Of a stretch of 64,000 bases of DNA, positions 1 through 64,000 are shown piece by piece. The stretch's first letter is position 1, and each line of letters begins with the position of its first letter. The stretch is from Narcine bancroftii. Lineage: Eukaryota. The notes beneath the pieces are model-generated. The model was not told the origin of the DNA and searched no databases. It saw nothing but the letters and a program-made list of their open reading frames with translations. The stretch spans positions 88,660,001 to 88,724,000 of the forward strand of contig NC_091478.1 of the NCBI RefSeq assembly GCF_036971445.1. Reading direction: 5' to 3'. The position numbers and the translations under genes are program-made.

Positions 1-106
1 ACTGGATTATTGTAGATATCCAAGGTAGGACAATGATCTTTTGGTCTATTCAGAACCTCCAAACTGATGAGAAAGATTTGTAAGGTCTTGGGCATAGTTT
101 GTCAAG

Positions 107-432
107 TCTAATTTATTCTCGATTGATTGCACGAGTACAACCCGACGAAACAGCGTACTCTGGTCCTCAGTGCAAAACACATGGCGAGTCCCAACACCGA
201 TACAAACAATACGTGTGCAGGACAAGTGTTCATATATATTAGTTCTGTCTCAGATGTGAGTGTGAGCAGTTTCTTGGGTTGTTCAGCCTTCTCACTGCCC
301 GTGGGAAGAAGCTGTTCCTCAGTCTGACGGAGCTGGCTGCGATACTCCTGTACCTCTTTCCTGATGCGATCAGCTGAATAATGCTGTGTGCAGGGTGGAA
401 GGGATCCTCAATGATTTTGTGGGTCATTTGCA
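107..432 (-). mobile_element. Rex1/Babar- or L2-like LINE 3' end
   Basis: HPAH..IQL..SGKRYRSI....RLRNSFFPRAVRRLN. Confidence 0.75.
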
Positions 433-2594
433 AGAACTAAAGGAAAAATTAGAAGATATTTAATCATTGAAATGGTTATAATACTTAGCAACTGAAGGCA
501 ACAAATAAATTAATAAATAGCAAATAAAGAATTGTGAGTTCCTAAATGTCTGTTTTTGTCATTACGAAAGGAAACAAAAGTGATGTTTTATCAGTTTCAT
601 TGCTACAAAACAAATCCACAAAATATAATGACACAACCAAAGTCATCTTCAAAGCCACAGCCAAACTGTTGCTTGAAGCAGACAGGGATGTGAACGTGCA
701 CACAGCTGTTCTATTCAATCTGCTATTAAATTCAGTGATGACATATAATCAGAATGGCTGAAAAAATGTTATAACTTTGTGGATTCGTTTTTTTTTTAAT
801 TGAGTGGAATAAAATAGCTGCTTTGTTGATGAATCCACATAACCAAGGGTCAACTCACCAGAATTTAGTCAAATCAGTAAAATTCATGATATCCACCCCA
901 ATTAATTTCCACGAATACTAAGTGCAATTGGCTCAATAACTTTTCATCAGTGAGTTTGAGGCTTTACCAGGACAGGAGGTTTGCCAGCCTTTAAATTGTG
1001 GTTTTTTTTTGGTAATTTATAGCAGATCGGACGTGGTTACACACACAATAGCAATCAAATGTATATTCCGAGTACCTCAGCATTGAGGATGTCTTGAAAA
1101 GGAGTTTAAGTCATAAGATTCTGATTTGTTTCACATGGTATCCCTCCAAGAACATTTTGTTTATTGTTCATTAATAAATATGCTTGAGATTTGTATCTTC
1201 ACTCAAGTGCATTAGAAATTTAAGTATTGCTGCATTCCAGCTGACCCTTGGCTGATCTCCTCCCAACATTGGGAACCACTCTGGATCCTGTTCGATTCTT
1301 CATTAATTTAACAAAGAGAATCATTAAAGTTGAGCATTTTGCAGAGCATGATCCAAGTTTTTTTTTCCACAGGTCCGATTCACGAGATATTTACTTGGCC
1401 ATCTATGAATATGGAACATCGCATATTTATTATTTAGTAGGGGAAGTGTTTTAGTGCTAATGTGTTCCAAGGTTTTAGATAAAATTGAGGAAATATTTAA
1501 AAAAAACAATAATGAAAGGATAAGATTGCTGAATTGTGAATTTTGGTACCTCCTCATCGCAGCTCAACATCCAGTGGTGGACCAGGAAATTGATCCACTA
1601 GAAAATCTACTGATTGAGCACCCAAGCATGTCTGCGTACACTCTGAAGAACAAGGACAGAGACTGCAATGAAGAAGCTGAAGTGGACGAGAATCTGCAGG
1701 GTCTCAGGTTTGTAATACGAACCTGGAAAGGATTAGATTTAAAGATCCTGTTCCAAAAGCCAATGGACTGCTAAAAATATCCTTCTGAAGATATAGTTTG
1801 ATTGCTATTTTGTAAACTAAGTCATCTATTTATTGAAGTGAAAAATTGTTTACTGTATATACTCATGTAGTCTGTGTTCAAGTAATTGTGAGCTTGGGTG
1901 GATGGGCGTCTGAGGCGAGGATCCGTGGTCGGGCCGTCGGGACCTCAGATGTGTGAGTGGTCATTGTGAGGATCTGTGGTCGTGTTGTCAGGAGCTTGGA
2001 TGGACAGGTGGTCGGGGCCAAAAATAGCGAGTCAACTTTTAAATGGGTAATTCGGAAAACGTGTGGTTTTCTGGTCAAAAACAAAATATGTGGTAGGGGG
2101 GTGGGGTGGGGGGGGAGATGACTATTACGGCTAGTGTATCACTCATTGATTCAGCCAGACAGGGCACTCTCGATTGTATTTCTGTAAAATGTCAAAATGG
2201 GGCCCTCCTCAACCTCCTTTGGCACTGCTGAGCCTTCCTGACTCATGAGGTGGTGGTGTGGGCCTAGGATGGGTCATCCTTTACGTGAACTTTGTGCTGT
2301 CCATCATGATGGATGGAGAGTAGTTGATCTCCTGAAGTCCACAATAATCCCTTTGGTTTGTCCACAATGAAATTCTGGTTCTTGCTCTCGCACTATTTTA
2401 TGAGCTGCCCCTATTCCTTTCTGCAAGGTGATTCCTTGTTCTTGCTGATGAGACTCTCCTCCCCTTGAAGACACAATTTTTGGCCTGTCCTTTATCATTT
2501 CTGGAAAGTCTTTTGAAATTTACTGAGTTGTGATCACTTTTTCCAAAGTATTCGCTCACTGACATTTCATCCACTTTGCAACATTTAAGGCCAG

Positions 2595-2825
2595 CTTGGG
2601 GTAATGCGGTTAGAGCAACGCTATTACAGTGTTAGTGACCCAGGATTTAATCTTGCACTGCCTATAAGGAGTCTGTATATTCTCCCGTGACCTGCGTGGG
2701 TTTTCCCCGGATGCTCTAGTTTACTCCCACCCACCAAAACTTGAAGTGTTGTCGGTTAATTGGGTGTAATTGGCCGGCATGGGTTTCAATGGCCAGAATC
2801 TGCTTCTAACGTGTTGTAAATAAAT
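2595..2825 (+). mobile_element. tRNA-headed V-SINE-like element
   Basis: Core tattctcccgtgacctgcgtgggttttccccggatgctc..tttactcccac; related minus-strand copies at ~5720-5960, ~20330-20436, ~44930-45140 and ~62440-62770. Confidence 0.6.
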
Positions 2826-3850
2826 GTTTAAAAAGTTAAAGATTTAAATTAATTATCAGAATTGGCCAATCAATACCCATTTCACTTTGAGAATGGTCAC
2901 TGTTCTCCAGACTACAGCACAGAATTGGAGATTGTTCCAGAGGAAATAGCTCATGAATAAATAATAACACTTTGAGATTTCTGTGTCTTGTTAATCAATG
3001 TATATGCTCTGTAGTGGACTTTGATAGAAATTAAGAATCCATTGAGCATGTACACGTTACACTAATTATGTCTGATTAGATGGGGAGCGTTCCCTAAGAA
3101 AATGATTGAATACAGCTCTTCCTGATATGTTGAGTGTCTGTTCGGTAATATAATAGTGAATTACAGTATTGATTGAAGGAAATTATGCATTTTCTATCAC
3201 ATTGTTATTCCCCTCCATTATTGTTGTTTTTTCTTTGTTTGCTACAATTAAAATAGCTTTATAGAAAAGTGGGTATATGTTGCAACATATCCCTTTTAAA
3301 GAGGAGTTAATAGTGTTTCTGCAAATATTCCATTGAATAGGAATGCAACCTATTAAATTTGGTTCCTTTTTTTTCAATTTTAGAGCTGTTCCAGTTGTCT
3401 ATCATGCCCCCAAAAACATGTCATCTTTGATTGAAAAGAGTGATGTGATTTGTAGAAATCATGTTCACTTCATGCAACGTGCCAGGTTACATGGAGAGCA
3501 CAAGAAACTGAATCGCAATTATCTTCTGAGGCAAAGTCGAGCATGGAAATGGCATTCTGGTAAAGAGAAAACCTCCCGACGCTTTAAACAACCACTTCCA
3601 CACATTTCAAGATATCCTAAGAATTAAGAAAACTCTCTGCATAGTTGTTTGGTAAATTTCACAAGTTGTAATTTTTGTGGGGATTTATCACTAACTCTGG
3701 AGAATCTCTACAGATATTTAATTCAAATTGTTTAATTCTTGCACGTCCAAATCTTACACCTTTCTTGGGAGTTCTCAGCTCAAAACAAAAATCTCATGAA
3801 ATGGGGACCCTGGAGTTTTCCACAAGACCTGGATTTGGGCTATTCAAGGG

Positions 3851-4420
3851 CTGTATATACTCATGTAAAAGTCAAAATTTCCAGACATTTTTAAAAAATG
3901 TTAAATTTATGGGATCGACTATTGCATGGATACTAGTTCTGAGGGGCTGAAATTCACTAATGCATTTTGGCCAAATCATCCCAGCTGCTATCCATGGGTG
4001 CCTTTACATCCGTGAAAGGTAGGCAAACCAAGCACCATGTTTACAGGGCCAGTGCTCTAACCACTGAGCTATTGGAGCCATAGCACCATGTTAATGTAGT
4101 TATTTTAAGTACCCATTTAAGGTTACTGTACTTGCAGTAAAGTACTGTAAATTCATATTGGCCTAGTTTACCATACACAAGGAATGGTGGTGTGATATAC
4201 CTGGTACTGACTCCATAATGGGGTATTACAGAATAATATGAATGAATTTCAGCCTAGCTTTGCATTTGAAAACAGCAAGCATACAAACTGTTCTGGCTTT
4301 CGTAATTTTAGGGTAGTTACGGTATTAATTCCCATTCAAGGATATAGTAATTATAGTGAAGAAAATTTGAGATTTTTTTAAGCCAAAAATAGGGGTGGAC
4401 TTTTACATGAGTATATATAG
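3851..4420. mobile_element. Tc1/pogo-like MITE
   Basis: TIRs ctgtatatactcatgtaaaagtc / gacttttacatgagtatatatag. Confidence 0.7.
4039..4079 (-). pseudogene. 5'-half tRNA-Thr(TGT)-derived retrocopy
   Basis: GGCTCCAATAGCTCAGTGGTTAGAGCACTGGCCCTGTAAAC, close to the 5' half of vertebrate tRNA-Thr(TGT); flanked by agcaccatgtt at 4031-4041 and 4082-4092. Confidence 0.7.
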
Positions 4421-7400
4421 TAAGGGGCTTTCAATATTCTCTTTTCCATTGTGGATAGTGATGTTCAGTAACCAAGTTGTTGGGGACAAACTGAAGAATT
4501 ACTGCTAGGATTCCTGCTAGGTTTGCTTTGCTCCAAACCTGTTTGTGGCCTCTGGCTCCTGAGAGCAGTCACGGCTTCCAGTGCTTTCCTCACACTATGG
4601 GTTGTCACAAAGCTAGCAAAATAGTTGCTGAGTAGCCATTGCCAGCAGAAACTCGATTCTTAAAATGAAGCAGGTTTTCATGAAAACCTGTCAAAGTGTA
4701 GAAAGATAAAGTTTTAATAGTTTACCTGCAATGAAATTTTCTCTCTGACCTTTTTAATTTGATCAAGGAAATTGTTAAAAATGGAAATTGTTTTGTTAAC
4801 TAAAAATATAATAAATCTACCAAGACTGTATAATTATGCATACTCTTGCAGTGTCTTTATATATATAAAAAAGTTGGAAGAAACTTTTTAAACATTCAAG
4901 TCCCACAGTGATGAATAAATGTTAAAGATACCACGAGGAACTTGTTTTTGTTCAAATAATATCACAGGATGTTATTGGAGGGGAGCTAGACCTGTTTATG
5001 TTCTCGCCTAAACAATGACATTTTCAGAAGTACAAGACTGTCTTGGTGTAGGCCTCATTTTTTTTAAAACTGGGATTGAGCTGTCATCCTCTTGTCTTTG
5101 ACCAGTGTGAAAGATCTTGTCCCGTTCCCATTAAATGTTCCCAGACTTTGTACGACTGATGTTCACAAATTAATCCTGATTGAATATTTTCCTTTGGTAA
5201 TTAAAATATGTTGCCATGTAGTGAGGTCACTACAGTTATAGCTTTCGGTTATAGCCCTAAGGCTGTAGCTCGAATCTGTAGGAGAAGAAAGATGTAAACA
5301 CCAGTAGAGTACATTCGACACTGAGTTTATTCAGTGGCACCTCTGCTTTTGAAAGTCAGCTTGGCTGCTTTACCACTGGGGTGTAGCGAGAGTGGGCCAG
5401 CTGCCGATTGGTTACCTCAGATGCCCGGCCCCCTTTGATCCACCGGTGGTGATTGGCCAGTTTCACCGCTCTGCCGGTGGCCTATGGAAACGGGCATTTC
5501 AGCCCGCATGATGCTTTGCCAGTTGCCACACTTGTCCATTTCCGCAACAGCCAACATATTCTCATACTTTGATGCTGGCTTCGATCTAAGTTCACCCTCT
5601 TTGGACCAAAAGCTACTGTAACCATTCTACAATATTTATAATGAAGGTAATTTATGATCATGCTTCCCATTTTTCCTTTTAGTGGGAATCAAGCAATCAA
5701 AAGCATTTTAATTAAAAAAAAATTTGGACATGGAGGCCATTTCACACCACGAGTCCGTGCTGCCCAATTTACACCTCTTTAACCAACACCCCTGTTACAT
5801 TTTTGAACAGTGGGAGGACACCGGAGCCTCCAGAGAAAATTCATGCAGACATGGGGAGAACATACAAACTCCCTACAGATGGTGGGGGATCGAACCCTGG
5901 TCCGGTTCCATTCGCTGGCGCTGTAAAGGTGTTGGGCTAACTGCTACACCAACCATGCTGCAATTGTCCTGTGAGTGCAAGATCCAGAATCAAACCATGA
6001 AGTAAATTTAAGGCAAAAACAAGAACTGATCGATGTGCATCTGTTTATTCGCTCCATTCATGGGATGTAGGCATCTGTCCTTGAGTTCTAGAATATTTCA
6101 GTGGTCCATTTGTAGTCAGCCTATAGGTCTGAGCACCACTCAAGAAAATTGATTGGATTTTTAAAACAATCCAGCAGTTTCATGACCACATTTACTGTTG
6201 CTCACTATAATTCCAAACTTAAAATATCTAGCTACCCTAAATTTGCATTAGTAGTCCAGGTCTCCTGGTTACTTGACAATATCAAACCCTAATACTCTGT
6301 CCTTTGATGTTTTGATTTGGATTTAAACTTGTGATGAACGTGTAAACTTGTGCAAAGCTTTGAAATGAGCTTTAGGTGGTTGGTGTAGTGCAACTTTCAT
6401 TTCTTGCTTGAAGGCCAAGGACACATTGCTGTTCCCGGAGAGCCTCTGGAACTCTCTACCCTGGAGACTTGTGGAAGCTGGATAATTGGGGATATTTGAA
6501 GAGGAAGCAAATACATTTTTTTTTTGGAAACATCAGAAAATTCAAAGCTGTTGGGAACTGGCACAGATTAACCATGATATTGAAGGGTAGGGCACATTTG
6601 AGGAGCTAGGGAGAAGTTGCCAACTCTGGTGGAGGTCACATACATGTACAAATGACCATCCATCCAGAGGAAGTTGAAATTCCGCACATTCTGCTGGTGA
6701 ATCTGTTCATTGATTATGTTCAAGAAAAATCCAAAGATTTGGTTGCCAGAAATCCAGACCACCTGAGAATCCGGATTCTGAAACTTTAAAAATCTAACTA
6801 GTGGGCTTTTGTGTGTGTGCATGCATAAAAGCATCACAGATGCAGAGTGGCTACAAGCAACTATGCTTAATACAGGTTATCCTATCACAAAGAAATTAAT
6901 TTTTACACAATTTTTCTTTTACAATGTTCATTTTTAAACCATTTCAAGCATTATATTTTTTTGTCATGTTGACTTTATTTTTCTTTAAAACTCTGTTTTC
7001 ATAAACAAACCATGTTGTGTTTTCTAATGAATAAACTATCAAAAATTACCTGTTCATCTCTTTATTCCTCCTTCAATTTGAATTTTAAAAGTACTGCCTG
7101 AGAATCTGGACCAACCCAATCCCTGAGCAGACCAGATTTTAGAACTTTTACTGTAATATGTTTCCACTCTGAAGTCATGAGGTTTCCAACAGTCACATGG
7201 AATTGCAGTTCATTCTGCTCCTATTGGTCATCCCTGAGAGTCTCCAGTACATCAATTGGAGGCCCCAGCAGTCAGTTCAAACACTCAATGTGCAATCTCC
7301 AGCAATAGGCAAATTCAATTATCCAGCATCTACCAATCCCCATAGGTGCTGGATACTGGGGTTTTATTGTGATTAAATACAAAGTCCAAGTAAGTTCTCT

Positions 7401-8029
7401 GTATTTGGGTGTACTGATAAAAGTTGGCAGATAAATTGGTTCATTAATGGAATCTGAGAGAGTAAACCTGTCATGAGAATTTGTATATCTCTTCCACCCC
7501 CCCCCCCCCTCCCCGCCCCACCCCTCAGTTTATTTTCCGGACAACTTTGACTTCATTGTAAAATGAGCTTCAGAGATTTGGGTTTGATTTTTGAATCTGG
7601 GTGGTGTTAGTGCAGTTTTCACGTTCCTTCTGTTTTTTTTTTGCTGGATGCTTTGGTTTCAGTTTCCTTTCCCTTCCCTTTAGTGTGGGATGAGAGAATA
7701 AAAGATTGAAAGGGGAGCTGATGGGCATGTGTGAGAGAAAATAATTACTTATTCTTCTGTACCTCTGCAATTTTAACTATGGGAAACTCCTCTGGGAATC
7801 TGCGTGGCTCTGATGGACCTAATGGCCTCCAACTGAAAATTATGCCAGGGTACTAGTATTCAGTAATTTCACCAGTTGTCAAAATTTGGCCAGGAAATTT
7901 ATCAGAATCATGTAAGTATTTTAAATAGTACCCAAGGAAATGAATTTAAATTAACAGAAAAATCAAATGTGACTTAGAAACCATTTCCTGTGAAACCATT
8001 AAGCTAACAGGTGAGGCAAAAAAAGATGG

Positions 8030-8520
8030 CTGTTAATGGGATTCACATGCATCTAGGCTATTGTGAAATATTGGATGTTCAAGGGGCAAGTTTTTGTTAT
8101 GTATTAGCAAGTATTTAATGATTGCAAGATTATTTGGCAGTTCTTTCAATCTAATTTCATTTAAACTAATCAGATTGATTGTAAGACACAAGATAATTTC
8201 CATTTGTTTTAGACAAAGTATGCCTTGCAAAATATTTTGAAATTTGTCCATGCCAAGTTTCAACTAAATTTATGATCCTGGTCCATAGATGGACAAGTAT
8301 GTACATATATAGTGGTGCCTCCCATTGTGTTACATGGCCACACATTAATATCCAATACCAGCAACATCCACTTATTTTCCTCTCCATGATACACCTCTCC
8401 AAAGTGTTTCTTGCTGTTGGAATATGCACACAATTTGTGCTAAGGCTTATTAAAGTCTTAGCATTCATTATCTCTTGTTGATATGCAGCTCTGAAGCTTG
8501 CGTATCCAGAACCTTATCAT
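8030..8520 (-). other. Decayed coding-like segment, possibly an endogenous mononegaviral L fragment
   Basis: Frameshifted pieces LMCGHVTQWEAP and VH...D..F...LAWTNFKIFCKAYF..NKW echo the GxxxxWGHP...LAS...F...KW block of rhabdoviral L proteins; motif-level impression only. Confidence 0.25.
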
Positions 8521-9039
8521 AGTTACTTATTCCTAAAACACAGAATACCATTTAGCCCATCCTGTTGTGCTAGTTGACACAGTAGGCACTTACAAATTTC
8601 AACACCTGGGTAGCCTTCCTGGGAACTGGGTGAGATTACTGGTGTGTGTGCCTCCTGTATCTTTCAAACAGCAGTCTAACCTACATGTTAAATCACTAAC
8701 CTGGTAATTTAAGGGGGATCCCGCCCCTGTGAATAATGTGGTGAGTTCTTTCTGTTCCCTTTCTGTTTTAAAGTTCCAGAGTAACCGGGTAGCCATTTCC
8801 CCATTCAAATAGGGAAAGGACACACAGGTAAGTTTTACTGAGCTCCCTGATCACCTCAGAGGTAGGTCTGGGACCCACGTAGATTTTGATCAGGCTTGCC
8901 CAGTTCGGTCCATTCAAATAGCCCTGTACCTGGGTCTTCAACCTAGTAAATTGCCCGGTCAACCCCATTTTACGAGGCAATTTGAAAGGGGGTAGTGAGA
9001 ACAAACTCGACAGTGACAGAGGTTATGTTCAGTGGATGG

Positions 9040-9736
9040 TGTGACAGAGTATTTAGAGGTTGTTTGGGAGGAATTGTTAGAGCAGCTTGCACACACACAT
9101 TTTAAAACACAGAATATTTTCAGGACTTTTGCAGAAGGCAACAAAGTATTGACAGCAGCTTGCCTGGGAAAGCATGTGATCTTTGCAGGCAGTGGAGAAG
9201 TTTTGCTCTTGGAGAGGGAGGGTGTGAAACAGAGAGAGAGGAGACACAAATCATTTCCAGAAGGACAAAGCTGGCCTGAAAGAAAGAGGATCATCTGGAA
9301 AACCCTGAAGGGGGCAAGTTTCGTCAGGAAAAGGAATCAGTTATGGATGTCCTGGAAAAGGAATTTCTCTCTGAAAACCAGCAAGAACCCTCCTGAGTGG
9401 TAACCATTTGCCTGTTTAACAAAGTTCACCAGTCTTTGGTGCTAATGCTAACTTCTGTGCACAGAACAAGAATTTCCTGCAACCAGTGAGATTGGACTGT
9501 GATCCAAAGAACTTTTCTAATCTTAAATTTACATGACACACACCCGTGCTTAGTGTTGGGGGGGGGGGTGGGGGGGGGGAATTGAGTAGTTAGGTAAGTT
9601 AATTAAGTAATAAGTTAAAGTCTAATTCTGTTTTCTTGTTCAATTATAATTTAAAAACTCCTTTTGTTTAAGTAACCCTGTGTTGTGGTGCCTTTCTATT
9701 GTTGCTGGTTTTTGGGGTCTACTGGACTCTGTTACA
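9040..9736 (+). mobile_element. Solo LTR (697 bp)
   Basis: TGTGACAGAGT...ACTCTGTTACA ends; perfect 4-bp TSD ATGG at 9036-9039 and 9737-9740. Confidence 0.8.
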
Positions 9737-9797
9737 ATGGGCATTACATATTTTAAATATTTCTATTAGTTTCAGATTTATAAGTGACCTGCCAGTA

Positions 9798-10132
9798 CAG
9801 GTGGTCTTTGAGTTGCATTCTGGCAAACCCATCATAAGTTGAAAAATGTTAGTCAAAAGAGAATACTGCACCCACCACTTTTATAATTAAATTTTGAATA
9901 CCTTTACTTAATACTGGGGAAAAAAACCATTAATGTACACAGCTAAAAGCACACTGGACATGCTGTATTATACTCTTGTGCGATGCTGCCATCGCCTAGC
10001 ATCGCAAGGAAGTCGCATACTGCATATTGCAAGTGCAGGAACAGATCGGAATTCAAAATTGAAAGAATGGATTCAAACCATCGTAACTTCGAAAAATTGG
10101 AAGCCAGACCATCGTAAGTAGGGGAGCACCTG
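9798..10132. mobile_element. Tigger/pogo-like MITE
   Basis: TA|CAGGTG ... CACCTG|TA termini. Confidence 0.65.
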
Positions 10133-11936
10133 TAATTAACCACTGGATCTTAAAAGACTGATTTTAGATGTTTGCCCAGATCATCATCTTCAAGGTAATT
10201 GTGGGCATCTCGTTCTGTACGCTATTGTCTCTAGGTCCCGTATAAGTAAATCTCAGCATCATAAAGCTGCACATTGTGAATCTAGTAAATGATATAATTA
10301 TCAATGCTTTGCATATGAAGTGCGAGAAGCTTTTTTTCCAAGGAACATTAAAAGAGCTGTGATAGAGCAGATATTTCATCTATTGCACATATGCTGTACT
10401 GAGATTAGTAAATGTTAAGTCAGCTGTTGACAGCAGGAAGGGAGACAGCTGGTTGCTTTGGCTTCTGTGCTTGGCATAGAGAAACATGTATTTTAATACC
10501 GACAGGGATGACAGTCTGTCTCCGAGTTGTCATTCCTGCTCAAAGGACATGTACTCACCTTTGGTATATATGGAATCGAGAAATGGTACCTTCACCTATT
10601 TGGGCCAAGTACTACAAATTTCGATGCAATTGCACAATATCACATCAACATTGTTCTTTTATTTAAGGGAGGAATAGGTGAGGAGAAAAATTAGGAACAT
10701 TGATATTTACTTCAGAAAAATGGTTTTTAAAAACTTTACGAAATTGCTATTATGAATTATTTCAAGAACATTTTTTAAACGTAAAGTTACTTGTTTCAAA
10801 CAAGACCTTTCTATTTGAAGAACAGCAGTTGGACATTCCACCTCTCATTTGCCATTCTATAAGATTGTGCCTGATTTCGGCTCGTGCTGTTACTGACCCA
10901 CCATGTCACTCAGAGCTGTTAATATGCAAAAAAAATTTTTAGTCTCTTGCTGAACTTTTTCTTCAATTCTATATTGAATTTTCAGCTCCTTAATTTGAAC
11001 CTGTGGCTCTAGTTCCAGATGACCCTGTCTGGGAGGACCATTGCTGCATCTAATTCCTTTAAGCCCTCAAAGAATTTTTTGCTTTAATGAGTCGCTTGTG
11101 ATTTTCTAAACTTTGTAAAGACTTGGTACAATCAGTTTATTCTGTTCTGCAAGGACGACACACACCCTCACCGTTGAAGAAATCAATTGAATAGTCCCTG
11201 TTACACTCTTATCACAAGGCACATTGAACATACAGGTTGTAGCTCTTTAATCTGGCGACATTGTGACCTAGCCATTGCTGGACCACAGAAAATTCTGGAA
11301 AACAGAAATTGACCCATAAGGAAATGACTATATAAAATATATCAAAGGTAGAACAAAGTTTAAAACAAGAAATAATACTGTGGGGCAGCCCTGATAGCGT
11401 AGCAGTTAGTGCAACATCTTCACAGCACCAGCAATTGGGTCTGGGGTTTGTACTAATAACAGCAGATTCAAATGTGTTGAACCATGGGATTTGCAAGACC
11501 AGAGCGCCAGATAAGAGGTACAACCTGTATTAAAATGACATCAACAAATTAAAGTTGCATATATATAATTAAGGGACAGACCTAAGCAATTAATAAAGCT
11601 GTAGAGGTTGCAAAAGCCATCTTCAATCGATGTGCATCAATGTTAGAGATGCTCAGGTGTGATATTATGCTATGAAACTTAAATCTAACCTGCTTTTTCC
11701 TGAAGATTCATAGTAATATATTTATTTTTTTTATTTTGTAGTTAAAATTGCATTTTATAATCAAAAATATAAATTTGATTCAAACTTGGTGTGTAATAAA
11801 AAGAGTCAAATTCATTAAAGTTAATAGACCATGAGAATACAGAATAATAAAAAAAATATTCAAATTGTGATAGCATCAAAATTTATTCAGATTGCTTGAG
11901 ATATTGCTTCAACAAACAGTTTTATAGTTTTGTCTT

Positions 11937-12127
11937 TCATTTCCTCAGTTGATGTATTTTTGTCATGAATTTCTTGATCCGTTCAGGCTCCAGTTCATTT
12001 GCCCAGTATCCTGCTTTTTTAAAATGTGAACCAATAATAAGGGCATCTGCATCCATGTACTGCTCCATGTTTTCATAGGTCACACCAGAGCCAATGAAGA
12101 CAGGAATGTTTAAAGCCTGTTTAATCT
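11937..12127 (-). CDS. BtpA-family gene exon 6, terminal (EIKQALNIPVFIGSGV...QLRK*)
   Basis: Acceptor ttctttgcag; TGA ends at 11937; AATAAA on the minus strand at 11882-11887. Confidence 0.92.
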
Positions 12128-15100
12128 CTGCAAAGAATGCCAGAGATGCAATAAATAAAGACAAAATTTTATATCGTAAGGGATTGATCATGTAGATAGT
12201 TCAACATTGCAGTGTTGAATTGCTGTGTGCTGCAAAACACAATGGAATGCATGTCAAAAAATGCAGAGCTTACATATTAGGAACATATTTAATGAAAAAG
12301 AGTTTACCAGTGGTGTGATAGAGGGAAGGAAACTGAAAGCTCGATTGGGCCAGTTAGCATCTTGCCAACCATAGATGTTAGAATTAATTAAAAGGAAGTA
12401 ACTAATCATGTAGAAAAGCTGAATACAATGAATCCTAATCAACATTTTATGAAAGGCAATTCATTTTTGAAGAATTTGTTTGAGTACTTTGAAAATGTGA
12501 CAAGGGGAGTTGATGGATGGTGCCAAAGAAGATACTGGTATATGAATTAAAAGGCCAAGGAATTCGAGAAAGTGCGTTAGTATGGTTTGAAAATGGGCTG
12601 TTACATAGAAACAAAGAGAATACATGAGTCCTCTTTTTCAGATGAGAGTACCCCAGGGGGTACAGCAGGAAATGGCTCTTATCCCTCAATGTTTGTTTAT
12701 TTCAATTACTTGGAGAAGGAAATGAAATGTGAGGTTTCTTGTTTGTCAAAGACATTAAAATTGATGGAAGGGAATGTTGTGATGACTGATTCTGCAAAGT
12801 GTTTATGCACTTTGGTAAAAGGAATGAAAAGGCAGATTATATAACTGGAGACTGCAAATGGTGAAGTTCACAGTTCTTGAGCATGAATCACATAATTTTT
12901 GGGATGTGATGGTTTTGTCATATTAAGAGTCTAGACCAGGAGTGGGCAACCTTTTTTTAAAAAAAAACTTCACTGCTCTCGACCCAATTGTTCCTGAAAT
13001 ATTTGGCTTGAGTAAAATTGTCATTGGTCCATTTCCTTTGGAGTTAGGAAACAGTGTGCATGAGTCTATTAGAGATGACTGAAACTGGATTTTCATTCCA
13101 TTCACATACCACCTTGAGCAATCCCTTACTAATCACAGGTAAAACACAAGATTCTGTTGATACCTTGGTTAAGTGAAAAAACACATAAATGCTGAAGAAA
13201 CTCGGCAGGTCAAACAGTGCCTTTATGTAGCAAACCCACTAATCACAGAACACTTGTGGCATAGGGATTACTTAAGGTGGAATGGGAGTTTAATAAGGTT
13301 GGCCACCCCTAGTCTAGACAGCCTCCCTGTTTCTGCTTATACTTGACATAGGGCTCATGACAGAAATGTTGGTTACCCATTACTTCCTATAAATGCTGCA
13401 CGAATTTCTCCAACACATTGATGTATTGCACTCGATGTCTGGATCTGCACACTTTCTTGCTTAACTCTAGATAGTTTGAGGTTGTATTCCTTGAAGTTTA
13501 CAAAGAACACCAAATACATTACTCAAATATCCAAGATCATAATGGGGTTGGACTAGAAAGATGTTGAGAGGTTTTCAAAGATGGGAGATACAAAGGGACA
13601 TGGTTTAAAAAAAGGGGGCAAGTCATTTAAAATTGGGGCAGAAATTTCTTCTTTTGAAGGGCAGTGAATAGCTGGAATTATCTACTCCCTGAAGGTAGTG
13701 GAGGCTATACTGTATTTAAGGGGAGGTGTATAAATATGTCAAAGATGAACTAAGGGGTACTGGCACAGATTAGTCCAGTTTAGAAGAGCCAGTTGGCCTA
13801 CTCCTGTTCCTATTTCCTTGTGTCCTTGATGTCAAGAAGTGGTTTTTCCCCACAAAGATGGACTCTCTTGAACAGTTTGCCAGGATCCAGTGAACTTCAA
13901 TTTTGCTGAATTGCTTTATGTAAGAGATATGTTTGTTTCAGCCAACGGCAAAGTTCACTTCTTACAAAAGAAAGCTATCTTAAAAAAAAAATTCCCAGTT
14001 TTGATCATCTGGAACAGGTGGTAGGGTGGGGTGAAGGCATGGATGGTGCAATCAGAGAGGAATTTCCTTCCTTTCCAACAAGCCTGGGTCTTTTTAAATC
14101 AGGGTTTGGATGAGTACAAAATGCACATTTGGTGAATATAACATAATTGATGTGGAAAAAGCTAATAGGCCATCAATGTTTGTATGTTTGACAAGATATT
14201 TGATTGTGAAAATGAAAGGTAGCAATCAAGAAAAGGCTCCACACACCTTTCAGCTCTGCAGGATTTGTCTCCTTTCCGGTGGTTATTCCTGTCAGTATGA
14301 CACCATCAGAGAGGAAAAATTCAGCAGCTCTGCCGGTGTCTGATACACTGATATCTGATGTCACAGCGTGTGAGCTGAAAACAGCGAACAACAGGTAAAC
14401 TATTGCAATGCATTATTTCAAACACCAGAGTATTATAATTAACAGTCAATGAGATCACAAGATAAAGAACAGAAGCAGGCCACTAGGCCCATAAAGTCTG
14501 TTCCATGACTCTATGCTAAGCTAAACTATGCTCACACCAAGTTCCAATTTCTAGCATTTTCCCCATATCCCTCGATACCTTTACTCATTAGGTACTTGTC
14601 CATTTTCTGTTAAATACTTCTAGCAATCTGGCCTCCACTGCTTTGTGTGGCAGTGAGTCCACAAATCCACGACTCTGACTAAAGAAGTTCTTCCTTCTCC
14701 CTGTTCTAATTGGATAACTTCTATCTATCCTGCATGCTTTTTATTATTTGCAAAAATATCTTCTAATCCTGCTCTGTTCCTCCAACTAGTTTGCATTTCC
14801 AGTCAACTTGAGCCAGTTCCTTTCTCATACCACCATAATTTCCTTTATTCCACTGAAAAATTGATACATCGATAACATTTTTACCTTTTTCAAATTTGAA
14901 ATTGAGTTCAACCATGTTTATGGTCACTGTTCCCTAGAGGTTCGAAGACCTTTAACTCCCTAATGATCTCCGGTTCATTGCACATGACCCAATCAAGAAC
15001 TGCTGATCCCCTGGTGGGCTTCTCAACAGGCTGTTCAAAAAATCCATCCCTTAGGTTTTCTACAAACTCACTCACCTGTGATCCAGTAATTTCCTGTCCT

Positions 15101-18100
15101 TCCCAATCCCCTGCCATGTTAGAATCCCCCATAATTATTTTGATATTATCTTTGTGACATGTCCTTTGTATTTCTGTCTGCATCTCATAGTCCACTTCTG
15201 GACTGCAGTTTGAGGACCTGTACATAACTGCTAATATGATCTTTTTACCCTTGGTATTTCTTAATTCAACCCATACTGATTCTACTGCTTTAGACCCTAT
15301 GTCCCTTCTTTCTACTGATTTAATGTCATTACTTATTATCATAACCACCCCTCCTCCTTCCTGCCTTTCTTTCCTATAGAGTGTGTATCCTTGAATATTG
15401 AGCTCCCAATCGCACGTATCATTGAGCCATGTTTCAGTGTGAAGAAAATTAATGAAGATTGAAGCCTACAATGTAGACTGGTACGTGTTAATCAACACAC
15501 TGGGCAGTTTCAAACAGGCATACATCTCAATCACCCATTTGTTCTTAATTCTTAATATTTTTCAAACCATCCACCTTCATGGAGACTTCATCAATCTATT
15601 CCATACCAGTCACTGTCATAAAATAATTCCTCTAAGGATGTCCATGCCCTGTGCGCAATTTGTATTTTAACTGAATATTGGGTTGAAGCCAATATCCAAT
15701 AAACCATTATAATTATATGGCAGAGCTGGATAGAGGGACCATATAGACAACTCCTGCTTCTATTATGATCTTTTAATTGTGAATATTTAACGATATCTGC
15801 ATAAATCTATAAAATCCTGTGTTCCAGCCATTCCTCATTATTTGATTTTTGTTAGATACGGGGTTGGCTTCTCCTATCTACAATGTCTAGACATGCTTTT
15901 GTAATGAAACAACCAAAATCACAACTTTTGCTTTTGACAGGTTATTGATGGATACAGGTAGTCTTTCCTCTTGGAAATTTTGTCAAGATCCAGTGGTGAT
16001 GCTTTTAGTGAACTATCCCCCAATACATTTCTTGGAATATATCCCTGTATTATTTCATATAGTCCAAAGAAAGACTTGTATATTCTTTAGGGGCAAATAA
16101 TCAATGAGGACACTTTTGATATATAATCTCAGCTATAATATAGTCAAATGCATCAACATTTCAGCAAGGTTTTACAAAGAATAATGAGACCAATGACCAA
16201 ATAATCAGTTTTTAATGCTGTGGATTGAGAGTTCAGAACACAGAGAAATCATTTTTTTCTTCATACTCTTCAGCAGACAGGAGAATCCAGTTTTAATATT
16301 GTATGTGAAATATGTCCATCTGGTGAGACAAAACTGTCAGCCTAGATTCTTTATTCAACTCTCTAGAGTGAAGATTGAAACCAGGGTCATTTGACTCAAG
16401 GCAAGAATGCTAATGTTACTATTTTTAACCATCTTCAGGATTTAACTTGTACTCTTGTTATTCATTTCCCTCCCATGGTCTGTTTGTCAAGTGCTGATAC
16501 AACAGTGGTTGGGTGACAGTATTCATACTTAAGTTAGGTATTAACAATGTTAAGACACTCTCCAATAATGAGCGCAGAACTAAAAGTGACCCTTCATCAC
16601 AGACCAATTATAATTGAGCTATTAGTGCTGAGATTGTATCTCAAGTGACCTCATTAACTATTTGCACTAAAGAATATACAATTATAAATGCAAGTCTTTC
16701 TTTACGCTACATGAAATAATATAGGGATATTGCCAAGAAATGTATGGGGGTGGTGGGGGGAGAGGGAGGGAAGCATCATCAGCTAGAAAAATACTAACTG
16801 GACCTTGACATTTCTATCTTTTGGAGATAAGACCATTGCTTTGTCAGGGGATTTTTCTCTTGGATACCACACGATTTGATAGCTTTTATTGTTTGGTTTT
16901 TAAAAAGCTTTCCTGATGCCCAATTCTTCCCTCCCAAAAACAATCACTATTCTACCAAAGTGGTCTTCCTACTTATTTACTGCATTTGACCACATAATAC
17001 TGAGATTTGCTTGGCTGAAAATGTGAAACATGCTGTATATACTATAATATTGAATGGCAAAGGTGGCTTGGGAGACCAAATACCCAACTCCAATGCCTGC
17101 TCTTTTTGGGCACAAGTTGTATCACCTAAAAGGGTAAAGGCAATAGTAGCAGAGGAACAGCATCTCAGAAGTCATGTTTTCCTGTCTTCTTTATCGCTGA
17201 ATCAGTTCTATAACTGCATTCTGGGCATTAACCAGAAGGACTGTGATGGTTCATAAGCATCCACTACCACTCCTTGAGGGGAAAGTTTGACACCCACAAA
17301 GAATCAAAAGGTATTAAATATTACAAAACAGCAGAACATAAATGGATATATTTGAATGGGAAATTTTGGAAGAGATAAACTTTGAATTGGGAGCAATTAT
17401 TTCAGCAATACCTGTGTTTTTTCTTAATATCAGTAAAGATTTGAATGTGCTCAGCTCCTATTTGTCTGCGGTATCTAAGAAGATCACCAGCACATGCATC
17501 CAAAAACCCTTCATCTGAAACTTGTGAGAATACAAATCCTTCAGCTCGAATAAAATCAGCATCTAGGGAAGAAATAAATGATGTTTATTCTGGGAGCGGC
17601 CACACTAAACCAGAAATTAGAATCAGAATTTGTCCTTGTGTGTCACAAAATTTGTTTTATGGCAGCATCACCGTGCAAACATTTATAAAAACCACATTTC
17701 AAAATAGTGCAAGAAAACGATAAGCTAAGGTAGTCATTGTGGTTCATTGTTTATTCAGAAATCTCATGGTAGAGGGGAAGAAGCTGTCCTTGTGCCACTG
17801 AGTGCTCATCTTCAGGCTCCTGTACCTTCTTCCCCAATGGTAGCAGAGTGAAAAGGGCATGGCTGAGTCGTGTGTGTCCTTGAGGATAGAGGTTGCTTTC
17901 TTAAGATACCACCTCTTGTAGATGTCCTTGATGGAGTGAAGACTGGTGCCCCTGATGTTGCAGGCTGAGTTAACAGCCCTCTGGAGTTTTTCCTGTCCCG
18001 AGCATTGGCAGCTCCATACCAGACCGAGATTCCACCAACTCTCCACAGTACACCCGTAGAAGTTTGAGTTTTTGGTGGCATGCCGAATCTCCTCAAACTC

Positions 18101-21100
18101 CTCACAAAGTATAGCCACTGGCATCAACGAGGAGGATCCAGGACGGATACTCAGAGATGTTGATACCCAGGAATTTGAAGTTCATGACCATCACTGCCGT
18201 CCCCTCGATGAGGACGGGGTCATGTTCCCCGACTTTCTCTTGAAATCCACAATCATCTCCTTGATTTTGCTGATGTTGAGTGCAAGATTGTTGTTGTGAC
18301 ACCACTCAACGAGCTGATCTATCTCCTTCCTGTCCTCTTCCTCATTGCTGCCCGTGATTCTGCCCACAACTGTGGCGTCATCGACAAATTTGCATATAGC
18401 ATTTGAATTGCGCCTGGCCACGCAATTAAATAGAAGGGGAAAAAAATTGCTGGATGCTCATTTCAATTTCACTCTCTATTGAATTCCAGCTATTGCTTGT
18501 GGGATTTATGTTGGTTTTCTGACAGAGAAGGGAGATTTGTGGCTGTTAGAGAACAGAGTCATGACTTGATGCTTGGATTACAGAATAGAAGTGGGCTTAC
18601 AAGATATTGAGAAATTTGTCTCATAATAACTTCAGGTTGCAAGTCCGAACATCTATGCAGAATAACCTGAAGTTTCCTTCAACTTTCCAGAAACATTCTT
18701 TACATGGTCATGGAGCACCGGTTAGCTTTAACTTGTCCAGGTTTGCATGTGTTTATTTCATAAAATTAGATACAATTAGGTGAAGAACAAATTGTTTCTC
18801 TTCATCCTTTGTTCAAGTGTGTTCTGATCATTAAAAGCAGAAAGAACAATGTACAGAACAAGGTAAAACTGTACACAGTACATTGATCTTAGCTCCCACT
18901 GAAGAGTATCTGCAAATGTAGTTTTCTTTAGCTTTGAACTTTTGATCGTCACAATTAGAATTTCAAGATTCACAAGTTAATACCTAAGCAATTCATTTCA
19001 TTCTTAAAAAAGTCATCAAGTTTGCAGATGACACAACAGTTGGCTTAATCAGCAACAAGTCGCACTAGAGAAGAGGTGGAAAATCTTGTGAAATGGTGTG
19101 AGAGTAACAACCTGAGTCTCAAAGTGGACAAGGTGAAGGAGATGCTTTTGGACTTCCGGAGGACCAGGAACGACCACCCTCCCCTCTGTAGTAGAGAAAA
19201 TGGAGAGAACCAAGTTCCTTGGAGTTCATTTAACTAGTGACTTACAGTGGACACTCAACATCTCACTTATCAGGAAGTAGCAACAGTGAATGCACTTCCT
19301 CAGAAGACTGAAGTGGGTAAGGCCATTATTATGTCAACCTTCTACAGGAGCTCTATCAAGAACATCCTGGTCGGCTGCATCATAGTGTGATATGGTTGCT
19401 ACAGAGAAATATATTGAAGGTCAATCCACAGGACCATAAAAGTGGCAGAGAGTATCTCTGGGGTCTCTTTTCTTCCCCCCCCCGCCCCCCCCCCCGACAC
19501 CAATTGACCTGATCTACCGGGACTGTTGTGTGAACAAGGCGTGCAAAATCATTTGAGGACCCCTTCCACACAGTATCTTTCACCCGCTCCTGTTGGGGAA
19601 GAGATACAGGAGCATTGGAGCTAGTACCTCCAAGCTGAGGAACAGTTTCTTCCCACGGGCAGTGAGAAAACTGAACAACCAAAGGAATTGCTTACACTAA
19701 CCATCATATGTACAAAACAACATTTCTTTATATGTAAATAGGAAATAAATGTCCTGCATACGTATTGTTTGTCTATGCGTGATATGGACTGGTTGTGTGT
19801 CTGCATGTTTTGCTCCGAGGACCAGAGAATGCTGTTTCATCAGGCTATGCTTGTACAATCAAATGACAATAAAATTGACTTGATAAAGGCAGGAAAAGTT
19901 AAATGGAGATCATTTCTGCATATTCAAATCACGCATCAATTTCAAAATGTAAACAGTTTCAGTGTGCAATTTGAGACTTCAAGAGACATTATTATTGATA
20001 CACAGACCTGCTGCAAGTGCAACTGCTATTGCTTCTTTATTGGCTGCAGAAAGGATCTGGACACCAAGAGGAAGGCTGGGGTAGGACTGTCTCACAGCAG
20101 CACAAACAGTTGCCATGACAGCAGTCACTTCTGGACCAACACTTGCACTGTAAGGAATGTCGTGCATATTTTCCACTATTAGTCCATCCTTTGGAGAATT
20201 CCAGAAAAAAATTAGTTGGACGGATAAACAGTTTATTTCATATCAACCAATTCCCACCCTTAGAATCTAAAGTGCTTTCAAAGTCAAAAACATTGCAAAA
20301 TGACATTGGAATGTAATTTACATTTAAAATTTAGACGTACAGCACGGTAACAGACCTTCTGGTCCATGAGCCCGTACATTCTTTGAAAGGTAGGAGGTCA
20401 CTGATGCTGTAATAGAGTTGCACTAACCATGCCGCCGATGGTTAGTGAAGTTCATTTTATGATCAGTTAATGTTATGCTCTTATTTGCGTTAAATGATTA
20501 TTTTGATTGAATAATTTTAATTATTATGCTTTACTTGATACCATTCTTGAAGATTGTTAATAATAATGAGTTTACTGTCATATACATTGTACATAGCACA
20601 TGCAACTACAATGCAGCCAAACTTGTATTTGAATAGAAAATACAAATATAATAGCATTCATTAAATTTAAAAGAGAATATCACAAAATTTATGGATAAAT
20701 AGTTTTCAGAATGTTATCTATTAATTCTTTTTAGTATTTAGTTACTCAATGGACAAAAAATACACCTTATTATCTGATCTGGAAAATTGCTTCTGATCCA
20801 CAAATAATAAAGCATGAACATTTGTAATCTACATCTTTGTTTTCTTTTATGGGATTGTCTGTTGGGTCGATGAGCAAACTGACCACAAAATGAGAGGAAT
20901 TTTGCAAGCTGTTCTCTCTCTCTGATTCTGTTAGAAACCCACAGCAAAACAGAGAATGTTATAATGATTATATTTTTGCTTTTCAAACCTAATAATTGAT
21001 TTATTTAATAGTAGATGGCATGATTTTGAATCTCAACATGTGGGTTCATCAAAAAAAGTTAATGTGAAGGCTCCACTATCAACCCACAACCCAGCTTCAT

Positions 21101-22474
21101 ACTGTAGCTTACATTATTCAAAGGAATATGTGAAGTCTGGCACATTGATGGTTAGTGAAGTTCATCTTATGATCAATTTCTTTACATTTATTTTTGATCG
21201 GGGAACACCAACATTTATTTCCCATCCCTCATTGGCAGAATGGCTTGTTGGGCTACGGAAAATGTATCAGGAAAAGTACACAGGTGTTGGACCTCCTCCC
21301 TTGAGGATCATTAGTGAACCAGAGGGGCTTTTAATGTCAAGCTGATAGTTTTGTGATCCATTTGTTCCTGTTTAGATTCTAGACAAATTACAAATTTAAA
21401 TTCAATGGATGCCATTGTTGGATTTCAATTTGGGACCCCTCTCAGGTCTCTGGATTTCTCAAGAAACCAAAGACCCTGCAGATGCTACAACCTCAAACAA
21501 ACAGGATGGAGTCTTGTTCAAAGCTCCCCACCTGAAACTTAAGACTGTCCATTTCTCTCCATTGAATCTGACTGACCTGCTGAGTTCCCTCAGCTTTAAT
21601 TTTGTTTGCTCTTGTGTAAAACGCCTGGGTTTGATAAATAGCCCTCAATGTTTGAATTTTAACTAAACACTACCAAATCTGGAGCTTTGCCCTCTTGATC
21701 TAATGAAAACAGAAAATGTTGGAAATACTCAGTTCAAGCAGCATCCTTGGGGCCTTGGGGGGGGGGGGGGGGGGGGGGAACAGGGTTACAGGTTCAGGTT
21801 GGAAACTCTGTCCTTCAAAAGTCCCACAAGATATCGCTCGAGGAAATATACAATCAAGAAAGTGTCCACCTTTCTGGGAATAAAACACAACACTCCGCAG
21901 ACACTGTGTGGTTGAAGTGAAAACACTCTGCCGGAGAAACTCAGCAGGTCAGTGGCAAAGAGTTCAACGTTTCAGGCTTCCTCAACGTATCTGCAAAATG
22001 TAGTCAAAAGGCTCCTTCATTGTTTGACCTGATGAGTTTCCCCAACTTTGTGTTTTAACCTTTCTAGGGATCCATGGTTTTCTTCAGAGTATTTTTTGAG
22101 TTGTGTATCATTACATTGTGTTACATGACAGTTACTGCCCACCTTCCATCACTGACATTTCTACCTTCTACCAGAAGGTCATTCACCACCAACCACCAAT
22201 GGGCAGATGGGGTCGATGCCAAGGGCGGCGGGAGTTCCAATACTCACTATCCCAGCGCGGACATAGGCCTCCGCCTCCTCGAACGCTCTCTCCGTTATCT
22301 TGGCCACGGGCAACTGGTGCAGAGGGGCCCCTGATGGGAGAAGACACAGGATGAGACGGTGGCCATCAGGGGGGAGGCGGCTCCTGGCGCCCCGGCCTCA
22401 CCTGGCAGCGCTCGCAGATGGACCATCCCCAGCACCGCGCAGCGCACCGAACCCCACCACTGGCGGAAGCGCAT
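11937..22474 (-). CDS. BtpA/SgcQ-family TIM-barrel protein (F13E9.13-like / zebrafish zgc:162297-like), 6 coding exons, 268 aa
   Basis: complement(join(22402..22474,22248..22330,20008..20188,17412..17562,14247..14374,11937..12127)) = 807 nt, all GT-AG, phases consistent. BtpA motifs GMVHLRALPG, DGLIVENMHD.PY, DFIRAEGF, DIKKKHS, DGVILTG..TG, IGSGV, DALIIGSHFK. Confidence 0.93.
12937..13311. mobile_element. hAT (Charlie-like) non-autonomous element
   Basis: TIRs caggagtgggcaacct / aggttggccaccccta; 8-bp TSD GTCTAGAC on both sides. Confidence 0.8.
14247..14374 (-). CDS. BtpA-family gene exon 5 (SHAVTSDISV...DGVILTG...ELK)
   Basis: 128 nt; acceptor gttttcag, donor gtgtgt. Confidence 0.92.
14452..15440 (-). 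mobile_element. CR1-like LINE remnant (endonuclease region joined to 3' end)
   Basis: ORF 14908-15348: ESVWVEL, MYRS, IMGDSN, PTRGSAVLDWV, LGNSDH (APE domain). Confidence 0.8.
17412..17562 (-). CDS. BtpA-family gene exon 4 (DADFIRAEGF...DIKKKHS)
   Basis: 151 nt; acceptor ttcttccctag, donor gtattg. Confidence 0.92.
17615..18425 (-). mobile_element. Rex1/Babar- or L2-like LINE 3' fragment
   Basis: ICKFVDDATVVG, LNISKIKEMIVDF, FKFLGI, RRYRSL...KDSFFP. Confidence 0.8.
19012..19882 (+). mobile_element. Rex1/Babar- or L2-like LINE 3' fragment
   Basis: IKFADDTTV at ~19016; ends caataaaattgacttga. Confidence 0.75.
20008..20188 (-). CDS. BtpA-family gene exon 3 (DGLIVENMHDIPY...VALAA)
   Basis: 181 nt; overlaps ORF 19979..20176; AG/GT borders. 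Confidence 0.92.
22248..22330 (-). CDS. BtpA-family gene exon 2 (APLHQLPVAKITERAFEEAEAYVRAGI)
   Basis: Acceptor tcttctcccatcag, donor gtgagt; 83 nt, phase 1->0. Confidence 0.9.
22402..22474 (-). CDS. BtpA-family gene exon 1 (MRFRQWWGSVRCAVLGMVHLRALPG)
   Basis: ATG at 22474; donor CAG|GTGAGG; followed by a 71-nt intron. Confidence 0.9.
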
Positions 22475-22844
22475 CCTGGCCCCGCCACCCGCTCCGGAGA
22501 CAAGGGAATACGTGACGTCACTCCGCCAGCGTCCCCTGTCGGCGGGGGGGGGGCGGGGCCCGGAGCGCGGGGGCGGGGCCCGGAGCGCGGGGCGGGGCCC
22601 AGTGACCATTTCCTGCGACGGGGACCGCGCTCGCTCGTCTCCCGCCAGCGATTTAAAGGGATCGCGCAAGCGCAGTGAGGTGCCTCTCGCCCGGCTTTCC
22701 GCGGTGATACCGGCTGAGGGCGGGAGAAGGCGGTTTCCGGCGCAGTCGACGTGAGGGTTGAGGTCCGGCGTGAGGGGCTGGGGGTGAAGGCAGGCGGACA
22801 CTGACCTTCCCTCGCGTGGCCGGGTGTGGGCTGGGCTGGGGGGT

Positions 22845-22884
22845 CTCCTCCTCCTCCTCCTCCTCCTCCTTCTTCTTCTTCTTC
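22845..22884 (+). repeat. (CCT)n(CTT)n microsatellite
   Basis: Directly visible. Confidence 0.9.
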
Positions 22885-23018
22885 CACCCCCACCAGTGAT
22901 GTGACCGGGCAGGGCGGTCCAGCCTCGGCCATCTCGCAGCTTGCAGGGTAGCCCAGCCTCTGACCCTGTCCCTTCTCCATTGCAGGAGACCTTTCTCCCA
23001 CACGGCTCGGGCCCGAAG

Positions 23019-23032
23019 ATGCCCAGGACAAG
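23019..23032 (+). CDS. CCNE1: CCNE1 first coding exon (MPRTS; exon spans 22986-23032)
   Basis: Acceptor ctccattgcag ending 22985; gaagATGc; donor AG|gtattt; phase 2 matches the next exon. Confidence 0.75.
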
Positions 23033-26000
23033 GTATTTACTAAAGTCAAACACGCAAATCTGCAGACACCGTGGTTGGTGAGAAGGCAGAGCTGGGGAAT
23101 CTCGGTGTCCTTTATGTAACAAAGATATAGAGCCAACGTTTCGGCCTTAAACCTTTCCCAAGGGGGGAAAAGACCTTTGGGGAAGGGTTTGAGCCCCCAA
23201 ACCTTGGTTCGGTATCTTTGCTCTCTAAAGGACACGGTTTGACCAGCTCCGTGGGGTTACTTTTTAAAAAAAAAACTCGCCACGTTTTCAAGTCTACGCT
23301 TTCCTCTTTAGTGGAAAAAGAGAAGAACATCTAACAAAGACCGAAAGAGCAAATGAGGCATGGCGCTCCAGAAAGCGAAAAGCAGACGTGGCCACGGTGA
23401 GTCTCAACCTGACACCCACTGTGCGTTGGGTATCACCGAGGCACAGAAAACAGGCCCTCCTGCTCCGTGCCGCAATCTCATCCCATCGGCCTGCACCCAG
23501 TCCATAACCCTCCAGACCTATCCAATGTATTCTTCACACTTCAAGATCGAACCCGCATTCACGACGTCAGATGGCAGCTCGTGACATGTTTCTTTCAAAC
23601 TCTCTAATGATTCGATTTTCTTTTTAAAATTGTAGTGTTTGCAAGATTTGGATGAAATTAGCGAAGAACAGGCAATGAAACCATTCCAAGAAGAGGTAAT
23701 GGCCTGTTGGGGTTGTTTCTGTTAGCTTGTCTCGTGCAAATTGTTCAAACATTAAAGGGGAGTTTTATCCTTAGTCGATGTTGCATTAACGTGTACTTTT
23801 AGCATTGTTTCCTGTGCAAATTTGGTGCGGATCTCACGAGACCTTAGGGGTGAATTATGTTAAGTTTTATGGTTTGTTGATCTAACATAAATCATTTTTG
23901 TATATCCCTCACAAAAAGTTAAATTCCATATTCAATTCATTCTTTTGCTTTATTCTGTAATGCTGGGCTTTCACCCCGATCCTTATTATTTCTTGTTTCT
24001 TTTGGCCTATTCTGCAACTTCATTCATGTCCTCTTGTCAATCTCCCAAGATATTTCTCGTTCGCGGTCGTTGCCATCTAGTGGGCATGAGCAGAACTGTC
24101 AAAAGTTAATCCTGTCGACGACGCAAAGTGCTGGAGGAACGCAGCAGGTCAGGCCGCGTCCATAGAAGGTCAAAGTTCCAGGCTCTTGCTCCAATTTTCC
24201 AGCATCTGCAGTTGCTCTAGTTTATCTGCTCTCACTCTTTTGCAGATTGCACTGATTAGTCGAGGTTGGAGAAGCTGTCCTGGAGTGATTTGCCCTTTGT
24301 CCCAGGAAGTTGTTTTTTTTTTGTGTTGATCCATTAATTGATTAAATATGATCACGTTGATATCTTGGCTTTGGTTAAGAAATGCCAAGGGTAAAAAGAA
24401 CACTGTATGACCTGGTGAGTTTCTCCAGCATTGTTTTTCAAAAATCTGTTCACCTTTTGGCCCCACAAGATCCACTTCTGGTTCAGCTGACGTTAAATAA
24501 TTTGCCAAATGCATGCCCATATTTTGTGTTCACTCCCTCAGTCTATCTTTATTGTTGCATCAAAATGGCCTTTTTCAAGTCACAAATGACCTTTTGTTTT
24601 TTGACTGGTAAATTTCCATTCTTCCCCAGCTTGGCACAATTGACTGTTTCACCCTCTGAACTTGGGAGGTGCTGCTCTTGATCGCATTCATGTTTTGTGA
24701 ATTGTGACCAGAAAATCATCTGCAGTGGTTTCAGTTCCTCTGGAGATCTAATCTTGGCCACTTCTGTATGATAGCTAGTTACATATTGAAAATGCATTGG
24801 GTTTCTTGTGTATGCAGCTGATGTTCTCTTTCATCTATTACTCTGCAGTCTTTCAGCCTTGTTAGGTTGGTATTCCAACTCGAGCCTCTTGCACACTCAA
24901 TTTGATTTCTCACCATTCTGAGTGGAATGTTCCTGATGATTTTTGTGGCTCAGATGTGTGCAGCTTGAGCCTCATGTGTAACTAAAGGTGTACTTTATTT
25001 TCCTGCAACATGTATGATGTCTAAAGAGGCATTTCACTTGGCTTATCCCTAAATATTCTCGGGTGGTGTATTTTGGAATGGACCAAACTTGGTTTGTAAT
25101 TTCGACCAACTTGCAGTCGTTTCCAGAACAAAAAGTTGTACGGTAAACTAAAATGCCACAGTACAATCTCTTTGTAATCAGCTGAATGACTAGAATACCT
25201 TTACATTTAGGGAAATCTTGGATTATTTGCAGTTCTGTCGAGAAAATGTCTTGATGTCATGAAGTGCTTTGTCTGGTTTTAAAGTTTAATTTTGGAGAAC
25301 TGTCTCTGACTGACTTTTGTTTTTGGCCCTGACTTTTCTCTCTAATACTCTTGACTTATTCTAGGCTGCAGTTTTTTTTAAATTTAAAAAAAAAGAGAAA
25401 TACCAGCTCCCAACAGTTTATTACCCAGTGGTTATCCTTTAAATGAACTGCCAGCAAAAGCATTTTAATGGAATATTTGCATCTTCATATTTGGCTGAAT
25501 TTTCCTGCTTCATCTAGAGTTGGGTTACTTGATTGCAGGCCAATATCTGGTCTAATCTTATTTTAAATATGGACAAAAACAATGACTTTTGGATAAATGG
25601 GCTTTTGGATAAATGATTCATACTATAACCAAATGTCTTTAGGTGGTGAACTTTAACAGTTGCTGGGAAGTGGCACTCGCAACATGTGGAAGTATTGAGA
25701 TTTCCAGGTTGGGATGGTGCATGATTTGAAGTAGAATATCTTGGCATTCACTTCCTGGCTCTGGTCTTGTTAAAAAGGATGAATATTCTGCCCAAGAAAC
25801 CCTTGGTAAAATGCAATTTGCAATGATTTAACTACGATGCACTGAAAATAAAGGAAGGCTTCAAGTTTAATTTGTGTGAGCCGCCTTATTTGAAGCATTT
25901 ACCTGAGTAAATGTGTACATCCAAAATGTGTTGATGGTGGAGATAGTGAATGAATGTCAAAGGTAACTTTGGTAGAGTTGCTGGGGCTGTTGAGATTTTG

Positions 26001-29000
26001 TGCCTAGATTCTTGTTCACTCTTATTGGCCTCTAAAGACATTTGAGAACTTGATAAACATAGGAAAAAGGATTCGATAACATAAATTTGTTCTGCCACTC
26101 AACAAAATGAGGACTGATTTTAATACCATATCTGCTGCTTCTCTAATCCCGTGATTTTTTTTCATAATTCTTAAAATTTGATCTAATAACATCTAATTTG
26201 TTGCATAAATTTAAAATGTCCATGACTGGGGTTGCATTGCTTGTGTATGGACAAAGTTCTTTCCATAAATGCAATTGTTTTAATGGTAATTCAACAGTTT
26301 CATATTCACCTTTATTGGTGGTAGCATTTTATCTGGAATAATTTAAATTCCCAAGCTACTATGGTGGAATTTGAACTCTCATCCATTGGCTTGTTCAGGG
26401 TTTTGAGAAATCAGCATTTTATCTCCACAGTTTAAGAAACTGTCAAAATTTTCTGCTAGTATTGAAACTTTCCAAAGAAGGATGTAAGCCAGCAAAATTG
26501 CTATACTGTTTCAATGCCATGACATGGAGTTTGTCTAGTTGTATGGAGGAGGGTGAAGTTTTAAAAAATGTATTGGGGAAGGCAGCCTATCTAGCATGGG
26601 CAGTAGATGCTGCATTTGACTTTGCGATCATAAGCTGGATTTGGGCTCCAGTGCCAAGAAACGGCATTTTAAGAATTTACAAAATTGACTTTAATTGCAG
26701 GTTTGCTGGAGCATTAATACCAACTATGCGAGTCCATGCATTTTCATTTCATCATCACACAAAAATCCAGATAGCAGGTTTGCATCATATTCTACAAGTA
26801 ATATACAGTACAAGTTCAAAAATGTCTTGGTCACACCAACTAGAGCTTCACCATTACCAGTCTTTTGGTGAGTTTATTTATTTGCACCATTCATTCGTGT
26901 ACCTTGACTGCATATTCCAATGCATATCCAATCATGGTATTTTAAAAAAATCAACAGCTGGGCAAATGGCAGTGAAGTGTGGAACGTCCTTCTGAAAAAG
27001 GATCAGATCTATTTGAGAGACAAAGACGTCTTACAAAAACATCCCCTCTTGCAACCGAAGATGAGGACTATTCTTTTGGACTGGTTAATGGAGGTAAGCA
27101 CTCCAATTAAATTGCCAGTCCTGCTTTGATTTTATTAAACCAATATGTGAAATATTCTTGGGGAAAATTGGCTTCAGAATTTGAATTTAAAATCTATGCT
27201 TTATTTGTAGATATTGACAAACTTGGTTTTTGCTTTTTAGTTATTCTCCAACAATGGTCTACAAGATTATGAAAGGCATATTTAGGGTGGACATCTAGTG
27301 CCTGTTCACCAGGACAAGAATAGCGAACACCAGAGGAGAGGAGTACAAAATAAAGGGAGGGAAGTTTGGGGGAGACATCAGGGGTTAGTTTAGTTGTGGG
27401 TGCCTGGAATGCCTTGCCAGGTATAGTGGTGGAGGCTGAAATATTAGGGGAATTTAAGAGACTTGGGCACATGGATGGAAGAAAAATAGAGGGTTATGGT
27501 TAGAACTTTTGTTAAGGAATATATGGGTCAGCACAACATCAAGGGCCAAAGGGCCTGTACTGTGCTGTAATGTACTGTGGTCATCAACGAATTGGCCTCT
27601 CCATTAGAGCATTTTTGTATTAGGATTTTGATCATTGGGATATGATGTTCAGGTTAGAATGGTTATACAAATAACTCCAGAACGAGAGTTGTAATATAAT
27701 GAGTCTTTCCTGCCAAAGACAAGAAATCTAGAAAAGGCTGAATAGTCTGTATTTCTGGCGTTTTGTTTGAATTTATAAACTATTGACAGAACTAGAATAA
27801 TGCAGTTTGACACCCATACATTAGTTTTCAGGGATGCTTCAATTAATATTTTAAAAAGTAACTGGAAAAATCATAGGAAATTTAGGTGCCTGTTAATTTT
27901 GATCTATTCATCTATCTATCTATTTATTTATTTATATATTTATTTTGCAACATTGAAAAGGTTTGTGAAGTCTACAAGCTACACAGAGAAACCTTTTATT
28001 TGGCCCAGGACTACTTTGATAGATTTATGGCAACACAGAACAATGTTGTAAAGACAAGATTGCAGCTTATTGGTATTTCGGCTTTATTTATTGCTGCAAA
28101 GCTGGAGGTATGATATTTACAAGCAATTCACAAATTGAGCATACTTTCCAACAGAGCATTCAATTATAATTTTTTTTTCCCAGGAAATATATCCACCAAA
28201 GTTGCACCATTTTGCTTTTGTTACTGATGGGGCTTGCACAGAAGAAGAAATTCTCAACATGGAACTTGTTATTTTGAAGGTACTTCAAATTTAGTGTTTT
28301 CAATAACTGCCATTATACAGGGAAGCTGAAGAAATTAAAATTATCTGTTGTTCAAAGATATTTGGAAATGCTGTCAATTGTATGTAACCTATTATCCAAT
28401 GTTTTCAAATTATTCCAGGCTCTAAAGTGGAGTTTGTGTCCTGTAACCATTGTATCTTGGCTTAACATCTACATGCAAGTTGCTTATTTAAAAGAAATAT
28501 ATAAAGTACTGGTTCCACAATACCCCCAGGAAATGTTTATTCAAGTAATGGAGGTAAACTCATTTAGGTTAATTTTTTTAGCTACTGTTAACAAATAATC
28601 GGGCAGTAATGATTTTAACTATCCATCAGCTTGATCTCTTACTTATGGAAAAGTGGCAGCTTCAGCTTTATTATTTCACTTCTTGTGCCATAGTTCACAA
28701 AGCATCAGGTAGGTTTTTAATATGTAACACAATTGACAGGATTACATTTAATTTCATTAACAAGTTTTATTTTGTGCTTAGGCTTTGAATGGAGTGAAAT
28801 AGAAGGATGTGTAAAATGGATGATTCCATTTGCTATGGTCTTGAGGGAAGCAGAAACTCTAAATGTAACATTTTTCAGGGGTGTAGAATATTGGAATAAA
28901 TTACTGTTTGTAGATCAAAATAATTTTTAATATATAGCACATCAATTTAAAACTGAAATACAAAAGCTGAGTAGTGACCAATAAAAACAGATTGTGCTAT

Positions 29001-30268
29001 TAATGGAAGGTTTCATCCTTGATAACCAGTTAATTTTAAATGTTTTTTTGTAAAAACGTGCCCTGATTTAGAAACGGGGGAAGTGAGCAGTTTTTTGCAA
29101 GCAGCTGTTGACTGCAGAAAATATTGGGTTCCACATCCATAGAAGCACAGGTATACCATTGTGCATACACAGAAATATGGTCTCGACTCGTAACTGTGTT
29201 GATCTCTCCAATAGATATGGGGAAGAAAGAATTTCCAGTCTCTTGCTTTTAAGTTCAGTTTTTGTAATGATAATAGTCACATGTTAATTGCTTTCTCAAT
29301 AGCTACTGGATCTCTGTATCTTGGATCTCGAGTGTTTGGAGTTCACATCTGGAGTAGTGGCAGCTTCAGCTTTATATTATTTCACTTCTTGTGCCATAGT
29401 TCACAAAGCATCAGGTAGGTTTTTAATATGTAACACAATTGACAGGATTACATTTAATTTCATTAACAAGTTTTATTTTGTGCTTAGGCTTTGAATGGAG
29501 TGAAATAGAAGGATGTGTAAAATGGATGATTCCATTTGCTATGGTCTTGAGGGAAGCAGGAAGTTTAAAACTGAAGAAATTAAAAGGTGTCTGTCCTGAG
29601 AACATGCATAACATACAGACACACTCCAATTGTTTGTCATTATTGGTAAGCTTGATTTTGTATGCCTAGAGGACCAGACATTTTATAACTAACGTACCTT
29701 TGTACAACATTTGGGTGGGGGATGGGGAAGGGAAAGGGGAAATTGAACATGTTTCCTTTTAATCCCTTTCTGATCAATTTGCACAGTTGAACTGAGTTCA
29801 GCGTGATAATTCAAAAAGTCACCAATGCACTAAGAATGCAAGTTCTGAACAATATTTGTCTCCAGCATAACCTGAGTCTTGCTGTTTGCAAGAAAAAAGG
29901 AGCTTTCTCTTGCATTATGACAGTCACTACACTTAATACCAACAAAAATGCTCATGAAGACAAAAAACAAGAATGTCAATGTATAATGCTTGAGATGCAC
30001 CCCTTGCTGCATACTTCTGAAAATGAGGAATACCTCTTTTGAAATGCCTCAAATTTGAATCTTAAAGTAAATTTTCCAGTTAACAATTCAAATGAGCAAA
30101 AATTCATTTCATCAATTGCCTTGATTTAATTTTTGTTGCTTTTGTTCTAAGGATAAAGCTCACTCAAGGCAAGCAATGCTGTTGGAACAAAGTTGCGCCA
30201 TACCTTCTGGAATTTTGACCCCGCCACAAAGCAGCAAGAAACAGCACTCTTGGAGTGGGTCCTTGTGA
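23019..30268 (+). CDS. CCNE1: G1/S-specific cyclin E1, 11 coding exons, 408 aa
   Basis: join(23019..23032,23312..23396,23636..23695,26701..26867,26958..27093,27961..28107,28184..28279,28419..28553,29303..29414,29488..29645,30152..30268) = 1227 nt. Motifs [61 protein letters not shown]1 lies downstream, the known CCNE1 (not CCNE2) synteny. Confidence 0.96.
23312..23396 (+). CDS. CCNE1: CCNE1 exon carrying the NLS ([11 protein letters not shown])
   Basis: 85 nt; ttcctctttag / gtgagt borders. Confidence 0.92.
23636..23695 (+). CDS. CCNE1: CCNE1 exon ([20 protein letters not shown])
   Basis: 60 nt; resembles the FLQDPDEE segment of tetrapod cyclin E1. Confidence 0.85.
24069..24086 (-). promoter_or_regulatory. 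Candidate CTCF site
   Basis: Minus strand reads CCACTAGATGGCA, matching the CCASYAGRKGGCR core. Confidence 0.6.
26701..26867 (+). CDS. CCNE1: CCNE1 exon (VCWSIN...[10 protein letters not shown])
   Basis: 167 nt; ttgcag / gtgagt borders; SPLP motif. Confidence 0.9.
26958..27093 (+). CDS. CCNE1: CCNE1 exon (WANGSEVW...[11 protein letters not shown])
   Basis: 136 nt; start of the cyclin box. Confidence 0.95.
27961..28107 (+). CDS. CCNE1: CCNE1 exon ([11 protein letters not shown]...AAKLE)
   Basis: 147 nt; cyclin box. Confidence 0.95.
28184..28279 (+). CDS. CCNE1: CCNE1 exon ([10 protein letters not shown]...VILK)
   Basis: 96 nt; AG/GT borders. Confidence 0.95.
28419..28553 (+). CDS. CCNE1: CCNE1 exon ([10 protein letters not shown]...[12 protein letters not shown])
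   Basis: 135 nt; AG/GT borders. Confidence 0.95.
28630..28930 (+). pseudogene. Degenerate tandem copy of the two following CCNE1 exons (pseudo-exons or alternative exons 28630-28708 and 28782-28930)
   Basis: 28652-28853 matches 29356-29559 except for a 2-nt deletion; weaker codon-aligned similarity continues on both sides; in-frame stop ends at 28930. Confidence 0.85.
29303..29414 (+). CDS. CCNE1: CCNE1 exon (LLDLCILD...VHKASG)
   Basis: 112 nt, intact. Confidence 0.93.
29488..29645 (+). CDS. CCNE1: CCNE1 exon ([13 protein letters not shown]...[13 protein letters not shown])
   Basis: 158 nt; donor gtaagc. Confidence 0.93.
30152..30268 (+). CDS. CCNE1: CCNE1 terminal coding exon (DKAH...[10 protein letters not shown]...GSL*)
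   Basis: C-terminal Fbw7 phosphodegron LTPPQS; TGA at 30266-30268. Confidence 0.95.
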   Translation, partial: DKAHSRQAMLLEQSCAIPSGILTPPQSSKKQHSWSGSL

Positions 30269-30547
30269 AATTCAACTGCAACTTTTAAATTTAGTGGGTG
30301 TTTTTTTTTTCCCCACATCTAGAAATCTAAATGAAAATGAACAGAAATGTTGGGACTTCATTTGTGTAATATCAGATGCTGAAGACTGCCAGGAATTTTG
30401 CTCTCATTGTGCTCTAGTGGGAGTCTCACTTGATTCTGGGCCTTTTAAAGCTATCTACTTGTACGACTTGTTTTTATGCACCATTTGAAAGCTGTTTGTA
30501 TAGCCAAAAACTCCAACCAAATCAGGAATACTTTAAGTAATCCTAAA

Positions 30548-30651
30548 TGCTGCTAAGGAGGGTGGCTCCCTGAAAAATGAACAGTGAGGTGATAGTACTG
30601 ATTTATAAAATTGTTAATGAACTTTAAGCTGCTATGTTTATTTTAAATAAA
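30548..30651 (+). promoter_or_regulatory. CCNE1 3'UTR: miR-15/16 seed sites and polyadenylation signal
   Basis: TGCTGCTA at 30548-30555, GCTGCTA at 30628-30634, AATAAA at 30646-30651. Confidence 0.75.
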
Positions 30652-31052
30652 GGTACATCTATATTATATGCCCCTGTTCCATTTATAATGATGCAACTGG
30701 CTGAAGGTATGGAGGATGGAGAACAAGGGCTCTTTGATCTTGCTGCAACAAAGGGAAGTCAAGTTTGAGAAATCAGGAAATGTAAGCCTTCATCCCTAGG
30801 GCCATTAAGTGGCTGAGATAAGAGATGCATATTTTGAATTTTCCCTATATTTGGGGAAGGTTCCATGAAATTGGAAAATAGCACACGCCTTGTTGGATAA
30901 AAAATTTGCAGAGCAAACGAAATAATTTATATCTGCCCCTCCAGCCAAGTGTTACAGCCATATTCTGGTTTATAGACGCTCACCTTAATTAACAGTGGCT
31001 GTGGGTGGGGCAGGACTAGGGTGCTCCGCTGGCTCAGCGATTGCCCCAACTG

Positions 31053-31424
31053 AGGGTTTGTGTGTTGCTTCTGAGAACATTCTTTTAGAATTTTAAACTT
31101 AAATTTTTATTTATTCTAATTATTTTATTAATTTTACTTAATTCTTTTGCCGGTTGCTGGTTCCTTGAATTCCAAATAACAGGGATTTTGCTGTATTCAG
31201 AACTTGTGCAAATGAAAGTAATTACACCACTAGACTTGCTTTTCCTGATACAGGGGCAAATGATGCAGTTTTATATTACAGTAAACTACTAAGTACAGGT
31301 TGATGGGAGATAGCTGCTCATTTTGAAAACTCTTAAATATTTTTCAAGAGGTAGCATGGCTCAAAAATCAAGATATTGTAATCAAGCAATGTCAACATTA
31401 TTAACCAATTTATTGATGTTCTGT
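31053..31424 (+). repeat. ~372-bp direct repeat, copy A
   Basis: Near-identical to 36678-37048 (about 3 differences by eye). Confidence 0.93.
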
Positions 31425-32544
31425 AAAATGACACAGGTTATGCCAGTGTCCTCTAGTGTGTAAAAGAGCAACAGGTTGAAACAAAAATCGTGAAGGGTCT
31501 TGACATCCTGGATGTGGAAAGCATCTAAAAATAGGGATCACTTTATATATAAAAAAAAAAATTGTCCAATTTAGATGAGGTTTTTTTCTTAGGATGGATT
31601 CTTGAAGTTCCAAAGGGCAGTGGAGTCTGAACCATTGCTCATTTAGGGTAGAAATTGATAGATAATTGAAATCAAGGGCCTGAAAAATTAGCATAGAATT
31701 GAAGTTGCAAATTTTGTTAAATAACAGCAGGCTTGTACCCTACATCATTTTTAATTTACACTTTTTGGTTGACATTGCTGTGTACTTTCTAACTCACCAC
31801 CAATAATTTTAAAAATGACCTCCTCTTTACCCAGTACTTGGATCTACCCTTTTTAATTTCATTACTGCATTAATCCTTACTCAACTAACTTTCTCCCTTA
31901 ATTTTTTTCCATGCCTTTATGTAGACTTTGAGAAAGCTGAACACTTTCCTCCTACTTTTCAATTGACAATTTATATCTCACCAAGATTTTGATTTCTTTA
32001 ATTTTACCTTTTTGTTATAGCTGTAGAAACAAGACTCGTCTGACTGATATCATAACCACTACCCCTTCTTTGACTTGGCTCTTCCTTACTTATAATAGTG
32101 AGAATAAGTACAGCATTCTCCAGAACTCTATTCATCTACCCTGAGGAACTATCTATTTCTATTGATCCAGTCCAAGTCAATCATCTATAACATAGTTGTT
32201 TAGGTTTGATCAGACACAGATAAAATTCCGTTAGTGAAGTCGATGTTTTAAGATGGTTGTAAATGAAGTGTAGAAACTTAACTTTGCATTTTTTTTAACC
32301 CAAGGAACTTGAAGAACAAACATTGACCTTTCCCCTAACCCCCAAGAAAGACAGCACAAATTCAGGAAGGGCTAGCCCTACCGAAATATCTATCATGTTA
32401 TGGACTTCCAGAAAAGATTTCGTAAGGCTTTCTTAACTGAAGAGGTATCCAAGATATTGATCGAAGATTTCTACCTCCAGGGTAGAAAAACAAATCAAAT
32501 AATATTCAAACATAAAACAAAGGAGGCAGCACAAAAGTATTGCT

Positions 32545-32960
32545 GCAGCCGGCAGCATGGTGGCGAAGCTGCTCCGAGTTCGACACCAAAAAGAACCTGG
32601 GACTTGTTCCCTTGAAGCACAAGATCCCATCCCCTACCGTCTGGGGCCGCCCCGCCTCCTCGATCTTCAAAGCCGCCGCCTTGACCTCGGCGTGCTCTTC
32701 GTCGTGTCGGTGGCGGCGAGCTGGGCTGACAGGCTGATTCACAGACACTAAGGAACCCGTCAACATGGTGGCCGCGGGGTTCCTCGCACACATAGAGGGG
32801 TATCCACAACAATCGCAGCACAAAATATTCTCCTGCTTGAGCGCAGCCTTGCCAAGGAATCGCCCTCGGTCTCAGCACCACCGCCAGCTGAACGCCATGT
32901 TCCTCGCGCGGAGGATGCCGGGAGCACACGCAGAGAGACGCCGGACCTGCTGCAGCTGCC
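32545..32960 (-). pseudogene. Inverted, diverged copy of the URI1 promoter / exon 1 / start of intron 1
   Basis: Collinear blocks match 37105-37695: ccggcatcctccgcgc..gaacatggcgt; cccctctatgtgtgcgagga; ccccgcggccacc; gaagagcacg..aggt; ggagcagct.cgcca. Confidence 0.85.
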
Positions 32961-33090
32961 CGCGCGGAGGATGCCGGGAGCACACGCAGTGAGGCCTGCT
33001 GCAGCTGCCCGCGCGGAGGATGCCGGGAGCACACGCAGAGAGGCGTCGGACCCGCTGCAGCTGCCCGCGCGGAGGATGCCGGGAGCCCAC
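32905..33090. repeat. GC-rich minisatellite, ~3.5 units of 49-56 bp
   Basis: cgcgcggaggatgccgggagc begins at 32905, 32961, 33010 and 33066. Confidence 0.92.
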
Positions 33091-33499
33091 AAGTAGCAGG
33101 ACATCTGAAAGTAACTTTCTCAGTTAGAATCTTCCTCCCTTGGAAGTAAGGGTCTTTATGGTTTAGATTGGTGTTGATTAATACATCAAATACATTAACA
33201 TTAATTAATTAACTAAAATATTGATACATAATTACAACTTGGTTAATGCTTAAACTGGGACATTTACAAATGGCTTGAAATTCCGTAGCCCTGACCAAGG
33301 CCAGCAGAGAGTTAGTGGGTTGTCCCGGCATTTTGGCTTGATGAATTTCTAACAGTTTAGTTTCTCTTGAGTCATGTGATTTGCAGGAATGGTGGGTATT
33401 GAAACTGTGGAAATACCTTCAACTCTAATCACAGAGCACCCATGGGACAGGGATTACTTAAGGTGGTATGTGAATGGAAGGAAAGTTTGTCAACAACTG

Positions 33500-34140
33500 A
33501 TTTACATCATTAACATCCCTATGGTACCTCGTTGCTTCTTCCTGCTCTGTTGTTTGAGGGGCTTCCTCTTGGTCTCAGCCCCCTCAAAGCCCAGTAATGT
33601 GAGAACTAGACTGTGGTCCTTTCCCACAGTGCTCTCATACTGGCTGCACCAAGCCTCTGTTTGTCCTTCAGCACGCACCGCTGCAACCTGGAATGTACCA
33701 GTTGGCAGCATTCCCACACCGACATGTCCGCGTGCTGAAAGACCAACAGGTTTTGGGCAGGCCAAAATGTGTCTTTCACCAAGTTGTTGGTCCAGGAGTT
33801 CTGGATGTCTGACTCTGTGTCGTCCCCTGGAACAGCCCATAGATCAGAGTCCCCTGTCACGCTACCACTGGGAATGAACTCTTGCATTCTTCACACACTT
33901 GTGCAATCAGCATTCTGCAGGTGGGTGGGTGGGATCGGGGACTACACGTATTGTGGGTGATGTTTTGGTTGTAGATTGTGGAGGATCTGTGTCAATCCTC
34001 AATCCAAATTCTGGGGTGAGAACTAAATCAGCAGTTTATTCTCCTGAGGAATGAAGGGCTCAGACTTTTCTTTAGCCAGTTCCCTTTATTTGTTACACAG
34101 GCTTGTGGGAGGGCCATCACCTCCACAGAGGATCCAGGAG
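33500..34140 (-). mobile_element. Tx1/L1-like LINE 3' fragment
   Basis: VKDTFWPAQNLLVFQ...ECCQLVHSRLQ..VLKD..RLGAA...WERTTV resembles a Tx1-type ORF2 C-terminus. Confidence 0.65.
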
Positions 34141-34271
34141 CTCCCCAAAAGTACAAAGTCATGGGTTTAAATTCTCCAACGCTATCTGATATCAACCATT
34201 CTCAAAACAGTCACCTCCCAGGCAGCAAGCATTATCCCATCAGCATTAAGCAATGATATGTTCATCGACAT

Positions 34272-34625
34272 CAGTGATTTTCAAACTTTTTCTTACCATT
34301 CACATACCACCTTAAGTAATTCCTGTGCCATAGGTAATCACAAAGCACCAATGGCATAGGGATTACTTCAGGTGGTATGAGGGTAAAGGAAAAGTTTGAA
34401 AACCACTGTTTTAATTGTACCTCATTGACTTGTTACGTGCACAGTTTCATAACTCCAAAGGAAATGGGCCAAAGACAATTTTTCTCATGCAAAATATTTC
34501 AGTAACAATTAGGTCTAGAACAGTGGTCCTTAACCATTTTTTTCACCCTCGCATCCTAATCACAGAGAACCTATGGTATAGGCAAAGTGGAAAGTGAGTG
34601 GAAAGAAAAAGTTTGAAAACCACTG
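34272..34625. mobile_element. hAT-like palindromic MITE(s), same family as 12937-13311
   Basis: cagtgattttcaaactttt...aaaagtttgaaaaccactg; shared internal hairpin cataccaccttaagtaat / attactt.aggtggtatg; related pieces at ~33400-33500 and ~39080-39200. Confidence 0.7.
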
Positions 34626-35324
34626 ATGTAAATAGAATTGGATGTATCAATGTACATCGATAGGAATGTATAGCTATGATTGATGCTATGGATGTGAAAA
34701 GACTTTGAATGTTTTTGTAAATAATTTATTGTGAATAAAGTCTATTTTGAGGGGAAAAAAATCTGTGCTGCACAGTTGCTGCTCTTCCCCACTACTCTAT
34801 GCTACTTAAGTTAATGCTTGATACAAATCTGCCCCCTGAACCCAGCCTTGCTGAACTGAATGATCTGCTCCCCTCATTTCCAATACCATGTATTATCTCT
34901 CCCTCATGCTGGCATGGTGCTTCAAAGCTCCCCATTGTCTGTGCTGGCCTCGATGCAGCATGTGTTCTCCCCATGACCTGCACTGCTTCCTCTTCAGTTT
35001 TGGAAAGTAAATAACACTGGAGTTGCTGGAATCTGACACAAAAATTTCACTAAAGAAAATGCATTAGAGACAAATAATCAGTTATTAGGAAGACTCCAAG
35101 ATAAAAGTAAAACACAAAATATTTAAACAGTCCCTCCAAATCTAAAAGGACTGAATTGATCAGAAAATACCGTGGAATATGCTTAAAGGACCTTTATAAA
35201 TTCATCTCTTTATTTTGACTTTGCTTAAAATATGTGAGCAGCAAAGAACAAAAATGTGACTGTGACAGCTGCAATAAGTTCACACATTACAAGGAATTTA
35301 ATACATGAACTTGATTTGGAGAGG

Positions 35325-36125
35325 AGTAAAACACAAGTCCACAGACACCATAATTGAAGTAAAAACTCAGCAAGTCAAACAGTGTTCTTTATATAGCAAA
35401 GATAAATATACATAACCATTATTTTGGGTTTGAGCCTTTCATCAAGATATGAACAAAATGGTAGGGGAGAGGAGCACAGTCAACAATCTGGGTTCTGTTG
35501 GCCCACTCCCTGTTCTCCGTCTCTTCCATATCCCTCTGGAATAAATAGAGTTACAGAAAATGGATGGGAAATGGGCTGACAGGCAACAGAGAATGGTCAT
35601 AGTGCTCTGTCGGTTCTGGGACTGGAAGGAATTGTGTGGTGGTATTTTACCATGGGGTCAATGCCAAGATCAGTTTTTCCAACTCATTACTGTCTTGGAC
35701 ATCAGTGTATAGGGCACAATTTTCAAAGCTGCAGATGGGAGAAAAAAAGGAAACTGAGAATGGTAATACACTTCAAGAGGATATAATTGGAGGAGCAACA
35801 CCTAATATTCTGCCTGGGCACTCTCCAACTGGATGATGTTGACTTCTCCATTTTCTGCTAGATCACTCCCTTTCTTCCTCTCTACTCTAGTTCTCTGTCT
35901 CCTTTCCTCCAGCTCTCCACCCCCTTCCCTCTCTATTCACAAAGCTATCCCTCCCTTTCTTCTCTACCTATTGCCCCTTGCCTGTGGGCCTATGTTCCTT
36001 CCTCTGCCCTCTCCGTCCATTATTCTGTTCATACCTCGATGAAGGGCTCAAGCCCGAAATGTTGGTTGTGCCTTTTTTATCTTTGCTATATAAAGAATGC
36101 TGTTTGGCCTGCTGAGTTTACAAAA
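35325..36125. mobile_element. Penelope-like element remnant with inverted termini
   Basis: EEQHLIFCLGTLQ-type C-terminus at ~35790; 35370-35450 is an inverted copy of 36035-36120. Confidence 0.6.
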
Positions 36126-36533
36126 GCAGAAATGATGGGGCTGCCCAGCCAATCAAGCAGCATGTGTGGAAGGAGAAACTAATCAATATTTCAGGTTGAA
36201 GAGGTTTCACTGAAAATCAAGTTCTAAACAGTGAAGGAGGGGAGAGAGAAAAATAGCCAAATAATGTTCTACCTCTTCCTCAGTATCACCAACTACTCTT
36301 CTCCCGTACTTGTCCTGCATATGTACTGCCTGTATGCGTGTTTTGGACCCGACGACCCTGTTTTGTTGGGTTGTACTTTTGCAATCGGATAATAAATTTG
36401 ACTGTTTTCTCCAACATTGTGTTTTTACTTTACTCTGCGTCTGTGTTACTGTTGACTATTGCCTGCATGTTCACCTTCCCATAGCCTGTACTTGCTGAGC
36501 GCCATGCATGCGAGACTTTGCCCAGTATCGTTT

Positions 36534-36679
36534 CTTTTCCATGTGGCATGTGCCCTTCCCCTCTCACTTCATGTGCTGCCATTCTCCACGCAGCCCTCCC
36601 TGCACCCTGCGCGGAGGGAGGGAAACGAGTGTGATGCCTCGCTTGGGGAGCTCTGGAGGGCACATGCCACATGGAAAAG
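36534..36679. repeat. Perfect 23-bp inverted repeat with 100-bp spacer
   Basis: cttttccatgtggcatgtgccct (36534-36556) and agggcacatgccacatggaaaag (36657-36679). Confidence 0.9.
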
Positions 36680-37048
36680 GGTTTGTGTGTTGCTTCTGAG
36701 AACATTCTTTTAGAATTTTAAACTTAAATTTTTATTTATTCTAATTATTTTATTAATTTTACTTAATTCTTTTGCCGGTTGCTGGTTCCTTGAATTCCAA
36801 ATAACAGGGATTTTGCTGTATTCAGAACTTGTGCAAATGAAAGTAATTACACCACTAGACTTGCTTTTCCTGATACAGGGGCAAATGATGCAGTTTTATA
36901 TTACAATAAACTACTAAGTACAGGTTGATGGGAGATAGCTTTCATTTTGAAAACTCTTGAATATTTTTCAAGAGGTAGCATGGCTCAAAAATCAAGATAT
37001 TGTAATCAAGCAATGTCAACATTATTAACCAATTTATTGATGTTCTGT
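36678..37048 (+). repeat. ~371-bp direct repeat, copy B (abuts the URI1 CpG island)
   Basis: Near-identical to 31053-31424. Confidence 0.93.
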
Positions 37049-37049
37049 T

Positions 37050-37760
37050 TTGCTGCCTGCGCTCCCTGCCTCCGCCGCGCGGGGCGCTAGCGCCGTCACT
37101 AGGGCAGGTCCGACGCCTCTCTTGCGTGGGTCCTCCCCTCCCGGCATCCTCCGCGCTCGGAACATGGCGTGCAGCTGCAGGTGGTGCTGAGCCTGGAGGG
37201 GGGATTCCTTGTCGGAGCCGCGCTGGAGCTGGTGGGATTAAAAATGCGAGTGTGAGATGTTTCGTGCGGCGACGTGGTGGATGAAAGCGCCTGCCCCCTC
37301 TATGTGTGCGAGGAGCGTGGAGCCCCGCGGCCACCGTTTTCGCACACACAAACACTTCTTTAGGACTCCCCGTTGCTGAGTGTTCGCGGATCGGACCCCC
37401 GGCCGCCGCCTGCAGGGACATGGCGGACTCGCCGCCCCGCTCCGCCGCCCCGCAGACCCGCTCGCACCCGCTTTCCCGACTCAGAGAAGAGCACGACAAG
37501 GTAAAAGGCCTTTAATAGAGAGAGCGGCCAGTTGGAAGAGCGAGGAGGCTGAGCGGTGGGAGTGCCGGTCTCCGTCGGAAGGGGCGGGGACCCTCCGCCC
37601 GTTGCTTGTGTTTCGAGGGTTCGCTGCCCGGCTCCGGAGGTCCTGCTGCACCCACGACTGGTGGCGGACTTGGAGCAGCTCCGCCAACGCTGTTGCTCAT
37701 CTCTCTCCCGGTGCAGAACTTGGTGGTTCTGCAACTGTTGCGATTAACCTGTTCGACCAG
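37050..37760 (+). promoter_or_regulatory. URI1 CpG-island promoter
   Basis: CpG-dense; YY1-like AACATGGCG at 37161-37169. Confidence 0.8.
37420..37500 (+). CDS. URI1: URI1 coding exon 1
   Basis: gacATGGcg Kozak context; AAG|gtaaaa donor; lies in a CpG island. Confidence 0.88.
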
Positions 37761-40700
37761 CTTGTTTTAAGAGTCAACGCGCTGTATTTCTCTCCTAAAA
37801 CGATACAGATTTGATTTAAAAAAAACCCAAATTGCAACTGAATTGCCCCTAATCACTTTCGTTTCAACTTGTGTCTCTTTACCTGCATCGTGAACTGGGG
37901 TAACTGCTTTATTTTCAATTGTAAATAAGCAACCGACTGCCATTGAAAGAAAAGATCTGATTTGAGAAATATGAAGTTCATGTAGGGTATGGAGAAGGTA
38001 GGATATATTAGCTCAGACTCTGAAGCTTTTTTAAAAATCTGCCCCTTGTAGTGTATGCCAATGACTTTAAATTCTACCCCCTTGTTTTTGACTCCTCTGG
38101 TAATGGAGATATACCTTTATTTATTCCTATCTAGGCCCCACGTAATTTTGTGCATCTCATTTAGGTCTCCTCTGTTCCATCGAAAATATCCATCATAAAT
38201 TACAGTTTTCTAGTCCTGAGGATCTATTGTGTATCTTTCCCCGTTGCAATGATGTGTGGCAGAACTGAATGATCTATTCAAGCTGTACCCCTGAACTAGT
38301 GTGTTGAAGTCAGACTTGGCCTCCTAATTTTGTATTGTGTCGATTGGAATAATAAATATTAGCATCCTGAAAGATTTCCAAATGGGTTATCTCATACTTC
38401 TCTAGATTAGGTTTACCATTTTTTGGCCTCTTCGAGACCATCTCAATTCCGCTGCAGCTTAAAATCATTCATTTTGTATCTATGCAAAATTTCTTCTATA
38501 ATTGATATACCTTATTAAAATAAGGAATTGAATACAGAGTCCCAATGTGGCTTGGGTGATAGCCACATAGTCACAAAAGCACCCACCATTCTCTGCTTGC
38601 CTTTTAGTCAATTTTGGATTCATTGTGCCAGTCCTTTGGATCCCATGGGCTTTCACTTTTTGAGCAGTCTCCCACATGGAACCTTGGCAAAACCTTTACA
38701 TAATTCCAGGTCACGACATCAACCACTTTACCCTCATTGACCATTCTTATTATCTTAAAAAATTTAAACATATTAATCAGAAATTACTTTCCCTTGGCAA
38801 ATATATGCTAACTGTCCATGATTAATCTGTCCCCTTTAGAATTAATTCCATTCCTTTGTGCACCATCAAAGTTGAAAGAAATTGGCCTGTAATCACCTTT
38901 GTTTAAAAATCTGTGTCAGGTTAGCAATCCTCCAAACTTCTGTATACTACTTAATGGGCAGAGAGGGACTGAAGAAGTAAAGTCAGTTTATGCAATTTCT
39001 TCTCTTTTGTCTTTTAACAGACTGGAGATTTTGATTTATCCGTTTCTGAAAATGTTAACTTCCTTAAAAGGAATGTTCTCAGCTTTTTTTTCCACTCGCA
39101 TACCACTTTTAAGTAATCCCTTACTAACCACAGGACCTATGGCATCCTATAGGTGTGATTAGGTTAGTAAGGGATTACTTAAGGTGGCATGTTGAGAACC
39201 ACAGCCTAAAAACGTCGCTTTAATGCTTTTGTTCCTTTCAGTACTCCATGGTTATCTGCCTTAACTGCATAAGTAGTATATTTTCTCTCGATTGTGATGT
39301 TATTTTTAAATTTGAGACTCTGGCTCACATTCTCCACCTATCTACCATTCAATACATTTGAATGACAGGTTAGATGGTGAGACGTACTTTTTCAGTTGCT
39401 TGCAGCTGAATGTTGCATTTTCTGCCAATTAGCTGTGCTGTGCAGTCATTGGAAACTGGTATTTGATTTTCACGTGGACAGTGGTGAGCTTTGTTGGTGC
39501 TAATATTATTCATATGGAGAAATTCAGTCTTTAAAGTTTCAGGTTGCAGTTTTCCCTGTGCTGTTCTTTCATCTGTCTGGGGGAATGTTGGTGAGGAACC
39601 AGACTGAAAAATGGAGTCACGTTTGTGCTTTTTCATTCAAACTGGGTGCCTTTTCTAAATGTAAGATGGCATATTATCACTCCATTAGTCATTAAAAAAA
39701 AAAAGAGGTTAGGTGAGAACAAAAGCTAGAGAACATGGGTTAAGGATGAAAGGGGAAAAGTTTAAAGGGAATATTAGAGGGAACTTCTTCAGGCTGATAA
39801 TGGTGGGAATGTGGAACTGACATTTAAGAAAAATTTGGGCTGGTAGATGGATGGGAGGGTCATGGAGGAATATGATCTGGGTGTAGGTCAGTGGGACTAG
39901 GCAGAAAAATACAAGAAGGGTTGAAGGGCCTGTTTCTTTGCTGTAATATTCTATGGTTCGAGAACAAATCTTTGCATTTTGTATACACATTGTTTTTGTG
40001 ACTTGCTGAATGCCACGATCGGCTGTGGAAAAAGGGGAAACCAATTTGAAGGAATTACTGGTTGATTTCTAAGGGAGTTGATGTGCAAGAATTTAAATAA
40101 TTGGAAAATGTATTCCAAAATTATCATTTTTCAAAATGGAAGCGAATGTATTACAAATGGGTAAATTAGATATTCCACTCTCCCAGTTGTTGCCAGTTGT
40201 GTTTCTAGAATATTTGGAAAAATGGGTATATTGCATCATGTTTAATTGATAAACTATATGAAAGGAAAATCATTTCATGAACAATGGGCAACAAGTTAAA
40301 AGGAATACAGCAATAAATATGGAACTGGCTCCAAATTTTCACTTGCTGAAAATCTCAAAGAAAAATATAAAAAATGCTGGAAGAAGTGAAAAAGCAGCAC
40401 ATTTGGTAAACATTTTGGGCCAAGGACCATTCATCTTAATTGGAAAAGTGAAAAGATGTGTGTACCTTAATTTGCATTGTGGTGGAAGGATGGAGAGAAT
40501 GTTCGTAATAGGGTTCAAAATAAATGTGTTGTTTTCTCTGTTCCCATCTCCTTCTCTGCATCTTAAAATAGATTAGTCTTCTCATTTTACCAATTCTTAT
40601 GAAGGGACCTTGACCTGAAATGTTGGCTGTTTTTCTATTCTCACTGTCGCTGCCTTCCTTACTGAATGGTTCCACTAAAAATAGAATGTTCCACTTTTAA

Positions 40701-43700
40701 ACTTAACAGGTTATCAAAGTAATACATTTGTTGTTGCATATAAATAACATGGATATCTACTTTTTTACCTATTTACACTGAGTAACTAAATACATCATTT
40801 CGAAAACAGTTGGATTTGCTTTGCTGTTCAAGGGGCATTATGTCCACTTGGAAGTTCAACAATTTGCGCATGTATTTAATAATAGTGTAACTGAATTTAC
40901 AATGTTAATGACTTTCTTTTATATTGAAAGTATGCTTTTAATTTAAATATTCTTTTCTTTGGCTTGGCTTCGCGGACGAAGATTTATGGAGGGGGTAAAT
41001 GTCCACGTCAGCTGCAGGCTCGTTTGTGGCTGACAAGTCCGATGCGGGACAGGCATATATCGTATAGCTATTATTTTAATTTTTTTAATTTTAAGAGGTC
41101 TATAAATTAAAATTCAGGATACTGTAGTGAGCTGCATTGATCTACAAGCGAACCGGGTTACGGAGGTGCAGGCTCGCACTGGACTGATGTCGGGATGGGG
41201 GAGGGGGGGCCTGCAAAAGACCATGGGGATCATGGTGATAAGCTCTCTGAGTTCCAGTAAAGTCAGTTAATTGGTTCACCTCACTCACTGCTTCTGTGTG
41301 GATTTTCTTTTGTTTGCTGCACAGCGCACTGACCACAATGGTGACCCTGATGGTCCAATACGGGGGCACTTGGGATCACACAAGAAATGATACAAGTGAC
41401 AGAATACAGTCTCACTGAAGCTGCTGACCCTTTGGACCTCACAGCCGCTAGTCTGGTTCAAACGTGCTGAGGCCCAGTTTCAGGTTAGGCAGATCACAGC
41501 AGACTCCACAAGATATTACTGTGTGGTCAATTCGCTCAACCAGAAGACTGCTGGATGAATCACCGACTTCTTACATCAGCTGCCAGCTTGCCAACAAGTA
41601 TGAGGCAATTAAGGCACTCCTTATTCACACTTTTGACCTTTCCTCCAGGCTACTCCACATGGGCAGCCTGGGCGACCGTACACCGTCCACCTTTGAATGA
41701 TATGCTGGTGTTAATGGTCGGCCACAGACCATACTTACTATTTTAGCAGATATTTCTTGAAAGATGCCGGAAGATGTCTGCCTATTCCTCGTGGACAATG
41801 ACTTCAGCGACCCACTAAGGTTAGTAGCCTGTGCGGATGTTTTGTGGTACCTCAAACAATATGGTGGAGCATCCGTTGACCTATTTGCTGCATCACGCCC
41901 AGTGATTTGTGTGTCTCCTACTCCACCAAGGAGGCCAATTAAACCCGGTATTTCTACCAGGTTCTAGAGCCTGCCACTGCCGTCTACCTTGCTCTCATCA
42001 GGGAAACACCAAGGCTGGCCATCGCTGATAGCCACGATGGCAGGCCACCGAGACAGCCTACATTGGAATATGCAGTCAAGGTGCACTCAGGGCAGCATAT
42101 CCCTTGTGGACAAAGGGGCAGAGGTCAGTGTCTTGCCCCCCTCGAGCCAAGACTTCCGTGCCGGGAAGTCAGGACCATCCTTCTCTGCTGCCAACAACAG
42201 CAGCATGTGCAGGTACAGGGTGCAGACCATCTTGCTCGAGTTTGACTCCTATCATTTAACCTGGACCTTCATTTTGGCTGACATGTCTCAGCCCCTACTT
42301 GGCACAGACTTCCTTTGAGCTTCCTTCCTGGTGGACTTGAAAGGGTGCTGTCTGGTCAACACAGCCTAGACCTTCACTCTTTGAGAAGCCAAGTTCCCAG
42401 TTCCCCACTTGACTCGGTAACTTTTTTGGGTATGGGAAAGTCCCTCTTCAGTCCTTCTTGCTGACACACAGATGATTTGATCACATCCATGTGGACATCA
42501 TTGAGCTGCTGCTCGTTTCCAGAGATTCCACGTACCTGTTCATGATGGTGAACAGGTTCACTAGATGGCCAGAAGTTGTCCTGTTCTCAGACACCTCCAC
42601 GATATCCTGCACCAGGGCCCTCATCGCCAGCTGGATAGCCCATTTCGGCCTTTCTTCCAATATCACATTGGACAGGGTGAGGGACACAGGGCACATCTGG
42701 CCTATGGGCAGTGGTGTCTCAGCTCCTAGGGACCGAGTTACATTACACCACTACCTACCACCCTCAGTCTAATGGCCTGATGGAAAGGTTCCATTGGCAT
42801 TTGAAGACGGCCCTCATGACTCGGCTCCGAGGCCTGGATTGGGTGGACGTGCTGCCTTGAGTGCTTCTTGGCATCTGCACAGTGCCAAAGGAGGATTTGG
42901 CCATATCCTCCTCTGAGCTTGTCTATGGGGCCCACTGACAGTCCTGGGAGAGTTCGTACCAGAAGCTTACAGCCGAGAGGGAACACCTACAGTGCTGCTA
43001 ACATGACTTCATGAGAAGGTGGGCACCCTAGCCCCCATCCCAACCTCATGCCATGGTCCAGTTCCACCCTACATCTTGAAGGATCTCAAAAGACTGTGAA
43101 TATGTTTTCATAAGGAGGTGTGCACTGGACGGCCCTTCAGCACCCATATGAGGGTCCATATTACACAACAGGATTACGTGCATTTTGGACATTGGGGGTA
43201 GGCAGGAAATGTTCAAACTGGCACACCTTAACCTCAATCAACCAGTAACTGCTCCAGCCTTGTGGTGGAGAGGTTGGCTTCCCAAAAGTATGGACAGTTG
43301 ACGAACTGTGAACTCGGCATTCTGAACACCGGTTCTGGAGGGGGGGGGGGGGTTCATGTAGCGGGCTATCTGCAAGCGAACTGGGTCATGGAGGTGCAGG
43401 CTCACACTGGGCTGATGTCACAATAGTCCGGGGGGGGGGGGGGTGGGGGTGGGGCGCAAAGTAGGTTGTGCTGATAAGCTCTCGGACAGTTCCAGTAAAG
43501 TCGGTTGGTTTAGCTCACACAGCTTCTGCGTGGTTTTCTTTTGTTCACTGCACAGCACACTGACCACAGTACTTTATTTTCAAGGCTGATCTGCTTTATC
43601 TTGGAGTCTTCTTATCACTGACTATTTGTCTCTGATGCAATTTCTTTATGGATATGAATAAGGCATTACATCAAAAATCTCAAGTTCAGGAGTGTTATCA

Positions 43701-46700
43701 CATGATAGCAACAAGGAGAAGGGTTCTTCTGTGAACAGAGTAACCAGTGAGCTTGAATGTGTAAAGTAGGAGTGCAAGACTACAATTTCTGTTTCGTGAT
43801 ATAGTAAAAAGATCAATTAATACAGAATAAGGAAAGAAGCCTGTTGTGTGATTTCATGCTCTTGAACTGACTCCCTAATGAAATAATGACTTTGTGTTCA
43901 AATTTTCTTACTATTGTCTGTCTTCCCTTCTGCAAATTTCTGAATGGGAATATGGTACTAACATTTTGTGAGAATGTGCCATATCATCAGAAATGGCTAT
44001 GTTGTGTAAATTAAACTTGATTATGTAGCAAAATAAAAACAACATTTTTTCTAGTAATAGTTTTAAGGACAACTTGTATTTAAGAAATATATTATGAAGT
44101 ATTATTAAACACTTCTTGAGTAAGAAATGACTGGTTATCAGTTCTGCATATTGTGCAGGTGATGTACTGCCTTCATCTAGTTTTCTTCCATTAATGAAGA
44201 TTCGAACAACAAGAAAATGTATTGATAAATAATATTTAAAGATTTTGTCATTGGTTGATTTTGAGGAAGAAGGTGTAATATTTAATATCTGAAATTGAAG
44301 GGAAATTCAAATATATACCAATAATACAATGCTCAAAGAAAATAATAAATTGAAGATGAGCAGGAAATAATTGAGAGAATAATTGAAATTAATATGTTTC
44401 TTATTAGAAATACTAATAAATTGTATGTTTTCTCACCTCACCATTCTTTTGAATGCAAATGATTGTAGCATTTTATCTCAGATTCACAAATCAAATATTA
44501 TCCAAAATATTTTCTAATATAGCTTTTGAAGAACTCTCTGTCCTTGTATCTACACAGGAGAGGGGGAAATGCAAATAATAATAAGAATCCCTCCTGACTA
44601 TGCAATAAACCTAGAGACATGGGTAAAAATATCCAGAAATGTTTTAAAAGCTTTAATATTTGTGTAATAAACATATTGAAATAATTGAATGCTATTTTAG
44701 TTGACAAGTTACTTGGATCTATGGTGAGATACTTTAATTTTAAAAAGTGTCTGGTTCTAATGCATGGGCTCTTCATTTATTGTTTGCTTCTGTTTATAGC
44801 TTTTCTCAGCCACTTGGCAACTTTCATGCTTCTCCTTAGTACATTTTGTGCAGAAATACAGTGATCAATCTCCAGACCTCTTGTATCAAGTGCAAACACA
44901 AGAAGCTGGAAGGACTAAGCAGGTTTAATTTAATTTAGAGATACAGCATGGTAACAGGGCCTTCTGGTTCACAAGCCTGTGCCGCCCAAATATGCCCACA
45001 TGACCAGTTATCCAACCAACCCTGGATGTCTTTGGAATGTGGGAGGAAACTGGAACCCTAGAGAAAACACACATTGACACAGCACCAGATTCGAAACTGG
45101 GTCGCTACCACCGATAGCGCTCTGCTAATTGCTACACAGGTTTGGGTAGCATCCATCAAGAGAAATGGACATTTGTAGCATCTACTCTAGTAGTGCTACT
45201 AAATCAATTCACCAGATACTGATTGGCCCGGACACCTGCGATGCACTCGAAGGCCATGCGGCTTAAAGTGAAGGCGACAGGAACCTCATGTCATCTTCTA
45301 GGTGAGTGCCTAACTCCCTCCCTTAGTGCGCTGCGATTTGGCCCGCGGTGCTGCGCACGGCCTTGCAACCAGCTGCCTGAGTGGCGATTAGGTCCACGGC
45401 GCTGCGCAGCTACACAGTAAACATTTTGGATTGGGACTTTTTTGACACTCGAGAAAGGATGCCATTTCTCTCTGGATGTTGTCTGACCTGCTGAATCCCT
45501 TGAATTTAAGTTCCAGTCATTTGTCACAAAATTCCTTCTACAGGAAGAAGCGTTCTTCTGCCAGCAGAATTACAGGTGCTCCTCTAACATTCACACGTCC
45601 ATGTAAATAGCTCAATTACAGAGTTTATGATTGTAAAGCAAAGGGAGATCAATTGGCATCAAGCAATGATTGTTCGACAGCACTGTTATGGGTCCATTTT
45701 CTGGTTAAGATTATAGCACCTGGAGCTCTTGTGTTCTCTTGAGTTAACTAGCTCCTTATCATGTGTTTTTTTTTTAAACCTTTGTACTTGTGATTTCAAA
45801 ACCTACATCAACTGGTTGTAAATATCAATAGACTGACTGGTGGTTGGTTCTTGACGTTGAGGCGGCATCTGGGCTGACTTCAAGTATGAGGATCAGCAGA
45901 TGGATAGAAGATCTATGGATAACAATTACTGTATGTAATGCTTAATTTTTAAATGTTTCTTTACTGGACTTCAATTTACTTTTGAATGGTTTTAGACGAA
46001 GGTTGGAGAGCCAAGCATGCTTGACAAAGCGAGGTAAACTACTGTGGCCATCGTACTTGGGGAAAATGAATGTAGATTACGAGTGTATTAAATGAAATAT
46101 AAAATTCAGGTTATTTCATGGAAATAAGTGACCAATTTACCAAATATTAAATCTCACATAAAAATAGCACTGGTGGTAGCGGAAAAATGTATTGTGGTCA
46201 CTTGGAAGTCCGACTCCCCTCTCCTTGTAGCATGATGGATTGCGGAAATAAACAGCTGTATACCTATGGAAAAAATTACATATAACTTAAAGAATAACTG
46301 ACACTTTTGTAAAGGTCTGGCAGCCATACTTGGACCACATAGGGGCCCAGATACATTAATAAAAAGGATCAAAAAAGGCTGTAAAAGTAACTTATATACA
46401 TACAAAAACGTAGTTTCCCCAACTGTACTCTATATACTTAAAATATATGTAAGCCCTGACGGTGAACGGATATGTATGTATGGAAGGGAGGGTCTGTTTT
46501 TGTTTGTTGTGTTTGTGAGAAAAAGTTTAATATATTGTATATTTAAAATGTTTCTACGCATAATTTTTGAAAAAAAAGTATAGAATTCTTAGAACATTGT
46601 GCTTCAGCCAAGTGCTTTAGTTAGGGACTGCATTTAATAGATGGAACAAAAATAGCAAGGTACAGTCAGGAGAAAGGGTTGGGTTGCTTTGATAACTTTA

Positions 46701-49700
46701 TTTATTCGTTCAACAAGGTTATTACATACAGTAAAAAAAAAAGTACATATTATGAACGATAAAAAAAATTTTTATATATAAAAAAGAAGACCCCCCCCCC
46801 CCCCCCTCAGCCAGCTCTCTTTAGGAGAGCCAAAGAAAGAAAAAAAAACTGAAATGTATTTACTAAAATCTAATCAAGGTAAATCTAAATGTAAATACTC
46901 TGAATATAAAGACCACTTATTAAGAAAAAAAGAATAATTATCAAGTAAAACATGTGATTTTTTTCCATTACCAAACAAGTTTTCATCTCATTATGCCATC
47001 TATTAATATCAATCACATTAGCATTTTTCCATGTACTTGCTCTACATTGTTTTGCTACAGATAAAGCTAAATATACAAAAGCAATCTGAAATTTATCTAA
47101 TCCCAAATCTTTCAAAGGATTCAACTCACCCAACAAAAATATTGTCGGGTCCAGAGGTATTTTGATCTTATACAAATGTTCCAAAAACAATTGAATTGCT
47201 TTCCAAAAAGATTGTATATGTACACATAACCAAACAGCATGAAAAAAGTTCCAACCGAATTACCACATCTAAAACAAGAGTCTGATTCACTAAAACTATA
47301 TTTAAAAAAAAACTTTTCAGGTGTTAAATACAATTGATGTAAAAAAAATTGTAATTAACCATTGCATAACGAACATTTATCGATCTAGTAACACTATCAT
47401 GACAAATATCTAACCAGTCATCCTCAGAGAAAGTAAAGTTAATATCCTTTTCCCATTTAATCTTCAATCTATCCCATCCCTTTTTTTCCATACTTTCCTG
47501 TAATATTTGGTACATCAATGAAATATATCCCTTCTTTGGTGCAATCACAAGAAAAGATTCAAATTTAGTCAATTTAGGTAAAATCATATCTCTACCAAAT
47601 ATTTGTTTTACTAGGGGTCGAAGTTGACAATAAATGAATAAAGAATTCTCATTAATACCAAAATCTTCCCTCATTTGATTAAAGGATAAAAATTGACCTT
47701 CTTTAAAACAATCCCCCAAGTTTTTTATACTTTTAAATTTCCAATGTAATAAACAATGATTATACATTGAAAAAGGAATAAATTGGTTATTATATAATGG
47801 TGTTAAAATCAATAATTTACCCTGAGAACCTAACGTTCTATTTTTCCTCATCCATAACTTCATTAAATGTTTTAGTATAAGCACATTATATTGTTGTAAT
47901 AAATTTAAATTCCACCGAAACAAAAATTGATGTATTTCAAATTCAGAAATATTCACCATCTCAATTTTAGCCCAACTTGGGGGGCCGTTCCAAATCCATT
48001 AATGAACTAATAAATTTAAATTGAGCTGCCTCATAATAATTTTGAAAATGTGTTAAGCGTAATCCCCCTAATGCATATTTCCCGATTAGCTTATTCAAAG
48101 CTACTCTCGGAAATTTACCCTTCCAAAAAAATTCCCTAACCATTTTATTTAAATCTCGAAAAAAAATCTTATTAAGTAAACACGGAATTGACTGAAACAA
48201 ATATTGTATACATGGAAAGATATTCATTTTGATTGTATTTATTCTTCCAATTAAATTTATAGGAAGATCCTTCCACTTAATCAAATCAGCTTTGATCTTT
48301 TTCATTAACAGTACATAATTTAATTTATATAAAGATTGATAATCAACATCCACATTTATATCCAAATATTTAATTTGATCAGTCCACTTCAAATTAATAA
48401 TATCCTTATAAACTGAATAATCTCCTTCACCTATCAGTAAAATTTCACTTTTTTCCCCAGTTAACTTTATATCCAGATAAAGATCCATATTGTATTAAAC
48501 ATTCCTTCAAGTGTAAAAGTGACTGAGCTGGGTTTGTTAAATACACCAGTACATCGTCAGCAAATTAATTTTATACTCCTCATCTAAAACTCTCATACCT
48601 TGTATCTGTGTATTTTGTCGAATCAACTGTGCTAAAGATTTACATTTATTTATTTCTATGTACATATAATTTAAGAAATAACATCACAATATTCGAACAA
48701 ATATGGGAACCATACATAAAATACAATAAAGAAATCCTACCATGGACCTCCACCACCTAAAATGACAGAAGGAGAAGACAACGAAATGAACTGACTTAAA
48801 AGACAAAAATTTCTGGTTTATTTTTATTAAGTGACGACATTATTTAACGGGTTTAATGTATCTTATAAACTGAACTTTGAATACATGGGAAGGGGGGAGA
48901 GGGAGGAAGGGAGGGGGGAAAAGGGGAGAAAAAAAACTGCTAAAGGTTCAATTACTAACGCAAACAAAGCTGGAGACAAAGGACAATCTTGTCGAGAAGG
49001 CTTGGGTTGCTTGATGTAAATTTGTACTTCTGTATAACCTGAATTAATATTTGGAAATTAGTTAAAGGCTTCCTTTTTGGGAAATTATGGGAGAAATTAG
49101 TACACTGTGAATTATTGGCATTGACCATTCTCCTTCCACATTAGATTATTATCTTGTAGTTTCACAGTTATCTTTTCCTTCTTTGGAGCATTGTTCTTTG
49201 TTATATTTAAGAAGCAAATATGGGTCTAGACTCTAGACAGTGATATAGGCTATAAAATTATAAAAAAGTATTATCGCTGAACTAATCATGTCATAACTTG
49301 ATATCGACTCACGCAGTAAAATTTGTCGGCTGTCGATTAAAACAAGTTTTTTTTTTAAGGGTTCTTTTACTAAGGGTTGATGCCAGTTACAGCTTTTTTC
49401 CTTCTGCTAGCTCAGAGATGTCATAACAAATCAGCAATTGATTGAGATATTATTTCCTTCTTTATTTTAGAAAGAGCACAATATGGTTTATGTCCTTATG
49501 TTGATGTGCTTTATGCATAAATCAAAACAGTTTAAATCAATTGAACATGAATCTAATGAACAGACAGATAGAAAAGCTTTTTAAAGTGTACTCAAATCCT
49601 GTGATGGTGATGAAATAATTTGAAGTGTATCCAGGACATTGTTTGGTTCCATTATATTGAAGGATTTGCTTCATCTTTGTGACATACATTTTAAATTCTG

Positions 49701-52700
49701 AAATCTTGATCCATATGCAGCAGTTATTTTTTGTTTAATCTTCTTTGAAGTTCATATTTATTTTCCAATTTCTTTCTGTACATATATAATTAATTTAAAT
49801 TGTTCAAAGAGACACTTATCAAAATCTACTACAACTTGTTTAGAATTTATTTGCTAATACCTTTACGGTTTATCTGCTGATATGTTTCTAATCTATTCTT
49901 TGTCAGATATGCATGCTGGATTATATCACTGTGCTTAGGCTGACATCTATTTAGTCATTTTGTCAGGATTTTCCATAAAGTACACAATTGACAAAAATTG
50001 GGGTCCAATTTTCATTGCAAATTGTGCTTTTACATGATTGTGACACACATGACACATCTAGATTGATTTATTATGTCAAGCAACAATGCTGTGTTTCAGA
50101 TTTCACTTAAATAAAGTGGTGTTAACAGCTATAATGATTAACCCATTCTTAAATGAAAGCTGAGAAAAGGCTTTGCTTCCCAACAAATTTTCAGAACTTC
50201 ATTAAAATTGTTTGACATATTTTTGTACTAGTTTGCCTAGGCTTGGTCAATTAATTGAATTAAACCATCTTGAATAATTAGGTTAAATTGCAATTTTTTG
50301 TTGTTTTTAGTGTAAGAAATGTGTGTGTTCCTTCCATTGCTGTTCATGAGCAGTTGTCTATTTTAATAACAGGTGGTCTCAAATTGCAAGGAAAAAATCC
50401 AGCATTGGTAAGTCCAAACATTTAGTATTTTCATTATTGTGCATAGTTTGTGGTTTTGCCACATTTAAAGATAATATCCTTTCTGTGCTTTACATTAAAC
50501 CAGACATCAGTGTAGAAGGTTATGTCAGTATTTTTACATAATAACTCAGCTCTGTTTCTTGTCCAATAGTTTATGAATGTCACATGCTTTGCATATTTCA
50601 TAAAAGTTACCAAGCAATTAACTAAGATATCTGGATTTGAAAGCACTTTGGATACTGGAAATAAACACACACAATTCAAATATTATTTTGCAAAATCCAG
50701 TAATTTGTCTTGGTACGGAAAGCAGAAATGTGTGATGTTCTGCAGGAGCTTCTGCGACCAACTATTTGCAAGCTCTTCTATTTGATTTTACATTGCATTC
50801 GTGAACTACCTGACTGATCACAAAATTACCTGGTCATGAGACATAATTTCCCTGGCTTACTCCATTTGCAGTGAATCTACAGACATACTTGGTGGTTACC
50901 ATGCCAATGATCATGGCTTAGTACACCTTTGCTGGACAGTATTGCAGAGCTGAGGATCATCCAAACTTGGAAATATTTCTCTCAGACCTTTCGTCATCAG
51001 ATATATATAGGAAAACGAGAGCAGAAATAGGCTATCAGCCTATTGAGCCTGCCCCATTATTTTCCCACTCAGCCCCACTGCCTGGTCTTCTCCCCATAAC
51101 CTTTGATACCCTGGTTAATCAAGAAGCTATCTATCTCTTCCTTAAATACACCCAATGCCTTGGCCTCCACAACCACCTGTGGCACTAAATTCCACAGATT
51201 CACCACGCTTTGGCTAAAGAAATTCCTCTGCATTTCTCTAAGTAGACACTCTCCACACCTGTTTTTTTTTGTTCCCACTGTGTTTTTTTTTGTACCCTCT
51301 TGTCCTAGACTCTCCCACCATCGGGAACAGCCTTTCTACATCTACTCCATCAATGCCTCTTAACATATGAATATTTTCTATGAGTACTGGCCAAGAGCCA
51401 TCAAATGTTTCTCCTATCATAACCCTTTCATTCCTAGAACCTCCTCTGAACTCTAACTCCAACATATCTCTTCTTAAATGAAGACCCCAAAGCTGCTCAC
51501 AGTACTCCAAATGAGGTTTCACTCGTGCCTTGTAAAGGTAAAGCCTCAGTATCACATCTTTGCTCTTGTATTCCTCTTGAAATGAATGCCAGCATTGCAT
51601 TTGCCGTCTTCACCACTGGCTCAACCTGCGAGTTTACGTTCAGTGTATTCCTGCTGGTGGACTCCCAAGACCCTTTTCAACTGGGAGTTTTCAGTTTTAT
51701 TCACATTTAGAAAATGTATCTGCTTGTTTGTTTCTTCTATATCACTTCCATACAGCTAAGGTCACTGCCCTGAATCTATGTAGCAGCTTCTAGCACGCAA
51801 ATACCATTTTACTATTTTCTATAACCATTTCTGTACCATTATGATGTATTACTTCAATTCTAACAGAGTTGGAATTGAGAGTTTTGTCAAATGCCCTTTG
51901 AAAATATTTTATCTTTTGTCATGTTGCCTTTGTCTAAAAATGATTACGAATTATTTTACAATAGATTCTAATGTTTCTCTGAGAACAGATGTTCGGAGAA
52001 CGTTTTTTTCCTTGCCCTTCATTTTGAATAATGGTACCTTCCAAACCACAGGCCTGTTGCAGAACCTAGGGAATTTTGAATCATCGCAGCAACTGCATCC
52101 ATTCTCCGAGCAACCACCCATTTTATAACACAAACCCAAGGGATTGTATAAAGTTTAGTCTCATAGTTTCTTTTGACTCTTTAGTTTCTTGGCTCTTTGC
52201 AATTTCTACTATGACTGGTATCTTCTACTGAGAAGATGGCTATGAAACATTTAAGTCAGTATTTGTCTTTTTCCCCCATTATAATTTCTCCTAGTGCTAC
52301 CTCTGTCACATGATTACATTTATTACTTTTTATGTGTTTGATGCTCCTATAATTTTGACTTGTATTTTTTTTCTAGTTCACTCTTTCCATTTTCTCCCTC
52401 TGTTTTTGGTTTCGTGATGTTATCTTTAAAACTCCCAATCCTCCATTCGGAAATTACAAGATTTCTAATGCTGTTCCATACTTGGATCTTTAACTAGCCA
52501 CAAATTAATTATTTTCCCAAGTTCTTAATGACAATAATTCATGAATTTGAACCTTTCTGCACCCCAACATGCTTCAGTCCACAAAATCAAAACAAATCAA
52601 TTGGACATAGTGTGTTTGTGGTTTGGATAGTTTATCGTGGATAATTTTGTACATGTAGAAAACCACTGATCTTTTCATTTGGACCCTTGTATCTCGTATT

Positions 52701-55700
52701 CCCTCAGGAGATGTTCACTTACAGTTAAGTTTTTGCTATTCATTCCCTGTTACTGAATTTCCACTTTTTACTAATTCTATGTCAAATCAGGAAACTAAAT
52801 CTTTAATTCAAATACTGGGTAGAAAAGATGGGATTCAGGATTCTTGGTCCCATTTGCTGTAGAGAGTGTCTGTACCTTTTAAATTATTGCCAACCATTAC
52901 TGCATTTTTTTAAAATCTCTTGAAAGAATTTATTTTTTTAACATTTAGTAAGATGATGGAGAAATTTTCATTCTGTGTTTAGAGGGCTCAGAACTACCTA
53001 TCTCATCTGCAGGTTATCAAGTTTTTTTTTCCCCGACAACACTACTTGGAAGATGATTTAGGCTGACATATCAAATGGATTCAAAGTGATGCATTTTTAA
53101 GATCCTATTTTCAATTAAGATATCAATTGAATGATACACAATCATGCGTCGCATAACGCCTGTTTGGGCAATGTCCAACTGCATATACATCTGTGGTCCC
53201 AGAAGGTTATAATAGAGTTCAGAAATACTGATCAGAGAATGGGACATAGCAGATTTCCACATGCAACACATGTATCTCTTGTCTCTTATATGCCAGGGAT
53301 ATAATGGTACAGTACATATATAACCTATAATACATATGTCTTGATAGTCATAATAAACGCCTATGTTACTCTAATATGGGGTTCACACAACGTCCAAATC
53401 ACATAATGTTCTATTTCATAGAACATAGCATTGAGGTTAAGCAACACATGACTATATATAATACACTGTACAGATTTAACAAGTTTTACTTGCTTTAGCT
53501 TCCAAGATGTATGAAGCACTCTAGCAACAATTTAAATATAACACAAGGTGCCACAAAGAAAATAAAAATTAAAGGAAGAGAATATAAATATACATGTATA
53601 GAGAGAGTTGGCTGGTAGTGTGAAACGTGCTGCGTCAGTAGACAGATCTTTGGTGGTTTTGGAGTGATGTTAAGGTTCAAGTAATATTTGAAGGTTCACT
53701 TTGATGGCTGTGCTTTTAATCCTAGGCATGTTTGTCTTCAGATCTGTCCTCCTGCTGAAGTAGATGCAAGCTATAAGCTGTTATTCAAAACAGTTCTGTA
53801 AAACAGCCTGAAAGAGAATTAGCAGCCCAGATGTTCCATCTGGGTTTCAATTTACCATTTACCGATTTTTGCATTGATCTAATTGAATACATTAATCTTT
53901 GTTGTTACATTTAAAGAAGAGTTATTTCATAATGTCCTGGCCAGCACTTACTGCAGATAGATCATTATATATTGTGCACATTGACTAAGATTTGAAACTG
54001 AGTGAGGATAGACAATCCGTATAATTCTCATTGTTGTCTTGTGTGTGAGAGCAGAGGAATATATATTCTACAAGAGTCAGGAATAGGATTTGATCCTAGA
54101 TTTTGGAAACGATCATCTCTGATCTAGAATGGAAACATGAGCAATGGAAAGCCAAACAGAGCAACATGCTTCGCTACTAGTTGTAGAACGAGCAGTGTAG
54201 AGTTGATGGTCACCTTTTTTGCATTTGCAGATGATTAGACACTACATGAATGAATGGTGATGAAGTATATGGAGTCCCTACTATAAATATTGTGCATGCA
54301 GTGATTTGCAAAAGATAACAACTGACTGGTTTCAAAAATAAAGAATATAAAAATAAGAAAAACAAAAGTGGAAGCTATGGAGAGGGTACAGAGGAGATTT
54401 ACCAGGATGCTACCTGGATTGGAAAATAAGTCTTATGAGGCAAGATTAGGAAAGCTGGGACAATTTTCTTTGGAGTGTAGAAGGATGAGAGGAGACTTGA
54501 TCAAGGTCTATAAGATGATGAGAGGCTTAGATAGAGTGGACAGCCAGGACCTATTTCCCAGGACAGAAACAGTAAACATCAGAGGACATCTGTACAAAAT
54601 GAGGGGAGGGAAGTTTAGAGGAGACATCAGGGGTAAGTTATTTTACACAGAGAGTTGTGGGTTCCTGGAATGCATTGCCAGGGATGGTGCTGGATGCTGA
54701 ACCAATAGGGGCATTTAAGAGACTCTTGGGCACATGGATGGAAGAAAAATAGGTTACGGGGTGGGAAGGTTTAGTACTTTTATTAAAGGAAAATATAGGT
54801 TGGCACAACATCTACTGAAGGGCCTGTAAGGGTTAGGATTCTAGTAAGGACACAGAACTTTACAACGCAACTTGAATGATCATGGACTTAATTTTTTTCG
54901 TATTTTTCAGCATTGTATCTTCAGGTCAATTTTATACAGTATCCTTTTTTATATATAAACAAAGTTTATATGTTTATAAAAATCCCATAAGGACATGTTA
55001 TGAGTCGTGCTTTAATTTCAAAATTGGATTCATCCCAATTGAATAATTTCTGTCGTAAAAACAACCAAAGTCACATAGGATTCATAATTTATATTGTACT
55101 TGTATAATTCATTTTATGAATTCAGTTTGAAAATTCAAATATTAATATTTTGATATTTAGGGTTAAAGTACAAAATGACTATGATGCACTTCAAGGAAGG
55201 CTCAAGACCTTGCCTGATCAACTGTCTTACGATGTAATGGTGAGTATGAAATCTTGTTGAAAATTTCTTTTTCTCCCTCGAGAAATTGTGTGGATGTGTT
55301 CAGATTAAAAATCAGCCCTTCATCCTATAAAAGCTTCTATTTGACTTTGGACTGTTCTAAAGTAGGACCCAACAGCAAGCTGTTATTTCCCTGGTTACAT
55401 AGTCTCTGATGTGTAAAGTTGTACTGTTACAGTAAGTCTCCAAAGAACATAGTGATTTGCTATGAGACTTCCGTACAACTGTACCAATGTTGCATTTTAA
55501 TTGGTTCCTATAAAATACAAAATGGAAGTTTGCAACATGCACCTGAATTTTCTTTAATTAATTGTCCTTTCCCATTTTTTTGGGGTTGGCTAAGGTCAAA
55601 ATTTAATATTGGCCTCAATTACTGGGTTTTGACAACACAAACAAATGGACAATTGTCTTTCTTTGTTGTGTTTACTTGTGTCCTCCAGTTGAGTATTAAA

Positions 55701-57129
55701 ACAGGAGCATAGATTCTGAGATGCTTTATTAACTTGTAATAAGTAATGTAGTTCAGCACAATCTTGTTAATCTGATGCTCAGAAGTTGTTGCCAATACTA
55801 ATTGTTACTGTATTTAGCAAGTTACTGCCACCAAGTAGGGATGCAATATAGCATTTTATTTTTCTTTGAGGTGAATTATTGATCATTCTTTTGGTGATTC
55901 ACCAAAGAAGCCTACATGGTGCTTTTGCTATGCTTTGTCTGGTTATTACCTGTTGATTATTTTGTCCATTTTAACTGATATTTAACCATCAAAAAGTTCT
56001 AATTTTGGCATTGAAAGCAATTGGCAATGTATTTTTTTGTCACGTGTAATTTGCTTTCGACGGATCACTGTCTGCCACCATCATGGTCAAAAGCAGTTAG
56101 TGCAACTCGCATAGGCTCATTGGTCCAGATTAATCCACCATTTGATCACAGGACCAAGATCCCTGTTGATCAAGGTTTAGCTTTGGATTTGCTGTTTTTT
56201 TTTCATTTGTTTTGCAGTGGTGCATTGTGGGAGGACTAGCCTTTCTCTGGCATTAACCTGATTTTGCTTTGCTGAATTTTCAAGTGATGGACTAATGATC
56301 AAAATGATGTTGAGATGCCTTGCATTCCTATTTATACACTGAGGATTTTTTTCTGTTTGATGTGTCTTGGATAGACTTTAAAATATCCTTTTTCTCTTTC
56401 TCGAATCCACCTTGTGGCCAAAAATATCTTATTCTCTTGAGATGTTAACAATAATGACATAGCTTGCACCTATCCATCTACCCTGCATAAATGAGTGGCT
56501 TCCTAGTCCAGAGATCAGTTGAGAGATGGAGATTAGGTATTATTATAGCTCAGGCTTGGCAGGATAATGAGTTTCTTTCTTCCAGCTCCGGATGATTGGA
56601 TTTTTTACAACAATCATAATTAACAATAGTTAAAATGATGTGGATTTTTGAAAAGAATTTAAATTCTTAAGTTGCCTTGACAGTACTTAAAATTTCTTTC
56701 TAAGGCTCAATAAAAGTTTGAAATTTTGATTGCATAGTTTTCTGTTTCTTAAATTTGACGGGCATAAGGACATCTTTGGGAAATTGTATGCTATTTTCAT
56801 ATTCTGTATATTGACTTGCATTGGGAAATTATGACAAATTATATTTACAGCATAGATCCCTCATGGGATTTGATTTGTATTTAAATACAAATTTATTGCC
56901 AATTGTTTGCAAAGTGAATGAAGACAACATGTTTAGCTCATGAGAATATAGACACTAACAAAGTTTTCTATTGCATAATTGTTTTTGTTACAGGTGCCAT
57001 TTGGCCCACTTGCATTTATGCCAGGACAATTAATCCATACCAACGAAGTCACTGTTTTACTTGGTGACAATTGGTTTGCAAAGTGCTCTGCAAAGCAAGC
57101 TGTTGGCCTGGTGGAGCACAGGAAAAAAC
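37420..57129 (+). CDS. URI1: Unconventional prefoldin RPB5 interactor 1, first four coding exons (3' partial)
   Basis: join(37420..37500,50373..50407,55161..55239,56994..57129): ...RLREEHDK VVSNCKEKIQHW VKVQNDYDALQGRLKTLPDQLSYDVM VPFGPLAFMPGQLIHTNEVTVLLGDNWFAKCSAKQAVGLVEHRKK, the prefoldin-alpha domain of URI1. Confidence 0.95.
40951..41055 (-). mobile_element. RTE 3'-end fragment
   Basis: Reverse complement is nearly identical to 59116-59218. Confidence 0.85.
41123..43568 (+). mobile_element. Internally deleted Ty3/Gypsy LTR retrotransposon in URI1 intron 1
   Basis: LTRs at 41123-41337 and 43357-43568 (TG..CA); PBS-like tggtgaccc after the 5' LTR; polypurine tract at 43337-43352; decayed gag (WTSQPLVWF..AEAQF), protease (LVDKGAEVSVLP) and integrase (HIHVDII; YHPQSNGLMERFH); no RT seen; flanks atac/gtac. 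Confidence 0.9.
45174..45414. mobile_element. Short solo LTR-like insertion
   Basis: TGTAGC...GCTACA ends; flanks catt/cagt; CpG-rich. Confidence 0.55.
46690..48640 (-). mobile_element. 5'-truncated L1-clade LINE (3' half of ORF2)
   Basis: FADDVLVY RT motif near 48545-48565; GRINTIKMNIFP, GGLRL..FQNYYEAA, CFRCG; frameshifted. Confidence 0.9.
50373..50407 (+). CDS. URI1: URI1 exon 2 (VVSNCKEKIQHW)
   Basis: 35 nt; aacag / gtaagt borders. Confidence 0.92.
54366..54830 (+). mobile_element. CR1-like LINE 3' end
   Basis: ERVQRRFTRMLPGL, FSLECRRMRGDLIKVYK. Related copies at ~27285-27580 (+), ~39710-39960 (+), ~51010-51700 (-), ~12460-13830 (+, interrupted). Confidence 0.85.
55161..55239 (+). CDS. 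URI1: URI1 exon 3
   Basis: 79 nt; tttag / gtgagt borders. Confidence 0.93.
56994..57129 (+). CDS. URI1: URI1 exon 4
   Basis: 136 nt; ttacag / gtgagt borders. Confidence 0.95.
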
Positions 57130-58458
57130 GTGAGTTACTGCCAATTTTAAAGCTGAATTTTGTTATTTTTGAATGGCATTGCAAACTCAAGTTTCAGATA
57201 TTTTGGAGTTTAAACAGCATGATTCCCATGTGGGAGAAAAACAAATAGTATATTCTTGCAAATAACTGACGAATAGGATTTGATTTTCTGACTGTTTTAA
57301 TTATAAAGTAATCTAATTTACTATTAGATCAATTTGGGCAATGAGCTACTGGTGATGACTGGTTACTGTTTGGCTTTGCATCAACAGATTGGATCTTCAA
57401 GTACACTCAAGTGTTGAAATTATTTTTCTTGAGGCTGAGTAACAACCACATTGATACATAAATGTGCATGTGGCCAGCTGATTGTCTTTGAGCCAATAAA
57501 GCAGATTGATGAAAAATAGTATTTTTTGCTTGAGATTTTAGACTATGCATGAGTGGGATTTAATGTGTAAATAACACAGGCAAAATTTAAAAAGTGAATT
57601 AATTTATTTGAGTTATTTTTCTGGATTCTGGGCAGGTCCTGGCAAATTGGAAAATAGCAAATTTCAAGCCATTGTTTTTTTTTAAAAAGAGGGGATGTAG
57701 GCAGAGACATGATTATCGGCTAGCTGTCGTTGAAGCTATCATTAATGAAGAAACAAGGATTATGGGAAAAGGCAGGTAGGACTGAGCAGATATTGAATGG
57801 CGGAGCAGGCTTGATGGGGGAGACTCTTGCTCTTATTTCTTGTTTCTTAAGTATTAAATGACCTAAACCACTCACACTGTCAGGCAAACATTAAAATGAC
57901 AGAATATCCATGGAAACTTTGGACCCCTTGACACATTATCTTGGGTTTCTATAGTGCTTTCAATCATGGACAGAAGAAAATCTTAACATGGTTAAAGCCA
58001 TTGAAAATATTTAAAAAATTTACTGGAGACGTAAAAATCTCTACTTTAGGGTAGGTGCACAAATAGATGAACTGTGAAGTTTAGCGCCTCGTCTCCATTG
58101 AACCCTCTTATTCACGTTTCCTGGCTTTGGTATTGAAGGAGTGTGAGTTTACATAGCAGTTGGGAATGCTGATGGCTGTTTGACAACTTTGAGAAATGGT
58201 ACAACTCTGGGAGGGTGGAATTGCTGCTTAGATCAGGAAAACATTGAGTTGGAAAAATAGCATGGCCCACAGGTGGGCATCAACTGAATTTATTTGAGAA
58301 GTTTATTTCTCTGCTCTGTTGTTTTAATTCTATTAAAACTGTAAATGTGGAATTGCAAATATCACCAGCAAGATGGATGAGGTTATTTTGGCATATGAAA
58401 AATATTTAATATTATGCAAAAGTTTAAAAATAAAGATTAAATGGTCTTGTGCCCTGAA

Positions 58459-59220
58459 ATGCAAGGATCGACAACGAGATAGACAACAGACTCGCCAAGG
58501 CAAATAGCGCCTTTGGAAGACTACACAAAAGAGTCTGGAAAAACAACCAACTGAAAAACCGCACAAAGATAAGCGGATACAGAGTCGTTGTCATACCCAC
58601 ACACCTGTTCGGCTCCGAATCATGGGTCCTCTACCGGCATCACCTACGGCTCCTAGAACGCTTCCACCAGCGTTGTCTCCGCTCCATCCTCAACATTCAT
58701 TGGAGCGACTTCATCCCTAACATCGAAGTACTCGAGATGGCAGAGGCTGACAGCATCGAATCCACGCTGTTGAAGATCCAACTGCGCTGGGTAGGTCACG
58801 TCTCCAGAATGGAGGACCATCGCCTCCCCAAGATCGTGTTATATGGCGAGCTCTCCACTGGCCATCGTGTCAGAGGTGCACCAAAGAAGAGGTACAAGGA
58901 CTGCCTAAAGAAATCTCTTGGTGCCTGCCACATTGACCACCGCCAGTGGGCTGATATCGCCTCAAACCGTGCATCTTGGCGCCTCACAGTTCGGCGGGCA
59001 GCAACCTCCTTTGAAGAAGACCGCAGAGCCCACCTCACTGACAAAAGACAGGAGGAAAAACCCAACACCCAACCCCAACCAACCAATTTTCCCCTGCAAC
59101 CGCTGTAACCGTGTCTGCCTGTCCCGCATCGGACTTGTCAGCCACAAACGAGCCTGCAGCTGACGTGGACATTTTACCCCTCCATAAATCTTCGTCCGCG
59201 AAGCGAAGCCAAAGAAGAAG
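58459..59220 (+). mobile_element. Young 5'-truncated RTE-clade LINE
   Basis: EIDNRLAKANSAFGRL, QLRWVGHVSRMEDHRLPKIVLYGEL, C-terminal CNRCNRVCLSRIGLVSHKRAC; short (GAA)n tail. Confidence 0.92.
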
Positions 59221-59230
59221 AGTAGAGTAA

Positions 59231-60077
59231 TGTCAGAGACCAGCAGCAGTAGAAATTCACCAAGACAGTGTTATTTTAAAAACAATATATTGATTAATAA
59301 CTATTAATATTACAACAACTTAACTTAAATGTGTTTGATTGATGCACAATTCTGGAAAGTCAATTCCCAAAGTTCAGTCTTAGAAATTCGATGTTGAAAC
59401 TCAGAATTTTTAAACTGATGTTCAGAAGTAATTAAAAAGTAGATATGACACAGAATCATCAGACTGCTTTTAACTCATGAATCCATGTTGAGTTGCTTCC
59501 AGAGAAATGTTCTTTCATACAACTCCCTTCTTCCTTGCGTAGGGCAAATGAAACATGACTTCCGCAATGCTTCCAAAAACCCAGGCAAGGGTCAGAAATG
59601 ACCATAAGAATGGTCATGATCCAAATGCAAGAATGATCTTGCTTCCTTTACCCAGATATGGGTCAATCATAAATGACCATTACGATGGTCATAGTAGATC
59701 ATTGTTTCCCCTGACAAGGAGAAACAGCAGAAGTGTCCATTTCACACAAAGTCAGTTCATTTTTGTCTCTTGATCTCTGGTTACTTATTAATCAATCTTG
59801 CTGCTTAAAATGCCTCAATCACATGATTTGTTTGAGCAATACTCAATGTTGTTTCTTCAAGTGCCTCAAACAAGTCATAATCATATGACCTGTCTCTCAA
59901 CAGATGTCTTTTCCTTGGGTGAACAATCCATTGTTTTGGTTCTTAAATGAGAGCATTAACTCTGTTTATGGTTTAGACCAATGGTGCGAGGCTGTCTGAA
60001 AATGTTGTGAACTGTGACTGCACCCTGCTCCAACCCCTAAAGTAACACTCACTAAAAAAAATAACAAGCTTGTAACA
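59231..60077. mobile_element. Possible solo LTR
   Basis: TGTCA...TGTAACA ends; flanks gtaa/gtag. Confidence 0.4.
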
Positions 60078-60564
60078 GTAGAAAGTAGGTATTAATTTTG
60101 TCTTGAGAAAATCTATACTCAAACTTTTAACTTTTCAACCAGATCATTAAATATTTTTGACACCTAAGGAGACTATTGAGTCCATCTTCTGTCACTGGGT
60201 TTATACTCTTGTACCTCAGAGCTTTTAAATTGTATATCCAAGTACTTTTTAAATGTGATTAGGGTTTCTACCTTTAGTAACTTTTTAGGCAATAGGTTCC
60301 AGATGCCTACTAATTTCTGGGTGTATAAAGTATTCATCTCCTTCCTAATCGACAAAAGTCTTAGTACTTGAATACTTTGAGTAAGTGAACTGTATTCTTC
60401 CTATTTACTGTATAAAATTCTTAATTGTTTTAATTAAACCTGTTCTGAAAACTATAGCTGAGCCATTCTTTGCATATGGTTATAATTGTACATCACTTGG
60501 ATGTAGGAAAGATTGTTGAATATTAAAATTTGTTGCTGATTCCTGAATGTGAAAATTTGTTGTC

Positions 60565-61575
60565 CATGGCAAACACCATCTCCCTGGCCTTGCATTCAGT
60601 CCTGGAAAACCTGGATAACAAGGTTGCTTCTGTCAGGCTCCTATTTATTGATAATAGCTCTACCTCCATCATCATCATCTCAAACAAACTAATCTCCAAA
60701 TTCCAGGACCCTATTCTTCAACTGCATTCACGACTTCCTGACTTGCAGATCACAAGTCGTGAGGATTGGTGACAACAGCTCCTCCTCAATAATCTTTAAC
60801 ACTTGCGCTCTGCAAGGCTGCACATTCAACCTTTTACTAAACTCCATACACTCATGACCGAGTGGCCAAATATTTCTCTAATTCCATCTACAAATTTGCA
60901 AATGATACCACCATCGTAGGCTGGATCAAGTCATGATGAGACGGAATACAGGAGGAAATGGATAATCTGTTGGCATGGTATCATTATAATAACCTCTCTA
61001 TGACAACAAAACGAAGGAGCTGGTCACCAACAAAAATGAGGATGAAGCACATGCCCTGGTCTATATCTCTTTTATATATTTTTATTGTTTAACATAATAA
61101 GCATACATAATACATGTCAATTATATAATCAATTGAATACAGGTAACTACATATGAAAGGGAGAGAAAAACAAAATTATGAATGAGCTCAGGTTATCATG
61201 CAAACTAACCTCCCCTCCATTGATTTTGTCTAAATTTCCAGCTGCCTTGGGAAAGCAGCCAAGATACCCAAGGGTCCATTCCACCCTGGCCATACTCTTC
61301 TATCCTGTTGGGCAGTGAATACATGAGTTTGAAAATGTGCACCATTAGATTCAAGAGCAGTTTCTTTCCTTCTATTATGAGACTCGAATAGTCTGCTCAC
61401 TGGTAAAATGATGATAACCTTGCAATGTTTTAAGTAAATGTTTTCTCATGCCATTCTTCTGTGCTTTTGTTTTGTATTGCACTACCGCTATACTCAAGTA
61501 TGGTTTGACTTGGGTGCCATACAAAGCAATGTTTTTTTCACTGTTTCTTAGTAAACATGATAGTACAATCCAATT
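60565..61575 (+). mobile_element. Decayed Rex1/L2-like LINE RT fragment
   Basis: ISLALHSVLENLDNK..SVRLLFID; KFANDTTIVG. Confidence 0.7.
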
Positions 61576-64000
61576 GTACATCGAATGTATGAAAATGGAA
61601 GCATTTAAAAAAAATGTTTAAAATGAACAAATGCAAATAATTTTGCCACTGAAACAGACTTACAGATCTTGAACCAGGTCCAACTTGGTACATGCTCCCT
61701 GAGCAGCTTTCTTGGTGCATATGTTGGTGAATCTCAGTGAGTTTGCTCTTCTGCTCCTTGACTCTGGATTTAGGAAGTTCATGATTTCCACTTTCAAATA
61801 TACTTACGCATTTGTCCTAAGCTTCCTAGCATTATTGCAGGTGGATGTTAAGTTTGCCATGAGCTATTGACATTTCCCATCAGGATTCGACCCGTTTGTT
61901 TTCACTGATTTTCTAGACAGTTTAACACTTGCTGGGCAACAATAGCATCCCACCTAAAGCAGTTTTTAGATTTGGGTATCGTATTATCTTTGCAATTAAA
62001 CAAAGTATTCTAAAAGATTGACCTTTTCCATGTCTTGCAGGGTTTAGCAACCATGTACATGGTTCAGTTTTTTTTAAACAATGCTCAGTTGAAAATTATC
62101 AAATAATCCTTGAGTTATTGAATTGTCTCAGTTTGACCTTTGCAGACTTGGAAGATGAAATAGCTTTAAGGCTTGGCTTTGCTATGGCAACATTACCATT
62201 CTGCAACTGTTTTTTTTAAAGCTGAATTGTTGCAAACATTTAATGTCTTAGAGCAAAATTTAAGACTTCATGAATATTTGCCTTATCATTTTACTTATGC
62301 ACTGCAGTTCCAATAGTGCTGCACTTTCACTTTTTCTCTGGTTGCAGAACACCAAATGTTTCTTTAAGAAAGGTTTGGCAAATCTTTTTCATCATTTGTT
62401 ATTTGTGATATTATAAACCAATACAGGTACTAGTAATATAGTCAGGAACATTCAACACGGAAACAAGCTTTTTGTCCCATTGAAGCATCCCATTGAAGAA
62501 ACCATTAAGCATCCGTTTACACTAATCTTTTTTAAAAATTCTCAACACATTTTCATTAACTCCCTCAGAAATTCTGCCACTCATCTTGGTAATTATTAGA
62601 GGTAATTAATCTATCAAACCCTATCTTTGAGATGTGGGAGGAAGCCAACTCACCAGGAGGAAAGCCCTGCAGACACGAGTAGAATGTGCAAACTCTACAC
62701 AGGTCAAGATCAAATTAGTCTCTGGAGTTGAGGGGAGCAGTTCTCGCTCTAGCATTGTGTGCCACCAAAGTTATTTTGAAGTTCCCTATCAAATTAACAT
62801 GATGAAATTGAGTCATAAACTGACAACTGTTCTTGCCTCTTAAATTACAGATCAAATACCTGATAAATACCAATAAAATAATACTAATGGGTTAGAACTG
62901 AGCAAATCAAATCAATCCTTTGTGTTTTTCATGTATCATCATTGTGTTGGAAGCAGGAAATAACTGAGTTTGATGTAAAATGGCAGGGACAATCAATGAA
63001 ATGACACGAGCATTTGTTGGAATCCTGTATTTTCCCATCAGTGTGTGTGCACAAAAAATCATTACTGGTAATAAAATAGTCTAGGACAACAAAAAAAAAC
63101 TCTGGATATAGAATATTATTTGGTTGGAGACTCAAAATAAAGGCATGTTTATTGAAAACCCTGAATATGTGAGAAGGTTCCATGAGCTAGAGAAGTAATG
63201 TTTTGAAAGTTTATAAAGTGATGTCAGGATAAGGGAATTGTTCTCTGAATGAGATTGAATAGACTAAGCCCTATATTCTCTAGAATTAAATGAAACATGA
63301 AAGATCAGATGCTGAGGAATCTAGAACTGGAATCGGTTTCAAAAGAAGTCGGGCGTTCTTTAACTCAGTAGGCAAATTTGTAGACAACATTCAGGGTTAA
63401 AAATCAGTGGATGCTTGAATATCAAATGCAGGGAAGTGCAGCAGACCTATAATCTTATTCAGTGGTGAAACAGGCTTGAAGAAAGAAATGGATCAGTTTT
63501 ACAATTTTTGTTCTTTCTGACCCAACTCTTTGTCCATGTTTGTCTCAATCACTGCCCTGCTTCTTCTACTTTTACTGAATATCAGGATGCTTTAATAACT
63601 TAGATGTTCCCGGTCCATCTGTCTGTTCCTCTCTAAATGCTAATAACATAGCATTCCAGTTTTTCCAAGTACAGCAGCTTTTACAGTTGTCTATGAGAGC
63701 AAGTGGTTTCCTTCCTTTTTAAAAAAAAACGTCAGCCATAAGAGTTTCATGTTTTGTGTCTCGCTAAGGCTAAGGCTTATTGAGCTAAAATGTTTCTGGC
63801 TTTTGTTTTAGGTTTGCTCTCCCTTGCAAATTATTTATACATTTTTTTCATAATTGTTAAAGCTTCTGATAATTATTGACTGCCGTCATTGATTACTGAA
63901 GTTTGGCATAACCTCTCGTCCTTTTAAATTCTATCCCCAGAAATCAGCTTAATAACTTTGATCACATCATCCTTAAGCTTTTTCATTTGAAGTGAATAAA

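Follow-up and report, generated by a model that had tools for sequence, protein, structure and literature searches.

A second copy of two cyclin E1 exons in the ray Narcine bancroftii, probably an old tandem duplicate with a converted middle

The cyclin E1 gene (CCNE1) of the electric ray Narcine bancroftii holds, inside one of its introns, a second copy of two of its exons. The copy is found in a window of 64,000 nucleotides (assembly GCF_036971445.1, contig NC_091478.1, positions 88,660,001 to 88,724,000 of the forward strand), and coordinates below count from the first letter of that window. The best explanation, to which we give a probability of about 0.62, is that an old tandem duplicate decayed to pseudo-exons and that its middle was later replaced, through recent gene conversion, by sequence of the working copy, which lies 706 nt away, the transcripts seen skipping the whole. 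The duplicate would thus be a new case of a known phenomenon.

The gene and its duplicate in genomic DNA

A preliminary description of this DNA, made from the letters alone, had named the gene CCNE1, and its best matches are indeed cyclin E1 across vertebrates. Compared with the human chains (PDB 9NYQ_B and 1W98_B; E 7e-159), the working exons encode a cyclin E1 of the usual kind, with the same numbering through the cyclin folds and with both the VDCLE-like motif and the C-terminal degron in place; the ray protein differs from its relatives in having Ser296 in place of a near-invariant Tyr. In human cells, according to PMC8652076, the C-terminal sites T395 and S399 drive turnover of cyclin E1. 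The annotated protein (P0002) equals the downstream exons letter for letter, and the upstream copy is unused in the annotation. A structure prediction of P0002 (alignment A1) reached a mean pLDDT of 36 and a pTM of 0.22 and was set aside. The same genome has a separate locus with a cyclin E exon series and the peptide DPVKLRDFKHA, which we infer to be CCNE2.

The two copies share a tract of 202 nt upstream and 204 nt downstream with 0 substitutions (Table 1), as the preliminary description had reported. The sole difference is a 2-nt deletion inside TATAT at 29373-29377. The tract takes in a 73-nt intron with both of its splice sites, also as described, the working intron lying at 29415-29487.

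Table 1. Features of the CCNE1 region, in window coordinates
Feature	Position	Strand	Remarks
Working exon 5' of the duplicate, aa 236-280	28419..28553	+	donor joins 29303 (X5, X6)
Intron stub, 73 nt	28554..28626	+	contig of a relative (X9 record 17) aligns along the stub to 28636
Putative pseudo-exon A, decayed copy of 29303-29414	28630..28708	+	79 nt, open, phase 0 to 1
Tract, probably homogenised, upstream copy	28652..28853	+	no substitution; 2 nt deleted near 28668
Identical 73-nt intron, with donor GT and acceptor AG	28709..28781	+	
Putative pseudo-exon B	28782..28930	+	72 nt identical to working exon, then a diverged in-register tail (begins with 12 residues)
Spacer between the copies	28931..29302	+	no detectable likeness to neighbouring introns
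Working exon, aa 281-318	29303..29414	+	LECLE = human VDCLE 289-293; Ser296 where relatives have Tyr
Tract, probably homogenised, working copy, likely donor	29356..29559	+	sequence identity and DNA contigs
Working exon, aa 318-370	29488..29645	+	an 11-residue stretch, then HNIQTH
Last coding exon, LTPPQS degron	30152..30268	+	T393/S397 aligned to human T395/S399

Is the second copy real? The contigs of DNA run X1 (27950-28698 at depth 11.8, 28824-29404 at 11.5 and 29530-30700 at 12.9) span all four junctions of the tract with 0 differences, and the part common to both copies, 29375-29559, has a doubled depth of 24.1. Run X5, from another sample and another study, also spans the right junction of the upstream copy. 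The duplicate forms one locus genome-wide, and the stretch 28854-29300 occurs once in the genome. Exon plus intron sequence is therefore present in real DNA as two direct copies, as an intragenic tandem exon duplication requires. An assembly or polishing artefact, which the preliminary description had named as the case to check, might be suspected of a tract so short and nearly identical, the more so as the assembly's source sample may be X1 itself, but it is already refuted to a good degree by the spanned junctions, the doubled depth and the separate X5 sample, and can practically be dismissed.

Decay of the flanks and identity of the middle

The upstream pair is still recognisable part by part. 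The exon start is visible at 28625-28638 against 29301-29314 (10/14 matches, P 0.02), and the likely original acceptor at 28625-28626 is AT, against AG in the working copy. A new AG at 28628-28629 gives, as the preliminary description stated, an open exon of 79 nt, which encodes 26 residues; it lacks about 28 nt after 28638, corresponding to a 10-residue stretch, and carries the 2-nt deletion. The intron stub before it is old sequence, because a relative's contig (X9, about 55% of the run read) runs along it to 28636. That run has no cover over 28637-30250, and the contig may end at 28636 because of a gap, the edge of a repeat or a different allele.

Outside the tract the copies differ at 24 of 60 positions (about 40%), against 0 of 202 within it (95% upper bound 1.5%; Fisher P 6e-18). 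Such an island of identity inside older in-register homology is what a gene conversion tract is expected to show, and homogenisation by conversion, already proposed from the sequence, is its best account. Between close paralogues, conversion is described in PMC3924837 as covering a few hundred nucleotides and ending where indels and substitutions build up. The diverged similarity claimed beyond the tract is found when alignments are anchored at the tract edge: 17/30 matches in the right flank (P 0.003-0.006) and 8/12 in the left (P 0.012-0.026), with both edges in register with the working copy and a combined P of about 0.0008-0.0009, gapped versions giving P 0.02-0.065. By contrast, five of five unanchored local alignments of flanks and spacer were non-significant (P 0.26-0.88), so the similarity is weak overall; it is significant only for the anchored exon flanks and non-significant for the introns. 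The right flank runs for 33-45 nt with no indel at about 45-50% difference, and it is closer to bony-vertebrate proteins than simulated decay would make it (P 0.006-0.024; 0.03-0.08 for non-tetrapods alone). A search for a repeat or nearby template as its source found nothing firm, the flank being single-copy in the genome and the best nearby 20-mer matching at 14/20. One 6-bp inverted repeat lies at 28861/28868.

The course of events would be as follows. An exon pair of 112+158 = 270 nt, phase 0 at both ends, would have been duplicated head to tail; with that length and phase, the frame is kept with or without the extra pair in the transcript. The upstream pair would then have been silenced, its acceptor turning to AT, about 28 nt and the distal donor being lost, and its edges drifting to about 40%. 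The sharp contrast in identity suggests that 204 nt were later copied over it, recently or repeatedly. The 2-nt slippage in TATAT is present in the sequence; presumably it came last and, together with the earlier loss, restored the phase by chance. Finally, mRNA contigs skip the duplicate. Several observations were counted against this explanation: the weak flank homology, a spacer without trace of the neighbouring introns, the indel-free right flank with its likeness to bony vertebrates and CCNE2, an X5 contig over the tail, and a tract whose only change restores phase.

A rival account has no old duplicate, a recent template switch or break repair having pasted 204 nt into the upstream intron beside flanks alike through chance microhomology. 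The sharp edges, the non-significant unanchored tests and the unrelated spacer speak for it, and recombination is hard between sequences 55-60% alike, pairing needing highly similar sequence (PMC3924837). We consider a fresh paste unlikely: with anchoring, both edges align in register at significant P, a remnant of the exon start sits at the expected place upstream, and a Tyr codon lies in register with a chance of 0.055.

Transcripts and possible use of the copy

None of the runs listed with this DNA is recorded as RNA; X5 and X6 were treated as RNA, a guess based on the GT..AG joints they show. In both, assembled contigs carry the joint 28553>29303; the mRNA contigs run 28553>29303>...>30152, and a single X6 contig (record 14) links five working exons over the duplicate. 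None of the joints listed in these two spliced runs requires the upstream copy, contigs being prone to drop rare forms. Neither run has a contig over 28558-28745, and X6 has none of its own over 28854-29300, with the same proviso for rare forms. An X5 contig at depth 19.7 covers 28824-29330, which pre-mRNA explains and an isoform could too. The upstream copy is probably a silent relic that the spliced transcripts seen skip.

Might the upstream exons have a role, through weak splicing or use in a single tissue? Their inclusion would give either an in-frame swap (28553>28630, 28708>29488) that loses the pocket-protein motif, or a form that stops at 28930, is polyadenylated near 28980 and has no degron. 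The copied intron is intact, splice sites included, pyrimidines number 12/20 at the new acceptor against 13/20 at the working one, the tract's single change restores phase, and the X5 contig covers the unique tail. Even so, such use seems improbable. The joints listed in both spliced runs are canonical, and the 79-nt exon leaves the second cyclin fold 11 residues short and about 10 more out of frame, with the VDCLE-equivalent motif gone. The 10-residue peptide first assigned to the upstream copy belongs to another frame than that of the 79-nt exon, one with a TGA stop at 28632-28634; this exon reads a different 10 residues where the working exon has its own, and the spliced frame of the upstream copy thus lacks the homologous peptide expected of a functional alternative exon. 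Read-through of pseudo-exon B ends at TAA 28928-28930, the stop predicted earlier, and an AATAAA follows at 28980, both the 25-codon open tail (P 0.18) and the nearby AATAAA (P 0.13) being common by chance. The predicted isoform lacking HNIQTH and the degron is only one of several possible forms, for splicing to the last exon from any of the unused phase-0 GTs at 28865, 28883 and 28910 could retain the degron, as would 28708>29488.

A protein with the tail was not found. Neither EYWN nor MEKW occurs in the 152 relative proteins fetched, which hold no duplicate peptides. The upstream second exon gave four matches among longer proteins, all ordinary CCNE1, none among proteins of 26-84 aa, and 16 among 1.84 billion representatives, 15 of which we read as cyclin E pieces and one as an unrelated repeat protein. 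A metagenome scan for orthologous genomic DNA returned 590 pattern matches with 0 confirmed, and a literature search, mainly of openly available papers, found no report of this duplicate.

Ancestry and related systems

Are the upstream exons the ancestral ones, later replaced by a duplicate? Tandem copies descend equally, and the upstream pair is 'original' by position only; the idea is only partly supported. Residue states were compared by group counts. Of the two upstream features taken as old, Tyr296 stands: the upstream TAT keeps the residue found in 18/18 other chondrichthyan rows, with a chance reversion at about 0.055. FRGV is not the chondrichthyan state, which is the downstream KLKKLKGV. 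Residue 349 is F in 34/34 bony vertebrates and 0/17 chondrichthyans; residue 350 is R in 16/21 tetrapods, 0/13 bony fish plus coelacanth and 0/17 chondrichthyans. Leu344 points to chondrichthyans (I in 14/17, L in 1), not bony vertebrates (S in 29/34).

The lineage-unique T308, A311, I312 and V337 lie inside the tract common to both copies, and Tyr296, just outside it, is kept upstream only. Conversion in the reverse direction, from the dead copy to the working one, was considered and found unsupported: lineage-unique residues number 4/43 in the tract against 4/176 in the N-terminal core (P 0.05) and 9/80 in other C-terminal parts (P 1.0).

In its strong form the ancestral idea would have the upstream pair split off before chondrichthyan F349 became L, serve long as an alternative exon and have its middle converted repeatedly. 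F349 is present in all 34 bony vertebrates and in this genome's CCNE2, and the tail, free of indels, lies as near to CCNE2 as to CCNE1 (19/33 nt against the CCNE2 exon, 18/33 against working CCNE1; P 0.003, post hoc). On codon reading, five of seven telling sites in the CCNE2 comparison are third codon positions. The flanks have diverged by 0.44-0.70 substitutions per site, as compared with 0.13 in a relative's introns. An ancient split is nonetheless very unlikely. A single base change (TTA to TTC) suffices for F, which 7-8% of simulations produce; R350 cannot be inherited, because it is seen in tetrapods only; Leu344 fits chondrichthyans; the left flank is closer to CCNE1 (8/13) than to CCNE2 (7/13), the working copy scoring 10/13; the chondrichthyan cluster members listed include no such isoform; and the motif was chosen after the fact. 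Slightly more doubtful still is the fuller proposal of an ancient alternative 3' module that predates the residue-349 change, was kept by conversion and is used in a tissue, degron-less and ending at 28930 by intronic polyadenylation.

The preferred reading, a decayed and converted duplicate, has parallels. Non-allelic conversion between tandem duplicates, as reviewed by Fawcett and Innan in 2011 (PMC3924837), shares the short identical tract with divergence outside it. There, peaks of divergence point to sites under selection in a pair of working genes; the ray case lies within one gene, and its acceptor copy appears non-coding. Exons 26a/26b of salamander Nav1.4 (PMC8476164) likewise go back to a tandem duplication of part of the gene, its 3' exon sequence, and have undergone conversion; those copies are open, expressed, common across species and about 180 kb apart, whereas the ray copy is broken, lies 0.7 kb from its partner, has not been seen in spliced form and is known from one genome. 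Tandem mutually exclusive exons, such as those of Dscam (PMC3236188) and U2AF1 (PMC5224494), are also same-phase copies side by side; in the ray an exon pair is duplicated, the first lacks coding integrity, and the contig joints show no alternative use.

On the likeliest reading, the locus would be a compact natural case in which a dead exon pair of a core cell-cycle gene undergoes conversion. With perfect splice sites kept beside working ones, few changes would separate the gene from an in-frame variant that lacks the pocket-protein motif or the FBW7 degron. If the isoform were true and regulated, it would offer a natural route to stabilised cyclin E1, given the T395/S399 turnover sites of the human protein (PMC8652076). 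Annotation and read mapping can also be misled by the duplicate: a listed joint 29412>28780, a false 'back-splice', is the canonical joint placed on the identical copy (record 9: 112+74 nt, ending where identity ends).

A two-copy exon tract in CCNE1

The CCNE1 exon duplicate is real, and it is a new example of an already known phenomenon. As the preliminary description had claimed, the two copies of the tract align with no substitutions and one 2-nt deletion. The deletion lies within TATAT. The tract comprises the 3' half of one exon, 72 nt from the start of the exon that follows, and the 73-nt intron between them. A DNA search of the 3.33 Gb genome found a single locus, and the stretch beyond the tract is single-copy.

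Could the repeat be an assembly error, as that description had asked? Contigs of four of the 15 listed sequencing runs were compared with the window. In X1, a DNA run that may be the assembly's own sample, the unique contigs (27950-28698, which contains the 2-nt deletion, 28824-29404, and 29530-30700) have a depth of 11.5-12.9, show no differences, and each extend into the tract, while a shared contig (29375-29559) has a depth of 24.1. This is how a repeat genuinely present in two copies would appear. In X5, a run from another sample and study, possibly of the same animal, a contig (28824-29330) crosses the right junction of the upstream copy with one A>G difference. Taken together, these contigs make an assembly error very unlikely.

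The first exon in the table matches vertebrate cyclin E1 proteins and is 100% identical to P0002, the annotated CCNE1 protein (source label Narcine bancroftii, an electric ray). P0002 matches eight exon stretches of the window letter for letter, each translated separately; these include the three working exon stretches in the table, and thus the annotated protein is built from the downstream copy. Human cyclin E1 aligns to P0002, and the two share their residue numbers across the cyclin folds. Contig C5 carries another cyclin E locus, presumably CCNE2. Elsewhere in the window, a prefoldin-family match above the cut-off is probably URI1, the neighbour of CCNE1 in human.

Features of the CCNE1 region and the rest of the window
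Feature	Coordinates	Basis
Exon matching cyclin E1	27961-28107	protein match
Tract, upstream copy	28652-28853	alignment
Tract, working copy	29356-29559	alignment
Working exon stretches matching P0002	29303-29413, 29490-29645, 30152-30265	translation
Codon 296, working copy	29348-29350	
Last intron contig	29617-30180	contigs of both spliced runs
Second direct repeat	31053-31424, 36678-37048	
GC-rich tandem array and inverted partner	32905-33090, 37053-37232	
Prefoldin-family match (probably URI1)	56982-57128 (+)	match above cut-off
Open frames (putative LINE fragments)	14908-15465, 47324-48494, 58458-59108 (-)	by eye

Splicing and possible products

Contigs of X5 and X6, two presumed RNA runs, contain GT..AG joints at 28107>28184, 28279>28419, 28553>29303, and 29645>30152; X6 additionally has 29414>29488, and one of its contigs spans five exons, passing over the duplicate. 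No joint requiring the upstream copy, whose splicing had been considered earlier, is among those listed for these contigs. Because contigs drop rare forms and nine further pieces fall outside the listing, the joints establish the main transcript, with 28553>29303, without excluding minor forms. An X5 row in which 29412 goes back to 28780 was rejected as a back-splice; the record is 112+74 nt and finishes at the end of identity, so it is the canonical joint placed on the identical copy. In X5, the contig that covers the upstream copy's unique tail has a depth (19.7) close to that of the retained last intron (16.4), which unspliced RNA can explain, as could an isoform. Both spliced runs also have a contig for the last intron itself, at depths of 16.4 and 19.7, which suggests retention or slow splicing.

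Because the exon pair is 270 nt long and starts and ends in phase 0, duplicating it would at first have left the frame unchanged. A TGA at 28632 closes the frame that holds the upstream [10 protein letters not shown]. As first described, there is an open exon of 79 nt and a stop at 28930. This exon, which reads [16 protein letters not shown], is missing 11 residues, among them LECLE, equivalent to the human VDCLE pocket-protein motif in the accessible part of PMC8652076, and about ten more are read in a shifted frame. Its correct phase depends solely on the 2-nt deletion. Since 17 identical bases flank the deletion on the left, it likely arose after, or during, homogenisation. About one in three indel combinations restores phase, and TATAT is prone to slippage.

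The upstream acceptor has 12 pyrimidines in 20 positions versus 13 in the working acceptor; it is therefore not clearly weaker, and leaky use is possible. If used, it would lead to the stop at 28930, to a swap into 29488, or to rejoining the last exon via GT at 28865, 28883, or 28910, so that the isoform predicted earlier to end at 28930 has its stop but is one among several possible outcomes. The open tail (P 0.18) and an AATAAA at 28980 (P 0.13) are both within chance.

Origin of the upstream copy

How did the two copies arise? The best account is that the exon pair was duplicated in tandem long ago, that the upstream pair would then have decayed, that its middle 204 nt would have been converted, recently or repeatedly, and that slippage would have followed. 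What the sequence and contigs show is the two copies, their contrast in identity, and the canonical splicing; the age, order, and direction of these events, and conversion itself, are what we infer.

In five tests of local alignment without anchoring, flanks and spacer gave no significant match. Anchored at the tract edge and ungapped, the right flank matches at 17 of 30 positions (P 0.003-0.006) and the left at 8 of 12 (P 0.012-0.026), with a combined P of about 0.001; gapped anchored tests gave P 0.02-0.065. A fresh templated insertion, in which this flank likeness would be due to chance, is unlikely. Ten of the 14 positions in 28625-28638 agree with the acceptor and first bases of the working exon (P 0.02); AT replaces AG there, and about 28 nt are then absent until likeness resumes; the upstream copy appears to have lost its original acceptor, a new AG arising three bases further on. 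Between the two copies, 24 of 60 flank positions are different (0.44-0.70 substitutions per site), versus 0 of 202 in the tract. Introns of a relative (run X9), one contig of which tracks the stub intron as far as 28636, differ from the window at 15 of 128 positions. Flank divergence is far above this, which suggests an old duplication; if so, near relatives are predicted to share the duplicate.

Of the upstream residues proposed as ancestral marks, the tyrosine stood. All 18 other chondrichthyan rows have Tyr296, as do almost all bony vertebrates, and thus Ser296 of the working copy is new. Neither X5 nor X6 departs from the assembly at this codon. The upstream TAT, for which chance reversion has a probability of 0.055, likely predates Ser296; it dates the duplication before that change, and nothing further. 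The FRGV mark fell: among 17 chondrichthyan and 34 bony-vertebrate proteins (out of 152, mostly one per species, with fragments and extra isoforms left out), F349 is found in 0/17 and 34/34, and R350 in 0/17 chondrichthyans, 0/13 bony fish plus coelacanth, and 16/21 tetrapods. The working copy's KLKKLKGV is, by these residues, the shark and ray state. Chondrichthyan residue 349 is L or W (17/17), and this genome's CCNE2 shares the F of bony vertebrates; in these proteins position 349 reads as a clean lineage marker. The working CCNE1 also carries unique changes at otherwise invariant sites, e.g., Q212H, E264K, S308T, S385C, and P386A.

It is highly improbable that the upstream pair split off before the chondrichthyan F349 change and long persisted as an alternative exon kept alike by repeated conversion. 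In favour of this model, the working copy, when its decay is simulated, seldom comes as close to bony vertebrates as the upstream tail does (P 0.006-0.024; 0.03-0.08 for non-tetrapods), and the tail matches CCNE2 at 19/33 nt versus 18/33 for the working CCNE1 (P 0.003). However, these tests are post hoc and overlapping, a large part of the signal lies in third codon positions and in residues that are variable or confined to tetrapods, the sole diagnostic residue, F349, is one base change, and L344 points the opposite way.

The proposed old duplication with later conversion has known counterparts. The tract behaves like non-allelic conversion between close duplicates, as outlined in the accessible part of PMC3924837, and exon 26 of salamander Nav1.4 is likewise duplicated and converted, although in the portion available of PMC8476164 both of its copies are open and expressed. 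The upstream CCNE1 copy lacks the coding integrity of functional mutually exclusive exons. The listings of the literature search, in sources partly accessible, contain no account of this CCNE1 exon duplicate; PMC2835679, as far as available, gives general background on cyclin E turnover.

Just beyond the CCNE1 stop lies another direct repeat of 372 nt, its two copies 98.9% identical and 5.6 kb apart. Judged by record length, the 3' contig of X6 would reach to about 31424 and that of X5 would extend about 2.4 kb beyond 30700, and the first repeat copy may therefore lie within a long CCNE1 3' UTR. The GC-rich array (49-56 nt period) has its inverted partner, 72% similar, about 4 kb away. The open frames resemble, by eye, fragments of LINE endonuclease and reverse transcriptase.

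Follow-up and report, generated by a model that had tools for sequence, protein, structure and literature searches.

Does a promoter that has been copied away from its gene go on working as a promoter, or does it persist as a relic? The region behind CCNE1 in Narcine bancroftii raises this question, a preliminary description of the DNA having placed there an inverted copy of the URI1 promoter and exon 1 that could drive an antisense long non-coding RNA (lncRNA) toward CCNE1 or act as an enhancer. No paper on an inverted URI1 5' copy near CCNE1 was found by title or by the start of the abstract. In the window, by which we mean the whole stretch of 64,000 nucleotides that was analysed, URI1 (exon 1 coding sequence 37420-37500) lies downstream of CCNE1 (exons 23310-30268) in the same orientation. 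A CCNE1 exon matched the cyclin E1 of N. bancroftii (P0124) at 100% in tblastn, and the URI1 N-terminus at 37420-37500 matched URI1 isoform X1 of the same species (P0121) at 100%. URI1 exons 1-4 were located at 37420, 50373, ~55170 and ~56994, with the remaining exons beyond the window, and no second copy of exons 2-4 was found within it.

Other features of the two genes were also seen. At 37989-37997, 500 nt into URI1 intron 1 and outside the inverted copy, an ATG GAG AAG with a good donor immediately behind it at 37998 corresponds to the "MEK" start of URI1 isoform X2 (P0001) and forms an alternative first exon. CCNE1 contains an internal 220-bp duplication (28646-28863 and 29350-29569, 96.8% identical) that takes in the end of one exon, the short intron behind it and the greater part of the following exon, whose acceptor is intact. 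This duplication looks real, since the depth over its downstream copy is doubled in DNA run X2, and its upstream copy leads to a stop and could yield a truncated cyclin E1 isoform. A URI1 intron holds an open frame of 216 codons (58458-59108, plus strand) that is CpG-rich and hence probably young and resembles the C-terminal part of a LINE reverse transcriptase, and URI1 intron 1 holds GC-rich broken frames (41700-43100) that resemble LTR-retrotransposon protease and integrase. Upstream of the CCNE1 CpG island, on the opposite strand, lies an exon-like frame of another gene (19979-20242, minus strand), which resembles a BtpA-family protein.

An inverted partial copy of URI1 between CCNE1 and URI1

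The minus strand of 32545-33090 had been described as collinear with 37105-37695, and it is the part at about 32545-32960 that aligns, a 56-bp tandem array capping the upstream end of the copy. In a BLAST self-comparison, 32832-32989 matched 37232-37053 in inverted orientation (72% identity, E 3e-20), and a gapped alignment carried the match from 32989 to about 32545, and weakly to 32479, against 37053-37700 (37796), with 79.5% identity over 502 ungapped columns. The alignment score was 285 compared to a mean of 37 and a maximum of 58 for 500 dinucleotide shuffles, and the 3' half of the copy by itself scored 137.5 against a shuffle maximum of 46. A MAFFT alignment agreed with the inverted homology. 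Among 19 exact matches of 8 nt or longer, 13 fall along a single diagonal with an offset rising steadily from 44 to 299, and this shows, free of any model, how sequence was lost from the copy step by step. Its distance from the CCNE1 poly(A) signal, given earlier as ~1.9 kb, is 1894 nt (AATAAA at 30646-30651 to 32545), and the flanks of the copy (31425-32550 and 33090-33430) have no homology above noise elsewhere in the window.

Table 1. Positions in the window of the features discussed in the text
Feature	Position	Strand	Basis or remark
CCNE1 last exon	30152-30660	+	Stop 30266-30268, AATAAA 30646-30651; tblastn of P0124; RNA-like contig 30151-30656
Stretch bridged by one RNA-like contig of run X1	30151-33160		30151-32948 listed, plus 122 further letters; right end estimated from bin depth
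R1, copy of a 372-bp direct duplication, between the inverted copy and CCNE1	31053-31424		Four minus-strand AATAAA
Unspliced 86-codon open reading frame with a new ATG in GCCACC context (32766)	32506-32766	-	Probably a chance frame; in phase with the exon-1 remnant of URI1
Inverted copy with many deletions, comprising URI1 leader/promoter, exon 1 and ~200 nt at the start of intron 1	32545-32960	-	Counterpart of 37104-37695; homology continues weakly to ~32480 in AT-rich sequence
Degenerate splice donor left from URI1 exon 1 (GAG/GTCAAG)	32680-32688	-	GT at 32685-32684; donor score
YY1-like 9-mer overlapping the ATG of an 8-codon upstream open reading frame	32872-32901	-	Counterpart 37161-37190
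56-bp tandem array, 3.5 units, amplified from the segment just upstream of the YY1-like motif	32905-33090	-	TRF, unit listing
R2, second copy of the 372-bp duplication	36678-37048		98.9% identical to R1; adjoins the URI1 CpG island on its upstream side
Source: URI1 CpG island, leader, exon 1 (coding sequence 37420-37500, donor 37501) and start of intron 1	37104-37700	+	P0121 match

It is hardly credible that the arrangement is an artefact of assembly or of haplotypes linked to the 372-bp direct repeat, even though R1 and R2, which lie on either side of the block containing the copy, differ at only 4 positions. In DNA run X2, contigs 29530-31082 and 31395-32934 show 0 differences, the latter crossing the copy at single-copy depth, and R1 and R2 collapse to one contig at doubled depth; together with the 4 differences, this collapse indicates a real duplication that is much younger than the inverted copy. 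Run X9, from another study than X2, has a contig (32489-32739) that matches the copy exactly over 251 nt, and a gap-rich copy of 80% identity cannot be an allele. These contigs, which lie outside the R2 junctions, largely refute an artefact; X9 is identical wherever it covers and is therefore uninformative on the conservation of the copy. The sequence 31430-33150, whole or in part, is present in 9 runs of 3 studies. A transposable element or interspersed repeat was also considered for the copy and is ruled out by a DNA depth of 5.1 over 32510-32769, which is the single-copy level at 88% likeness.

Decay of the copy

The loss of the URI1 start-codon segment, proposed in the preliminary description, was confirmed in both the gapped and the MAFFT alignment. 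The copy lacks the ATG segment plus 25 further coding nt of exon 1, and one third of its sequence is deleted: the core alignment has 21 gaps (206 nt) in the copy versus 1 gap (1 nt) in the original. All 14 gaps of 7-25 nt are on the side of the copy (binomial p=1e-4), a count that is stable in three of four scoring schemes, the fourth aligning half the region and giving 5 versus 0, while MAFFT merges the 14 gaps into 11. Of 10 shark and ray URI1 proteins compared, 7 have the N-terminus that the copy has lost, the other 3 starting further downstream, and this, together with P0121, identifies the two gaps inside coding exon 1 as deletions in the copy; only these two gaps can be polarised.

Mid-size gaps numbered 14 per 87 substitutions in the copy and 8 per 189 in five pairs of control repeats, a higher density in the copy (Fisher p=0.004); the controls were found by BLAST and are therefore biased toward gap-poor pairs. 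Microhomology at the 14 deletions averaged 0.64 nt versus 0.86 nt at random (p=0.78), giving no end-joining signature at these sites. The one-sided mid-size deletions without microhomology are a small unexplained oddity of the copy. GC-to-AT and AT-to-GC differences were equal per site (50/297 versus 21/131), without directional bias, and identity was uniform along the copy (p=0.30). The homogeneous identity and the absence of over-conserved motifs suggest that the copy has decayed neutrally.

The divergence between the copy and URI1 is ~0.24 substitutions per site. A pedigree mutation rate of 7e-10 per generation has been reported for the epaulette shark (PMC10587355, as far as the available part of that source states it), and at this rate the divergence would need more than 1e8 generations, so that it cannot be used to date the copy. 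The codon of the copy that corresponds to Pro5 (CCG) of Narcine URI1 is CAG, encoding Gln as in five sharks and a stingray, and this may be a weak hint of its age.

The earlier description had also listed a retained YY1-like motif, a short upstream open reading frame (uORF) and an exon-1 end with a donor remnant. All of these are present, but the motif and the uORF are preserved no better than their surroundings, and the donor remnant has degenerated. The 9-mer, which we assume to be YY1-like, occurs exactly twice in the window, at 37161 (plus strand) and 32893-32901 (minus strand), and finding it intact at 80% identity has a P of 0.13. The uORF (MAFSWRWC in the copy versus MACSCRWC in URI1, each followed by a stop) is identical at 24 of 27 positions, with a P of 0.17, and both values are within chance. 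The donor remnant keeps its GT but scores -0.9 compared to 4.2 for the URI1 original and 2.1-6.3 for 8 other donors, the scores being based on approximate weights. The signs of function that can be read from the copy itself are weak. It is very improbable that the copy harbours a young micro-protein gene encoding an 86-residue product that starts at the ATG at 32766. The Kozak context (GCCACC-ATG), the frame shared with the URI1 exon-1 remnant and a leader-uORF layout that mirrors URI1 would fit such a gene, but the exact sequence is absent from the protein collection and no homologue was found there at E<=1, a shared frame has a 1-in-3 chance and open frames are common in GC-rich DNA. No Rfam family matched at the gathering score in 30000-39000.

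CpG content and germline methylation

The CpG observed/expected ratio (o/e) is 0.88 in the copy (0.84 without the array) and 0.93 in the URI1 original, compared to 0.21-0.22 in the flanks, so the copy is indeed CpG-rich despite its divergence, as had been claimed. The stretch 32501-33150, one of 7 CpG-island-like stretches in the window, has a GC content of at least 55% and a CpG o/e of at least 0.65 over at least 200 bp and lies away from annotated coding transcription start sites, and it has the sequence features of an orphan CpG island.

Long-methylated DNA would be expected to show far more CpG decay than the copy does. Transitions were found at 10/93 CpG sites versus 14/204 other C/G sites of the copy (ratio 1.6, p=0.26), while the control repeats had 20/68 versus 88/884 (ratio 3.0). 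A count per dinucleotide, made on an alignment that extends a little further, finds 25 of 48 CpGs intact and 12 of the 48 changed to TG/CA, versus 4 transitions at 59 GpCs, showing that some methylation-type decay has occurred. This substitution pattern makes it likely that the copy has been mostly unmethylated in the germline; the earlier proposal of an unmethylated copy thus holds as an inference from the lower ratio and has to be tempered by the decay that did take place.

Repeats around the copy and a possible regulatory role

The 372-bp block contains 4 minus-strand AATAAA motifs versus a shuffle mean of 1.1 (P=0.019, post hoc), and as many were found in 1 of 172 tiles. The first of them in R1 lies 1483 nt downstream of the YY1-like motif of the copy, ahead of the CCNE1 3' untranslated region (UTR). 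A minus-strand AATAAA upstream of a promoter, as in R2, would end upstream antisense RNA.

The copy might have been recruited as a regulator. It could be a convergent promoter or a GC-rich roadblock, stopping CCNE1 read-through 4 kb short of the URI1 promoter and using R1 as its own terminator, or it could act by way of a plus-strand read-through RNA that is complementary to the URI1 leader. The geometry would suit such a role, with the copy facing CCNE1 and the AATAAA-rich block found both between the two and directly upstream of URI1. Pairing between plus-strand RNA of 32680-32950 and 37104-37500 is predicted at -368 kcal/mol versus -201 +/- 11 kcal/mol for 100 shuffles, a difference that follows from the homology itself, and convergent promoters can be co-regulated according to the available part of one report (PMC11735407). 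We nevertheless consider recruitment unlikely, as block-wise conservation is not evident along the copy (p=0.30), the longest perfect match between the copy and URI1 is 20 nt, and R1 and R2 are far younger than the copy. In addition, contigs of the RNA-like runs X1 and X6 show 0 other letters over the copy, which speaks against majority A-to-G editing, rare variants being dropped from contigs. A more elaborate and, in our judgment, improbable idea is that the inverted URI1 promoter and the re-duplicated poly(A)-signal cassette together make up a self-terminating convergent "decoy" that would stop CCNE1 read-through before the URI1 promoter 6.4 kb away, with stepwise deletions of 7-25 nt eroding the inverted-repeat homology while the CpG island survives, so that an insulator would have been made from the promoter of the gene itself.

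The spacer between the copy and URI1 (33143-36650) consists mostly of high-copy repeats, with depths from hundreds to hundreds of thousands in X2, so both arms may once have been much closer. A 146-bp MITE-like element (36534-36679) with perfect 23-bp terminal inverted repeats ends exactly at the start of R2.

RNA-like cover between CCNE1 and the copy

Four of the 9 runs, all from one study, were guessed to be RNA; none of the 9 is recorded as such, a blank that carries no evidence. Contigs were aligned over 28870-36650, a stretch that ends before R2 and URI1 exon 1, for X1 and X6 of the 4 RNA-like runs, for X2 of the 4 DNA runs in study P2, and for X9; X1 and X6 belong to one study and were chosen for containing the copy stretch. 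The contigs of X1 and X6 break at CCNE1 exon edges with overhangs (in X6, 161 of 504 letters fit from 29486 and 506 of 534 from 30151) and therefore behave as spliced RNA.

Both runs cover the region between CCNE1 and the copy. A single X1 contig runs unbroken from the CCNE1 last exon into the copy, as read-through would give, and ~104 of its 122 further letters seem, by bin arithmetic, to fall in 33030-33213. This contig exits the 56-bp array at 32948 and seems to resume near 33054, a jump that could reflect a shorter repeat allele or the collapse of an assembly loop. An X6 contig (31355-32934) is unspliced across the donor remnant. The joint table was dominated by repeats, with 15 joints displayed and 917 not, so that spliced forms could not show in it. 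Over the last exon of CCNE1 the depth in X6 was 97.9, compared to 4.6-5.1 for 30753-31233 and 12.9 for 31355-32934; we regard these figures as a lead, given that there is one per contig. Likewise only as a lead, X1 and X6 have no cover at 33214, at 33223 and in bin 34850-35109, where DNA run X2 does have cover.

The RNA-like cover is unstranded and carries no start sites, and it fits both antisense transcription and CCNE1 read-through. An antisense lncRNA from the copy, as put forward in the preliminary description, is accordingly possible. It can also be argued, though we find it less likely, that the copy is a silent CpG-rich pseudogene fragment without promoter activity and that the RNA comes from CCNE1 read-through past the poly(A) site. 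Pol II runs for kilobases past a poly(A) site, X1 joins the CCNE1 last exon to the copy in one contig, and CCNE1 intron contigs in both X1 and X6 show that nascent RNA is present. Moreover, there is no plus-strand AATAAA or ATTAAA between 30651 and 33200, and the motifs of the copy are retained at background level. Against silence stands the CpG content, which after this much divergence implies long protection from methylation; such protection usually accompanies open, initiating chromatin, and read-through of the gene-body type would tend to methylate the copy.

Discussion

Our results place the copy in a recognised class, the unprocessed (duplicated) pseudogene fragment or orphan CpG island. 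The alignment with URI1 is collinear through the leader, exon 1 and ~200 nt of intron 1, and the retention of leader and intron sequence indicates that the copy is DNA-derived. With the parental frame disabled by its deletion and an intact parent nearby, it is by its sequence an unprocessed, 5'-partial duplicated pseudogene similar to BRCA1P1. Like other members of the class, it meets CpG-island thresholds and has no intact parental frame, and it differs from them in the density of its 7-25-nt deletions, which is above that of the five control repeat pairs.

BRCA1P1 is described, in the available part of the report, as a 5'-partial duplicated pseudogene with a broken ATG that is transcribed as an lncRNA (PMC13167737). 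Both BRCA1P1 and the copy are partial 5'-end duplicates near the parent gene, non-coding and with a destroyed start codon. However, BRCA1P1 keeps three exons and is a proven source of lncRNA and circRNA with a reported function (PMC13167737, same part), whereas the copy is left with part of a single exon and a degenerate donor, faces the 3' end of a neighbouring gene, is ~80% identical to its parent with one-sided deletions, and is known from sequence and unstranded contigs. The convergent promoters described in the accessible part of PMC11735407 are promoter-proximal pairs that yield 5'-overlapping RNAs. They share with the copy a promoter-like element oriented against an active transcription unit, but the copy points at a 3' end from a position 1.9 kb beyond the poly(A) signal.

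The explanation that we favour, with modest confidence, is that the inverted 5'-partial URI1 duplicate carries a CpG island that is likely unmethylated and is likely a weak leftover promoter that sends an unspliced non-coding transcript towards CCNE1 and probably has no selected function. The copy would have arisen long ago by local inverted duplication, and the repeat-rich 4-kb spacer would have grown afterwards. Orphan CpG islands escape germline methylation, and the island of the copy may do the same. Minus-strand RNA would initiate near the YY1-like motif or the 56-bp array and, with no good donor near its start, would stay unspliced; RNAs without a 5' splice site terminate early, as stated in the available part of PMC12211998. 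The transcript would then meet the first AATAAA of R1 after ~1.5 kb, before the CCNE1 3' UTR, and an RNA ending in R1 would overlap the CCNE1 read-through zone but not the CCNE1 mRNA. The continuity of X1 with the CCNE1 last exon and the partial CpG decay count against a weak promoter, and the deletion of one third of the copy may have removed promoter elements that are needed.

In conclusion, the copy provides a lineage-level example of a promoter duplicate that has outlived its coding sequence as a CpG island and seeds a possible new non-coding transcript. If convergent firing does limit CCNE1 read-through, a promoter copy would here have been turned into a terminator that separates two closely packed growth genes.
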